Origin: Schmidtea polychroa
Taxonomy: Eukaryota
Direction of reading: 5' to 3'
DNA length: 64,000 nucleotides
Assembly (NCBI GenBank): GCA_044892525.1
Contig: CM097885.1
Span: forward strand, 226,486,001 to 226,550,000
Shown here: positions 1-64,000 of the stretch, in pieces
Layout: each line of letters starts with the position of its first letter
Numbering within the stretch: position 1 is the first letter of the stretch
Notes under the pieces: model-generated
Seen by the model: the letters and a program-made list of their open reading frames with translations, nothing else
What the model was told of the DNA's origin: nothing
The model's database searches: none
Position numbers and translations under genes: made by a program

Positions 1-299
1 CCACGTGAATCCGGACACGGTCAATGCTCTTAGGAACATTCTTTTGCTTATTTCATGTATGCTAGATAGTTAAAATAAATCGGTCAATGACGAGCTTCTT
101 GTTTTAATATTGATTTGGTTTATTCCAAAATTTCTGTTGATTACAACTATAAAATAAATTTTAAGGTTTGGATTTTTGGTTTGTTATCGATTGGGGATTA
201 TCACCCAGCCCCTGAATATAATATAAGGCAAGTTTATTATGATTGCGTGCAGTGAACTCGACACTGTGAAGGAGATTGTCCGAAATAGAAGACATTAGA

Positions 300-760
300 G
301 ATGAGGTATAGCCAATGTCAGGAGTAGGTAGGGTAGAAACACAACGGAGTATTATATGATAATAAGTTTACCTGTAGTTCAATCTCGGTTCCAATTTAAT
401 TAGATCGATGAAAGAATTTCAGCGGATTAATACCGAATCACTCTATAGCATGAAAGATAAGCTCCAGGAAATTAGGTTTTCCAAGGTTCATGTCAGTAAA
501 GTATAAAGTAAGGGGACTTAACTGAAGTCGGGTACAGGAGTTCTATCGGCAGTCTGCTAAACCGTTGGAATGCTCCACGATTATAGTGTACAAAGGTACG
601 CTCACATCTGGCGAGTATTCACCCTTACAACACACTACCAATGTTTATCACTCAAAGTTGTCGGATGGTCAAACAAGTCTTTAAATTTTGGGTTGCATCG
701 GATACGACACGAACGGGTAAAACGTGGATTACCTGTGACCCACCAATGAGAAGATGTGGA
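300..760 (-). pseudogene. Highly decayed non-LTR retrotransposon reverse transcriptase relic
   Basis: Manual minus-strand translation ERTFVHYNRGAFQRFSRLPIELLYPTSVKSPYFILY*...YLSCYRV resembles the LINE RT segment RTF.V......GVPQGSVLSP.LF.LY...LYADD; multiple stops. Confidence 0.3.
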
Positions 761-959
761 AAAATATTATCATTGGGAAGATGCACAATATAGTAATATT
801 ATATTGTATTACGAAGAGAAGACGAAAGAAAGCCGCAGAAGGAGGATTCCCAAACAGAGATGATCAATCAAAAATCATTAATCTAATGGGTTATACCACT
901 ATATAAGGTAAGTTGAAATAACAAACTACTGGCAATTTGCCTCAGGTAGGGACGAAGAA

Positions 960-1620
960 ATCGAGAATAGGATATAGGAAATCTATTAATTATTTGTGAG
1001 TATGACAAACGAAGGAATACTGACATAAATTCCCATGACATGCTATTTTTCGTAATGTTTTCGTTCACCAATTCAAAAATATCCTTTTTAGAAGTCATCT
1101 GATTTAAATCATTATAAAAAAGTATTCTTAAATTATTTTTCAATCCTTTACAATCTGTAAAATAGCGAGCAGTTGTACCTCATTGCTTATATCTGTGCCC
1201 TCGTCAATTTGAAGAGGCCAAATTTTTCACAATCTTTCTGTGCCATCCGGAAATTTATTTTTGAGCTGCTTATAAATGTATGTTAAAATATCTCCGACTC
1301 TCCGCTGTATTGTTTGGTGAGGGGCAGTTGAGGTTTTTCAGATATCGTTGTAAATGCCTTCAATTTCTTAGTTTGACTCACAACATTCTCTTTTTCATTC
1401 TTACAAAATAAATGTTTGGCTTCTCTTTTAACTGGGGATGTTTTCGTTGGAGATGTCGATCAGGTTGTTTGGAACAATAGATTCATTAGCAAGAGCAACA
1501 AAGCATGGCAAATACATTGGAATTAAATCATCCTTTATAAATATAGCATAAAGCAATACTTGATGCAATCATCGTCATATTTATGCTTTTTTGCTGCCTT
1601 CTTTATTTGCTTGAATTAAA
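960..1620 (-). mobile_element. Degenerate hAT (Buster/ZBED8-SCAND3-like) transposase N-terminal relic
   Basis: Broken translation KHKYDDDCIKYCF...FQCICHAFVALANESIVPNNL and LQIDEGTDISNEVQLLA match the RKYDDDY..YGF / LANESM.P / LQLDESTD motifs; many stops. Confidence 0.6.
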
Positions 1621-2275
1621 AATCTTTTCATTGTTAAACTTAAAAATTGATTAGGAGAGTTAATAACCTGAATACAAGAAATCAAGCTACTAAATAAACA
1701 GTCAAAACTCTTACAAAAGTTCACAAGAAAAATTTATTTATAAACAAAGATAAATTTGCACTGAAATTACTTATCCACTCATTTAAATTTCTATTTTATA
1801 AAAAAATCTTAACGGCACACTGATTGGACAACACTGAGCTAAAGGATGATTTATAGAGTTTTAAATTTATTGTCAATATTCAATAAATATGTTGAGATAT
1901 AAAGATTTTCGCTGTGTTAATTTAATCTTTTTCATATTTGCGCCACTATGTTATTTTTCCAAGTGAATTACATTTAAAGTATTTTTTCGCTTTATCTTAA
2001 ATAATTTAAAGATAATTTAAAAAAATTTCAGGTATCTTATTCATTTTATTTCTGTTTTAATAACTTAAATCATACTTAATCTTTAAGAATTTATTTTAAA
2101 ATTAAGATGCTGAAATTTATTTTAAAATATTAAAGAATTTTAATTCCATTAAAAATATAATAATTATCACATTATAATTAAGTTTGTAATTTTATTTTGA
2201 TTTCATTTGATGTATAAAAGATATCTTTTTTTGAATTATAAATATTAGCCTTCATTAAAACCATAATATCAAATC

Positions 2276-5200
2276 ATGGAAGATTATTTGGAAGATGAGG
2301 ATGTAACTCCTGAAGTTAGCAATTTATTTACAATTTTTTAGTAACTCTTGTAGTATTCACCGCTCAATCAATATTTGTCAAGTTTAAATTTGAATACTAA
2401 TGAATGTAATAACTTCAAGAAATCTAATCAAACTAAGAAAATTTCGTTTTCTCTGGTAGTTTTCTATTTAATTTCTGAATGTATATAAATTTATCTAGAA
2501 TAAAAGCCATTTTGATGACATAATATTTTCATTTTTCCATTCGATTAAGCGAAAAATTGTATTATTAATTTTCTTGTAAATTAAAAATATTAATAATTTT
2601 TAGTATGAATGTCATGTGGTTTTCATTTTAACTATCGCTTTAAAAACAAATATTTTAAATGAATTTGATGAGAAATATTTGTATTATTTAATCGAATCAA
2701 GATTAATTCATTGGAAATATGTTAAAAGTAATAAGTAAGTTATTTGATAATATGGTTATTTAATTTAATTTATTTAACCATTATTTTATACTAAATATTT
2801 TAACTAAAATTTCTTATAATTTATTCAATATATAATAATTGGGAAATATTTAGGAAAACACAAATGGTATCAAATAGAGCAGGGATGGCGAACCTTTTTT
2901 TGACTGCGTGCCAATACAAATTATTTTTATTAAATGAAAATACATGCTTTTAAAAATTATATATAGATTCATTTCTATAATATGCTGACATGTTTTTTAA
3001 TGGGATTTTTGTTGCTGAATATTTCTCGATAATGCATCAATATCCGGATCATAGTTTGACAATTTTAATGAAATACAAGCCTCCCCACATTCATCGGTAA
3101 GTCTGTTTCGTACATCAGATTTTATATTATTCATAATCGAAAATAGACTTTCACAGCTATACGTTGATGAAAATATTGTTAGAATAGCTAAAGGCAATTT
3201 CTTCATCGCATTAAATGTTTCTGGGAGCGAACACCATGTCTTCAACAACATATTATTCATGTTTTCGTATTCTTCTTCATTTAATCTTTTTTTTTCATTA
3301 TTTTCTATTTCTTGCCTTAACTCTATAAATTTCAGCTTCCAAATAGAACTTGATTGAAACTCTGCCAACTGCATTTCTAAATTCTCCAACTGTAACCAGT
3401 CTAATTGATCAATTTTAGCAGTTTCCATATCAAACTTGTCTGGATATTTAATAAAGTTAATTAATGGTTGAAATTTTTTGAAATCTTGAAATCTATTAGC
3501 AAAATTGTCTTGTATGTCACTTATAACTTGGCTATAAAAATTTATATTAATTTCATGGACTCCATGAATACAAAATTTTTGAAGCTGATCTTTCAACAAA
3601 GGAAAATACTTAAAATTATTGTTGTCAATATCGCGTTTAAATATTACTAATTTGGACTCAAAACCTTCAATAATATCGAACATTACATCAATTGATTTTC
3701 CGGGACCTTGCAATTTAATATTTAATTCATTTAAATGGTTGGAAATATCCGTTAAAAACATTAATTTGGTGATCCAGTTATTATCAAAAAGTTCAGGAAA
3801 TTCGGTTTTTTTATCATTAAGAAATATGATAATTTCATCAAAACATTCTACAAAACGTTGTAACACAAATCCTCTACTAAGCCAGCGTACGTGATTATAC
3901 ATTAACAATCCATGATAATTTGAACCTACCTCTTGTAGAAGCAACTGAAATTGCCGCTTATTCAAAGCTCGAGCTGCTATAAAATTTATTATTTTGGAAA
4001 CAATACTTAAAATATCATCAAATGCTGCCAATCCAGAACTTCTTGATGAATTATACAATGAAAATTAATAATTGGATGCCCAACGTGTTCTTGAAAAAGA
4101 GATACAAAACCAGCTTGCCGTCCTATCATTGAGGGAGCTCCATCAGTTGTAATTGGCACTATTGTTGATGTATCTATCTCAGCTATTTGAAACGTTTTTA
4201 TAACTGCATCACTAATATCTTTCCCAGTTGTTTTTGCTGATAAGGAAACTAGTGAAAGCAATTCCTCAACTATTTTTTCTCCTTTAGCATAACGAGCAAT
4301 TATGGACAAGCGAGCTGAAGATGTTACGTCGGTACTTTCATCAAGACATATAGAAAATAGCTTTGCTGAACGTATATCATTTATTTTTTTAATATTAATA
4401 TTTTTATGCATTTTTAATATCCTGTCTTCAACAGTATTTCGACTTATACTTAATTCTTCAATGCGCTTAAGTATCTGCTCTTTATTTTGAAAATCTTCAA
4501 ATAAATGTGGTGCACATTTAATGAAAGCTTCTTTAATATAATCTCCATCGCTAAATGGTTTGCTATGAATAGCAATAGTCTTGGAAACCTCAAAACTAGC
4601 AGCAACTAAATAATTTGTATGTTTCAAAAATGTAGTGAATGAGTTTGATTGGAAATTTTTATTTTTAACTTCACGTGCAATATATTCTTTTTGTTCTGAA
4701 CCACTTTTAGATAAAAGAAATGAATGAGTAGTTTCATAATGACGTTTTACTGAGGATGTTCTGCACACTACTGTATTTCCACACAACGCACACAGGGCAT
4801 TGTTATTGCATTTCATCATTCCATATTTATCAGTCCACCAATCTTGAAATGGTCTGTTAGAGCTGGCCTCTGTTTTCCTTTTCTTATTTTCTGACATTCT
4901 AAAGTTGAAACATATTATTTATTTATCATTAAAATTGTCTTCTAAAAATATAAATAGATTTTTTTTATTAGCAAAAAATAATACTAAAATAAGAAAACAC
5001 AATTTTCAATCGCACTTACAAAGTTTTTAACTGAACTGAATTAGAATTAGTGAATTTCAATTTTGGCGAGAATGCAAATATTAAAACAATTTTCAATCGT
5101 ACTTACAAAGTTTTTAACTGAACTGCATTAGAATTAGTGAATTTCAATTTTGGCGAGAATGCAAATATTCATATATATTTCATATATATTTGAAAATCCA

Positions 5201-8200
5201 AAGCATACTATATTCATTTTAACATTTTTTTTATATTTAAAATTACATGTTCATACTTGTACATACCTATACCTACATACGCAAATAATATAATTATATT
5301 TTAACGTTATGAATAAAGGCGCCAGAAATCTGGAAGTTCGTTTTTAAATAACAAAATTTATGCATTAAATTTGAATTGAGTTCACAATTTTTTCAATATC
5401 AAAAATGCATTTGGATTAGTCAGTACATTACATATGTATGAAAATGAAAAATATTATACGTGCCAGCAAAAATTTATCTGCGTGCCACTTTGGGCACGCG
5501 TGCCATAGGTTCGCCATCCCTGAAATAGAGTATTATATATTTCGAATGTAATTGTATAATTTAGATTTGGTATTTTATATTACATATTTCCTTTATTGAA
5601 TAGCTAACATAGTTTAAACCCTCCCACCCCATCTGTAACCACCACACCCATCTGTAACCCTCCCACACCATCTGTAACCCTCCCACCCCATCTGTAACCC
5701 CCACTCCACCTGTAACCCTCCCACCCCATCTGTAACCCTCCTACCTCATCTGTAACCCTCCCACCCCATCTGTAACCTTCCTACCCCATCTGTAACCCTC
5801 CCACCCCATCTGTAACCCTCCCACCCCATCTGTAACCCCCACCCCATCTGTAACCCTCATACCCCATCTGTAACCCTCCTACCCCATCTGTAACCCTCCT
5901 ACCCCATTTGTAACCCTCCTACCCCATCTGTAACCCTCCTACCCCACCTGTAACCCTCCTACCCCATCTGTAACCCTCCTACCCCATCTGTAACCCTCCC
6001 ACCCCATCTGTAACCCTCCCACCCCATCTGTAACCCTCCCACCCCATTTGTAACCCTCCCACTCCATCTGTAACCCTCCCACCCCATTTGTAACCCTCCC
6101 ACTCCATCTGTAACCCTCCCACCCCATTTGTAACCCTCCCACTCCATCTGTAACCCTCCTACCCCATCTGTAACCCTCCCACCCCATCTGTAACCCCCAC
6201 CCCATCTGTAACCCTCCCACCCCATCTGTAACCCCCACCCCATCTGTAACCCTCCTACCCCATCTGTAACCCTCCTACCCCATCTGTAACCCTCCTACCC
6301 CATCTGTAACCCTCCTACCCCATCTGTAACCCTCCTACCCCATCTGTAACCCTCCCATCCCATTTGTAACCCTCCTACCCCATATGTAACCCCCACCCCA
6401 TCTGTAACAGAAAAATGCTGAGGTGGGAGAAACGAAATATTTGGTTTGGTAACAGTAATGGAACAGACTTAAAATTTTTTAATTATCGATAAAGCCTATA
6501 ATTATCATTTTTAATACTACATCCGTTCCATAATACTTGTCACATTTGATCAAACTTTTATAGCTATAGCTTCAATTGTGTTAGGCCGATTTTCAAAGGT
6601 AATAGCTTGTTGAAAAGGGTTACTCGAGGCTTTCTAACAAGCATGGGCACTTAAAAATAGTTGATCAATACTTGAATAAAAAATTGCGAGTCAGAAATAA
6701 GTTCTTTATTAATTTTATAGTAGTAACATTTATTTCAGTTATTCAATATTTAAAAAAATTTTTATATTCTCCACGGCTTCGGCATTATATTTTAAATTTA
6801 TGAGGAGTCGACTTTCTCTTCGAAGTTTTTCTTTATTTATATGAGTAATCTTATAAAAGTTGTTTCCGTTTGATTTCATGATATTTTCCATACATTTTGT
6901 AGTGTTAAGAATACACTATCAAGCGTGTCTCGATCCAATTGTTGGAAAACTGTTTCTACAGCACTAATTAAATCATCAATATTTTTAGTGACCATATGAT
7001 GTTGCAAGGCTTGTATTGCATTAAAAACTCAAGATCCAAAACATTTAGGTTTGGTCTATTCGGAGGTTGAGGTTTTAATTGCAGACTCCAACGTTCTTTT
7101 ACAAGTTCTTCTTGTAAACAGAGTCATTATTTGTTAAATGAGGCTTGGCATTGTCTTGCTGTATATGTAAACAGTACGTGATTTTTCACTTTTTGGAAAT
7201 TTTTGGCGTATAGCTGGTAAAACATTTTTAATCATCATATTTCGAATTTCCTCTTTGCAGATCTGTTCCATAACTTTCGTTACAGGAGTTCCCTTTAGAC
7301 AATTTTTAGAGTTCCCTTTGGCATTTTCTTTGAAAGTGAATGGCCAGATTCCGATTTTTCAATCGAAATATTCGTTTTTAGATGAATCCCATCTTGGCCT
7401 TGTCACCGCTGCCATAAACATTACTTTAGTGATTTTACTTTTACATTGTCTGTGAGGTACTAACTCATCTAAAGAAACATAAAATGATTTTGATGTTTTT
7501 GTGATATAAAACCATTTTTCATCTATATGAACAACATCCATCATTTCAGAAAAAAACCCATTAGGTTGAACATGTGTTATAAACAAAACTGAGCTCTTTC
7601 GATTTTGTTAAAGTCAGTTTAATAGAAGATGAAACACGCTTAAACACATTCCCTTTCTTTAAAATTCTACGCAAAGTCGTAATTTGATAAGCTTCTTAGT
7701 GTTCTCCTTTGATTTAAAGGAATATCTTTAATTTTTTCTAATTGTTGAGATAAGTTTTTCTTTTTGGTCCACAACGTCCACGCTTTCTGGATTCCACATT
7801 GAAAACTTCATTTCCGTTTTCTTTAGATTGCTGTGCTCGCTTCCACAAACGAGATATTGTTCTAGGATGCACCTTAAAGTTTGCTGCTGCTTCATTTTTA
7901 GCTCCATGATTGAGTTTGCTATCTTTGTAACACATTAATAAAAATTGAAGAATACTCTAACTTTGATTTTGATTGAGTTCCTTGTTTGTTCGATTATCAT
8001 CCATTTTTAGTAAAAATGGGTTTAAAAACTCTTAAAAAATACGAGTAACACAAAAGGGAGCTGATCTTAGCAGTAAACACGAATCTATTGTAAAAAACTT
8101 GACATTTGACAGATCACACTCAGTGTTCCTTCTGAACATGCGCGTTTTTGCGCGCACAAATTTTAAACAGGGCACATTCACACTGTAAGACGAAATGTGA

Positions 8201-10265
8201 CAAGTCATGTAGAACAAAAAAAATGTACATTGTTGTGAGTAATAATTAATTTAATTAAATTTTTTAACTAAATAATTTTTTTTCTTAAATTTGCACTTTT
8301 AGAAAATAATTAATACAGTACAAATTTAGCAAATCTTTATGAAAATTATTCAAATAGCATACATTTTCAATAATCAGACCAAAGTATCCAAATGTGACAA
8401 CTATTGTGGAACGGATGTAGTATTATTTTTTACATTTATTGGGACAGAAATTGTGAGATAAATTTACAATTTGTTCGTTTTATCTTTTACTTAATAAAAC
8501 CTGTTTATGTCCAAACTGATGGAAAACTCCTATAAATCTTTTATCATTTTCACTATTTATCATTTTTCTATTTTCAAATTCCTCTGTTTTCGATTTTTTT
8601 CAATCAATAATTTTCACCAATTTATTGATTATTTTCAGCACTCGTAACGTGTTTAAATTGTATTTCCAGGCTTTTTAAATCAAGTTTCTGGAAATTAATC
8701 GGTTTGATTTTGTTTTTCCAAATCTACATCATATTCGGTGGCTGGACAGTGGCTTTATCAGTTTTGACCTTGTTTCTCTCCTATCTATTTCTATTGGTTG
8801 TTTCTGGATTTCTTCTTCGTCGAATAATTACAACTTTCTTTAACAAGCTTTCGATAATTTCTAAACAAAGTCGTCAAGTGATTCTTCTTGTTCAAGAAAT
8901 TTTATCACTCAATCAAGGTTATTCGAAACTTGTCCATTTGATCGATAATTCTCTGTATGATTGTTCAAAGTCTTTCAATGAAGAATTCTTGGAAAATTTT
9001 ACCCATCAAATTTTCTCGATTTTATTCATTTTATATTCTGATATGGAAAAGATTAATAAAATATTTTCTAAACGAATCAAAGAAACCGAATCCACCATTG
9101 AAGAGTTGCCTTGGATTGATGACAGTTTGGTAACCTTTCCTGAAATTGATATTAAAAATGTGAATTGCCGTCAGCCAATGAGCCAACTGAAGAGCTTGCA
9201 CAATTTTATCCAATCTCAGTTTGCGGAAGTGATTAAAATGATCGTTTTGATCACATATTTCGTTAAAAATCATCCCGATTTTTTTTTATTGTTTCACCTG
9301 TTCAAATTGCTCCGTCGTTTTCACATTTATCACGAACAGTTAGTGAAATGCAAAGATCTTCTACAAATCAAAACGAAATCCAATCTTTCTAGATCCAATT
9401 ATCTAGGAAATGAATTGAATAGATTTACTGGTGATAAGTTCAAAACTTTACACAATGCGATTGGTCGGTTAGAACTACATTTGTATGAAATGTCGGAATT
9501 TTCAATTCAATTAACAAACCATGTCAAGTCGGATCAATCGTTGACAAATGACAGGCTGGTGTCACAATTACAATTGATGGATAAAAGCAAAAAACACGTT
9601 GATGGAATAGAAAATTGTTGGAAGCTTTTGTATGAGGAATTAAAGGAAATTATAAGTGGTAATCGTGAAAACGTTTCCAGTGTTCCTTTTGAACAAATTA
9701 AAATAACGAAACCCACGCAACAAATTGAAGATATAAATGAACCAATTATAATCGACGCCTATCCGGAAATTGTCGATGAGGTCATTGAAGGAATACCAGA
9801 AGAAATAGAGAATGTTGTTGAAAATAATTTTTCTAATCAAGAAATTGATACATTTGAAGAGAGATACTCTACTAACGCTAAAGCTCTGTTGAATGAATTG
9901 GAGTCTGTAATTGAAGTTCGAGCTCAAGACTGGAAAAAGCGTGAAAAATTAGCTCTTAAACGCAGAGTAAGAATTGGGAAATGTTTATATAATAGGAATT
10001 TAATGAAATCTTTTCCCTCAAGGCCGCGGAAGGAAAGTTTGTATTTGATAAGGAATTGCAATTCAATAAGAAACTGAATGGCTTCGATTTTGAATCTGAA
10101 TCTCAAATTATGAAGAATAATGTGACAATTGATCATGAGTTAGGCAGTGATGAATTCGGATTGGATTTTCGCAAGTCGTTAGGAGAAATGATACTAAAAC
10201 AGAGACATACGATGATGTTCGATTCGATTCGTGAGGGTGCAGCAGAAGAATGCTTTGGTGATTAA
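2276..10265 (+). CDS. VEZT: Vezatin (myosin-binding adherens-junction/dynein adaptor membrane protein), 6 exons, ~632 aa
   Basis: Exons 2276-2314, 2354-2455, 2499-2558, 2604-2734, 8670-9966, 9996-10265, all GT-AG and in frame (1899 nt). N-terminus MEDYLEDEDVTPE|YSPLNQYL resembles vezatin DEEVVFE|NSPLYQYL; hydrophobic segments followed by LVQEILSLNQGY; C-terminal ALLNELESVIEVRAQDWKKRE and EECFGD* match vezatin motifs. A 29-nt intron (9967-9995) joins ORF 8704-10077 to ORF 10056-10265. Confidence 0.85.
2880..5522 (-). mobile_element. Full-length hAT (Buster/Charlie, GTF2IRD2/EPM2AIP1-like) DNA transposon in vezatin intron 4; transposase frameshifted
   Basis: TIRs CAGGGATGGCGAACCT (2880) / AGGTTCGCCATCCCTG (ends 5522); perfect 8-bp TSD AAATAGAG (2872-2879, 5523-5530). 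Overlapping ORFs 4007-4897 and 2997-4058 carry LDESTD, TTDGA, CIIH, RWLS, CESLFS; single frameshift at ~4035; ~87-bp tandem duplication at 4999-5169. Confidence 0.97.
5617..6408. repeat. GC-rich minisatellite, unit AACCCTCC(T/C)ACCCCATCTGT (20 nt, with 18-nt variants), ~40 copies
   Basis: Directly visible tandem array; ORFs 5939-6238 and 5959-6243 are artefacts of the repeat. Confidence 0.97.
6517..8420 (-). mobile_element. Plant-type mariner (DD39D / Stowaway-related) Tc1/mariner element with degenerate transposase
   Basis: 32-bp TIRs CTACATCCGTTCCATAATACTTGTCACATTTG / CAAATGTGACAACTATTGTGGAACGGATGTAG (2 mismatches) flanked by TA; fragments VVHIDEKWFY, KVMFMAAVTRPR, YFDxKIGIWPF and N-terminal AAANFKVHPRTISRLW are typical of DD39D transposases. 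Confidence 0.92.
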
Positions 10266-10892
10266 GTCACTGTATTTTAATGAATGCAATTTTATATATT
10301 TTTCTTTGTTATGATGAATTGCCTGATTTTCCAACATCCTTGATAAAATTTATAGCAACGTTCAACTAGATAGTGTGTATCGGTGTCTTATAAATTACAA
10401 TAATAGTAAACCGTATCAAAGTTAGCAGCGTTGTATTGGGCATTTTACCGAGTTCCTGGCTAATGAAAATCTAATATACAAAATAAACTCAATCCATTGC
10501 TTAAGTTTTACATTTATTTAGTGCAATACACGTTTGCGCCAGATCACGACGGATCAGCTATCTGTGACTGCTTTGACGCCCGTCGTTCGTTACATTCCTT
10601 TTTGTGCGGGTTTGCATAATCTTCTTGCGGCACCGATCGCATGAACCACTTTCGGTTTTCGTGCATTTACCCCTTCTCCGTTTCGATCTCGCGAAATGAG
10701 TTTCCGCGCGGTTGGGAGACAAGTTATTGCGAATATATTGAATTTTAATTGCAAAGTGCAATTTTTGACTATAGTCAGGTGTTTTTTGGTTTTTAAACTG
10801 TAGTCTGAAGCAATCAAATATTTTGCACCATAAAAATATAATTATTGATTTTTAAGTGCAATTCGATTATAGTGTTTGGGTAATGTATAAAG

Positions 10893-12330
<1,438 letters not shown>

Positions 12331-13210
12331 GTATATTATTTCGCGTATTAGTGGTATATTGAAACGGGTAGTTTAATGCATTATGGATTTTATATTCTAC
12401 CAATTTAGTGCTAAAATTAACCTTCTACATTATCCAACTTTGGATGATAGATAAGAATGAGATCTGAGATGCCGTCTATAGACACGAAATTTATATAGGA
12501 ATAAAATTTATGAATGCACTACTAAAATTTATTTTACCCATTATTATCGAATCTGGGGAATAATAGTGTAGAATTTTTTATAAAACGAAATTTGTATATG
12601 GTAAATAACTAGCAAAAACTTTAAGGGTAATGGTGGAAAACTCTTTACTCATTATCATTGAACTACTGGGTATCATAAATAACACTTGCATGAAACCGAA
12701 TTGGTAGGTATGATATTTATGTATTGTAAGTAATTTTACAGTTATGATGAAGCATGTATTCTATCTATTATCATCAAACTTCGTAACACCCTCCACGAAA
12801 CTACAAATATGGAAATTTCTATAAACGAAAATCAAAATCCGAGGAATATTGATGAAATATTTTTCTCATTATGATCAACTTAGGGGTAACCTAGGGTAGA
12901 AATTTTGTTGGGACGTAGCTATGGGTATGAAATTGGTACACTATGACTAAATAAAAAATAAAATTTATACCTATCCTAAGAGTTGCATATAGAATGCAAT
13001 TTATCATACCATAATATTTGTACGTCTCAAAATAAAATTTATACTAAAATTTGCGTATTATAGTTATATAGAATTCTCATGNNNNNNNNNNNNNNNNNNN
13101 NNNNNNNNNNNNNNNNNNNNNNNNNNNNNNNNNNNNNNNNNNNNNNNNNNNNNNNNNNNNNNNNNNNNNNNNNNNNNNNNNNNNNNNNNNNNNNNNNNNN
13201 NNNNNNNNNN

Positions 13211-14700
13211 ACACTGTCTTACTACAAATTTTCAGAAAAAAAGCTACCTAGGGCTTATTTTCGGGTCATATTTTCAAAACAAATTTATTACGTTTAAAAA
13301 CTAGACATTTATTCAAATATAATCATGTCATCCACCTCATTTCCATCACCATCATTACTGTCAGTCGGGGTTACAATATTGCCCATCCGTGATTCAATTT
13401 CATCCAAGATCATCGGTCAAAATCTCGAATGCCTGGCAATATAGATATCTTCAAACGAGCCATTTTTATCCAAGTATCCTGCTCTTAGTGCGTTACCAAT
13501 GGACGTATCCGTGATTGCATTCCATGCTTTCGCGACCCAAGATACAACCTCTTGTATTTTTGGCTTTACCAAATTCCCACGTTGATTTCGCTCCATTCTT
13601 TTCTCAATATACTCATTTATTTCTGCTCTGAGGTAATCTTTGAATTGTTTATTGATCGCAATGTCGAGTGTTTGAAGATATCCAGTCATTCCGACAGTTA
13701 TCATGATCTGATCAATTCTTCTCTCGATTAGGAAGTTTTTAATACCTTGTGCACGGTGCGTGCTAGCCGAATCCCAAATGAGCATGCCTCTTTTCCCGCA
13801 CCTTAAGACAACAGGTAGCATCAAATCCGTCCACCTTTTTATGACAGCTTGTGTGCACCACGCCTTTTCAGATTCAAGCACATAAATTCCGGAAATGCGT
13901 GACAGCTTATCGTTCTTGCCTTTCGTTATGATGAGAGGAGGGATTTTACTTCCATTCAGTCGAATTCCCAAAATACAAGTCACGCGCATGCTTTCATAGC
14001 CAGTCGATGGGATGTAGATCGACGAAGCACCTCTTTTGTCAATTGTTGTTTGTGATTCCAAACCCATAAATACGGCTGTTTCATTCATGGCTATCACATT
14101 TGAGTGCTCATATCCCGAAAAATCTATTTGGTCAACAAAATTTTTGTATGCGATCGCCCGATTAATAATTTGCTCCTCTTCCAATTTGAACAAAGTAGTG
14201 GATTTACGTAGAGAAAGTTCATATCGCCCAAGGAAACTGTCCAGCCAATGGTTTGACGCTTTGAACTCATCCGATGAAATATTAAATGGTGTTATCAGCG
14301 ACAACGCAAATTTTTGAATATCAATCCTTCTAACAACCAATCCAGCGGATCTTCTTGCAGCAATCCATTCAAATACAGCATCCTCTAAATCGGGAAACAA
14401 TGTTTGTCGACCCGATCCGAACTTACGTTTCTTTTCATTGCCTTCGGCTGCTCTTTGAACAAGATTCGCATATTCTGCTCGCCATTTTCTAACCATTCGG
14501 AGATCTAGTTTATTATCTCTGCAAAATACCGTAAGATTTAGGCCATTTGACTCTTCAATAATGGCTTTCTTATATTCTATTGAATAACTTTTTCGATTCG
14601 CGCCCATTCGTGGGTTAAAAGTCAAATTTATAAAATATTGATACTGATTAATAAATGCGTTGTAACAAACTAATTAGATTGTTGATCATATAAATGCAAT
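13211..14700 (-). mobile_element. pogo-superfamily (DD35D, Passer/Fot-like) transposon; ~396-aa ORF with first catalytic Asp changed to Asn
   Basis: ORF 13417-14625 (likely ATG 14607): HTH + CENP-B HTH (LEDAVFEWI...RR) + DDE_1; motifs IAMNETAV, WDSASTH, LQTLD with 35 residues between D2 and D3. The 3' end runs into N-gap 13082-13210. Confidence 0.9.
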
Positions 14701-15451
14701 TTTTGTTGAAACAAAGTATCCACTGTGAAAAGTTTATCTATATCACATTATTTTATTTTAATGAAAAATAAATAACACACATTTCACATGCGTGACGCCT
14801 GTAATACCATGCGAATCACGATTTATGGTCTAATATCTTTATGTTTCGTTTATAGTGACTTATGAATGTGACTAACTTTTTTCAGTCAAAAAAAATTATT
14901 TTTTTTCGGGCATAACAACCTTATGACGTAAAATCGAAAGAAAGTGCCAGGGATAAATAAAAAATATATAAATTTTATAACAATATGCTAAAATGCAATT
15001 GCCCGAGCAATTCAATATGTTCGAACCTAAACTACACGTGAAGGAGGTGTATGTAAGACATCTGAACAGAACATGTATTAAAATACCTAAAAACCCATGT
15101 AAAACCGACACATATGATTTTAAAATTATGGTCATGATCATTGGATTGGGGATTGAATAACTAACAGATTTGCCAGTATTTGACACTTTAAAGCATATAT
15201 TTATGGCTAATTTGAATTAAAATTAGTATTTTATTCGTTATGTAAATAAGTAAATAGATCTTTCAAGGTAGGTNNNNNNNNNNNNNNNNNNNNNNNNNNN
15301 NNNNNNNNNNNNNNNNNNNNNNNNNNNNNNNNNNNNNNNNNNNNNNNNNNNNNNNNNNNNNNNNNNNNNNNNNNNNNNNNNNNNNNNNNNNNNNNNNNNN
15401 NNNNNNNNNNNNNNNNNNNNAAATTAGGAATCAATTACTAAAATTCATATA

Positions 15452-15595
15452 CCGTATTTTTCGGACAATAAGACGCACTTAAAATCCTTTCATTTTCTCA
15501 AATATCGTCAGTGCGCCTAATGTATGGTTGTTCTTTCTGACTTAGAATCGATTTTTCATCTAAATTCGAAATATAAAAGTTTCTATATTCTTAAT
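15452..15595 (+). mobile_element. pogo/Passer-type terminal sequence
   Basis: TA followed by CCGTATTTTTCGGACAATAAGACGCAC, a typical Passer-like TIR; partner end not identified. Confidence 0.5.
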
Positions 15596-16010
15596 CAGTG
15601 TTGTCCAAACTGTGTGCTGTGGAGGGTGCCCAGGTGTGCCGTGAAATTTTTTTAAAAAAAGTCAAAAAAACCCTGTTTTTCCAAACAACTTAATAAAAGG
15701 AAATTGAATTGTGGATATTTATATATATTCAAATTTAAATGTTAATCAGTCAATTAAGTGCGAAATTTATTTGTTTACAATCATATTTATATTTCTTACT
15801 AGAAATATTGACTATCTAAAATACGTAAGCAGCTTAATTATGTTTATTTAGTATCTTAAATATTAAATAATAATATTTTTTAGTTTATAAGTTTTTCATT
15901 TCTTATTAAAAGATTAGTAAAAATGCAATAAAAAATTGCAAATAAATCAAAAAAAATTTAGGTGTGCCGCGAAAATTTTTAATTCAGCTCAAAAAATTTG
16001 GACAACACTG
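15596..16010. mobile_element. hAT MITE (415 bp)
   Basis: Perfect 14-bp TIR CAGTGTTGTCCAAA / TTTGGACAACACTG; degenerate TSD TTCTTAAT / ATCTAAAT. Confidence 0.85.
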
Positions 16011-16199
16011 ATCTAAATAAAGATAAAAAATTTGATTTTTGGTAGAGGAATAGAATAAACCAAAAAGTATTGTTTTGTATTTTATGTGTGTAACACTGAA
16101 CAATGTTGAGAGTTATTGTGAAAGAGTTGAATAGAGTTGAATAAAGTTTGACTTATCGGAGTTTTGTGTCATTTAATGTGTACGCCTTATTTATGAAAA

Positions 16200-16500
16200 T
16201 AAAACCTTTAGAAGTCAATCAATGATATTGCGCCTTAAGGTCCAAAAAATACGGTACATATAATAAAATTTGGGAATCATAGATAAACGTAATGATAAGG
16301 GTCTTAATTATTATTGTTGGTAATGGGTATGTAATTGATTCTAGGGGTATAAAATTTTGATATGTGAAGATTATATTGGTAGATGTGACTGCCAAAAAAG
16401 GTGGCAAATCTGAATTTCATAGGACTAAAGCTATCTAGAAAAAATATCTGGCCAGGGATCTCCATGATATTTGATAAAATTACCGATCTAAGAGTATTTA
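16200..16500 (-). pseudogene. Decayed LTR-retrotransposon RT fragment
   Basis: ORF 16219-16407 contains TYPLPTI...FLDLKAQYH, resembling YPLPRI...LDLKSGYHQ. Confidence 0.4.
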
Positions 16501-16755
16501 AATTATTTAGAGTTAACCGACTACATTTTATTACTGTTGTATTGTGTCTTGTGGAGAATTTGAGTCGATATAGGCTATTTGTTCACCTCCGTCAGCCGTG
16601 CTCGACTTAAGAAAGTGGACTCTTAGTGTACTATATAGTAATAGTTAAATGTAAACGTTAGTCATGTACTATTAAGGTGAAACAGTCGCTTTAATTAAAA
16701 TATACATATTTTCCCGGTCACACAAAACTCGGTACGATAGGCCCTAAGGTTATGT

Positions 16756-19700
16756 TGCAGCCAACGTTGTATTAAGGTGTTACAACGTCGAACCTATTTA
16801 TTTACATTGATTTTAGCCGACATAGGCAAAAGACTATGCCGGCCACCACAGAGGGGAATTAATCCACGAACTCCGTGGCACAAAACCACGAAGTCAGTAG
16901 GTCCTCCGGTGATAATTACATTTGAAAGTTTTATGCATGCCAGGCCGTAGACCTGTTGGGTCATGAAGGGTTGTGGACCCAACCACGACATTGGTGAATA
17001 TAATTGGTTGTAGAACTGGCGGGACCGTGTGCATAGAAATGTCACTCCGATCCCGGTCAATCTTACGAATGGTATAAAAATAAGGAAAACCAAATGACTA
17101 TTGATTATAAATATTATACAAATTATAATCAATAACAATCATATAAAACAATTAAATCGTTCTTACTAAATAGATTCCGAATTTAAACAGTAAAAGCAAA
17201 GAAAAACCTTTTTTGACATAAAAGTGTTTTGTGACGGAAATGTCTCGGTATATGTACCCTATTTTTGGTGTGCAAGTATGTGAGCGTGCAGTGATGCAGT
17301 AAAACAAATTCGAATTATTTTAATTCTAGAACATTCGATTTTTAATTTTTATCAATTTTGATGGCAATTTTCGTGCAATAATTTTTGTTTTTATTTTCAA
17401 AATTTTAATTTTTTATTAAATTTGCCTCCATGATGGATATGGCCATTTCCAGAACATTCCATGTTAAATTTAATCAATTTCTTATTTTTAATTGGCTTTT
17501 TGTGAATTCTTTCAAAATTTTTGTATTTTAAACTAAAAAACTTTATTTTTTGAAAATCTTATTGGGCCGTTTGGCGGCCATGTTAGATTTCGCCATTCTT
17601 ATGGATTGTTCTGGGTTTTTAATCAAAATTTTTATGAAAATTTTTAATTTCCATTATAATTTTTACTAATCGCCCCTTTTTCAAATTTGCTTTTGTCATT
17701 GTTATCACTTTCAAAATACATTATTTAGTAACAAGACTTTTTTTGAATTTGTAAATCTTTATTTTTTATAACATATTTAAACAAAGTTTAAATAATTAGA
17801 TTATTAAAAATACCTATAGTATTTATAATAATTATTTAATTGATTTGGCTACATAACTATCAGCCAAGATCATGGAGTGATCTATTAGATTCTTGGAGAT
17901 GGGTTGCTCTGAATTTGTCTACCGATACTCGTAAAGTCCTCGTTGGTAATTGAATTTCAAATGTTTTAAAATCTGAACTTTGGCTAATTACCCTATATGG
18001 TCCGTCACATACAGGCTTGAGGGCGGTTCTTGATTCGGCTTTGAGCCACACGTGAGTAGATTCCTTCAGCTCGCTCGGTAGGAATGGTTTCCAATTTTGA
18101 TTTCTTTTCCTTCTGATTATGATATCGCCAGGTAGCCGTCAATCAGTTGGCTTGGTGATAAATTTGTTTCTTCTGAGATGAAATTGCGAAGTCCAAGTAG
18201 AATTGACGGAAGTTCATTTGTCCAACTTCTGTAGGCACCATCTGAATGTGCCATTATTGCTGATTTAAGAGTTCTATGGAACCTTTCAACTTTGCCATTA
18301 CATTGTGGATGATATGGTGTGGTGTGTCTGTGATCAGCATTGAATTTTTGACACATATCTCTGAATGTAGCCGAGATAAATTGCTTGCCATTGTTTGTGA
18401 TGATGATTTCTGGAACTCCATAGCGGCATATCCACTCGGTCTCCAGGGTTCTCTTTATTATGTTGCTTGTTATTTCAGAGATCGGGATGGCCTCCGGCCA
18501 AGAAGTATATCTGTCAATAATAGTAAGAATATATTTTTAGTTGTTTACCTATGTCTAAGTGAATAACTTTGTCCAAGTGAATAACTTTGAATTTTCCTAG
18601 ATTTGGGAGCTTCTTGAGTGCTGATTTAGTGTGCCTGGTTATTTTGTTTTTCTGACATTTCTCACAGTTTTGCACCATTTTCGTATTAGGCTAATCGTCG
18701 CATTTGCCTTCGGGTGGCATGTATTGTGGAGCCGCTTAAATTCAACGAACTCATTGCTCTCTGGCAGACTATTCGTTTTGATCCTGTTGACATGTTTACA
18801 AACATTCCATCTTCATTCTTTTGAATTTCGAATGTGGGAAAAGCTTCTAACATTTTGAATAATGATGGCTCTTTCTGTTGTTGGATGATATCAGTTTTTC
18901 TTATCTGTATTGAAAGAATATGTGTTTCTTTATTGGCGTTGTCACTGGTGCCCATTTGCCTGGAAAGAAAATCTGCAACCAAATTATCTTTGCCCTTATA
19001 TGGTTGATCTTTATATCGAATTCACTTATGAATTGGATCCATCGCCATTGCCAATTTGATGGCTCTTTCATTGTGTTTAGGTAGATCGGTGGTTTGTGAT
19101 CGATAAGGAATTCAAAACTGTTGCCATCCAGGTGATGCTTGAAATTTTTGATGGTCAGATAAACAGCTGGCAGTTCTCTGTCAAATGTTGAGTACCCGCG
19201 TTCCGTACTATTTAGTTTTCTTGATATGAAGCTGATGGGTGTGAGTTTGTCATCACTATTTCTTACGCCAATGCCTATCTCTGATGCGTCCGTACATAGA
19301 ATGAAAGTTCGCTTTGAATTTGGGGGTGTCAACTCGACAATTTCTTGTAATTTTTTTTTGCCGCCTCAAAGTATGTTGTTCCCTCCATAAGAACTTCCGT
19401 TTGTCTTTGATACTAACTGAAACTAAATCATGTAGTGGTGCAATTATTTCTACCAGGTTTGGAGTTAGCCAGTGATAAAATGATATTGCTCCTATGAATC
19501 ATCGAAGAGATTTTGGATGGTTTGGGCCTAGACATGATGAAATTGCTTGAATTTTGTCTGGTTGTGGTGACTATTCCTGAACCTGAAATGATAAATCCAA
19601 GAAATTTTACTTCTGTTTGAGTCGTGCCGCACTTATTTTCATTGATGGACAAATTTGCGTCTTGCAAGACTTTCCGAATGACTGATAAGTGACCATGATG

Positions 19701-21430
19701 TTCTTCCTTAGACTTTGAGAAGATGATTATATCATCTATGTACGCTCTGGCAAATTCTCTGTACGGGCGTAGAAGTTTGAAAAGTTGAATAGTCTACGAC
19801 GCATTTTTTAATCCAAATGGCATTTTTAAATATTCATATAATCCAAATGGCGTGATTATTCCCGTTTTTGGTATATCAGCTTTTGAGATGGGGATTTGAT
19901 GGTATGCCTTCTCTAAGTCGATGGTTGAAAAAATTTGGTTCCCTACCAGTTGATCGAGCATATCAGTTATGCTCAGTAATGGGTATCTGTCTAACTTTGT
20001 TGCTGTATTCAAAAGTCAGTAGTCTCCACAGGTTCGAATCGATCCGTCTTTCTTTCTAACGATTACTAAAAGAGATGCCCGGTTGCTTTTACTTTCTCGC
20101 AAAAATGCCTTTTGCGATTAACTCATTAAATTCTTTTCCCACCATTTCTAAATACTTCCTGCTTAGGCGTCTAGCTGATTGTGCAATTGGTGGGCATACT
20201 GTCTCTATCTCCAATGCCTGCTCAAGAAGAACTGAGTTGATTTTTTCAGGAGCAGTTCTTTCTTTGGATTCTGTCGTATTTTCAGAAATGTAGATCTTAG
20301 CATTTCTACAGTCAATTACAAACTTATGGCTTGCTAGAAAATCTGCTCCTCGAATCGGGTGGTTTACATCTGACACCACGAAGCTCCATCTAAAGTTCTG
20401 CTCTATGTTTGAAATCCTAAAATTTAGCGTCTTCGAACCATAAGTTTTGATGTTGCAGTTATTGGATGAAACAAGTTTAATAGGCACGTCTCTAGAATCA
20501 GGAGTAAATGCATTCGCTGGGATGACGCTGACATCCACTCCAGAATCCACGAGGAAATTGTATGTTCTATTGCTCTGAAAAATTGGCACTGTGAATATGG
20601 TGGGGATTTTTGTCGACTCCTGAGTATTGTCCCGGATCTCTGTCGTCAAAGAGATCCTTAGTCTTTTCACGCATATGATGACTTAGTCCAATGACATGGC
20701 TGTTCGCGTTCTCGGGCATCCTTTCCAAATCTTCTGTGGAAATAGCATATAGGATTCATTGTTGACAGCTTGTTGTATTGACTGGATTTGTTATTTAATT
20801 TTATAGCATCGATTTGATTTTGGAGTTTTTCTATTACCTGTTGATACTGGATTTCGGCTTGTTGTCGATTTTCCACCAGAAATATAACATGATTTTTTGA
20901 AGCCCATATGTAAGTTTGCGATGTTTGCCAGCTCATCAATATCATCTTTTCTTTGACACTAATAAGTGTTGTATGTGAACTGGCATGCAATTTATAAATT
21001 GAAATCTCAGGATCTGGCTCGTTTGTGGGTTTCCATTCGGTTCCATTAGTTTGTAACTGCGCTTGAGTTCCCTGAGCAATTGACTTGATTTTCGGTCACC
21101 AAGTTCTTGTTTCTGCAGCAATATTTTGGCAGCCTCTGTTGCCGATCCTTTTGATTCCCTGATTATTGCGTCTTTTACGAATATGGCAGTTTGATTTGGT
21201 GGTCCAATAGATCCGAGTTTTCTTCAAGGATTCTTAGCGGTAGACTGGTGAGGAGATGAAAATATTTTCTTTTTTCATTTTTTATTGATGTCAGCTCGAG
21301 TCCAGCATCAACTTTTTGGAAGAACGCTACTACGTTGTCGAAGAAAATCGGTATCTTCATATGGATGTGACTACTTTCATGAGCCACACTTCTGACACCA
21401 ATGTTGTCATAATTAGAATACATTATTTAG
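16756..21430 (-). mobile_element. Ty3/gypsy LTR retrotransposon, fragmented gag-pro-RT-RNaseH-integrase
   Basis: Gag (KIPIFF...KYFHLLTSLP...LGDRKSSQLLRELK), protease LVDSGVDVSVIP, RT (YPLLSI...IDLEKAYHQIP...MPFGLKNA), RNase H (LCTDASEIGIG...ELPAVY), integrase (TTPYHPQCNGKVERFHRTLK) and GPY motif in the correct order; many frameshifts. Putative 3' LTR ~16756-17853 (TGCAGCCAA...TTGGCTACA, tentative); 5' end lost in gap 21488-21688. Confidence 0.95.
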
Positions 21431-22490
21431 AAACAAGACACTTTTCGCCACTATTCTAACTTGTGGGTATATATAAACATTCAAGCANNNNNNNNNNNNN
21501 NNNNNNNNNNNNNNNNNNNNNNNNNNNNNNNNNNNNNNNNNNNNNNNNNNNNNNNNNNNNNNNNNNNNNNNNNNNNNNNNNNNNNNNNNNNNNNNNNNNN
21601 NNNNNNNNNNNNNNNNNNNNNNNNNNNNNNNNNNNNNNNNNNNNNNNNNNNNNNNNNNNNNNNNNNNNNNNNNNNNNNNNNNNNNNNNTATATATTACTG
21701 ATTTAGTCTTCAAGCTCTTTCTAATAATTAAAATGGAATGTGAGGCTGATAATTAAATATTTCAATGATTTATTAAGATAATTTTAAATGATAAATAATT
21801 GACTATTAAATTAACTTTTAAAATAATTTTTAAATAGGATTTTTTAAATTTCTAAATTGAAAAATTAAACAAGCTTTTTAAAAGAAGTTTTATTAAATAC
21901 TTTTTAAATATCGAAATTTTAATAAATGGTTTTGAAAATATTTTATTCAACGCTGAAAATTTGTTTGAAAATTATACAATATTTCATTAAATAAATAATT
22001 GGAATTATGACGTTAACTTTTAAACCGGATTTAAAAAATAATTTAGAAGGTCTGTTAGCAGCTTCTAATATGGAAAAAAAGTTCTTATTTTTAGTAAATT
22101 TAAGAAAAATCATAGGCAATTTAATTAGAAATCTATGCTTTTTGGAGTTACCATTTCTTAGATAATTTAATTATAATATGAGCACTTTCAAACAATATTA
22201 TATAATTCATACAAAATTTGTGTATATTTGATAGAAATACATAGTTATCTGTGATAAAATAACCAACTATTTCAATTTTCCAGGAAAATTTGATTCATTA
22301 AACAGATTATTATCATCAATTGATAGAGTCTATGATAATTCTATGTTACAATTTTTAAAATTTTTAAATAAATACAAATTTAAATTAAAAATTGAGAATT
22401 TAAATTTTATAAAAAAATAATTCATTAATTTATCTAAACTCTTCAATATCAAAATGAATAAAATTATAAAAATGGTAAATTTTTCTGTCT

Positions 22491-25400
22491 TCAGTCATCG
22501 ATATCTGACCCAGTCAGCGTCAAGGCAACCTAAGACGAGAGAAATTTGAATAAAATTAACATATCATCATTTACCAGTCCACCTTTGTTGATAATATCTG
22601 TCTCATAATATTTATGAAAAAAATCTTTTATATAATGCAGCATTCGTTTAACAGTAGAATTTTTTTCTTCGTCACTTCCAATATAAGCAACTAGTTCAAT
22701 TCCATATTTGTACAACATTGATACGCTTCTTAAGGTACACTCTGTTCCCAACTTATCTTTCAAAAAATGTTTAAATTCTTTGAAATGCTTAACATTGCAC
22801 AAAAATTCTAGATCTGATTCTTCGATAACAATCTTAATCAAAGAAGTTCTAATTAAATATTGACAATTTTTAATGTCAAAAATAAAATATAAATAAATTT
22901 CTTATAAATGCAATAATTCAATATTCATTCTAATCTAATTTATAATAAATCTTTTGGTGAGATTGTATTTGGATATTTGATTGCTCTGGGCTTTTTATTA
23001 AAATACGTAGACCCGTACTCATTGTATTTGAAAGACTAAGTATTTGAAAAGATTAATCCTGAATGTCTGGGCACTAAGTTTAAATCATAGTTTAAAATTT
23101 ATTGCGATGAATACATTATTTCCCAACTTATTATTATTATTTATTGTCTCTTATTATTATTTATTGGTGACCACACCATTAACCCAAGTGACAATTAATC
23201 CATCAACCCATAAACGCCGAATTCTCTAATGGCTGAATACCTATTTAATTGGAGATATTCTTGATAGATTTATCAAGAAGATGAAATTGTGCTTCTCAAT
23301 CGCCGATCTACGGAAACTTTAAAAATATAAGTCGGAAAAAAGGGAAACTGCACATGTGTTTCTTTACTTGATTGGTGGAGAATAAATAAATAATGATGTG
23401 GTTTGCAATTTTTTTACATAAAATAATTATTTTTAATAAAAAATAATATTATCACTGGTACGCATAAAAAACAGATATTTTGAGGTCAACAATGAATATC
23501 CAATTTCATATTTATTCATATACTCTAACCAAGTAGCAACAGTTGGTAATAATTCCAGGCTTCATTTTGAAAATGAATAGAGAGACATGGAAATAAAAAT
23601 TAGACTGATAGAAAAATCATATTTCAAAGAACTCGAAACAATCAATTTCTAAAGGAAAAACTTTCAATCTTGATTTCAATGGAAGACAACCAATCTGAAA
23701 CCATTTGAAACATTGAGATATAGGACAACATTCATATATGCAATGTTATGCATGACGTGAAGTTAGCTGCATGTGGAATTTTACGATTATTTCTAATAGT
23801 CTATTGACTCACAGGAGGTCTATTTTTAATAATTAATAATTAATTAAGAGTAAACTAAAGCCTTCGGTTTCATTTGACACTAGTCTCCTCTCTAGTTTGA
23901 CAGACTATATTAGTTTAATGAATTTAATCTAATTATCTTTTTCGGTAGTGATTTGACTTTAATTAGTACAAAATTGCAATAAAATAGCAAATTTTTTTTT
24001 CAAAATATAAACTTTAATAATAACTGTTAATAATAAATATAATCCAATTTCAAACAATAAAAACAAGGGAGCGTCCATAAATGAAGTTATATACTTAGCC
24101 CATTTTTGAACCACTCTCAACATAGGTCGTTACAAAGGCTTATGCCTCTAAATTTTTACGCAATAAATATATGTCCTCCGACACAAAACCCATTTTTCAT
24201 TAATTATTTTGCAACCATCTTTTTATCTTGCTCAAAAACAGCGCATAATGAAAGATATTTACTAATTTGTTCTATAATTTCCAAAATTATATTTCTTTCC
24301 ACTCATTGCAGGTTTCATTAAGCCACAAAAGTCAGTGAAAATTGATTCAAACAAATAAACTTTTGTAAGTTTAATTAATTTATCTGCTGTTCGTGTATCC
24401 ATCGCCAAATTTTCCTAACTACCGATTGCAATTTATTTAAAAATATATTTCAATTCTAACACAAATAAAAAAGCTAAAGTTCCCATCAACTTATTTCATC
24501 GCTCGATAGCTTATTTTAAAGCCTGGTGCAAGACCTTTAGAATGAGCTAATGTTGTCATCACCATCATTAATATTGGCAAAGTTATTACCATTTTCCCAA
24601 GATCATTTTCAAGGTTATTTGTTTTTTCTCAAGGTCAAATTTCTTTTTCAAGGTCATATTTTAAAATTTAAATTTACAGAGTTTCCGCCAACGAAAATTA
24701 GTAAACGATAGCTCATATGACCTTGAAAAAAATAATATTTTTAAAAATAATAATAAAATTGTCAAATGACTTTGAAAATGGTCTTGGGAAAATGTTAATA
24801 ACTTTGTCAATATTAAAGATGGTTATGACCACAATAGCTCATTCGAAAGGTCTTGCACCAAGCTTTAAAATAAGTTATCGATCGATGAAATAAGTTGATG
24901 GGAACGATAACTTTTGGCAGGCCAAAAAGTAGGTCACCGCGAGAACAAAGGCATTAGAAATAATAATATTTTTAAAAATAATAATATGACCTTGATGAGT
25001 CATACGACCTTGAGAATGCCCTTGAATGAGTCATATGACCTTGAGAATGACCTTGGTGCGTCATGGTCTTTGTTTCAATGACCTTGATGAGTCATCGTCT
25101 TTGTTTCAATGACATTGATGAGTCATATGTCTTTGTTTAAAATTTCAAAGTGATATTTGATATGATTTCTAATGCCAATAGTTTCGAGCTTATTTGCCTC
25201 CAATCGGTACATTGTAAGAAAGTGGATATTATACAAAATCGAATCCAGAGATTTTATAATCAGACATCCTAATCTAATCACTCCATAACAAGAACGCATC
25301 AAATATTACAATTGTTTTATTAACTACAACTTATTTATCATTGAATAACATTATAAACCTTAATTGGGTTTACAACAATTTAATGAGACAAGAATGATAT

Positions 25401-28400
25401 GTCAGATTCAGCTTACTGATGACAACGCCTCAGTCAGCATTTGAATTTAAAAATTAATGTAGCACCTAGAAATAAAAGTACTATTTCCCTATAGTAAAAA
25501 AGCGAGTACGAAAACACTTATATGGGTTCTGAACACCCCCATCTTTCTACTTATATAATCTAAAAATTGTTTTGAATATATGAGCCAGTGTTTATTTTGT
25601 TTGGGGTTCTTGAATTCTAAAGATTGATAAGAAAAAATAACTAACCAAAAGACCACGAACAAAATAATAATTTGATATTTTATATTGACATCATCAATCA
25701 CTTATACATTTTAATTTCTAAAAGGAAAAAAATACAACTTTGAAAAAGCTTTATGAACAAAATGTAACCTTTACAAATTATTCATATTTTTTTCATATTT
25801 GATCTGTTTTCATTTAGATTTCGACTAGCGATCACTGGTTTTCCAATGGGAAAGCAATGATGAATAGTCGAAACATAAATAAATAAATTTGATCTGATAC
25901 GAAACAATACAATCATTTTTTGTTGAAAAATAAAATTTGATTTTATTAAGCGAAGAGTAATCGCAGCAGGGCAAACCAAAGATATTAACCATTTAAAAAT
26001 TAAAAAAATTCGATTTTACAATAATAAGTATTTTTGTTACTTTTTTCTTTTGTTCTACTCGTCCTATTTCAGCATAGATACAATCATTCAAACTAATTTC
26101 TTTTGATGACATTTCTGAAGTCTCTGACTCAAAACTCTGGCTATTTCCACTCATAGTTGAATACGATGAGCATCTATTTTTGTTTTTTAAACAAGACTTA
26201 AGATGAAGATTGTTTTCAAACTCTTTAATGATATTTTTATCAAGATCAAGAGGTTTTTTACTCAAAACTGCTAAAATTCCCATTGTAATAACGTTGATTC
26301 TCTTCCTTTGGCAATCACATGTCTAAGAAAATAATTACATGTTAACATGTCAATTTTAAATTAATTTTCAAACTTTTATTAGAGGTCCCTGTTCAGTTAT
26401 TGATTAGGTTCATTAAAAAGTTAAGATTGATTAAAGTCCAAAACATTTATTTAAATTAATATAAATTTATGCAATATTTTGAACTTATCATTATTAAATA
26501 TTATATAATTTTGAAATAATGCAAATACATTTCTTTTATATCATAACTTATCATTAAATTAAAATGTTTAAATTAGATTAAATTGTTTTAATTTACTATG
26601 AGCATTATTATTTTTTTACACGTTGAGTGCGTTGAATAATATTTATATGGACTCGACACTCAATGCGATAATGATAATTTGAGATAGCAATATATTTTAA
26701 AATTGAAATAATATAAGTGTGAGTTTTCATAATTATAATTTTAGATTGGAATGTAGCAGATGTTGTAATTGTTCATATTTATTCTTTGTTTTCAAGATTT
26801 GCTTTGTTTCAAATTTGTTTTATCAAAATTTAAAATAAATCGGTTAAACAAATGTCATTTTTATAATTATTAAATATTGATATTGGTAAGAGGGAAAACC
26901 GATCGAAAATAAATATTTAAAAAAAAAATAGAATGTAAAAAATCACAAAATCTGTTACATTTCAATTTAGAGTGAACAATGTTGTGTTATAACAGAAGAT
27001 TTTCTATTGTTGAGATTGTATATAAAAAGAATTTATTCAAAAACGATTAAAAATCAGTATTTGTTAGGATAAACAAATAAGAGTGGGTGACAAATAAAAA
27101 GACGAAAACAGGTGATTTGACAACCTGTCAAGCTAAAATAAACAAATTTTATTTTGTTTAGATTTTGTGATTTCTTAGAACTCGATAATTTAATGTGAGA
27201 GAATGAGTAATTCGAGATAGCCCTATGAAAAGGTGAAAAACATAGGCAAATGAATTGATATAAGTTTTCAATGTATTGAATAATGAGCTAGTAAATAGAA
27301 TAAAACTAATAGCCGGTTGCCTGTGGGGTTACCTGGCACCACAGTATTAAAGGAAATATTTGGAAGAATATATTCTAACCAATTTCAATCACTATCATAC
27401 AGATTTTTGAATATATTGCAAAATAAATTTTATTGCGTCGGGTTTACTTACCCATAACCCAATACTATTAATAAAATTGTATAGAAATACAAGTAACACT
27501 CGGTCCACTCCCCGAGTTATATCAAAATGCACATACATTTAGGCTGTTGAAGATATATTCAACAGAAACAGTTGGAATTTAGGAATTCGACGGTGATGAC
27601 TCATAACGACTGATATACAGAGTAAAATGAACAAACGAAGTATAGTGTAAAATTTGGTCGGGAAATCTTATAGTAAACAATTGAATTTGTAATATAATCG
27701 TAATAGTACGAAAGCTTCCATAAGGCGGGTTAAAAGTACTCGAACCATACACTTCCTAATTGTTCATGATTTAATTCTTTTGGTGCTACAATTATTGGAG
27801 TATATGAGGTTGGATCGAGAGGCTGCATTACAATTAGTTGAGAAAAATTACACAAGAAATGGGACACAAATAGCTCTACGCAAATAATTGAACAAAAAAA
27901 TTTATAATTCAAAAGACAAATATACCATACGACACAATTCAACAATTCAGTAGAAAATATTTTAATATCGCTGAAACCGCACTGACTAGACAGAAATTCC
28001 AATAGCTTTAAAATCAATATTGATTTAGCTAATATTTATATTTAATCGATTGTGAAAACTAGTGAAACAAAAATTTTTGGGAGTTACAATTTTGTTGAAC
28101 CTATTTAATTCGTCGGACTTTGTTAAAATTTATTATCGACGGAAATTAGTGATTCAATTGAAAATTGTTGGAATCAATTTGGTACGAGTTATTTATAAGC
28201 GTTTATTTTAATCAACTAACCTATATTAAGGGAGTATCAGTAATCATTTTTATACTGTTTTACTTCTGGTTTAAATATTATTATAAATATTATTGAATTT
28301 GCAACAAAAATAATTTTTCCATTCAACTTGCCCCGTAGATCAAATCCTGAACTAGATAATATTATATTTAATGATTTGTAGAATACAATTCCACCTTTGA

Positions 28401-31400
28401 TTTTCTTTAAATTTAACTATCTTTGATGTTATCAATTATAGTTGTTATGAAGGATTTAATCAATTCAAAAAAAATATAAAAAACGATAATTTTTAAATAA
28501 ATTTATTTATTAACAAAAATATTTCTATTAAAACCCTGTTGATTTTTTTACTTAAGGCATTTTGGTTTATTTCAATATTAATTAAATTCATTTGAAAAAG
28601 GCAGTGCCGAAAATTCGTGAGTATCAACAAACATCGATATATTACTGATTTATAGTCTTCAAACTCTCTTTAATAAATTCAATGGAAAAAATAATCAGTG
28701 GTGAAATTGGAAGAAAAAAAGTTCTTATAATAATTAAATACTTACTATAAAAATTATATAACAATAACTTTTAATATAAATTAATTTAAAATTGTGGTAA
28801 TTATTTACAATTTANNNNNNNNNNNNNNNNNNNNNNNNNNNNNNNNNNNNNNNNNNNNNNNNNNNNNNNNNNNNNNNNNNNNNNNNNNNNNNNNNNNNNN
28901 NNNNNNNNNNNNNNNNNNNNNNNNNNNNNNNNNNNNNNNNNNNNNNNNNNNNNNNGCCATATCAATATATTGCTGTACTATGTCGAAAGCAGGATCATTC
29001 TGAAAAGATTAAAAAAATCAGTTTAATCCAAATATTTCCCTAATATATACATTTATCAAAAAAATCAAATAGGGTTTTAATGTAAATAGTAATTATTGCT
29101 AGGATTGCCAAGTGAAACCTTTAAGAATACCGGACAAAATTTTAAAATAAACCCTAGACTATGCTATTTCTAATTTATTCCCACCGGACAAGTAGTTGAA
29201 TTAACGGACTGTCCGGTTTCAAAAATGGATATCTGACAACCGTAATTATTGCCCCTGTTAACACGTTGACGGACACTTGGGTCTATAGCCGTCATATAGT
29301 GTCAATTTTCGAATGTCACTTGTTTCTACTGTCCGTCAATGTGTTAACTAAATAATGTGGTACAGAAATGTTATAGGATTCCGATAATGTAAAGAGCAAG
29401 AATGTTATCTTTAATTATATGTAATGTTTAACTTTATACTTAATCATACCACGATATCGGGCATTCGTATACTAAAAGATTTTATGCTAAAAAATAATAT
29501 ATTAAAATACTACTTATTAAAATTAATTCCGTCCGCAAACGGTTAATAATGAATTGGACACTTCAACAAAATTAAAAAGAATTTAAAATTAAATTTATGT
29601 GTTATCACTGATATATTCACTAATTGAAACAATTAGAAATAAAAAAGAACCTGAATCATTGAAGAATGTTTTGAACAATAAAGAGGAACAGATAAAGAAA
29701 CAAGACCGAATATAAAAATCCAGCCGCTGTAAATCAAAAATGAATTGATTTCAGTAAAAATTCAAAGCGGGAGGTTGGAAAATATTCATAAGAAATGATT
29801 TAAATTACCTCTCAGATTTTTAAAATTAATATTTTTTGCAAAATTACTTTCATATTGATGAATTATATTTAAAGTGACCAGACGCCCCGGATTTGAGTTG
29901 TTTGTCCTTCATTGAAAACTGTTCCGAAAAGTGTCCCGCATTAGACATATAAAACTTTTAACATTTTCACATATTCACATAAGAATGTCATGGGGTCTTG
30001 AAGTCATAGACAGGAAATAATTTCATCAAATTGACTTCTTTTTTCAGGATAGTTGGTAGCAAACTGAATTCACTTAAATATTTTTCTGTTATAATAAATC
30101 GTTATTATTTGTGCAAATTTATTGATCTATTAACATTGGGAAATGATGGCACGTTTATTCATAATACTAATAATTCAGTTTTTTAAAATTAATTTATTTC
30201 TAATTGAAGAATAAAATCTTTCTGTGTGATTCTTTATTCTTTGTGGTAATGCAAATTTGGTTCAAAGATTTGGTATATTTCGAGGTGAATCTGATTACAA
30301 TTTTACGCGTTAATAGTGAAATATTTAAGTGGCGATGTCTAATTATTTATACAGCTGTATATTTTTATGTTAATTAAATATCTATCTGATTATTATAGTT
30401 AATTAACTTTTTATCTGTGGCCTTAGACTTTATTTCGTTATTTTTACATAACAAATATTTAAACTTTTAATACGATTTCCCTATAAAACAGAACTTAGTC
30501 TTTGCAAGAATCGATTGCTTCAATACGATTTCAAAAATGATATTTTAGGTAGAAGTTGGAGAACTTTGAAATCTCTTCCTACATCGTACAAGACAACAGA
30601 CGAACTGGAAAGATCGATAAATTGGTAATTGGATCAAACCTCTCTGAACGAAACGATCAGCGCCAAATTTTAACATCTTCCTTACTCATAGTCCTCATTA
30701 CAATGTACGAAAAATAAATAAAATTAAAACAAGTTGAAAGTTGGATTAATCTTTAAATGATGACAGTGAGCAGTGTCATTCTTCTGAATCTCTTCATATC
30801 TATTTGTATTTATTTTCTTCTTAATTATTTAAATGCAACGCTCCCATTCAAATGGAATTGAATTATAATCTACAATACTATATTGTTTATTTATAAATAT
30901 TGTTTCATTGTTTGTTACAGTCCATTTCAGAAATTGCTAAAATCATAAAAATTAAATTCTTTTCGCCATTATTACTTTCTATGGCATTTAAGTTTTTCAT
31001 ATTAATAATACTTTAACTTTTGAATTTATAANNNNNNNNNNNNNNNNNNNNNNNNNNNNNNNNNNNNNNNNNNNNNNNNNNNNNNNNNNNNNNNNNNNNN
31101 NNNNNNNNNNNNNNNNNNNNNNNNNNNNNNNNNNNNNNNNNNNNNNNNNNNNNNNNNNNNNNNNNNNNNNNNNNNNNNNNNNNNNNNNNNNNNNNNNNNN
31201 NNNNNNNNNNNNNNNNNNNNNNNNNNNNNNNNNNNNNNNNNNNNNNNNNNNNNNNNNNNNNNNNNNNNNNNNNNNNNNNAAGAAAAAATTTATAATGGTG
31301 ATTGAAATTAAGCAAAGGTTTGCCGGAAATTCTTGTTAATTATATATCAAAATTTTCATCTACTAACTGATTTACCCATCCTATAACGGTGTTGGCATTC

Positions 31401-34400
31401 CCGAATATAATTTATGAAATTATTATTAATGAATTTTATTATTAAACTATAGTTGAAATAGTTGAAGCCATTTTTATTCAATTTGATTTTTGAAATATTA
31501 CATTTACATAAATAATTTCATTTTATCTATCAAAATTAAAAGTAATTGTAAATTTTTAGTTTAATATAATGAATTACGAACAGAAGCACAGATCTGGTAA
31601 ATTCTGTGATTGTATAATTTTGAAAAAAAATGTAAGACAATAAGATTAATTAGTTATGTTGGAATAAATCCTTAATCATAAATTTTTTCTCTATCTTTTA
31701 AAATTCGGTAAATAAATCTTAGGAGCAAATTTGCTTTACCGATCAGGTTAAAATTATATACAAGCATAAGGAAATGCATTAAGAAAAGAGCTACTAAAAT
31801 TCTTTGGAAAATCAAAAATATATAAAAACATACTTTATTTGGAACATTTAATTTTGAATTTTGGGATATTATCACCGAAACGTAAATGACACTTTTATTG
31901 TCGATTCCATAGGAAAATAATTCTTGTCTATTTTTTAGAATGGTATCATTATATATCAAATTCATTAAATGAATTTCGATATTTATTTTTTTTGAAATTA
32001 CAGTTTTTAAATATTCCACGGTTTTCGATGAATAAATTGAGAGAGTAAATGATTTTATTGAATACTGAATTATTATTTCGATTTTATCCAGAATTTTCAA
32101 TTGCACAATTGATTTCATTGTGATTCCATACATTGCCAAGGTATTGTGTTTTTCTAATCGGTTGTTGTTATAATAGAGAGAGATTTCATTATAATTAAAG
32201 AGGCTAATCTTGGAAATTATTGTTATTAGTTTATCAATTGTGAAATATTTCCGAACAGAAATGAGTAACTGCTCTTCGTCAGATATTACGATATTTAGCG
32301 AAAAGGATAAATGAGAAACGGAAGTGGTTTCAAATGGTATTCGATAGTCATATTTGACACTGAAAAGATTTTTTAAAAAAGACGGAATTTTGATATTGTG
32401 ATCTTTTGTTTTATATTTGATTTTCTTCGATATTTTGCTGTCAACTAGAACTGTAAATAAATTAGTTGATAAACGTAATAGTTGAAATCTATTTTTAAAT
32501 AAGAAATCATATAAAACATAACAAGAATGATGACAAACAAATGTCTGTCGTGATGTTTGTCACGACTGAAATAAAGTTGACCAGTATTATTTTATTATGT
32601 ATCTTATGCAAAATTACTTGTAATTTTGCTTTCGAAAAAACATACAATTAGCATTGCGCACACATTTTTTAGTAATATTAAAAATGCATTTGACACCTGT
32701 CAAACAATTTCTATACTTATAACTTTGATCAATATGTAGAGGGTTAATTCTGCACACAATAATAAGAATAATCACCTCCTAAATCTTGAAATATATTTCG
32801 TCTTCTCTTAAATTCCTCTCTTAACCTTCACTGTTACATGCCATTGTTTATTTCCTATACCCTACTCTCAGTTTTACAATGCAAGTTATTCAAATACGAA
32901 TTACACCTTTACTTGACCATCAATCAGTTCAACTACTTTAATTATTCCAAACTCTTTAATATGACAAATTGACTTTTCACTTTTATAAATATATTTTGGG
33001 GAAATACAATTTGCCATGCAATAATAATACATTTGAAATCGAAATATCACATATTTTTTCTATTGTCCTACTTCGGCGACTGTAAGATTAGATATATAAA
33101 TCACTTTTTATACAAAGTACAGTTGTTAATATAAACAATTTATTGACTGATTTATATCAATAAAATAAATGGATGAAGATTGATAAACCCTCGACCAGGT
33201 GCAATGTGAGTAAGAACAGGATCGGGCGCAATGTGCGTAATAGGCCACTTTTACAAAAACAAACATTTTAATCAAATAAAAACATGTTTATTGTTTCATT
33301 TGCTCTATATCCTTATTCAAATTGAAAATTCTCTTTGAGTTTACCATTTTTATTGCTGTATCTGTACAAAGAAATAATAAATAAGGTATGGCATTATTAT
33401 GCTTGAATTAATTAGAAAAATTACTTACTAATGTAAATATAGACATAATGGTTGTACTACCTAAGAGACACAAAGTGCTGCGACTCCAACACATGAGGTT
33501 CAAATGCGTACTACACATTATAGGTCGCTGCAGAATGTTAAAACAACAAGCTACTGAGGTGGCCGGGTGGTAACGATAACGGTAAATTTTGGCTGTGCCT
33601 GATGAATCAGTTGAGCACGACTGAGTGTTAAAAAAGTAATTTCTTGCCTATTTAAAATTTTCTGTTGATTCACCTCCATCGATTCCTGAAAGTCATAATA
33701 GAAAAAGAACACTCATTACAATTGACGATAAATTACATGCAGTTAACAAGCTAGAAAATAAGGAGTCGATAAACATTTTGTGCCAAAAGTAGTGTAGGAA
33801 GATCGATAATATACTATTGGCGGAAGATTAGGGGTCACATGAAACATTTTCATAAAATGACAGAATATGAACCGGCGCTAGATAAAAGATTCACAACAAA
33901 AGAAAAATATTCTGAATTAGATGATATTCTATGTATTGAAACTTTAATATTTTTGAAAACTGGTGTACATATTTTTTAATGTATAAATAATAAATAATAA
34001 GTAATAATAAAAAAACCTTCCAATATATAAATGACACAAAATGGTTGAGTTATTAAGAAAGTAATTAGATTATTTTTTTGTCAAGAGACAAAACCTTAAA
34101 AACGGAGAATTTAGAAATGAATTTTGACTTTCCAATCATCATTACTAATAAAAAATTATATTTTCCAAATCCAATCTAGAATTGATATCATTAATCAAAT
34201 TTATTAGCATTCAATATTTTGAGTAAGTTTGTAGGGTATCAAATGTTTTTGAACCTTGGCTTCTCTATATTTGATGCGAATAACTCGGTAAGTCTTGTAA
34301 AATCTCCATTTATAGACAACTATCTTACTCTACGAGGCAAGAGTAACTGATTTGTTAATTCATTTTTTATTCATAAACTTGTGTAAATTATCGCAAATAA

Positions 34401-35452
34401 GGAGAATGAGTACAAATCGGATTAATGAATTTAATAAATATCTTTAGAGCAAAAGTGAACAAACTTTTACTGTAAATTATTTCTTGAGAATTGTTTTTTA
34501 TTATTACTTTTTCAATTATTGTCATGGCGTCCCCAGGAAAAATTACACTTTATGTATTTAAATTAAAAAACAAATTATTTATTATATATTTACCGACTGA
34601 AGTATTTTTACATTTATAAAGGAATCCTCCTGATAATGCTAGCGCAGAAAGAGTTAGTTATCAAATGAGCATAAAGTTATCGCCGCATTTTGACTCTTTT
34701 TCAATAGTTGATCCATTTCTATATTAAATAGTAAACTCATGAAAATATTTTCAATTTACCAAATTTATTATATTCACAAACATTGACAATTCTACTCAGT
34801 CGAGAATTTTCTTGATCAAGAGTTCCCCGTGAATTAGAAACGAATTAGCCCGAATATAACACGACAATTTTTAACATTTTATTTTTATTAAATTTTGGTT
34901 TAAATTAATTAAATTTATTGTCATGAATATAACCTATGTATTACTTTTAATTACCTAACCAAACGCTTATCTGTTTGAATTTCCCTTAATTTTAATTCTT
35001 TTATGAGTATTTTTTTTCTAAATTCGGGGTCGCGTTATATTCGGGCTAACACGGTAATATTACTATAGTTAATTTAGATATGGGATCATCATAAATTTTA
35101 TTTTTGTATACAATTTTAGAATACATAACAAATCAAATTATTTTTACCTGGAACTGAATTTATATCTGGCATTTCATAAGAATTTTCAGTCGATCGACTA
35201 CTGCTTGTATTAGATTTTATTGTCTGAAATGAAATTCTACCCAAATCTTCCTTCAAGGTATCAGAAATTGAGTTTTTTTTGATAAGAGTTGAATTACTTT
35301 GAACCTTAGAAATTTATAATAAAAATCTCAAAGAAAATTTATGAAACTTCATTTTTCTCATAATAATTCTGAAATCCAGTTCTAATAACGACATTCAGAG
35401 ATTCCTCAAAATCTCTTGAAACTTGACTTTTTTTCTTTTTTAATTTACTCAT
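22491..35452 (-). CDS. Putative tandem-ubiquitin-like-domain / Bcl-2-family fusion protein, copy A (~477 aa)
   Basis: Exon model 35452-35348, 35304-35148, 32450-32384, 32359-31834 (two Ubl domains), 26322-26041 (BH4/BH3-like), 22832-22575 (BH1/BH2-like), 22529-22491 (tail, stop); all GT-AG and in frame (1434 nt). The Ubl and Bcl-2-like exons are well supported individually; the three 5' exons and the Ubl-to-BH4 splice are inferred from phase compatibility and paralogy; two N-gaps lie in that intron. Confidence 0.6.
24479..24905. repeat. Foldback element with ~135-bp imperfect inverted arms
   Basis: 24479-24613 (GTTCCCATCAACTTATTTCATCG...) is the reverse complement of 24768-24905 with scattered mismatches. 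Confidence 0.85.
24985..25140. repeat. Irregular short tandem repeats built from TGACCTTGA / TGAGTCAT / TCTTTGTTTCAA modules
   Basis: Directly visible recurring modules next to the foldback element. Confidence 0.7.
27340..27900 (+). pseudogene. Decayed non-LTR (RTE-like) RT relic
   Basis: Broken translation VKFGREIL...LLVLQLLEYMRL...RNGTQI resembles the RTE RT region VKF...G.RQG..LSP.LF.LVLEY.MR...RGT; weak. Confidence 0.3.
29100..29244. mobile_element. hAT MITE (145 bp)
   Basis: Degenerate TIRs TAGGATTGCCA / TGACAACCGTA with a perfect 8-bp TSD ATTATTGC (29092-29099, 29245-29252). Confidence 0.85.
29262..29343. mobile_element. piggyBac-type MITE (82 bp)
   Basis: TTAA at both sides; 14-bp TIR CACGTTGACGGACA / TGTCCGTCAATGTG (1 mismatch). 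Confidence 0.85.
33691..33945 (+). pseudogene. Tigger/Jerky-type transposase N-terminal relic (HTH_psq + start of CENP-B HTH)
   Basis: RKRTLITIDDKLHAVNKLENKES...VGRSIIYYWRK...KEKYSELDDIL with stop/frameshift. Confidence 0.6.
34846..35054. mobile_element. pogo-type MITE
   Basis: Inverted ends TAGCCCGAATATAAC(A/G)CGAC; right end ...TATTCGGGCTAACACGG followed by TA; left end lacks the outermost bases. Confidence 0.5.
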
Positions 35453-37632
35453 TTATAAAGTTGTTTGATTGGCTTTGTAGGAAATATTTACAATATTGTG
35501 TGACGCGAGATCAATATTTCATACATATACTTACAAATCAATTAAATGACACAATGGATTTACGTTTGAATCAGATAAGGCCAAAGTCAAACTTAATTTG
35601 ATTGGATATCCAATAACATTAAGCTATTGATGTAGTGGTTACACCAATAATTCGAATCAATAGGGAATACACCACATTGCAAAATGTAAAAAATTTATGG
35701 AGTGTATTGTTAGTATTTACATCTAAATAAATAAGTAATCACTGCTAACAAATTATTGTCTAGATTTTTAATCAAAATTTGGAATAATTTATTATAAATT
35801 ATTTTAAAAATTAAAAATATATTGACTTAATTTCCCACGATTTCATTTATCAAAGATTTTGGAAAAATTTTTAATAGGTTGAAATGATTTTTTAATAATT
35901 TAAAGCTGAAAAATTTAATTCGTTTAACCAAAATGAAGGTATATTTCGTGTACTAACCTTGAAAATTCTTTGCAACTTCATTTTTAAAAAAATAATTTTC
36001 ATAAAAATGGTTATGTTTTTAGATGGTGTATTTTAGCGCTTGCTTGCACGTATGTTTTATTATAAAAATTGGATGTTTCGTGTTTATATGTTTACTATTT
36101 TTCTACCTTTTTCTGTGTGCTATATACCCGTTTGCACGGAATAAACATGTCTGCCATATAAAAAATCAATAAAGTTATGTTATTGAAATACACAAACCTT
36201 TTTGTAAAAATTTAATGTTGCAACGAATAAAAATTTATATAGAAATTGAAAAAGTGGTAGAAAAAAATATTACTACACTCGTTTGCAATGAATAAACGCA
36301 TCTATAATGATGGTTGGTTGGTACAACCAATTATAGATGACGCATCATTTATGAATGGTAAATAGTTAATTTGTAAGTTTATTTATTTCAAGTAATTTTT
36401 TTTTATTTAAAGTAATCTTTAAGGCTTGGATCTTGATCCATATAAATATGAGAAGCTCATAAATATTACTTTTTCTCAAAATTTTCTATTATAAATTATT
36501 TATAAATAATTTTTACAGGACTTTTTGATATTTATTAATAAAAATTTGCATTTATTTCGATATAACGTGAGTTATACTATTTTTAAATTAATTAATGGAC
36601 AAATATAATTTATTAATCTCTAAAGAAGTCTATTTTTTAACAACATTTAAGGAAAAGATGGTGAAGTGTTCAATATAGTTTTCCAAATTTTTATAATCAT
36701 TTTTCCCGCTCACTTTCCAGAGCCTTATTGATTTAATCGAAACTCCTTTTGAGGGACACACTCATTTTTAAATTTATGTTAATAAAATTTACGATTTTCT
36801 AGTTTTTTCTCCAAGATCAACATTGAACTGCAAAGTTGATAAAGAAAGTTTAGGACAATGTGAAATACTAAAAAACTATTAAATTTATTAAAAATTGAAT
36901 ATAAATCTTACGAAATTATGGCAAAGTTGAGTTTTCGGAATTTTCTTTAAACGTTTTTTCGGTTATTTTTTTCTAAAAATTTCTGTAAATGAGTGCGTTT
37001 AATCATTACAGCGATTCTACATATCGAAATTCTGCATGCATTTTTTACTATATGTAGTGTTTTGTGTGTGTGTGTGTCATTTATTTTTTTCTATCACTTT
37101 TTCACTTTCTATATTAAATGTTTTTTATTTATTCCAACGCTAAAAATCAGCACACAGGTAAGTTTGTGTGTTTATATTTTATAAACTTATTGATTGTATT
37201 TTAACATTTTATTTTTTATTCATTGCAAATGAGTGTACAAACACTGAATTTAACAAGAAATGCATGTAGACTTTCAATATGAAAAATGAATGTAAGTTTT
37301 TTATTCAAAATTAACTATGAAAATAAAATTCAAACAAGTTGCACGAGTAAATTTAATTATATCAAAAGCGATTAAAAAAAATTCTGAATGAAATAAAAAA
37401 AGATAATTCGAATTAATCAAAATTCTAGAAACAAACCCGCACACGAACACGAAAGGCAAACGTGCATATACACGCGATAAATAATAAAAATTCTAAATAC
37501 GCGCAAAGATACGAGTACAACATTAAAAAAGGGCACACTGGCTCAACCAATCCCATTTGTCTTCAATATACAAAACAAAGGCACCACAACTACGTGCATA
37601 CAGATCAGCCTAAACAATAGGTTTTAACAATA

Positions 37633-38611
37633 TTATTGTCTGTCATCATTTGTCAGCCTGGTGGACATACTATTCTCAAGCTCGCTGATGCGTTTGGTGA
37701 GGCCTGTAATAGCGCAAAGTAAGGCTTCTTCGGTCGAAGGTTTCAAAGAAGAAGATAAAATTTTTGGATTAGTGCTACTACTTAATTGCACAGAGCAAGT
37801 TGGTTGCGGACCAAGTGGCACGACTTCGTTAATCTTGTCGGCCATCTTTGTTAGCTCTACCACATCTGAAGAAAGCGTTAAATTTGTTATGCGTGTGGCG
37901 GTAAAGCAGTCAGAAAAAATTGCTTCAAGAGTTTTTGATCCGCAGCAGCCTCAGGATGTATTTGAGTTAGTTCTGCCATAGCGTGTTGCAAGAACTGTGA
38001 TGGTTTTCTGCTACCCAAAGTTTGCGTCTTAAAGTATTTAGTAAAGACGACAGCTGTAGGCTCTTTAAAAATATCGAGGATTGCCGTACGCAATTCTTCA
38101 TAAGGATTTTTGACGCTAGTAGGCGAAGTACGAAGGATTACGGAGGAAAGTTTACTTAATATCGTCGGGGGAAGCAACGGCAAAATACGACAGTATTTGT
38201 CTCGTGAACTGGTTACCTCGATTCCCTCGAGTGCTAGTTCGGTAGCAATCAGCCAAGTAAGTGGAGATTTATTCTCATCCAAAAAATATTGACATAAATA
38301 CGTTGATCGCTGATTGTTGGACTTACGTTTATGTTTTGTCTGTTTGTGATTGCTGTCTGAGTCATTCTCCGAATCGGAGGAACCGCCAGAAATTGGCAAC
38401 AAACAATGAATGACGCTGTATGGTGTCACTCCGTAGTCGCCCAAGGTAGGACTGTCAGAAAGAATGGTGCCGTTGTACGATAAGAGAAAACGGCATTTGT
38501 GATTGAAAAAATGCTGTATGTTTGAGAAAGACATTTAATTGTCGTGTCCGTGTTTACTGAAACAGATTGTGTTTTATTCGTTCCAGGATTTTTTATTAAT
38601 ATTTGGAACTT
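37633..38611 (-). mobile_element. Ty3/gypsy gag relic with an N-terminal ubiquitin-like domain (Ubl-Gag fusion); no pol seen
   Basis: 38608-38382 encodes a 76-residue Ubl ending LLPISGG (one frameshift in a T6 run), read through in frame into Gag (TWLIATE...KYCRILPLLP...PYEELRTAIL...LGSRKPSQFL...FFLTALP; second frameshift ~37887; then KMADKINEV). Confidence 0.85.
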
Positions 38612-38749
38612 ATTAGGCCCCGGTGCGGCACTACCCTCTCGTGTGGGCTAATGTTTAATCAATTTTAATTTATTTAAATAATTTATTATAATTTTATATA
38701 TAATATCTATAATAGTATAATTCAATAATAGTATAATAGTATAATTTAC

Positions 38750-39630
38750 AGATAATTGATCTAAGGTACCTGACGGTGCTGACACGGGCATTGCTTGATT
38801 AGTCTCATTGTGAAAATAGGATGATGTTGACTGATGAGGTTCATTCGTCCATACATTAGATTCGACAGTTGATCTGTTTCGTTGACTAGCTGATGACGGA
38901 TTTCCTAATTTTTCACTGCAGTCTGCCCCAATCTTACTGTCAATCACCCACGGAGTACTCTTGTCAACTGTGTGACTACCCCAGCCATCAATTCGATTAA
39001 TAAGGTTCAGAAATTGGTCATCTACTTCCTGTTTAACACCATCGTAATTTTTTACAGATGTTTGAAGGCCTTTTCCAGCAGCTTGAGCCCAAGTTTGACG
39101 TTCGCTGTTTTTCTCATTACTTCCTCTTGAATCTGGATTATTTAGGTCACTATCATCTAAAGAACCAATATCATTAACAGCTGAACTATTGAAAGCACTG
39201 AATAAAGGAAATTCGGATTTAATATCCGATGATTCAGATTGTAATTGAATACTTTTACTGCTAAATTTGGAAGATGATTTATTTATCGGGTTTGATGGTG
39301 CAGCTTGATTAGCTGCCCAAAATGAAATACTTCGAGTGCTAAATCTATCATTCGATAAGTCGCTGGACTGAGAATTATTCCAACAATTATCCAGTTTATT
39401 TGATGAATCATTATTCACAATGAAATCTGATGAATTATTTCTAGATAATCCCCAAGGAACTGTTTCGTTATTTGCTGGCCATTGTGATGAAAAACCAAAA
39501 GTAAAATTGTTGCCCATTTTATTTGTGTTATCTGATTCAGAGTTCCAATTAGGAGTTCGTTCTACACTGCTATCTGTAGACGATGATATGTTAGAAATTT
39601 TGGTACTAAAATTAGATGAGCTGCTTAGAA
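38750..39630 (-). CDS. TNRC6: GW182/TNRC6 (Gawky) N-terminal Argonaute-binding region, exon block
   Basis: S/N-rich ORF with spaced Trp motifs plus TWAQAAGKGL and LINRIDGWGSHTVDKSTPWVID (GW182 motif-I-like GWG..V.Q.T.W); frame open upstream of ATG 39517 to ~39630; phase-0 donor GTAAAT at 38749. Downstream UBA/RRM exons not found in the window. Confidence 0.75.
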
Positions 39631-39999
39631 TGATTTCGTAGGAATTTTCTTACCAGTAAATATCCCACTTCTGACACCTAGTGTGGTGGTGTTATATTTC
39701 ATCATTTTCCAATATGGTGCAAAAACAGTTTCTTCGTCAGCTGAAAATTCCAAAACTCCATTTTCGATAGTTTTTGTACAATTTTTATAAAATCCGGTTG
39801 AGTAGCACGTATAAACCTTGTCAAAATTCATAGGCATACTATAAAATAGATCCATTTTGAAGGTATTTTTGAATAATAAAATACTAATTGATTCACAATA
39901 TTACAAAACTAATAATAACCAGTGAGAAAATAAGATATATTTTAAATTTCCAATGACAAATAACGTAATAATAAAATTTATATGGATTTTGTTAAGGCC

Positions 40000-41443
40000 G
40001 TGTAATGGCTCACTACATAAGCCTTTCCATCATTTGTTACTAAATATTTCATTTCATCATTGTCGCTTAAAAAAACCTTATCATAAATCTTTTGAAACTA
40101 TTGCCTTTTGATAACCATCTAATTTCAGTATGAGGCAATAATTTTACATACTCTTCGTTGTTACCCTCACAAAAAAATATAAACATACGTTCACACTTTG
40201 CGCTAGATTTGACTGCATTAATACATCTTATTACCTTATTCATAGCGTCACTAAGTACAGGCGACAAGTTTTTTGACACTAAATTCCCCTTATGAATTGC
40301 ACAATACATTGTTATAATCTGCGGATTTTCATCTTTTATCAATTTTAAACGACCATTTTTTCCCGATCATATTATGGGCACCATCAGCTGCACTAGAAGT
40401 GATATTCTCCATTGGTATATTGTTGTCATTAAAATAGGATTTAACAGAAGAGAAAATATCTCTAGATGTTGTAGTTTCTAAATCCTTACAAAACAACATT
40501 TCCTCGGCAAAATCATCATTATCAATATACCTGTCATACGCCATCAGTACAATTTCTCCTTCTTGTATAGTTTATTCATTCAACTGCAACGAGAATTTTG
40601 TTATTTTAAGCTTGTCTATGAGCTCATTTTCAACATTTTCCGCCATATCATCAATCCTTCTACGAACGCTACTATTACTCAATAGCATTCTTTCTACTTC
40701 TTTAATGTTTTTCTGCAACACTATCCTATGAAATGCAGTAATTGCCGGTTTAATTAATGTTTCTCCTATTGTATGACATTTACCAGATTTAGATATAAGG
40801 AAAGATATTTCATAGCTTACTCCATTATAAAGACCAGCATTACAACTCAGATGATTAAAAAATGTTTTTAAAATTTTTATTTTTAAAAACACTTCCTTCA
40901 TATCTTTGAAGACGGATAGTGGAAAAATAGTTCTGTTTTGTCTTTAAATCCGATTCTAGTCTATCCTTTTTATTGATTCATTTGTCAAACACTGTTGACA
41001 TAATAAACAAAACGGAAGAGTTTCATCTTGCACTGCTGATATAAATCCATACTTTAAGTAGTCATCAATATATCTACGAGGATTTCTTTTTGAACTAGGG
41101 GTAAAAATTTTATATTTTTTTAGCAAAAAAAGAATACAACTTAAGCTAAAATTGTTGGAAAAATTTTGATAATTAACCAAATTACGTTTATTTATTTATT
41201 ACAAACAAACAAACACGAATCAGTATTAGCTGTACTTTATAGAAGAATTTATATATAATTTATATAAGAATTTAAAGAGTAAATATCAGTATTTTGCCAA
41301 AAAAATCTTTGTTTACTTACTTATAGTTGCCATCTAAAAGTAGGGAAATGAGAAAATTTTAAAATCCATTAATTTCGAAATTGCCCCAACGAAAAGTTGA
41401 ATTGGCCCAACTGGGGCCCTAGGGCCCTAGATGAGAAGCACTG
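40000..41443 (-). mobile_element. Degenerate hAT (ZBED8/SCAND3-like) 5' half
   Basis: Fragments RRYIDDYLKYGF, HTIGETLIKPA, FSLQLNE, ADGAHNM, CAIHKGNL, EIRWLSKG; hAT end GAGAAGCACTG at 41433-41443. Confidence 0.88.
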
Positions 41444-42339
41444 GTCTATATCATTTTTTGTATACAAAATCCGACTGTCACTAAAAGAGCCAAGGTATTT
41501 TAAAGTCACACTATTTTTTGTATATAGAATTTATGGTCAGATATTTTGATGAATCGATGGCCACGTGAAATTTTGGTAATAATTTTAAATTAAGTAAATT
41601 AGGGCAAATTAATATATAAAATATTTAGAAAAACCAATGGATATTGAGACATTGGGGTAATAATTTTAAATTAAGTAAATTAAAGTAAATTAAGGTAATA
41701 TTTTAAAAATAAGTAATAGATTTTAAATAAGTAAAGTAATATTTTTAAATTAAATTAAAACAATTTCTTCAGCAGGCATTTTGTTGAGGATAGCCATTGC
41801 TTCCTGAAAGTGATATTTCAGATTTTTGAAGTTGTGACCAAAGCACTCTAGGTTTTCCGCCCATATCTTTTTATTACCTTCATTTGGGATAGAATTAAAA
41901 TTCATCTATAAGATAAAAATAAAATATTTCTTTATAATTATAAATAATATCCCTTTACCTTTATTTATATTAAATGATAAAATAATCTCAAATTTAGTGA
42001 TTATTGATTGAATATTTCAACAAAAAGTAATTACTAAATTTATAAATTATTATTAAAAAATTAAATTTTAGATTTCTTAAATAAAAATTAATAAAATTTA
42101 AGATACAGTAATGATTTAGACAATAATATGACATTAGAATTACAAATTTTCTTTTGGTTATTGTGTAATAATAAGTAGTATCAAAATTTTATAAAATTTG
42201 CTCGGAGGGTGACATTTTTTTAAAACTGTATTCTTTTATTGCAATATTCGTTAATAATATATGAAAACTCATTGTGTGATAATGGTGGTATACAAACTTT
42301 GAAAAAAATCACATGCTTAATACATAGTTTATTCAATAA

Positions 42340-43090
42340 AAGTCTTCATCATAATCGTCTATGTCTAAGATCGTTTTCATCTAATACATTTTTAACAGAT
42401 TTTTCAATCTCTTCATCAATTTTTCTGTCATCTGCGTCAACATTATCTTCATTTTCTTCATAAATTTCTGCATTAATTTCTCTGTCATCATTTTCCATGT
42501 TTTTGTTAATATTATTTAACCATATATGTCCATATGCAGAACTTTGATTTTTACCCACCCAAACCCTTTTATCATCCTTGTTAATTAACACTATTTTAGA
42601 ATTTTGAAACCATATAATTGATGGTTCTTTATACTAATACAAAATTGTGGGACAGGGAAAATCGCGTTTTTATTAAAACAATCCTTATAAGGTTTATAGT
42701 TTAGTTTAGTATGTTTTAAAGAAACCTCTTTAGCTTTTAGACATTTTGATTTACCTAACAAGCTACAACACTTGTGTTCTAAGAATACCCACTCGTCATA
42801 TCCTTCAATCTTACTCTCATCTTTAAATTTGCCCTTAACAGACTCAAGTAACTTAATTTTAAAATATTACCCTAATTTCTCATGTTAAAACAATTATTGA
42901 AAATATCTTACCATAAATTTTTGTTCAAAAATATTGGAATATAAAAAAAGTACAAAAATACCTGAGACTTTAAAGTTAGACAAATTACAGTGCTCACTAT
43001 AAATTATTGAATAATAGTCTTTATGGAAAAACGGTTGAGAATTTAAAAAATCGAATGAATCTCCGGTTATGTAACGCATACGGGTATTTT
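42340..43090 (-). mobile_element. Polinton/Maverick-type protein-primed DNA polymerase B, C-terminal relic
   Basis: ITGDSF, KFKDESKIEGYDEWVFL and DDKRVWVGKNQSSAYGH; homologous to the polB relic at 58300-58770. Confidence 0.75.
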
Positions 43091-44699
43091 ATGATTTTGG
43101 AAAATAAGTAAAAATTTGGCTTCATGATAGTCTGCTTGAGAAAAAAATAGGATTCGAAACTGTCATTAATACTAGATTTATTCAGAACTGTAGAAATATC
43201 AGGTATTTATATTTTTTTTCTAGAAAAATTCTAAAAAAGTTAGAAGAAATTGATATATTTAAAAATAAATCTAATCTATATTACATACGATTTCTTTTAC
43301 TGAAATTCTATACAGTATTTTCTATTAACTACCCATTGGGACTCAATTATTTTCCTTCAAATTTTGGCCCTCGGCACTTCTTAAGTTGTGTACGCCTGTG
43401 TTAGAAAATTATATGAATGTAATTATCATACATATTCACTGAATTTATCTAAATACATTCATTTGTTCTCCATTTATTATTTATACTATGAATACAATTA
43501 ATAATCATTCTAGAAATCATGATGACATCAACTACAAATATCAAGTAAAAATTTTACAAAACATTTATTGATAAAAAATAAATTCGATACATAAAAAATA
43601 GAACAATCTTTATTAAAAGAAAAATAAATCGATACATTTTATACAAATTCTGTATTAAACAAATATATATAAAAAATAAATGAATTATCTGACATTGTTA
43701 GTATTGAAAATGTTCCTTTGGAGTGAAATTTGCCTGAATAAAATATTTAGCACTTTTTAGTTCAAATTAATAGAAATAAAAAAAGCAATTTAACATTTAA
43801 ACTTAGGCAAAAATTATTTTTACATTTTATGGTTAAATGTTTGATAGTTAACTTTTAATAAATAATTATTAGGATTATCGGGCGTGAATGAAAATGGATT
43901 TAAAAAACCGTGATGATTAACAAGGAACGTGCGAAGAATCAGTAAACTAATCAGAATAAGATAATAACATTTATATAAATTAATTAATAAAAAAAATTAA
44001 TAAAATTACAAAAAATAAAATTTATTTAATTAATTCAAATACAATCCTTATTTTCTATTAACTTTTTATAAAATTTTCATTTAATGCGATTAAGAAAGAA
44101 AAATCTATTCTCTAAGTCAGTGGTTTCCAACCCGGGATGCGCGACTCCCAGGGGAGGCGCGGCCTATGGCTAGGGGAGGCAACAAAACTTTTAAGTAAAA
44201 AAATAATTTTCATACCATAATTATTATTTCGTCATTTTTAGCACTTCGAGTTTAAAATTACCAAATAAAAAAACACAAAATTTAAACTCTTTTACACAAT
44301 AACAAGAAATGTCAAATTCCAGGCATTCTTTACCTTTAAACATCAAGATACTTATAATTATATATATAAAAAAATATAAAAAATCACTCTACATTTTGAT
44401 TTTCCGAACAGCTTACACAAATTGACGCCGCGTGTCTAGGGCATATATTTTACTGCATGAAACGCATACTGTCGAATATTTTCTGTCAAGATTTCGAGGG
44501 CAATGTATGCATCTTTTTATGGCTGGTCGAACTTCATTTTTAGATTGTTCTTGTAAAATATTGTTACTATGAAGTACATAATATGTCGGCGTTTTGTTCG
44601 TGTGAGGGTTTGTATAGTACTTCTATATTTCAGGTAGTCATCAAAAAGAGAAAAATCTAATGTTTTGAGATATTTTTTCTAGGTTTTATAAATTTTTTC

Positions 44700-45002
44700 A
44701 AGCAAAAAACGTAATCGGTCGCGTGGGGTCTTTACAAACCCGCGCGCGAAAAAAAATCTGCTCTACTCAGACGTCGTGCGAAACTCAACCACACATATAT
44801 TGCAAAGTGCGTACTTGTTATTTAGTCAGCTACTGAGACACACAAATGCGTACTTGTTATTTAGTCAGCTACTGAGACACACAAACCTGTAACTTAAATA
44901 ATTAAAAATTTATGTCGGTTTTTCTAAGCTCCGGGCCTTTAAAAGACTTGAAGACCCCACGCGACCGACGATGTAAGAAAAATGGGCGCTAGCGAAGTAG
45001 GG
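44700..45002. mobile_element. piggyBac-like terminal fragment nested in the hAT element
   Basis: Right end ...GCGAAGTAGGG followed by TTAA; 17-bp internal inverted repeat CGGTCGCGTGGGGTCTT / AAGACCCCACGCGACCG; 39-bp tandem duplication at ~44807-44885; left end not found. Confidence 0.5.
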
Positions 45003-45129
45003 TTAACTAGTAATTTAATATACATGTTCGTATGTTATAGCAAAACTTTTTTTTAATTCTGTTAATTGTAGTTTTAATTTTTTTTTGTAATAAAGTTAAT
45101 TTTGTTTAAAACGTGTTTATATTATTATA

Positions 45130-45764
45130 CTCCCTCCGTCCGGTAATATGGAATACATTTAATTTTTTTTTGTAATAAAGTTAATTTTGTTTAAAACGTG
45201 TTTATATTATTATACTCCCTCCGTCCGGTAATATGGAATACATTTCAACAAAAATCGTAGATTATCGTGAATATAAAAATAAATAGGCAATAAATAGGCA
45301 ATAGTAAATATTCATGACAATATAACCTAAAATATTTGACTTACTTAACTTACCGCTCAAACATCAGTGTTTCTTGAGGTAGATAAAATTAGTACCGCTG
45401 CAAGACGAATATGGAAAATGTGAAAGGAAATTTGTTAAATTTAGAAAGAAGAGATTCAAAATATAAACAGTTAACTAAAGAACAACGTTAAGGTATTTTT
45501 GAAAATTTATTACACCAGATGAAGGAGAATAAGTTAAAACAGGGTGCAATCAATACCATATTTCCGGACGGAGGGAGTAATATTTATTTTTTTTAATTTT
45601 ATTTAATATTTACATTAATATTTATTAAAATGTTTCAAATAAAGGTAATATAATAAACTTGTCATGTACATTTTTTGATTTATTTTATTTTTTCGCAAAT
45701 GTATACCATATTTCCGGACAACAAAAATCGCTCAAATGTATACCATATTTCCGGACGGAGGGAG
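45130..45764 (+). mobile_element. Stowaway-like, internally deleted DD39D mariner with duplicated termini
   Basis: TA-CTCCCTCCGTCCGG left ends at 45130 and 45215; CCGGACGGAGGGAG-TA right ends at 45577 and 45764; internal MENV...QLTKEQR*GIFENLL...KLKQGAI resembles the DD39D N-terminus. Confidence 0.85.
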
Positions 45765-46930
45765 TATATATTAAAAAAAAAGATGGGGAGGCGGCCAAGA
45801 AAAAATTTTTTTTGAGGGCGGCGCGGTAGCATGAAGGTTGGAAACCGCTGCTCTAAGTGATGATTTTTTACATTAAAATTCATTTAAATTGTAAATAAAG
45901 TATTTTAAAATAACATGAAAATGAAATTATTTTAGTTAGCACTTTTAGTTAGCTATTTAAAGTGAAATATACCATATTAACTCAAAAATAAGTCGACCTC
46001 AATTATAAAACAAGTTCCATTTTTATCCGAAAAAAATATTAAAATAATACATTTTTAAAGCCCATTATTCTGTGTCTAATAATAAATGAAAATGCAATCA
46101 TAAGATCTCAATAAAATACAACTCTTGTTTTTTAATGATATTTCTAGAGAAATAAACTTCATCTTATATTTGGGCTAATACAGTACTTTTTTGCTGAGTA
46201 CTTTGATCTCAAATTTGGAGACACACAAAACTATATCAAATAGTAAAAATAATTTATGTAAAGAATTTATTGGTAAAATACTAATTTCTTGTAATATTCC
46301 CTATAGAATAAAAATAAATCGAATTTTTTGACCACACGACAAGTTCTTGCGACACACCTGTTCAGAACCACTGGTTTATACACTTAATTCTGAAAGTTAA
46401 CATAGTCTATAATCTAAAAAAATATCAATAAATTTATAGTATAGGAACATACAAACTTACCTGTGTGTAAATATTTAATGCTTCGAAAGTTAATATATTT
46501 GTTATAGGAATCGAAAAAGTGACAGAAAAATAATTAAACATACCAACACAAAACACATAATGAAAAATGCATGCAAATTTATTATAGCGTTTTTTTCCGA
46601 AATTAAACATTGATTAACATATTGTTAACATATTATTTTTTATATATTAATAAATGATGGGGGAAAATATTTTTATCTAGAATCAGACAAATCTACTTTG
46701 GTCTGTCGAAAAAGAGACGATAAAACATTGTAAGATCTAATTATAAAATATTTTTGAAGTTAATATTTATTTAGATTTTCAGATATTTCTATGGAAACGC
46801 AACCTTTTTACCAAGGTGAAGATCTGACAATGTAAGATTTATTCATTAAAATACAAAACGTTAAATTAAAAAGTGAAGTGAATTGAATAATACGTTTTAA
46901 TTCAAAAATCTATTCTTTAAAAACATCTGT

Positions 46931-49200
46931 TTATTTAAACAATTTTAATAATATTAATTTTTTTTTACGGGCTCCTTGGTTCTCTAACCAAGACATCAAT
47001 TCTTTTGATGTGAACTCTGGTGCGTAATCTGTTACGACACATTCAGGAATACTGAAACGCGTAAACACTGTTCTCAGACATTTGATAATGCCGGATTTGG
47101 TCCTCTCTTTCGTTCTAAAGGCTTCGATCCAACCCGAACCCGAGTCAACTATAATTAGAATGTTGCCAACGTTGGGGATAATATCGTATTTGGCCTTGTT
47201 TCCTGGATGGTTGATGTCGTGTATCTTCGAGATGCACGTATTCCTGAATTCTTTCGGTAGGAGTATTCTTGGTGTGTTTTCGTTACTGATGTTGTACCAG
47301 CAATCATTGATTTGTTCGAGTTTTAGACTATGTTTTGTTGATACCTCTTTCAGTGTTTCTGCTTGTTTGTTTTTGATTGTTTCGACTTCGAACATTTCGC
47401 TGAATTCGAGTGCGTTTATGTCTGTTTCGGTTCTTGACAAGGTGTCTGCTGCTATATTTGCTGCTCCCGCGATATAATTGATTGTACAGTTGAATTGGGA
47501 TATGTAATTTAATTGCCTTATTTGCCTTGGTGATGGATTTTTCATTTCTATTGCGTTTTTAAGAGGTTTGTAGTCAGTGTAGATCTTGAAGTTCCTTGCT
47601 ATTAGAAGTGTTGAAAATGTTTTATGGCTTCGTGAATTGCGAGCAGTTCTCGATCGAATGTAGAGTATCTTGTCTGGTGGGTTTTAATTTCTTGGAGAAG
47701 AAACCAATAGGTTGTTTACCAAATTTATTGTCTTCGTAAAGAGTTGCTCCCATTGCGAATCTGGAACAATCTGTTGCTAGGTTCTAATCTCGTTTTGGAT
47801 CCGGGTATCCCAGTAGTGTGGCTTGAGATAAGCTTGTTTTTGCTTTCTCGGAGTTTTTGATTGCTCCCTCAGTCCAGTTTATTTTGATGTTTCGTCTTGA
47901 ATTGATAAGGTCGTTTAGTTTGTTGCATGGGAGTGTCGCTATTATGTTGGAGGAGCATAGGGATTTTATTGACTTGACTTCAGATAGCGTTAATGTTAGT
48001 TTCGCGAATTCTAACCATTTCTGCGCTGTTCCGTTATCGTCTGTGAAGTAGTTGGGGATATTTGTTCTGAGGTTAATGACTGAATTTATGGTGTGTTTGG
48101 GTTATAGTAGTCGTTCATATTTTCCATCTTGTGCGTGTTTTCGTCATTGTTGGGTGTTTGTGACATGTTTGTTAGGTTTGTTTGGTTTGATGCCATTATT
48201 TGTTTTGTTGATGTTTTTTTATTGTTTGTAGTGCTAAATAAATTTAGCTTATTTAAAAGGTTATGGCTTACTGTGTTCAGCCAAAAGAGACACTATTCTT
48301 TATACCTCTATATTAGGTATTCTGAAAGCGATAGTGGTTGAAAAAAATCGTAGAGCGCGGTTGTCTTGTTGCGTTTGCTTCTGACATCAGTTATGTTGTT
48401 ATTGGTTATTTATTAGTTCTTTATAATTATTTTGTGACTTGATGTATAAGAAAAATCTGTAGAGCCCGACAGTGTCTCCAGTAAAAATATGTGGCGAGAC
48501 AGTCGAAATGCCTGTATGTAGTGCGTGCTACAACCCAAATAATAATAAAATCAAAATACAAAATTAACCAAATATAACAAACAAATTATACTTTCAACTT
48601 TTATTTTAAAAAATTAAGACCTTAATTAGCCTTTTCGATGATGTCTTGACTGCGGTGAATTGCCTTTAACAGGTCCTTTAAACAGCAGATTGGGTTTTAA
48701 AATTTTTAAAAAATGGCTCGATGATTCGCGCAAAAACCTTCTCGGTTCCTTTTGTGATCGTGGAAGTTTTGGAATTGCATTCAAAGCATTGTGGAACTTG
48801 ATCGAAGTTTATTCTTCTTTTTTTATTCTTCCGATTACGCAATACATATTCGTTAATTCTACGTATTTTGTCAATTGCACGGAGATTTTGTCTTGGCTAA
48901 TCTGTCAAGATTTTGCTTGATTGTATAATTTTTTCGGGTTGAGATTATTTTATTGTTCATTGTATGATGATTGGTTAATCCTGATGATAATTATCGCGTC
49001 TGTGTGCGCGTTGGTTTTGAAAGTGTACATATCTATGTGTGCGCACACAGACGCAAACAATGTATTTTTTTAATTTTGTAAGTTGGATTTTATTAATATT
49101 TGAATGGAATGAATTGTTTTTGAAGTTTTTAGATTTTTTCGAGTTGTTTAAAACGTGGAGTTTTTTGTTGTGATTTAAAAAATTGTTTTTCAATAAATTT
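46931..49200 (-). mobile_element. Ty3/gypsy relic(s): gag-like, RT/RNase H and integrase fragments
   Basis: LATDCSRFAMGATL, YSTFDRELLAI, RQLNYISQFNCTINYIAGAANIAADTLSR, zinc-binding HD..HPG, then IVDSGSGWIEA...TDYAPEFTS integrase core. Confidence 0.85.
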
Positions 49201-49222
49201 TGATTTCATGCCTTGAGTTAAA

Positions 49223-49530
49223 ATGTCAGCTAATGCAATTGGAAGTGACTTAGAAACAACTTACTCATGTGTTGGAATATTTCCATATGGAAAAGTCAAG
49301 ATCATTGCCAATGATCAAGGAAACCGTACAACTCCAAGTTATGTTGCGTTTACAGGCACAGAACGCTTAATCGGCGATGCGGCTAGGAATCAAGGTGTAA
49401 TGAATTCTAATAATATTGTATTTGATGCTAAAAGATTAATTGGTAGAAAGTTTGATGAACTCTCAGCGCAAAGTGACATGAAACACTGGTCATTTGATGT
49501 TATAACCGAAGCTGGAAGACCAAAAATCGA
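49223..49530 (+). pseudogene. HSP70: HSP70/HSC70 5' fragment pseudogene
   Basis: [14 protein letters not shown]...[27 protein letters not shown]...[12 protein letters not shown]; homology stops after ~100 aa; phosphate-1 motif altered (GIDLG to GSDLE). Confidence 0.92.
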
Positions 49531-49987
49531 ATTTCTAATTCACGATGGATCTGAATCTACGCTGACAATTTACCAATGGTTCAATAAATATGTTTATATT
49601 TAAAGAAGTTAACTTCTATTAAAATAAATTTCCAGTTCCTAATCAACAAAATTACATTATTGTTGTTAACTAAAATAAAATAATTATTTTAGAGTATTGT
49701 TAAAATAAAAGCCTACTGGAATTTGAGTTTTTGTTTTTACTTCTGGTTCAAATTTTATTTAAATATTGTAGTACCTATTTTTTTTGGTGGAAATATACAT
49801 ACTTTTCAAAGTAGGGAATTGTGGTTCTTTTATTGATGAAAATTTTACTTTGTTTAAAAATAACAGTAATAAAGTAATATCCGTTAATAGTTGGTTTGAA
49901 ATACGGTTAATAATTTGCTGATAATTAATTTAAATTTGATTAATTTTATATTAAGCATTTACATGCGAATAAACTGTTACGTGTTAA

Positions 49988-52900
49988 CAGCGTTGCCAAC
50001 CGTACTATAATTATAGTATTTGTACCATAATTTGTATCTTGTGTACTATGTACTATTGGAAGTTCTAATTGTACTATAATTTTAACAAATTTATCTAAAA
50101 CATTTTTTCACTACGATATTTTAATTTTCTGAAAACAATTAATCAGAATTTTTCTAAAAAAAACTTTAATCAATATTAATTTTTTACAAAACGTATTTCG
50201 GTATGAATAATGAATATGAGCAGATGGTAAAAATTGACATCTGATTTGTTTTGTTGGATTGAAATTCAAAGTTCATGTGTTTTTCTAAACATAGTACGTT
50301 TTTTAAATATTAAGTTTTTAAAATGTTTTCTAACTTATTTTTTTAATATTTTAGAAACCGTAACGTAACTATGGATATTAGTAGCAATAGTGACGACAGC
50401 AGCAGCAACGCATGTATTGCTTTAAATATAAAGCAAAATCATAAAAAGATTTTAAATAAGAAGAGAGTGCAAAAATATAGAAAAGCTTGGGAAAAAGATG
50501 AACGCTTCAAAGGATGGCTAACCCATGATGATGAATCAACAACCAGAGGTAGATGTAGAATATGTAATATTGGTTTTTTGGCTGAGCTACATGTAATTAA
50601 AAGTCATAGTGAAGGAAAAAAACATAAATATTGCATGAGAGGTGAGCGTCAAACTAATTATACAAAAATAACTAACTTTATAAACAAAGATTGTATAGAG
50701 CTAAAGTCACAAATTTCTTTAGCAGAAATAAAAGTTTGTGCATTTTTAGCAGAGCATAACATTGCTTTTAGTGCTGTAGATCATTTAACAAATCTATTAA
50801 AAAATATTTTTCCGGATTCCAAAATAGCGCAAGGTATTAAACTTGGTCGGACAAAAGCAACAGCCATTATACGGGAAGTAGTTCCACCTGCCCATAAACA
50901 GGAACTATCTAAAATATTAAAATCAACTAAATTCAGTATTTTAACTGATGAATCCCCAGATATTAGCTGTGAAAAAACTGCATGTTTAGTAGTAAGATAT
51001 TTTGATGCAAAACAAAATAAAATTCAAAGTAGTTTATGGGAGTTGGTCAAAATATATAAAGACGCTGAATCCGCAGCTACAGCAGAACATTTATTTAATA
51101 ATATTATGTCATCACTGCAAGAAAAAAATATACCAATATGCAATATAATAGGATTTGGTTCTGACGGATGTAACGTGATGATGGGTGAACACAATTCTGT
51201 TGCTTCTAGATTTATAGCTGCTTGTCCAGGTATTAAAATTATGAAATGTATTTGCCACTCAGCCCATATTTGTGCAAGTGCTGCATGTAAAATGCTACCA
51301 AGAAGATGTGAAGATTTAGGTCGTAATATTTATAATTTCTTTAACTGTAGTGCGAAAAGACAAAATGAGTTCAAAGAGTTTCAAGTATTTTTTAATTTGA
51401 ACATTCATAAAATGCTACGACCATCGCAAACTAGATGGTTATCATTAAAAGCATTAGTTGATAGAATTATTGAACAATGGGACGCACTACAATTATATTT
51501 TAATGGAATTTGGTTAGGAGATCGAGTAATAGCCACTGAGCAAATTTTTCGTGACTTAAATGATCCGTTCATGAAGCTATATTTTTATTTTTTAAGTTGG
51601 ATTTTGCCAAAATTTGTTAATTTTAATAAGTACTTTCAGACTGAGCAAGTGATATTAACAAACTTGTTCGAAAAACTTTCTGAAATGTACAGAGATATGC
51701 TGCTTTGCTTTATGCAACGCCAATATGTCATGATAACCCCACTAAATGACATAAATCCTTCAGATAGGTCGAAGTATATTAATATAAAAAATATTTATTT
51801 AGGTGTTGTCGTACTTCAAGAAATTCAAAAAAATAATGATATTAAAAACAATCATGAACTTTTGTCAGATTTTTTCGAGAGATGCGTGCGTTTTATGGAA
51901 GTTTCCTGTATTGAAATTAAAAAACGTTTTGATTTCAGTGACAACAATAATTTGAAACTATTGATAGCATTGAATCAAGAAAATGCTCTTTCTGATAAAT
52001 ATAGAGAAACTTTTCCAAGTATGATACCAATATTAATAGCTTTTGAACGAGTTTTGGACAATAACCTAACGAAAAAACAAGAAATTGATAATGAGTGGCG
52101 ATTACTACCTATTTCATTTCCATCTTTACCAGAAAATATTACAACAGAAAAGCAAATTGATAAATTTTGGGCGAAACTGATGACATATGAAGTTTTGAAT
52201 GAATTTCCATTCCAAAACCTATCCAGTTGTGTATTAAATATTTTATGTATTCCGCATGCGAATGCTGAATGTGAGCGAATTTTTAGTAAAGTTAATTTAA
52301 TAAAAACTAAAATACGAAATAAATTAAATGTCGAAACAGTTAACGCCACTTTATTAACATCTCAAAAAGTAAGCCAGGAAGGTGGATGCGTGACATTTAT
52401 GCCAACAAAAGAAATGATAAACCAAAATAATCAAAATATTTATAAATTTAAAAAAACAGATCAAGATTGTGATGTTGAATTTGACATTTAAGAGGTTGTT
52501 ATACCCTTTCCCAAAAAATGCTTTCCGAAAAATAACAATTTTTCTTTTTATTTATAATTCAGTATTTTAAAATATTTTAGCATAAACTTATCAGAAAAAA
52601 AGTAAATTTGATTTTTTTCTTATAATTTTGAATTATAGATTTTTGTATTAATTAAAAATGAATAATTTGATAAATCCTGCATCATCTGTTATGCTTTGAT
52701 GCTAAAATATTTTAAAATACTGAATTATAAATAAAAAGAAAAATTGTTATTTTTCGGAAAGCATTTTTTGGGAAAGGGTATGACTGACGCTTAAATCAAA
52801 ATAGAATTATGCTATATGTAACTATAAATATATAATAAGTATTATTACATATAAATTTATTACTTAATTATCATATGAATTTGTTTGCTATTGTTTTTAT

Positions 52901-53089
52901 GTATATTTTTTAATGGGTCCTGAAGAAAAACCAAATATTTTAATTTTTGTTAATTTAATTTTAATAAAAAGTTTATAATAGAAAAGCATTTTTTTGTAGT
53001 TTTTTAAATATGTACTATAATTTTTTTGAAAATACTATAATTTTGTCCATATTGTACTATAATGACATCTTCAAAAGTTGGCAACCCTG
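49988..53089 (+). mobile_element. Full-length hAT transposon with an intact 706-aa transposase (ZNF862/DUF4371-like)
   Basis: TIRs CAGCGTTGCCAAC / GTTGGCAACCCTG; perfect 8-bp TSD CGTGTTAA (49980-49987, 53090-53097). ORF 50371-52491 has a C2H2-type zinc finger, ILTDES, GSDG, CICH, RWLS, ECERIFS; subterminal TGTACTATAA repeats. Confidence 0.97.
52492..52790. mobile_element. TTAA-flanked foldback MITE (Kolobok-like) nested in the hAT 3' region
   Basis: Perfect 83-bp inverted repeat (52501-52583 / 52699-52781); TTAA at 52488-52491 and 52791-52794. Confidence 0.8.
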
Positions 53090-53710
53090 CGTGTTAATCA
53101 TATTTGTTTTTTTCCAAATTTTCATGTTTTTGAAATGTGTGTAGATATTTTTATAAGAAATACATATATTTTCGTAATTTGACCTTTAAATTTAAAACTT
53201 TTAGTTTTATATATGATAAAAATCGTTGCAAAACCTTTGAAATTCAAATTTATTTTTAATTCGCTAAAAATTTCTTTCAAAAAACTTTAGAATCATTTTG
53301 AAGAAATTTAATAATTCATAATTATAGGATTGCCACTTCTCCCTGAATTTGGCCTGCTTAAACGCGAACATTCCAGCTGCCGACAAGAGTTGATAAGTTA
53401 TAATTTTTTTTGTAAAATTGGGTAAAAATTTTTTCTGGAGTCTTCCTTCATTTTTAAATGCTTGAGAAATACCCCAAGGTAAAATTATTTTAGGTAAACG
53501 CATTATATTTAATTTCTTAGTCTTTCAGAATTTCAATCTAATTTTACTGTTCGAAATTCTACAAAAAAATTTGTTGGAGTAGCAACATTGACATTTTTGT
53601 CAAGAAATTAAAACTGACTGAACTAATTAGTATTTAAAATATTTAAATTAATTAATTTACGATACAAGTATATAATTTAGGAACAATTAAGTTATAATCA
53701 TAATACTTAC

Positions 53711-56700
53711 TAGACCTCCTTTTGCGATTATTTGCTTTTCGAAATATTTTACGAAGTATCGTCTTATGTAATCTAAAATTTTGTTTATTTTTTCATCACT
53801 TTCATGTCGGGAATTTAAGAAATCGACTAAAGATTTTGCATAAAGGTAAAGCATTGATAAACTGGCATTAGTGCACTTCGTTCCAATTTTATCTCGAAGA
53901 AATTGCTTAAAACCTCGGAAGTTTTGAGTGTAAAATAAATATTCTAAATCTGTTGTAGTGATTTGATTCTAAAATAATTAATGGCCATTATTTCAGATAT
54001 TTTTGTCATTAAAATTTAAAATTTGTTTTGCACTTTTGGAGTATTAGATAAAATTTATGATTGATAGTTAAAAATGAAAACACATGGATTTCCAAATATT
54101 GCAGAAACTAACTCTTAATTCACTGGTTCCCACACTTTTTACATTGAGGGCCAAATCTAATTTTTCAAGTATCGTAGCGAATCACACGCACGTTGAAAAG
54201 TGGAAACACTTTGTGTGTGCTTCAATGTTTAAACTACACGAGTACAACCTACTAGACTTAAACATGTTAGGCCAGGGGTCCGCAACCTTTTAGATATGGT
54301 GTGCCAAGCCACTGCCAATTAATTCAGGGTGCCACCTTATTTCTTTTTACAAATAAGTAATGGTATATGTCTGTCACATTAAGTAATACAGTTCTTTATG
54401 AAAATAATTTGATCTCAAAATTATTTTTTAAATATATTTAATTGAAAAACAAACAACATAAAATCCCATTGATAACTCGACCTCGTGCCAAATTTGTCAC
54501 GCATGCCATAGGTTGCCGACCCCTGTGCTAGGTCATCATAGTGCAAAAAGAAAATTTAGAGCTTATAGAAATTAGTTCGTGCATTTTTAAAATGTAACAT
54601 TGTAATTGTAAATGTAAAATCTAATCTAAAACGATGAAAATTCAAGAGTATAATTTTCAACTTTAAATGCAAGAATTCGACCTATGCATTAAAAATTATT
54701 ATCTAAATTAGTTTTATATTTATTATTTTAATCAATTTAATGTTTGAAAACTGTTTATTAAAGTCTTATCAGCTTTAATTAATGCTGTTTATGTAACTGC
54801 AAATTGGAAGCCATTTTACCAATGTCTGGATGGAGGTTTGTTGTGGGAAGTATCATCAATCCATTCAAATTTAAATCAGTGAGGTGAGCTCGATTTTTGT
54901 TCTTTACCAGTTTCATAGCTAAAAATGATTGCTCACATCTGTAAATGCACCAAAAATGGTATATATAATATAATTAATATTAATATAATTAATTAATATA
55001 ATTAATTAATATATAATAAATAAAACCATATTATATTTACATGAATTTTTGTTAAATTTTTAATAACTAAAATAATATTTGACCCGAAGGTTGATATTTT
55101 CAAAAAATAAATAGTAAAAATTTAGATGACAGGATCAAACGAAAACTTAGGGAAAGTTCCAACCTCTTATTCCGTGAATTTACTGGAAAGACATACATTT
55201 TTATCCTTGGTCGTGATGGAAAATCAATCTGTTTGATTAGCGGATTTTGTGTATCTGTTGATGTACTCCTGGGTGCTTTCGAATCCAGATTTTCCCAGTT
55301 TGTTGTTGTATGATTATTATTTTATAATTTAAGGAAAAACAAATTGTGGGTCACTTGAATTCGTTGCGTGAGTCAGTGTCTGACTCGTGGGTAATATGTT
55401 CGCTGTCGCTGGACTAGATCAAGTGTAGAATCAACTAGCATGGAAAGAAAATTGGGATTCTTTAATTCTTCTAACATTGTATTCCCTATATGGGTTACAA
55501 ATAAAGTAATAAATTCATCAAAAATAGTGAAAAATAAATACAGTACGTTTCCTTTTCCCAAGTTTATATAATTGTTATATTATTTAGTATAAAAGGATGA
55601 AATGCTAAATACATGATAATGGAAATAATGCGTATCAAAATTTATATTACAAAGGAATTCTGGAAATTAAATTATTTTCCTAATGCTTCTATGTGCGCTT
55701 GTAAAGGAAGCGCCGTGCTTTCTGATAACACGGTTTTTTTAATATCTTTAATAAAATCAAAAATGGACATAAAAATCTTATCAGTCATCATTTCTGAATT
55801 CACTGATATTTCAGGAGTCAAATAAATACTTATCCCGTTGGAAGTTATGGATGCATAAACAATTTCGAACAAGATTCTATCTTTATTGAGGCAATTTAGT
55901 GTGAATTTGTAGAAACTGATAATTCAATGATATGATGTCATTTATGTGATGGCAGTAGCAATTAATGTATGCAAGAGATCACTCAAGAACAATATTCTAT
56001 AACATGTTTAGAAAGTGTAAATGTAAAATTCAACACTAAATAAGGAAACTACTATTAACTACAAAAACCATTTGGTTATATTTCAAATCCAAATACAAAT
56101 CTGCACACAAAGTAATTTGAAAAATCAAACCCCAAAAAATAATTTTATTCAAAATTAAAAATATTTGAAAAACTGAAAACTGGAAATCAAATTTCTTTCT
56201 ATTAAAACATTTTTTAATTCCCCAATCAAAATCTGTGTAATGAGAAATGAGAAAACAATTTTTTTTTTAATAAATTAAGACAAAATAAGTTGATGTCGTA
56301 TGAAGAATAACAAAAAATATTTTTTAAATCTTAAATATTTATTAAAAAGTTTGAAGACTATGAATCAGTAAATATATCGATCTTTTTTTGATATATTTAC
56401 TGATTCATAGTCAAGCTTTTTAATAAATACAATGGAAAAAAAATCAGTAGGGAAATTGGAAAAAAAGTTCTTATAATAAATCTTAAATGACGAAAAAAAA
56501 TTCATACTGAACGGTGTTTTTGAATTATTCCTATTTCGGTATCTATAAATTCATGTAGACATGTTTCGTCAATTGAATTTATTTGATCTTCATTTTTACC
56601 ATTCGTTTTGTTTTTAATGCAACTTTTTAGATGCAGTCTTGACCCAAAATCGTCTAAAAGTTCCAAACATTTGTGATTTTTAAAATCTTTATCAAAAGTA

Positions 56701-59299
56701 GACTGAAATGCACATGCCATAGCCTCAATTCTGATGTTTTCACAATTACATTGCTGAAATAAAATACCAAATAAATAAAAATGAATAAAATTTTAATTAT
56801 AGCTCTTATAAGAATACTAAATTAGTAGATGGATTAGTCCTCGCTGGCAGAGTACCCTCCTCCTGCTGAAGCAAAATTATTAAGCTAAAAATATTTTTGT
56901 ATTTCACGTCAAATTAATCATATTTTAAGTAGGTCAAATTCTCGTAAAACACATAGTACCCACTGTCACAATATATAAAATAAAATTTTTAATAAATTTA
57001 AGTAGGTCAAATCATCTTAAAAACCTAGTTCCTTCTGTATAATATATAAAATAAAATAAATTTTAATAAATATGTAGGTCATATAGATTTTATAAATAAA
57101 TAAAAATCATCTTTAAAAGATAATTTCTTCCGGCACAATATATATTGACAGTATGCAATTTGTTAATTGTTCTTTAAAACTCTTTCAAACTTTCCTTTAA
57201 CTTCATCTGTTTTTGAGGGGTCATTAATAAATTTCAAAGGCATTTTTCCTTATAATTTTGTGACTTCTTTGGATGTTCTTGAGTCTACTTTGGAATTGTC
57301 TCCTATTTGGTTTGATGTTACTGAAGATGAGTATGCTAAGGTTCAACTAATTTGGACTCATCAAAACTGAGTATTCCTCTTTGCGGATTATTTTCAACAA
57401 TTCCGTACAAAGGCCATAGCATACAATGGCCTTCAGCCTCTAAATTTCTATGACATTGCAGGTATGTTATGGGCATCTGCGCTTACTACATTAATGGAAC
57501 CTATAGAACTTTTGCAGGACATGGAAATGTATAATTTCTATGAGGGAGGAATACGGGGTGGGTTAATATTTGATAACAAACATTATGTGGCTGCTTCCTA
57601 TGATTGGGTTCTTAGCCAAAATCTTCAGTATGGTGATTTTTTTTGGATACATGATAATTTGAATGATGTGTTGAATGAATGTTTTAATGGGGATATTGAA
57701 ATCTTTCCATATGGATATACTATGGAAGTTAATATTGATATTCCGGAATGTTTGCATGATATTTTGAATAATTTTCTGCTTGTTCCTGAAAAGATGTGCC
57801 CATCAAATTCAAAAGTAGAGAAGATAATGCTCACGCATTGGCCCAAGAAGAACCATGTTCTTGATTGGAGGTTTCTCAAACTTTAACTGTCACTTGGGGC
57901 GGTAGTAAATATTTATAGGGCAATTAAATTCAAGAAAGCACCTATATTTAAAACATATATCGACAAAAATACATGATTAAGAGCAGAATCAACTAATTAA
58001 TTATATAGGGATTTGTTTAAACTATATAATAATAGTCTGTATGGTAAATCCGTAGAGAATCTGAAAAAACGGATGAATTTGAGGCTATACAATTCAGCTG
58101 AAAAGATAACTGTATATGCTTCAAAACCGACTTTCATAAAATCTATCAGAATTGCTGCTATCTGAATAAAGACTATATGTTTTGATAGACCTAGTTACAT
58201 TGGACAATCTGTGCTAAATCTGTATAAATTGCGGGAATACCAGCTCCAATATAATGAATTGCAGAAATACAGACGACAATTTAATTGCACTATCAATATA
58301 GTAGCCGGTGATACTGACAGTTTCTTCTTAGAAATAAAAAATTTGAAATTAGATATATTACTATCAGCGATGATTTCCGATAATTTATTAGACACTTCAA
58401 ATTACGATCCTTTTCACCCATTATATTCGACGAACCTTGACTCTGCCATCGGAAAGTTCAAAGATGAGAGTAAGGGATTAGGATACGATGAATGGGTTTT
58501 CTTACGCCCGAAGTGTCATAGTCTTTTAGGAAGTAAATTGTATGAAATCTAATAAGATAAAACTACTGGGAACAGTAATAAACAATCAATCATATCTAGA
58601 TTGCTATAATAATAATCAGATTATTTCTGTACCGCAATCTAGAATAGAAATTCGGAATCACCAGCTTTTCACATTTAAAAATACAAAAATAGCATTATCA
58701 AATAATAATGATAAGCGCCTGGGTAGGAAAAAATACAAGTTTTACATTTGGGCACTATTTAGGGGTTGATGCCATTGACGAGGACCAAATATTGGACGAA
58801 TTTGGCCCAGAATCGGAAGGCGCAAGCCTAAGTTTCGATGATAGTTCCTAGAATGAAGAAAGCCCGGCAATGTACAGTTTTAGTCAGGAGTTTTGATATT
58901 TAATAAATAGTGTAAAGAACCCAAAAAATGACTTTGAATATGTTGATTTTTATTTGTGAATTATTGAAACATGTTACTATTATTTCAAAGTTTAAATACT
59001 TTTTTATTCAGTGACTTTTATTGATATTTTAAGGAATTTGTAAAAACATTTTCTAGGTTTAAATGCTTTTGTAGTATTTAAAAAGATAATNNNNNNNNNN
59101 NNNNNNNNNNNNNNNNNNNNNNNNNNNNNNNNNNNNNNNNNNNNNNNNNNNNNNNNNNNNNNNNNNNNNNNNNNNNNNNNNNNNNNNNNNNNNNNNNNNN
59201 NNNNNNNNNNNNNNNNNNNNNNNNNNNNNNNNNNNNNNNNNNNNNNNNNNNNNNNNNNNNNNNNNNNNNAACATGTTGATTAAGAGTATACCTGCGTGG

Positions 59300-59343
<44 letters not shown>

Positions 59344-62300
59344 TTGACCGTCCTTAAAACCCTTAAAAATGACCCTTACAACACCCTTGCAATACCTTGG
59401 ATCATCAGAATAGAAATTCGGTTGCTCGGAGAAAATCCCTTCGAAATGAGTCATTTTTCGCCGAAATACTGTGTCAGGAACACTCAATATAAAACCGACA
59501 ATATTTAAATAAAATATGTTATTCATTGATTTGGAATATTTTTACGAGGATTTGACCTACTTAAATATGATTAATTTGACGTAAAATACATTAAAGATCT
59601 CCTTGAAAAACTGAGAAATTCTTTAAAAAACAGAAAAATTTCAATGAAAAACATAAAAAATATGTGAAAAACTTAAAAATTCCGTGACCCACATAAAAAT
59701 TTAGTGACTTACATAAATATACTAGTTGACCTACTTTAAAATACTAAGCAAAATTTTTTTTCGCTTAATCAATTTTTCTTCAGTAGGGGGGGGGGGGGTT
59801 ACTGTGCCAGAGGGGACCAATCCATTTATTTTGATTTTATAAAAAAAATAATTCCTTAAACATAAGTAGTTTCATCATTTTCTTTTTCTGTTTCGTAAAG
59901 AAGCAAAATTTCAACGTTTATAAGATCGGTTTAAAAATTCCTTAGTAAGACTAACTTCCAAGATTTATTTCATCAAAAGGTACAATGATTGCGGCAACAT
60001 GCAACTAGTATAAAAACGCAGCTTCCTTTATTTTCTTTCTCCTCTCTAGCCTCTTACAAAAAAATTTATTTAATTACAATCCAATAAAATTGATTTCAAT
60101 TAAAAATTAAAATGTTTAAGTCATTACTAGAATAAATAACCTGACACTTTGTAAAGTCCGTGGTGAAAATTTGTGTTAAATATGTCAAATATTTGCGCGT
60201 ATATTATACTATTTAATAAATAAATAAACAATATGTATTGATAAGATTTATTTCTAAGTGTTATTAATATTATAAATTAAGCTATGTACACCCAAAAATG
60301 TCGCTGTTAGTCTAAGTAAGAAATCGGTTATTCAGACCTTTCTCAGCTATTTCCAATTATTCATGCTAGGCTTAAAATACACCTATAGCCCTATATAAGT
60401 GATTGAAGAAAGATTATGGAATCCCTAAAGTTTGGCGTCATTGAGTAGAAACCCAGAAGAATAGGTTTACTCAATTTAACTACTTCAATTTAACCAATTA
60501 TAAAGAAGAGATAAGATAACACCGAAAGTGGAATTCTACTATCTCTTTTTGATAAAAAATATTAAAACTTAGAAGTTCTTATTTTTTTTCTTGCTTCAAT
60601 AAATTTTAATGATCTAAGAGAAATAAATTAAAATTTCTTTTATATGTTTAACAAAGCTCGAAATCGATAGCGATTATGATATTATTAATTTTTATTGTGA
60701 AATGCACTAGTATTGATAAGTACATATTTCATATTTGATATGCCTGGTCAGGCGAATTAATTATCCAACTTTGTTTCTAGCTCTCGTGTTCCCTTTCTCA
60801 AATATTCATTTTATAATATTATCCGAATGTCTGTTAAGAAATTTCAAATACCTTGACGTGCATCTAGCTTGATTAATTGGTTTGAAAACAGAATAATTGC
60901 ACCCAGGAACCACACCACTATATCTTAAGGTCTGTTATTTCTTTTAATACTAATTTTCCGGATTTTGTACTTTTTATATATATTTAAACGATTTAAAAAT
61001 TTTTTATTTTACTAGATTATTTGAAAAACAATTTGTACAAATTAATTATCACTTAAAATTAAATTCATAGCAATCAATTTTTTAACTTTCGTTAATGAAC
61101 TTTGTAGAAAGCGGAAAGATTTTTCTAATGAATAAAGCACATTGGAACCTAGGTGTCAAGAATTTAAATAAACTAGAATTTTTATTTTCCGAAAAATTAA
61201 CAAATTTATTCAGGTTTACCTTCAAATTATTCGTCATAGCTAGGAAACTTTGAGCAACTTCAAAACCAGGACTTTTCTTAAAATATATAAAATTAATTTT
61301 GAAAGCATATTTATTTCAAATTAACTATATTAAATGTAATTTTCATGTATATATAAAATAAACTTTAATAATTATTTTCATACATATGGAAATATTTTAT
61401 TTTATATTATTTTTTATAATAAATATTATAATTAACAAATAAATGGTTAAAATAAAGAGTTAAAGTTAATTTGAAAATTTAATGTTAATATATCTTTTAG
61501 CTTTTAAAGATTGCGATGAAAAATTACAAATATAGTCATAAGGATTTTTTTATTATATAGCTTCACCACTATATTGTGAACATAATCACCAAGAAAACAC
61601 ATATCGCCGAGGAGGCCAATAAGTCACAAAGTGAGATAAACTTTTGGTAAAAAATCACATTGGTGATATGTTCGTAGGAACATAAATGTAAACAAATATT
61701 AGAATAGTAAAAATAAATTCAATATAAATTAATTAAATTTTATTTGTGAGATATTATGGGGTCATTGTAAAATATAATTTAATTTTATGCGTCACTAAAG
61801 GGTTTGAACACAAATAATCCAATTACATATTCAAAAGTCGCGGTTTGAAAAACTAAACTAACCCATTAGGTACCCCTCGCGTCACATAATTGAACAAAAT
61901 TAAGAGTCTATAATTGCTCGCTGGTGTGTCTTTCCAGAGAAAAATTTGGAGAATATATGACGACTGTGTCCATTAAGAACTGTTAATAATTGAAGTCTAA
62001 TTGCTTAAAGATATATTCAAAAACAAATTGATTGCCTAAAACTGGTATTATTTAAACAACCGATTTAAATGGCGAATTAATTAATTTAATAATAATGATA
62101 AATATGCGTGCCACCATTTATACTTATTATACTTTTACTATGTAATAATATATGATACTTATAATACAATATATATATTTTTTATAAATTAGTTATTTAA
62201 ATATCCCTAACAAGGACCATAAAGATGCGAAAATTGAAATTTGTCAAAATATTAACTACTGAAATTTATTTATATAATTTAAATGTTAGAAAAACAAAAA

Positions 62301-64000
62301 TTAAATTAAATAATACACTTGGAACTTAATTGACTAATTTTTTGGAAAGTAAGGGATCAAAGAGGATAATAATATCAAATTAAACTTGTTTTAATAAAAG
62401 TAAGGAAAGTTAGGATTAAATTACGATGATTGATGAGGATCTAAAATATGTATGAGTAATTAATGCCAATTTTGACTTTTGTGATCAAAGAAATTAAGAA
62501 ATCCAAAGAAAACTTCAAAACAAATTAAGACAGATTAAACAAAATGTAATTGTGAATATACTTATAACAATATTATAACAGATATTTCAGGATTTGGTGA
62601 AAGAACAAATGCTCAATATAATAGCACTCAAAAAATTAATTTTTGTTGTCAATATCAAGAATACATTTGATAAAATGTTAAACAATGCTGCAGTGTCCAT
62701 AAAAAACTTATAAGTGAACCAATAGATGGATCACCTGCAATGTTACGTTAAAATGTAGGTCTCGTTGGCCTCTTGAAAAGTGATGCCAGATAAAGTGGTT
62801 TTACAGATTGTAAATTATATTCGAATAATTGCAAAAAATCATTGTAAGTTCAAGAATTTCAATGAAGAGTAAGATGATTAAAATTTTCAAAATTATGTTT
62901 TTTTATATTGCATTGTAAGATGGTTATTAAGTTACAAGGTGATTAATCAATTTTTAGAACTAAAGGAATATCTTGTGAAATTTATTAAAGAAAAGGATAA
63001 ATCGTACCCATTACTCGACATAATGGAACATTTGCAATTTTTAAACTTAGTACTGCAAAGAAAGGTGAAAGATATTTCTGATCTGGTTGAAACGATATTC
63101 ATCTCTCAGAAAAAAACTGTAACTTTGTGAGAAGGATATCATGATAAAAAAATTAAACATTTTCCTCGTCTAGAAATTGGATTTCTTGAAATCAAAGATG
63201 AAAAATCTGATGAATATCTAGGAAAATTAAAAGAATTATTGGTCAATTCCAGGCTAAGATTTAAAGAAAACCTACACTATTTCATTTTTTATTAATTCTT
63301 TTAAAAATGGACTATATTGCAGTCACAACTCAGTGAATTCGATTTAATCATTTAAACATATAATCATTTAAACCATAGTAGAGGAAAGTGCGAACACCCT
63401 CAATATGTACTAATTTCCTTTTCACTGTTCAATTTTAATTAAAAATATCTATCAAGTATTAAACGAGATTTATAAATAAACTTACCCCATACTCTGTACT
63501 ACTATGAATACTATTTGGCCTCTTTTTAATTATTTCAATAGTGCTATCTTCTGGAATACAATACAAGAAAAATTGTTTACAGTCATTTAAAAATATCTCT
63601 TTATATTTCAATTCAAATAAATTTGGATTTTCTTTGATTTCCTTTGAATATAATAGTTTGATTTCATCAATTTTTTCGGAAGTGTAAATAAATATTGTGT
63701 AAATTTCTTTTATATACAATCCGTGATATCTATGTTTTGACAATATTTGCAAATTGACGTCAGAATTTGAATTAATGTTATACCAAGATAGAGTGATATG
63801 ATTCTCCAATCTTGTATTTTTATGGCATAAAGCTATTGCATGAAAGTCTATAGACTTTTTCTTCGCTATTTTCTCAATAATCTTTTCGACAGTGAAATAT
63901 TTATAAACTTTAATTTTCAAATATTCTTTACTTTCTTTAATGATTGGTAAAATAAAAGGAAGATTATTAATATCAGTTCCTTCAAATGGTATTTCTAATG
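53711..64000 (-). CDS. Putative tandem-ubiquitin-like-domain / Bcl-2-family fusion protein, copy B (5' part outside window, last exon uncertain)
   Basis: Exons >=64000-63486 (two Ubl domains, GTAAGT donor, phase 0), 56753-56508 (BH4/BH3-like, phase 0/0), 53968-53711 (BH1/BH2-like, 258 nt, phase 0/0; absent from the ORF track). The last exon aligns ungapped to copy A at 37/86 identities by manual count. Confidence 0.65.
54273..54525. mobile_element. hAT MITE (253 bp)
   Basis: TIRs CAGGGGTCCGCAACCT / AGGTTGCCGACCCCTG; degenerate TSD TGTTAGGC / TGCTAGGT. Confidence 0.85.
55360..55880 (-). pseudogene. hAT (ZMYM1/ZNF862-like) transposase relic
   Basis: ELKNPNFLSMLVDSTLDL and upstream YLTPEISVNSE...LPLQAH fragments. 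Confidence 0.55.
56340..56490. repeat. Dispersed repeat with a perfect 23-bp hairpin; partial copies at ~21690 and ~28636
   Basis: GACTATGAATCAGTAAATATATC (56356-56378) / GATATATTTACTGATTCATAGTC (56390-56412); the right arm and downstream sequence recur at 28636-28740 and 21689-21740. Confidence 0.75.
56824..59830 (+). mobile_element. Polinton/Maverick deletion derivative: long imperfect TIRs plus decayed pPolB
   Basis: Left end AGTAGATGGATTAGTCC...; 56829-56945 matches the reverse complement of 59749-59825 and 59542-59590. Internal fragments YEGGIRGG, YTMEVNIDIPECLHD, KLYNNSLYGKSVENL, AGDTDSFF, GKFKDES, DKR are pPolB motifs; possible degenerate 6-bp TSD TAAATT / TTGATT. Confidence 0.85.
59301..59340. 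repeat. (TA)20 microsatellite
   Basis: Directly visible. Confidence 0.98.
62560..63300 (+). pseudogene. hAT (GTF2IRD2-like) transposase relic
   Basis: QFLELKEYLVKFIKEK...IMEHLQFLNLVLQ...ISDLVETI plus upstream DGSPAM-like remnant; many stops. Confidence 0.55.

What the first reader, a model, noticed from the sequence alone, without database searches (positions are those of the whole stretch)
22491..35452. Tandem ubiquitin-like domains spliced to a Bcl-2/Bax-like fold (copy A)
Seen: exon 32359-31834 encodes two Ubl-type domains (...LYYNNNRLEKHNTLAMYGI...; ...LIYNDTILKNRQELFSYGI...) with no C-terminal GG and ends at a phase-0 GT donor. The next homologous exons start at phase-0 acceptors: 26322-26041 (KNIIKEF, BH4-like; helix SLNDCIYAEIG), 22832-22575 (VSMLYKYGIELV and FFHKYYETDIINKGGL) and a 12-aa tail. 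Established: VSMLYKYGIELV / IINKGGL align with Bax helix 5 VVALFYFASKLV and BH2 WIQDQGGW, and Bcl-2 genes have an intron right after GGW, as here after GGL. Inference: one ~477-aa protein, Ubl-Ubl-Bcl-2, an architecture I do not recognise among characterised Bcl-2 proteins. It could tie a death regulator to proteasome or ubiquitin receptors. Caveat: N-gaps 28815-28955 and 31032-31279 lie in the joining intron.
Basis: partly seen in the sequence, partly recalled or inferred. Interest (0 to 1): 0.85.

Follow-up and report, generated by a model that had tools for sequence, protein, structure and literature searches.

The report
Ubiquitin-like pair joined to Bcl-2-like fold
Two neighbouring copies of an animal gene appear to encode two built-in ubiquitin-like domains followed by a small helical domain shaped like the core of the cell-death regulator Bcl-xL; I found no report of this combination, and the link between the two halves is inferred, not shown.

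Summary
On the minus strand, exon 32450-31834 encodes two abutting ubiquitin-like domains (Pfam ubiquitin, E 4e-16). It has no terminal GG and ends at a phase-0 GT donor. Exons 26322-26041, 22832-22575 and a 12-codon tail follow with phase-0 junctions. A diverged paralogue, copy B, repeats the same order, strand and phases.

No sequence method sees Bcl-2 in the downstream exons (Pfam, NCBIfam, PDB sequences, HMMER against 1.84 billion proteins). However, AlphaFold2 models exon 22832-22575 confidently (pLDDT 89). Foldseek then returns Bcl-xL or Bcl-2 for all but three of the 44 listed matches, including the top 36 (TM 0.63-0.73; the best 2.8-2.9 A over 83-84 of 86 residues). The best other fold has TM 0.51. 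Both copies end this exon at GGL, at the intron position that marks Bcl-2 genes (after GGW in BH2).

The N-terminal half of the fold, BH3 and BH4 are not established. There is no membrane anchor.

The join of the ubiquitin-like exon to the Bcl-2-like exons rests on colinearity in two paralogues, matching phases, and the fact that exon 4 cannot start a protein. No transcript spans it, and that intron holds assembly gaps in both copies.

This is a new variant of a known kind.

The parts
35348..35452 (-). Copy A exon 1: start ATG at 35452, 35 codons, GT donor, phase 0
   Evidence: Read directly. Colinear with residues 1-35 of the spliced relative P0004.
35148..35304 (-). Copy A exon 2: Ser/Asn-rich leader, ends in phase 1
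   Evidence: AG acceptor and GT donor. 73% identical to P0004 residues 36-90.
31834..32450 (-). Copy A exon 3: leader plus two abutting ubiquitin-like domains (about 32295-32092 and 32055-31876). No GG. Phase-0 donor GTATGT.
   Evidence: Pfam PF00240 E 4.4e-16 in 2 stretches, and PF11976. Di-ubiquitin and UBD hits in PDB. 79% identical to P0004 from the acceptor at 32450. Sequence.
31032..31279 (.). Assembly gap inside the exon 3 to exon 4 intron of copy A
   Evidence: Run of N. Flanks share no informative word. Not filled.
28815..28955 (.). Assembly gap inside the exon 3 to exon 4 intron of copy A
   Evidence: Run of N. Flanks share no informative word. Not filled.
26041..26322 (-). Copy A exon 4: CxC start, predicted helix, Ser-rich linker, second helix. 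Phase 0 at both ends. It cannot be a first coding exon.
   Evidence: An in-frame stop abuts the acceptor and there is no upstream ATG. The CxC...RI start is shared with copy B and P0003.
22575..22832 (-). Copy A exon 5: four-helix domain matching the core of the Bcl-2 fold. Ends ...KGGL, then a phase-0 intron.
   Evidence: AF2 pLDDT 89.2, pTM 0.78. Foldseek matches Bcl-xL and Bcl-2 at TM 0.63-0.73; the best are 2.8-2.9 A over 83-84 columns. Intron position as in PMC8998228. Sequence.
22491..22529 (-). Copy A exon 6: 12-codon acidic tail plus TGA. No hydrophobic anchor.
   Evidence: P0003 also ends in an acidic tail. No downstream exon is conserved between the copies.
63486..64000 (-). Copy B Ubl-Ubl exon. 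Its 5' part runs off the window. Phase-0 donor GTAAGT.
   Evidence: tblastn E 4e-19 against copy A. Pfam ubiquitin E 1.3e-7 in 2 stretches. Sequence.
59091..59269 (.). Assembly gap inside the Ubl to exon 4 intron of copy B
   Evidence: Run of N.
56508..56753 (-). Copy B exon 4, phase 0 at both ends
   Evidence: 32% identical to copy A exon 4. No in-frame upstream ATG.
53711..53968 (-). Copy B exon 5: Bcl-2-core-like domain. Ends ...KGGL, then a phase-0 GTAAGT donor.
   Evidence: 45% identical to copy A exon 5 without gaps. Sequence.

Best explanation
Copy A (35452-22491, minus strand) is a six-exon gene of a small, fast-diverging, lineage-restricted family, with a tandem paralogue, copy B, in the same window.

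Its roughly 485-residue product has four parts:
- a low-complexity leader;
- two abutting ubiquitin-like domains that cannot be cleaved off or conjugated, because they have no GG;
- a Cys-bearing helix and a Ser-rich linker;
- a C-terminal helical domain whose core (exon 5) has the arrangement of the middle helices of the Bcl-2 fold, approximately alpha3 to alpha7. It ends at a GG-Leu where Bcl-2 genes carry their hallmark intron after GG-Trp.

The protein has no membrane anchor.

Proposed mechanism (inferred): it is a soluble, very divergent Bcl-2-fold protein. Its permanently attached di-Ubl module docks it on receptors for ubiquitin-like domains, such as those of the proteasome. That would set the turnover of the protein itself or of a partner held by the helical domain, much as integral Ubl domains do in Rad23/Dsk2, BAG1 or parkin.

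Shown here: the Ubl domains, exon boundaries and phases, the paralogy, the fold match of exon 5, and the intron position. Inferred: the exon 3 to exon 4 splice, homology to Bcl-2 as opposed to mere likeness, and all of the function.
For: - Ubl-Ubl: Pfam and PDB sequence hits.
- Exons 1-3 are joined in the spliced relative P0004 (79-83% identity).
- The parts matching exons 4 and 5 lie in one protein in the distant relative P0003.
- Exon 5 fold: AF2 gives pLDDT 89.2. Of the 44 listed Foldseek matches, 41 are Bcl-xL or Bcl-2, with TM 0.63-0.73 and probability 0.85-1.00; the best superpose at 2.8-2.9 A over 83-84 of 86 residues. The best other fold is a BAG domain at TM 0.51 and 7.4 A.
- The P0003 model, predicted for a different sequence of the family, also brings up Bcl-xL and CED-9.
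- Both paralogues end exon 5 at GGL with a phase-0 donor. PMC8998228 states that the coding exon of Bcl-2 genes ends at the Trp of the BH2 GGW motif, from sponges to mammals.
- The best-conserved block of the family (G29, C32, T33, L40, Y41) sits at the junction of predicted helices 2 and 3.
- Join of the Ubl exon to exon 4: the order, strand and phase-0 junctions are the same in two paralogues that share only 33-45% identity and no alignable introns. Exon 4 has no in-frame ATG upstream in either copy, and in copy A an in-frame stop abuts the acceptor. Its first codons, which lie before its internal Met, are conserved in A, B and P0003. No other exon conserved between the copies lies in between.
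Against: - No sequence-based method links exons 4-5 to Bcl-2: Pfam at E up to 10, NCBIfam, PDB sequences with single sequences and profiles, and an HMMER scan of 1.84 billion representatives.
- Foldseek E-values are not significant (0.14-1.7).
- The AF2 alignment had only three sequences.
- Only about half of a Bcl-2 fold is matched (TM normalised to the target is 0.38-0.48). The exon-4 part is modelled at pLDDT below 50.
- P0003 lacks the GG.
- No BH3, BH4 or transmembrane anchor was found.
- No transcript spans 31834/26322. P0004 stops inside Ubl2. The 63 residues of P0003 before its CxC show no significant likeness to a Ubl.
- The exon 3 to exon 4 intron contains assembly gaps in both copies. 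Contiguity is therefore unverified, and a hidden exon cannot be excluded.
Confidence: 0.5

Rival explanations
1. There are two adjacent genes, not one. A small Ubl-Ubl gene (exons 1-3 plus an unseen terminal exon or read-through) lies next to a separate Bcl-2-fold gene (an unseen first exon plus exons 4-6). The pair was duplicated together as one unit.
For: - No transcript or relative spans the junction.
- Both joining introns are long (5.5 and 6.7 kb), carry transposon debris and contain assembly gaps that could hide a small exon.
- P0003 has 63 residues before its CxC, including two Met, with no significant Ubl likeness.
- Read-through past the Ubl donor would end after 8 codons in copy B and 53 in copy A.
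Against: - Strong GT donors sit exactly where A/B homology ends, both in phase 0, and they match the phase-0 acceptors of exon 4 in both copies.
- No conserved candidate first exon or terminal exon lies between them.
- Exon 4 cannot begin a protein on its own without losing its conserved first codons.
Confidence: 0.25
2. The C-terminal domain is a lineage-specific helical domain unrelated to Bcl-2. The fold match would be a likeness between small helical bundles, or a bias of the predictor. The GGL plus intron would be a coincidence. This rival is compatible with either gene model.
For: - There is no sequence signal in any search.
- Foldseek E-values are at least 0.14.
- The alignment has only three sequences.
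- GG is absent in P0003.
- The tail is acidic rather than a membrane anchor.
- Bcl-xL is heavily over-represented in the PDB, which inflates its count in hit lists.
Against: - TM is 0.71-0.73 at 2.8-2.9 A over nearly the whole 86-residue query for the best matches, with a clear gap to every other fold (next best TM 0.51 at 7.4 A).
- The full model of a 29%-identical relative also lists CED-9 and Bcl-xL.
- The exon boundary coincides with the most conserved intron of the Bcl-2 family, in the same phase, after a GG, in both paralogues.
Confidence: 0.25
3. The exons are decaying pseudogene or transposon-borne fragments with no present function.
For: The neighbourhood is rich in transposon remains. 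A Ubl fragment is fused to a gag-like domain at 37887-38534.
Against: - Every exon is open in both copies and canonical splice sites are kept.
- Protein similarity survives where intron similarity is gone.
- Related proteins exist in a public protein set.
Confidence: 0.05

Closest known systems
Bcl-xL / Bcl-2 (multi-motif Bcl-2 family; CED-9 also listed)
   Same: - The exon-5 domain superposes on Bcl-xL and Bcl-2 at TM 0.63-0.73, the best at 2.8-2.9 A over 83-84 residues.
- The exon ends after GG-x in phase 0, where Bcl-2 genes end their main coding exon.
- By my own knowledge of published Bcl-xL helix boundaries (approximate, not testable with the tool output), the spacing from predicted helix 3 to the GG fits the distance from alpha5 to BH2.
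   Different: - No detectable sequence similarity; the Pfam Bcl-2 model is not matched.
- Trp of GGW is replaced by Leu.
- BH3 and BH4 are not identifiable, and there is no transmembrane anchor.
- An extra intron lies before the core helices.
- About 290 residues, including two Ubl domains, lie in front.
FAT10 (UBD) / ISG15 / linear di-ubiquitin
   Same: Two ubiquitin-fold domains lie head to tail with almost no linker. The sequence hits are to di-ubiquitin and UBD.
   Different: There is no C-terminal GG. It is therefore not a processed or conjugatable modifier. The pair is an internal module of a larger protein.
BAG1 / BAG6 (Ubl plus a helical domain tied to cell-death control)
   Same: An N-terminal integral Ubl is followed by a small helical C-terminal domain. 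In BAG1 the Ubl couples a chaperone complex to the proteasome (established knowledge), which is the kind of logic proposed here.
   Different: The helical domain here is not a BAG domain. There is no Pfam BAG hit, and the BAG4 BAG domain matches only at TM 0.51, 7.4 A, probability 0.35. Here there are two Ubl domains rather than one.
Rad23 / Dsk2 / ubiquilin-type Ubl shuttle factors
   Same: A non-cleavable Ubl serves as a built-in docking module. One PDB sequence hit is to a DSK2 Ubl.
   Different: No UBA domain is present. The cargo-binding part would be the Bcl-2-like bundle.

Membership tests
Bcl-2 family | Match to the family's sequence profile (Pfam Bcl-2, which covers BH1-BH2) | tested here: not met
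   No Bcl-2 or BH4 family was listed for exon 4 or exon 5 of either copy, or for P0003, at E up to 10 or 1. No Bcl-2 chain appeared in PDB sequence searches with single sequences or profiles at E up to 10.
Bcl-2 family | Core of the helical bundle (central hairpin and flanking helices) | tested here: met
   The AF2 model of exon 5 has pLDDT 89.2. Foldseek against the PDB gives Bcl-xL or Bcl-2 for 41 of 44 listed matches, TM 0.63-0.73, the best at 2.8-2.9 A over 83-84 of 86 residues. Other folds reach TM 0.51 at most.
Bcl-2 family | N-terminal helices of the fold (BH4 helix, BH3 helix), giving the complete eight-helix bundle | tested here: inconclusive
   The P0003 model has pLDDT below 50 over the part equivalent to exon 4. 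Whole-model matches to Bcl-xL reach TM about 0.5 on the target with rmsd 7-10 A. The joined window protein was not folded.
Bcl-2 family | BH2 GGW motif with the conserved exon boundary directly after it | tested here: met
   Both copies end exon 5 at KGGL followed by a GT donor in phase 0. The rule is stated in PMC8998228. Caveats: Leu replaces Trp, and P0003 has no GG at this place.
Bcl-2 family | BH1 motif at the alpha4-alpha5 junction | tested here: inconclusive
   Tested only through the Pfam model, which gave no hit. The family's most conserved block, with an invariant Gly, does lie at the junction of predicted helices 2 and 3.
Bcl-2 family | C-terminal transmembrane anchor (present in most members, not all) | tested here: not met
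   The tail is 12 residues and acidic. P0003 also ends in an acidic tail. No downstream exon is conserved between copies A and B.
Bcl-2 family | Binds BH3 helices / regulates mitochondrial outer-membrane permeabilisation | not testable with these tools
   Functional property; no tool here addresses it.
Ubiquitin-like fold (integral Ubl domains) | Match to Pfam ubiquitin above the curated cut-off, twice in tandem | tested here: met
   Copy A: 58.8 bits against a cut-off of 25.4, in 2 stretches. Copy B: 31.7 bits, in 2 stretches. PDB hits are to di-ubiquitin.
Conjugatable di-Ubl modifiers (FAT10/ISG15 type) | Exposed or processable C-terminal Gly-Gly | tested here: not met
   There is no GG at or after the end of the second Ubl in either copy.
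BAG family (Ubl plus BAG domain) | BAG three-helix-bundle domain | tested here: not met
   No Pfam BAG hit. The BAG4 BAG domain matches only at TM 0.51, 7.4 A, probability 0.35, far below Bcl-xL.

The most novel reading that the evidence does not exclude
A previously unseen branch of the Bcl-2 superfamily: soluble, anchor-less, sequence-unrecognisable Bcl-2-fold proteins permanently fused to a FAT10-like pair of ubiquitin-like domains, and expanded as a fast-evolving tandem gene family in one animal lineage. It would wire a death-regulator fold directly to ubiquitin-like receptors or the proteasome within one polypeptide.
Probability: 0.4. Interest if true: 0.75.

Novelty: new variant of a known kind. 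Interest (0 to 1): 0.6.

Why it matters
Bcl-2-fold proteins are described as having a stable architecture from sponges to mammals: BH motifs, with or without a membrane anchor (PMC8998228).

A member that keeps the fold and the hallmark intron, but has lost recognisable BH sequence and its anchor and gained two ubiquitin-like domains, would have three consequences:
- It would widen what counts as a Bcl-2 relative.
- It would show that sequence-based censuses of apoptosis genes miss members.
- It would offer a natural case in which turnover or proteasome docking is built into a death-regulator fold.

I found no paper describing a ubiquitin-like plus Bcl-2 architecture. That search covers only the held library. 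No domain-architecture database could be queried.

Tried and rejected
**Sequence searches for the downstream exons.** Pfam, NCBIfam and PDB sequence searches, with single sequences and with profiles, found nothing relevant.

**HMMER scan of 1.84 billion representatives with the exon-5 profile**. It gave three hits:
- P0001 is a 2846-residue repeat protein hit in 19 short stretches. I treat it as spurious.
- P0002 has three repeats that match only the first two helices. This is unexplained.
- P0003 is the only convincing relative.

**Word-indexed searches.** With P0003 and with the Ubl exon as queries, they found only P0003 itself and P0004.

**Alignments A2 and A3.** These placed exon-4 fragments against P0003, but MAFFT misplaced the fragments, so I did not use them for folding.

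**Is the N-terminus of P0003 the end of a Ubl?** No significant similarity was found.

**BAG-domain reading.** Rejected on Foldseek scores.

**A conserved downstream exon that could encode a membrane anchor.** None was found.

**An alternative acceptor for exon 5 at 22849.** A 5-residue match to P0003 suggested it. It is out of phase with the exon-4 donor and absent in copy B.

**Metagenome scans** with the exon-5 profile and the Ubl exon found no relatives.

**Host identification.** The intact hAT transposase finds relatives of only about 50% identity, mostly insects and crustaceans. The genome is therefore not in the protein collection and its lineage stays open. Rfam and tRNA scans were empty. 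Cluster look-up gave only UniParc identifiers without an organism.

**Gap flanks** gave no information on continuity.
Full report
**What is there**

The window is AT-rich (GC about 0.21-0.39), has six runs of N, and is crowded with transposon remains. It reads as animal nuclear DNA with long introns. It does not look human.

The finding lies on the minus strand. The frame of the ubiquitin-like (Ubl) exon starts at 32358, not 32359.

Pfam finds two ubiquitin-family stretches in that exon (PF00240, E 4.4e-16, 58.8 bits against a cut-off of 25.4; Rad60-SLD, E 2.8e-11). PDB sequence hits are to di- and poly-ubiquitin and to UBD/FAT10. Neither Ubl ends in GG.

**Gene model of copy A**

A word-indexed search with the Ubl exon returned one protein, P0004 (252 residues, UniParc origin only). 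It is 79-83% identical and maps to the window in three colinear blocks. P0004 is therefore a spliced relative, and it fixes the 5' part of the gene.

| Exon | Coordinates | Content | Phase |
|---|---|---|---|
| 1 | 35452-35348 | start ATG | donor phase 0 |
| 2 | 35304-35148 | Ser/Asn-rich leader | ends in phase 1 |
| 3 | 32450-31834 | leader and both Ubl domains | donor phase 0 |
| 4 | 26322-26041 | CxC start, helices, Ser-rich linker | phase 0 at both ends |
| 5 | 22832-22575 | four-helix domain, ends KGGL | phase 0 at both ends |
| 6 | 22529-22491 | 12 codons plus TGA | phase 0 |

- All sites are canonical, and the phases fit throughout.
- The exon lengths sum to 1455 coding nt, which is 485 codons. 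I added lengths only.
All searches were made exon by exon, by reference.

**Copy B**

tblastn and tblastx find a second copy on the same strand:
- the Ubl exon at 63995-63486, whose 5' part runs off the window;
- exon 4 at 56753-56508;
- exon 5 at 53968-53711.

Identity to copy A is 33%, 32% and 45% for the three exons. Exon 5 aligns without gaps, and the exon ends fall at the same aligned positions and phases. The introns do not align, apart from one short dispersed repeat at non-equivalent places.

The exons have therefore been kept while everything around them has diverged. This argues for real coding exons and against chance.

**The gaps**

The N runs 28815-28955 and 31032-31279 lie in the 5.5-kb intron between exons 3 and 4. 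The nearer gap ends 555 nt from an exon, so no reading frame depends on them.

Continuity across the gaps cannot be tested inside this window. The matching intron of copy B also holds a gap (59091-59269).

The path from exon 4 through exon 5 to the tail is gap-free in copy A. The exon 4 to exon 5 path is gap-free in copy B, where no tail exon was identified.

**What the downstream exons are**

Sequence methods are blind here:
- No Pfam family was listed at E up to 10 for either copy.
- Nothing relevant appeared in NCBIfam.
- There was no PDB chain by phmmer or by profiles.

An HMMER scan of 1.84 billion representative proteins with the A+B profile of exon 5 gave three hits, of which only P0003 is a convincing relative (268 residues, a fragment). 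P0003 contains, in one chain, a stretch like the start of exon 4 (CxC followed by a basic RI/KI motif; pairwise E 0.006) and a stretch like exon 5 (tblastn E 5e-7). Exons 4 and 5 therefore belong together.

The family is very small in public data and diverges fast.

**Fold**

AlphaFold2 on P0003, with the two window exons as extra alignment rows, is confident only over residues 165-255, the part equivalent to exon 5 (mean pLDDT 53). Even so, Foldseek against the PDB lists many Bcl-xL chains and CED-9 among its first matches (probability up to 0.94, TM on the target about 0.5, poor rmsd).

AlphaFold2 on exon 5 of copy A gives a confident four-helix domain (pLDDT 89.2, pTM 0.78). The helices span residues 5-13, 17-28, 34-51 and 55-82.

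Foldseek with this model gives the following:
- 41 of the 44 listed matches are Bcl-xL or Bcl-2, including the first 36.
- Their probability is 0.85-1.00 and their TM on the query is 0.63-0.73.
- The best matches superpose at 2.8-2.9 A over 83-84 of 86 residues, with 14-17% identity.
- The first other fold is the BAG domain of BAG4, at probability 0.35, TM 0.51 and 7.4 A.

Caveats:
- The E-values (0.14-1.7) are not significant.
- The match covers about half of Bcl-xL (TM on the target 0.38-0.48).
- The alignment behind the model had three sequences.

The claim I make is therefore a likeness to the core of the Bcl-2 fold, not a proven whole fold.

**Intron evidence**

PMC8998228 states that the main coding exon of Bcl-2 genes ends at the Trp of the BH2 GGW motif, and that this boundary is kept in sponge and placozoan genes. 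Both window copies end exon 5 at KGGL followed by a phase-0 GT donor.

From my own knowledge of the published Bcl-xL helix boundaries (approximate, and not testable because the tool gives no residue-level alignment), the distances fit exon 5 covering alpha3 to alpha7. This applies to the distance from predicted helix 3 to the GG and from helix 2 to helix 3.

The best-conserved block of the family sits at the helix 2/3 junction, where BH1 would lie.

Points against membership:
- Leu replaces Trp.
- P0003 has no GG at this place.
- No BH3 or BH4 could be shown.
- The tail is 12 acidic residues, not an anchor.
- No conserved downstream exon exists.

**Is it one protein?**

For:
- The donor of the Ubl exon and the acceptor of exon 4 are both in phase 0 in both copies.
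- Exon 4 cannot open a reading frame. In copy A an in-frame stop abuts the acceptor, and neither copy has an upstream in-frame ATG.
- The codons before the internal Met of exon 4 are conserved in A, B and P0003.
- No other exon conserved between the copies lies in between.

Against:
- No transcript or relative spans the junction.
- P0004 stops within the second Ubl.
- The 63 residues of P0003 ahead of its CxC are not detectably Ubl-like.
- Gaps lie in both joining introns.

I rate the fusion as more likely than not, but not shown.

**Mechanism (inferred)**

I propose a soluble Bcl-2-fold protein whose built-in, non-cleavable di-Ubl docks it on receptors for ubiquitin-like domains, such as those of the proteasome. 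This would set its own half-life or that of a bound partner. The logic is that of Rad23/Dsk2, BAG1 and parkin Ubl domains (established knowledge).

The tandem, fast-diverging paralogues suggest a lineage-specific role.

- The PDB search answered the fold question.
- I did not scan the viral contig collection, for the same reason.
- Slip: while reasoning, I recalled from memory a few letters of Bcl-2 motifs and of a ubiquitin strand. The only motif letters given here are those in the finding, in the paper cited, or in the window itself.
- The transposon and retroelement remains in the window were only named by domain.

Noticed in passing
37887-38534 (-): A 215-residue ORF. It is the C-terminal half of a ubiquitin-like domain ending in ...SGG, followed directly by a DUF7041 (PF23055, gag-like) domain. 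This is a Ubl fragment fused to a retroelement-type protein, just upstream of copy A.
   Followed up: partly
50371-52491 (+), with inverted repeat 52486-52796: An intact 706-residue hAT-type transposase ORF. Its best relatives are only about 50% identical, mostly insects and crustaceans. The host genome therefore seems absent from the protein collection. A 101-nt inverted repeat lies at its 3' side.
   Followed up: partly
13417-14625 (-): A 402-residue ORF with Tc5/pogo DNA-binding and DDE_1 transposase domains.
   Followed up: partly
18901-19332 (-), 20089-20670 (-), 46931-47545 (-): Separate pieces of LTR-retroelement genes: RNase H, aspartyl protease and integrase core. They are fragments only and were not analysed further.
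   Followed up: no
49223-49603 (+): A 126-residue ORF matching the first 100 positions of Hsp70 (E 1.7e-33). It is either an isolated exon or a gene fragment.
   Followed up: no
5602 to about 6440: A tandem array of a 20-nt unit with more than 30 copies. The surrounding region has strongly negative GC skew.
   Followed up: no
24469-24915: A foldback inverted repeat (153-nt arms, 90% complementary, 141-nt loop) inside the exon 4 to exon 5 intron of copy A. It resembles a miniature transposon.
   Followed up: no
P0002 (821 aa), compared with window 22575-22832: A protein of unknown origin carries three repeats, each resembling the first two helices of exon 5 (pairwise E 2e-5, 1e-3 and 2e-3). It has no Pfam family. 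The relationship is unexplained.
   Followed up: partly
8704-10077 (+) and 38648-39517 (-): Two long ORFs (457 and 289 residues) with no Pfam family. Their nature is unknown.
   Followed up: no
2997-4897 (-): Two overlapping long ORFs (353 and 296 residues) that look by eye like another hAT/BED-type transposase, split between two frames. Not tested with a family search.
   Followed up: no

Follow-up and report, generated by a model that had tools for sequence, protein, structure and literature searches.

A young, multicopy family of Ty3/gypsy LTR retrotransposons in the genome of Schmidtea polychroa carries a ubiquitin-like domain (Ubl) with a terminal Gly-Gly directly upstream of its Gag and in the same frame. 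In the young copies, this Ubl is positioned between Gag and a long, exchangeable extension composed of captured pieces of host mRNAs. By analogy with ubiquitin fusions, host deubiquitinases would cut after the Gly-Gly and release a normal Gag from any sequence captured upstream. This reading is rather probable because the captures are in frame, the extension evolves neutrally but remains open, and the same layout is found in a BEL/Pao element.

The copy in the window

One copy is located in the window, which is the complete stretch of 64,000 nucleotides analyzed (positions 226,486,001 to 226,550,000 of contig CM097885.1, assembly GCA_044892525.1). Its minus strand between 38608 and 38382 encodes a Ubl ending with Gly-Gly, in frame with a DUF7041-type gypsy Gag (Table 1). 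The matches to PF00240 and DUF7041 bore out the preliminary description of this DNA, which had read a Ubl-GG running in frame into a typical Gag.

Table 1. Parts of the Ubl-Gag element in the window, listed in the direction of its transcription.
Feature	Position	Strand	Evidence or remark
5' LTR, short variant of the gypsy family	39681..40017	-	Family LTR start motif at 40017; 337 bp up to the primer site
UFD1-like captured host piece inside the LTR	39690..39855	-	Pfam UFD1_N1, E 6e-5, below cut-off
Primer binding site	39662..39679	-	Identical motif after the LTR end in sister copies
Captured GW-rich host gene piece (GW182-like, tentative)	38836..39626	-	97% identical to the host gene in L159
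Captured 89-bp WWE-domain host gene piece, native frame	38750..38838	-	92% identical to L167; WWE, E 9e-4, below cut-off
AT-rich stretch coding for a hydrophobic, membrane-anchor-like segment	38663..38749	-	19-residue hydropathy
18-codon leader, first codon Met in older copies	38609..38662	-	Stop at 38648-38650 in the window copy
Ubl ending with Gly-Gly	38382..38608	-	PF00240; beta-grasp model of a sister copy; frameshift near 38510 in the window copy
Gypsy Gag core	37634..38381	-	DUF7041, E 9e-6; tblastn to a natural full copy, 84-91%

The window element is a dead copy: a stop codon interrupts its leader (38648-38650), the frame shifts twice, near 38510 and near 37890, and the sequence is cut off at 37634 ahead of the CHCC knuckles; zinc knuckles, pol, and 3' LTR are missing. 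The break near 38510 was bridged with an X in the translation. As to the earlier question of whether it is private, it is not a family trait: among 99 scored sequences, 97 had a spacing of 48 nt across this site, and a spacing of 47 nt was restricted to the window copy and one other. The UFD1-like piece is not in the frame of Gag in this dead copy. The GW-rich piece is in its native frame with two internal deletions and a weak RRM match to GW182 (E 1.1), and the parent gene of the WWE piece is presumably TRIP12-like. Hydropathy of the hydrophobic segment, calculated over 19 residues, was 2.2 to 2.9 in four young copies versus 0.6 in one older copy. We take the primer-site motif to resemble the end of a tRNA-Leu; elements of the CsRn1 clade are characterized by a tRNA-Trp primer site.

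The same primer-site motif occurs in a decayed gypsy element at 17986-21423 of the minus strand, with a plain Gag immediately following the primer site (21175-21360). The Gag at 21175-21423 had been cited as a related Gag without the domain; the Ubl is indeed missing there, but this element belongs to another family (pol pieces 29-47% identical). The window also contains another decayed gypsy element (46931-48101, minus strand), long transposase-like frames at 2997-4918, 13417-14673, 40067-40943, and 50347-52491, assumed to be hAT-like and pogo-like, a presumably HSP70-like 5' fragment (49217-49603, plus strand), and an array of 20-bp tandem repeats (5602-6419).

A young family with complete elements

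A DNA search yielded 141 candidates, and among the 40 that were scored, the 39 besides the window copy were 91-92% identical. A protein search of the genome with the Ubl yielded 535 candidates, of which 150 were scored, with at least 119 matches. From these 119, 110 were fetched; the window's two pieces, three second fragments of split matches, and four neighboring or tandem copies were omitted. The Ubl tail was readable at 104 of the 110 places and ended with GG in 101 of these 104. A whole Ubl and at least 100 Gag codons shared one frame at 81 of 110 places. At 45 places, an uninterrupted frame began with an ATG in the LTR and covered all of Gag; pol was open at 46, and both were open at 34 of the 110. 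Intact Ubl-Gag copies with LTRs and pol, for which a genome search had been suggested, thus exist. Ubl, GG, and in-frame junction are present in most copies, and the proposal of a retrotransposon lineage carrying a Ubl holds; neither a family otherwise devoid of the Ubl nor intact copies devoid of GG or junction, the two contrary outcomes named beforehand, was encountered. Two copies without the Ubl body look defective: in L165, which has a DDX6-class helicase piece within the LTR, the last eight Ubl residues are left, and in L168, both the Ubl and the beginning of Gag are missing.

The family is in the range of 7 to 8 kb, its full elements measuring about 7.5 to 8 kb, with TG..CA LTRs. Matching 5-bp flanks, indicating target duplications, were found in 58 of the 59 copies with two LTRs (57 exact), and the LTR pairs of these 59 copies were 98.3-100% identical, 20 of them identical over the aligned part. 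The Ubl-Gag family is young and multicopy. A host-like frame with tandem Ubl domains, located within the window at 5 kb from the element, might suggest that a Gag fragment once landed beside a host Ubl pseudogene. Such a single event is refuted by the 119 matches across the genome and by full-length elements that have paired LTRs and target duplications; moreover, the neighboring Ubl is only 29% identical and does not end with GG.

The natural Gag of the family contains two CHCC motifs (CX2HX9CX3C), and pol overlaps gag in the −1 frame at an A-rich run. In a natural frame of 1129 amino acids, the Pfam positions gave the order PR-RT-RH-IN, with weak matches to the protease (E 0.02). One locus (L104) has gag and pol in a single frame of 1747 codons. 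At two other loci (L193, L194), a truncated family copy is inserted into other genes, which we take to be Polinton-like.

Two sequencing runs were identified as RNA by a GT-AG spliced joint in a host gene, not from the run records. Contigs from both runs covered gag and pol, and those from one run covered the Ubl as well; these contigs carry no start, strand, or level. No GT-AG joint over the element was found among the 15 of 31 RNA-contig joints listed.

Captured host pieces upstream of the Ubl

Older, more diverged copies possess a Met 18 codons before the Ubl, in one case with the primer site about 90 nt ahead of that Met. In 83 of 87 young copies, the old start codon is now a Leu or Ile codon, and in young full-length copies, the frame remains open for about 490 to 635 codons upstream of the Ubl, through the primer site and into the 5' LTR. 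The description of the Ubl as N-terminal therefore agrees with the older copies and not with the young ones. A processing signal, one of the roles proposed in the preliminary description, remains the preferred reading. What such a signal would serve had been overlooked: in young copies, the Ubl separates Gag from a long extension whose captured pieces of host mRNA can be swapped.

The 77 5' LTRs could be sorted into 14 groups that have the first 220 to 350 bp in common and differ beyond. These variable parts are pieces of host mRNAs, among them a MANSC/KIAA0319-like piece with a signal-peptide-like start, a glutaredoxin, and a DDX6-class helicase. Another piece was assumed to be ENGase-like; Pfam and PDB gave no support for this assignment. 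Introns of the parent genes are missing from the captured pieces: five exons that span 7.4 kb in a secretin-type receptor gene are joined, and three other pieces each lack a single intron, which shows that the captures derive from mRNA. An in-frame ATG was supplied by seven of nine distinct LTR pieces (p about 0.01, binomial at one third, with some ascertainment bias); the two exceptions were an open frame without an ATG and the dead copy of the window. Internal pieces with a located parent were in their native frame in four of four cases, and the GW-rich piece is present in nearly all young copies. At one locus (L111), a single frame opens with a glutaredoxin start and continues through secretin-type receptor helices, which stem from five spliced exons, and the GW-rich piece into the Ubl and the beginning of Gag. 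The extension contains a signal-peptide-like start and receptor membrane helices, which would fit poorly with a capsid protein that stays uncut.

Internal capture junctions exhibit short overlaps. Three independent captures (L055, L074, L165) have their junction with the final 45 bp of the LTR at one and the same nucleotide. Three LTR pieces end at or near host splice donors, two of them exactly, and no AG acceptor preceded the LTR capture junction in any examined variant. Splicing into the LTR is a possible source of such captures.

The released extension itself might be functional, with the host-like GW-rich, DDX6, UFD1-like, and WWE pieces acting as decoys or anti-silencing factors or with its RNA shielding the element against small-RNA silencing. 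The capture of a DDX6-class helicase domain and the near-ubiquity of the GW-rich piece in young copies would fit such a role. This is decidedly improbable, however, considering the neutral evolutionary rate of the extension and the fact that the pieces are partial and swapped among subfamilies, including pieces from unrelated genes such as the receptor, glutaredoxin, and MANSC.

Gag downstream of the Gly-Gly

The 340 residues that follow the GG match ordinary Gags of 243 to 346 amino acids over their full length. None of these 10 Gag homologs from elsewhere has a ubiquitin domain listed, and another gypsy family of the same genome has a plain Gag without a Ubl. In the young copies, no Met is present between the leader and Gag codon 134. 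Ubl-Gag relatives outside this genome were not found in word-based, weak searches that gave 27 candidates for the Ubl-only region and 3920 for longer proteins, none of them scored. Two DNA searches for intact, diverged sister families yielded only decayed relics.

Attachment or cleavage of the Ubl may mainly serve the folding, the N terminus, or the half-life of Gag, as a chaperone or N-end device, with tolerance of captures as a side effect. This would agree with the older copies, in which the Ubl is nearly N-terminal behind a Met as in ribosomal ubiquitin fusions, and with a Ser as the residue after the GG in both the gypsy and the BEL/Pao family. As the main explanation, it is improbable: it does not account for in-frame captures in both ubiquitin-bearing families, and plain Gags in the same genome manage without a Ubl. 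It is compatible with cleavage by deubiquitinases, for which it may have been the original benefit.

If host deubiquitinases do cut after the GG, the following sequence of events can be proposed. The ancestor would have been composed of a Met, 18 residues, the Ubl-GG, and Gag, akin to a ribosomal ubiquitin fusion. Co-packaged host mRNAs would have been copied into the element at reverse transcription. Translation would begin at the captured 5' start codon, so that only in-frame captures could spread, and cleavage after the GG would render these captures harmless to Gag. Since the extension would be discarded by cleavage, its sequence could drift while staying open. Gag-Pol, formed by a −1 frameshift, would be processed alike.

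Selection on the extension, the Ubl, and Gag

Selection was evaluated in 61 full copies, 67 minus 6 duplicates. The dN/dS values were calculated from variants common to at least three copies, and such shared changes do not represent independent events. Gag gave a dN/dS of 0.08 (4 amino-acid and 18 silent shared variants) and pol 0.07 (8 and 43), compared with 1.15 for the extension (42 and 13), which had no shared stop. The Ubl was at 0.76 with 8 amino-acid and 4 silent variants (Fisher test versus Gag, p 0.008-0.035); a first pass that retained two duplicate pairs gave 14 to 4 and a dN/dS of 1.34. Variants present in a single copy, used as a control, were near 1 in all regions. Within the Ubl, residues 1 to 49 vary like the extension, and residues 50 to 76 had 1 versus 2 changes, too few for testing. 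All four classes of primer-to-Ubl spacing with at least three copies are multiples of three, and an 8-bp frameshift in the extension is common to three copies. The extension stays open while its sequence drifts freely. Constraint on the Ubl is much weaker than on Gag, with no clear purifying selection. The conserved GG is uninformative alone because copies this young would keep it even without selection.

The weak amino-acid constraint argues against any strong function of the Ubl. It may be a relic in a drifting leader, with the extension being removed by the aspartic protease of the element or avoided through splicing or a start farther downstream. The dN/dS of the Ubl, indistinguishable from 1, and the extension-like variation of residues 1 to 49 agree with this explanation, as do the loss of ubiquitin recognition residues, the intact protease encoded by the element, and the in-frame Met codons within the extension. 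A relic is nevertheless rather unlikely. A ubiquitin-GG occurs independently at the same place in a BEL/Pao element, the lack of a Met up to Gag codon 134 in young copies argues against a downstream start, no GT-AG joint appeared among the RNA-contig joints listed, and compatibility with the fold was retained.

Identity and recognition residues of the Ubl

An unbroken natural sister copy of the Ubl matched PF00240 with 40.3 bits (cut-off 25.4). The window Ubl could be aligned without gaps to a near-ubiquitin unit of the same genome, with 19 of 73 readable positions identical. All 11 residues named earlier as shared with ubiquitin (G47, L50, D52, T55, L56, D58, Y59, S65, H68, and G75-G76) matched in the alignment when examined by eye. 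The accompanying statement of gapless colinearity is approximate: the HMMER best alignment of the natural copy to ubiquitin extends through the GG but needs one gap of one residue. The Ubl ends with the diglycine in frame with its Gag partner as in Ubl-GG fusions, and a decayed relative with a 39% identical Ubl retained the GG tail.

A model of the sister-copy Ubl from a 9-row alignment displayed a confident beta-grasp fold (pLDDT 86.6) with TM values of 0.83 to 0.87 to ubiquitin among the best 10 rows; this support is partly circular since the alignment included ubiquitin-like rows. A single-sequence model was poor, and a structure search with it found nothing.

The body of the Ubl is closer to ubiquitin (21-23 of 75 positions identical) than to the host FUBI (13 of 71). 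Host FUBI likewise has a Pro-Leu-x-Gly-Gly tail, and the similarity of the two is a short tail match only (E 0.013), which leaves an origin from FUBI unsupported. Five kilobases from the Ubl, the window contains a frame with two tandem Ubl domains and no GG (31672-32559, minus strand; PF00240, E 2e-15). An origin from this frame is likewise unsupported by its 29% identity to the element Ubl and its missing GG.

In the alignment to ubiquitin, the equivalents of I44 of the patch, K48, R42, R72, and R74 are lost, so that the family Ubl is devoid of these features of a conjugatable ubiquitin. This argues against conjugation and weakens the earlier suggestion of a ubiquitin decoy. It also raises doubt over which protease could cut: judging from these positions, general deubiquitinases might not recognize the family Ubl.

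A BEL/Pao element with the same layout

At one BEL/Pao locus (L187), a phosphatase piece in both LTRs is followed by two ubiquitin units, a GG, a DUF1759 Gag, and a protease. Positions 1 to 3858, read with L189, comprise a dual-specificity phosphatase piece and 846-bp LTRs that are 99.2% identical, with no RT within the stretch read. The second ubiquitin unit lacks the tail arginines. A frame scan at three other candidate BEL/Pao places in the genome revealed no ubiquitin unit. The gypsy Ubl is identical to the BEL/Pao units at only 21 to 23 of 75 positions, and the two acquisitions therefore look independent.

It is quite possible that the unrelated gypsy and BEL/Pao elements of this animal independently adopted a host-cut, ubiquitin-type linker before Gag. 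LTR and leader would then act as a cassette in which 5' ends of spliced host transcripts can be exchanged, and autonomous elements would sample and translate mosaics of host exons at no cost to the capsid. Gene capture usually cripples LTR elements, and a cleavable linker would explain why capture and translation of host exons by autonomous elements continued. Youth and coverage by RNA contigs make the native protein of the family open to examination. The family also disperses 5' pieces of host genes with its numerous LTRs, with possible consequences for small-RNA cross-talk and gene annotation.

Comparison with known systems

In the openly accessible literature, no published report was found of a Ubl-GG before a retrotransposon Gag or between captured host 5' ends and Gag; the family could already be catalogued in Repbase or GyDB. 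A ubiquitin/SUMO-like motif downstream of Gag in Burro (PMC6431247) and multi-gene capture in Bs1 (reviewed in PMC13317346) were known before.

The family resembles the CsRn1-like Ty3/gypsy elements CsRn1, PwRn1, and AgCR (PMC2582038) in the CHCC motif of Gag, present twice here, the order PR-RT-RH-IN, and the −1 overlap of gag and pol. It differs in the Ubl-GG and captured extension before Gag, an ORF1 that starts in the LTR, and a target duplication of 5 bp instead of 4 bp, and because of the latter it was filed as CsRn1-like and not as a member of the CsRn1 clade. The giant gypsy element Burro/GYPSM1 of planarians (PMC6431247) also contains a ubiquitin/SUMO-like motif (PF11976) in a gypsy polyprotein together with host-like domains. 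Its Gag, however, is N-terminal with the motif downstream, the element exceeds 30 kb and has an env-like region, and the accessible text describes no release of Gag at a GG.

Template switching lets LTR elements capture spliced mRNA (PMC5131818). Chimeras from LTR-mediated retroposition (PMC5131818) and maize Bs1 (PMC13317346) share with the present family spliced host pieces, several genes per chimera, sense orientation, and recopying. They are described as non-autonomous, whereas both frames remain open at 34 of 110 places here, and in the present family the LTR itself houses the pieces, which provide the start codon and are linked to Gag by the Ubl.

FUBI-eS30 and ubiquitin-ribosomal fusions (PMC8354635) likewise place a Ubl-GG in frame before a partner protein, and cleavage of FUBI requires its diglycine (PMC8354635); the body of the element Ubl is nearer to ubiquitin. 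Ubiquitin inserts of pestiviruses are cut by host hydrolases, and those before NS3 consist of a captured ubiquitin-type unit that is preceded by host sequence, abuts a viral protein, and acts as a processing signal (PMC8310069). These are sporadic recombinants of RNA viruses with near-true ubiquitin, in contrast to the fixed and diverged (about 30%) Ubl of a retrotransposon with its putative cleavage. If the proposed cleavage is true, the family would be a retrotransposon counterpart of the pestivirus inserts and would provide a testable link between deubiquitinases and transposon activity.

What the first reader, a model, noticed from the sequence alone, without database searches (positions are those of the whole stretch)
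53711..64000. Second paralog ~31 kb away with the same exon order, phases and lengths
Seen: copy B repeats Ubl exon, then BH4/BH3 exon, then BH1/BH2 exon on the same strand. Offsets from copy A are ~30.5-31.7 kb; every junction is phase 0; the BH1/BH2 exon is exactly 258 nt in both (37/86 identical, ungapped); IPFETTSVSHLSF matches IPFEGTDINNLPF; LHLKSCLKNK matches LHLKSCIKNK. Intron contents differ (unrelated TEs), and the sequence just after each Ubl donor shows no homology between copies. Inference: an old tandem duplication kept under selection. Conserved splice phase with open frames at ~40% identity independently supports the fusion model and suggests a small lineage-specific family.
Basis: partly seen in the sequence, partly recalled or inferred. 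Interest (0 to 1): 0.75.

Follow-up and report, generated by a model that had tools for sequence, protein, structure and literature searches.

The report
Ubiquitin-tagged Bcl-2-like gene pair
Two neighbouring, anciently duplicated genes in what is likely a planarian genome (one shown to be spliced into RNA) likely put two ubiquitin-like domains in front of a likely zinc-binding module and a domain predicted to resemble the Bcl-2 cell-death regulators but lacking their signature residues, a combination not found in the literature searched and likely working as an adaptor rather than a death switch.

The parts
63486..64000 (-). Copy B exon with two tandem ubiquitin-like domains, no di-Gly. It extends to an acceptor at 64153 beyond the window; two further predicted coding exons lie beyond it (extended numbering 67600-67471 and 67734-67648, the latter homologous to A's first exon; neither seen in reads)
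   Evidence: Pfam PF00240 E 1.4e-8 (2 stretches at E<=1; 1 stretch at E<=0.01); join to the next exon inferred from depth
59091..59269 (.). N run inside B's intron; not bridged by any listed DNA contig, spanned by the inferred spliced join
56508..56753 (-). Copy B middle exon: CxC (56750-56742), helix, HxxxC (56633-56619), loop, then a helix at the predicted alpha2/BH3 position without the BH3 Asp
   Evidence: RNA-like contigs X1 and X7; motif in 9 of 9 family modules
53711..53968 (-). Copy B 258-nt exon, four helices predicted to match Bcl-2 alpha3-alpha7; ends KGGL|GT
43698..43733 (-).
   Evidence: loose end of X7 contig maps uniquely here; hydropathy
35348..35452 (-). Copy A first coding exon, predicted (weak GTTTCA donor)
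   Evidence: blastp 11/19 identical to B's first exon, E 8e-4
35148..35304 (-). Copy A second exon, predicted, ends phase 1
31834..32450 (-). Copy A exon with two tandem ubiquitin-like domains, no di-Gly
   Evidence: Pfam PF00240 E 1.1e-15, 2 stretches; di- and polyubiquitin best PDB hits
26041..26322 (-). Copy A middle exon (CxC...HxxxC plus helix)
22575..22832 (-). Copy A 258-nt helical exon, ends KGGL|GT; its last exon was not identified

Best explanation
Copy B is a spliced gene and the old tandem sister of copy A; each likely encodes a roughly 475-residue soluble protein of two ubiquitin-like domains, a likely zinc-binding CxC...HxxxC module and a domain predicted to have a Bcl-2-like fold, likely acting as a cytosolic adaptor rather than a mitochondrial death switch. 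Shown: exon structure, homology, purifying selection, two splice junctions of B, the stop without a membrane anchor, the Ubl domains, the invariant Cys/His motif and five C2 relatives in which no Ubl was found. Inferred: the Ubl-to-middle-exon join (about 90%), Bcl-2 ancestry of the helical domain (about 65%), zinc binding (about 75%), and a single gain of the Ubl pair in the ancestor of A and B (about 75%, unrooted tree). Proposed working, untested (about 45%): with BH1 NWGR, the BH3 Asp, both BH2 Trp positions and the tail anchor lost, the bundle would not bind BH3 helices or make pores. It would bind a partner on another surface, as BCL-G and poxvirus A52/B14 are reported to do. The uncleavable Ubl pair would bring that partner to ubiquitin receptors or the proteasome, or set the protein's own turnover.
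Confidence: 0.55

Rival explanations
1. The gene structure is right but the helical domain is not of Bcl-2 descent: it is a lineage-specific CCHC-plus-helical family whose four helices only resemble Bcl-2 alpha3-alpha7.
For: No sequence-level hit; AppA/CarH tie in structure searches; helix 1 not recovered; no Trp in 7 of 7 copies of the last core exon; the CxC...HxxxC exon occurs three times in a row in one C2 stretch, as an independent module would.
Against: Bcl-2 matches cover 84 of 86 residues with almost no gaps and extend over the alpha2 helix, whereas AppA covers 70-79; the exon ends at the residue aligned to Bcl-xL 188, with GG[LI] in 3 of 7 and a related xGL or GxL ending in 3 more; profile register agrees.
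Confidence: 0.27
2. These are working apoptosis regulators: soluble decoys that still bind BH3 helices or Bak/Bax through a remodelled groove, with the Ubl pair as a built-in degradation tag that keeps them short-lived.
For: Predicted Bcl-2-like fold; PMC3847314 (section 5 and passages) notes that M11L, N1L and F1L lack obvious BH motifs and that M11L binds Bak BH3 without the usual salt bridge.
Against: No tail anchor; BH1 NWGR and BH2 Trp absent in 7 of 7, BH3 pattern in 9 of 9; the genome holds many canonical Bcl-2 genes over the Pfam cut-off.
Confidence: 0.12
3. The fusion is only apparent: the Ubl exon belongs to another transcript or the scaffold join at the gap is wrong, or copy A is a dead relic.
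For: The Ubl junction is not listed's tables and no listed DNA contig bridges 59091-59269; A was not tested for expression and has a weak first donor.
Confidence: 0.06

Closest known systems
Multi-motif Bcl-2 family (Bcl-xL, Bak, Mcl-1, CED-9; Pfam PF00452)
   Same: Predicted alpha2-alpha7 arrangement; intron at the BH2 GGW position (PMC8998228 passages).
   Different: No Pfam hit; BH1 NWGR, BH3 LxxxGD and BH2 Trp absent; no C-terminal TM; invariant CxC...HxxxC module; tandem Ubl in front; helix 1 not shown.
BCL-G (BCL2L14) and BFK (BCL2L15), atypical vertebrate members
   Different: They keep BH2 and BH3; BCL-G's Ubl is added after translation, here two Ubls are encoded in the same exon chain. 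No orthology shown.
Poxvirus Bcl-2-fold proteins A52, B14, N1, K7
   Different: Viral and single-domain; the viral structure library gave no match; these genes are spliced host genes.
Integral Ubl-domain proteins and tandem-Ubl modifiers (FAT10/UBD, ISG15, BAG1-type; the last two recalled)
   Same: Two tandem ubiquitin folds; best PDB sequence hits are di/polyubiquitin and UBD.
   Different: No di-Gly, internal position, so not conjugatable or cleavable in the usual way; attached domain is not a BAG domain by Pfam.

Membership tests
Bcl-2 family | Sequence match to the Bcl-2 domain profile PF00452 | tested here: not met
   No hit for 4 core exons or P0001-3; the window is absent from the 150 scored genome matches. 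Exon-wise testing lowers sensitivity.
Bcl-2 family | Helical bundle alpha3-alpha7 around a central hydrophobic helix | tested here: met
Bcl-2 family | Complete bundle including alpha1 (BH4) | tested here: inconclusive
   P0001 model, pTM 0.47, only 3 of 18 alignment rows span both exons; alpha2 aligned, alpha1 not. BH4 pattern found in 1 of 9 modules.
Bcl-2 family | BH1 NWGR motif | tested here: not met
   0 of 7; motif as named in PMC8998228.
Bcl-2 family | BH2 motif ending GGW | tested here: not met
   No Trp in 7 of 7; GGL, GGL, GGI, EGL, GEL, GDL, KSM at that place.
Bcl-2 family | BH3 motif L-x3-[GAS]-D | tested here: not met
   0 of 9 modules; motif as defined in PMC3847314 section 5.
Bcl-2 family | Intron after the BH2 Trp position | tested here: met
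   7 of 7 have GT there; used in B by read evidence; 5 of 9 canonical loci share it.
Bcl-2 family | C-terminal transmembrane anchor | tested here: not met
   B stops 11 codons into its last exon; highest 19-residue hydropathy near the end 0.21; P0001-3 also lack one. A's last exon unknown.
Bcl-2 family | BH3-in-groove binding or control of mitochondrial permeabilisation | not testable with these tools
   Needs experiment.
Ubiquitin-like domain | Match to PF00240 above the curated cut-off | tested here: met
   57.5 bits (A) and 34.9 bits (B) against 25.4; B's second domain is weaker.
Conjugatable Ubl modifier | C-terminal di-glycine | tested here: not met
   No GG in either Ubl exon.
Zinc-binding module | Four invariant Cys/His ligands that meet in space and bind metal | tested here: inconclusive
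   CxC...HxxxC in 9 of 9 modules and in no other of 1057 ORFs; region modelled confidently, but distances could not be read and metal was not tested.

The most novel reading that the evidence does not exclude
Planarians carry an unrecognised branch of the Bcl-2 fold that has dropped every BH signature and its membrane anchor, replaced or clasped helix 1 with a repeatable CCHC zinc module, and in this gene pair captured two ubiquitin-like domains: a genetically encoded Ubl-Bcl-2 fusion that wires a Bcl-2-fold scaffold directly to the ubiquitin-proteasome system.
Probability: 0.45. Interest if true: 0.75.

Novelty: new variant of a known kind. Interest (0 to 1): 0.6.

Why it matters
Published inventories of animal Bcl-2 genes were made by BLAST or Pfam searches (PMC11463336, which includes flatworms, and PMC2246300; passages), which would likely miss these seven genes. 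If the fold is right, the repertoire of an RNAi-tractable regeneration model is larger than counted and includes cellular, anchor-less, motif-less members like those known mainly from poxviruses. The Ubl-bearing pair and its Ubl-less relatives give a natural comparison for what a Ubl tag does to such a scaffold. If the fold is wrong, it is still a conserved, unnamed family with a new Cys/His module.

Full report
Setting. The window is G000:C1:226486001-226550000 of a 781-Mb, AT-rich genome with four large contigs. The pair lies between a CDC73 gene and an RNA polymerase large-subunit gene.

Observation. Each exon pair scores above all 300 shuffles. The last core exon is 258 nt in both, 39/86 identical without gaps. 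Introns share no collinear homology. Beyond the window, B's Ubl exon starts at 64153 and a first exon at 67734 matches A's at 35452. With predicted splice sites, B reads open for 474 residues and A for 473 up to its last identified exon. The entry into the Ubl exon is phase 1 in both.

Expression. Four of 12 listed runs were laid on 53561-63560. Kind 'RNA' is the tool's guess, but contigs of X1 and X7, from two studies, lack the intron exactly between 56508 and 53968, and the genome search with that exon returned only B, A and one distant C2 relative. X7's loose end maps uniquely to 43703-43732 behind an AG, giving a last exon of 11 codons and a stop. B therefore has no tail anchor. The Ubl junction is not among the rows shown, as the tables are cut. 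It is inferred: X1's depth in the last bin is 8.22, and 8.23 is expected if the depth-32.5 contig covers the 75 Ubl-exon bases; one X1 record runs past the stretch's end; and 1640 nt leaves 210 nt for a 5' leader. This also argues for the scaffold join at the N run, which no listed DNA contig bridges. The contigs differ from the assembly at three listed exon sites, two synonymous. A was not tested.

Selection. Over 324 aligned codons amino-acid identity is 39%, pS 0.74 (saturated) and pN 0.41. In the ungapped exon, third positions (35/86) are close to the composition baseline (0.31) and second positions (54/86) are not; p=0.006. None of 2000 neutral simulations kept the frame open.

Family. 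A profile of three exons against 1.84 billion proteins found 3 hits, P0001-P0003, unnamed MetaClust records with no significant Pfam domain. They led to five tandem copies on C2 at 21.10-21.33 Mb with the same exon boundaries. No Ubl was found there: a local Ubl profile over 240 kb gave best E 0.16, and 0 of 129 minus-strand ORFs (of 176 listed) hit Pfam ubiquitin. A and B form one side of a 100/100 branch (unrooted, long branches meet), so one gain of the Ubl pair is the simplest reading. Its source is unknown. Retroelement-like ORFs carrying Ubls exist in this genome, one at 37890-38534, so capture through a mobile element is possible but untested.

Every middle exon carries CxC near its start and HxxxC 37-41 residues later: 9 of 9 modules, and no other ORF among 1057; P0001-3 have it too. 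One C2 stretch holds three such exons in a row. Zinc binding is inferred from the ligand set alone.

How it likely works. Without a groove signature, a BH3 Asp or an anchor, BH3 capture and pore formation are unlikely. The nearest working models are BCL-G and poxvirus A52/B14, reported as binders acting outside apoptosis (PMC10244440, PMC3847314). The Ubl pair has no di-Gly, so it would stay attached and act as a docking or turnover signal; that step follows general knowledge of integral Ubl domains and is untested here.

Literature. Eight full-text searches, judged from listings and abstract starts, showed no report of a Ubl-Bcl-2 fusion or of this family. The library lacks most subscription papers, and I did not read the primary planarian and schistosome Bcl-2 studies cited in these reviews. 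Seen: PMC8998228, PMC11463336, PMC2246300, PMC10244440 and bioRxiv 10.64898/2026.01.24.700457 as search passages; PMC3847314 as passages plus section 5. No supplements were read; the gene lists in those of PMC11463336 and PMC8998228 could bear on novelty.

Verdict. A real, selected tandem pair, with B spliced, and a new domain arrangement. The Ubl domains are certain, their join to the core is very likely, the Bcl-2 part is probable and the function is inferred. Interest 0.6.

Noticed in passing
window 37890-38534 (-): ORF with a ubiquitin-like stretch (E 1.6e-5) fused to DUF7041 (E 8.6e-6), likely a retroelement gag, between the two paralogues.
   Followed up: no
G000:C2:21253312-21258684 (L098): Three CxC...HxxxC exons in a row ahead of one helical exon, suggesting a repeatable module or alternative exons.
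   Followed up: partly
G000:C4:89.95-90.83 Mb (L019-L025): Seven canonical Bcl-2 matches with near-identical scores in under 1 Mb; the two that I read were nearly identical in sequence.
   Followed up: no
many places, e.g. L034-L048: Dozens of dispersed Bcl-2-like copies, many with a TAG stop, behaving like mobile-element cargo; earlier notes place such genes in Polintons.
   Followed up: no
L018:217-3219 (-), G000:C4:24.75 Mb: Single 1001-residue ORF of many divergent ubiquitin-like repeats (Pfam 8 stretches); weak nearest relative of B's Ubl pair.
   Followed up: partly
L116:451-2892 (+), G000:C1:84.98 Mb: One open frame with phosphatase-like, ubiquitin-like and gag-like stretches, read by eye.
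   Followed up: no
G000:C2:21147147-21161320 (+): Long retroelement-like ORFs (1166, 2338, 735, 491 residues) inside the C2 cluster; the 2338-residue one has a stretch that looks ubiquitin-like by eye but was not scored by the local profile.
   Followed up: no
window 38651-39649 (-): 333-residue Ser/Asn/Trp-rich ORF with no Pfam match, next to the Ubl-DUF7041 ORF.
   Followed up: no
L004-L009 (extended numbering 68000-123000): Large inverted repeats upstream of copy B: identical ORFs on opposite strands near 70 kb and 81 kb, and near 106-122 kb.
   Followed up: no
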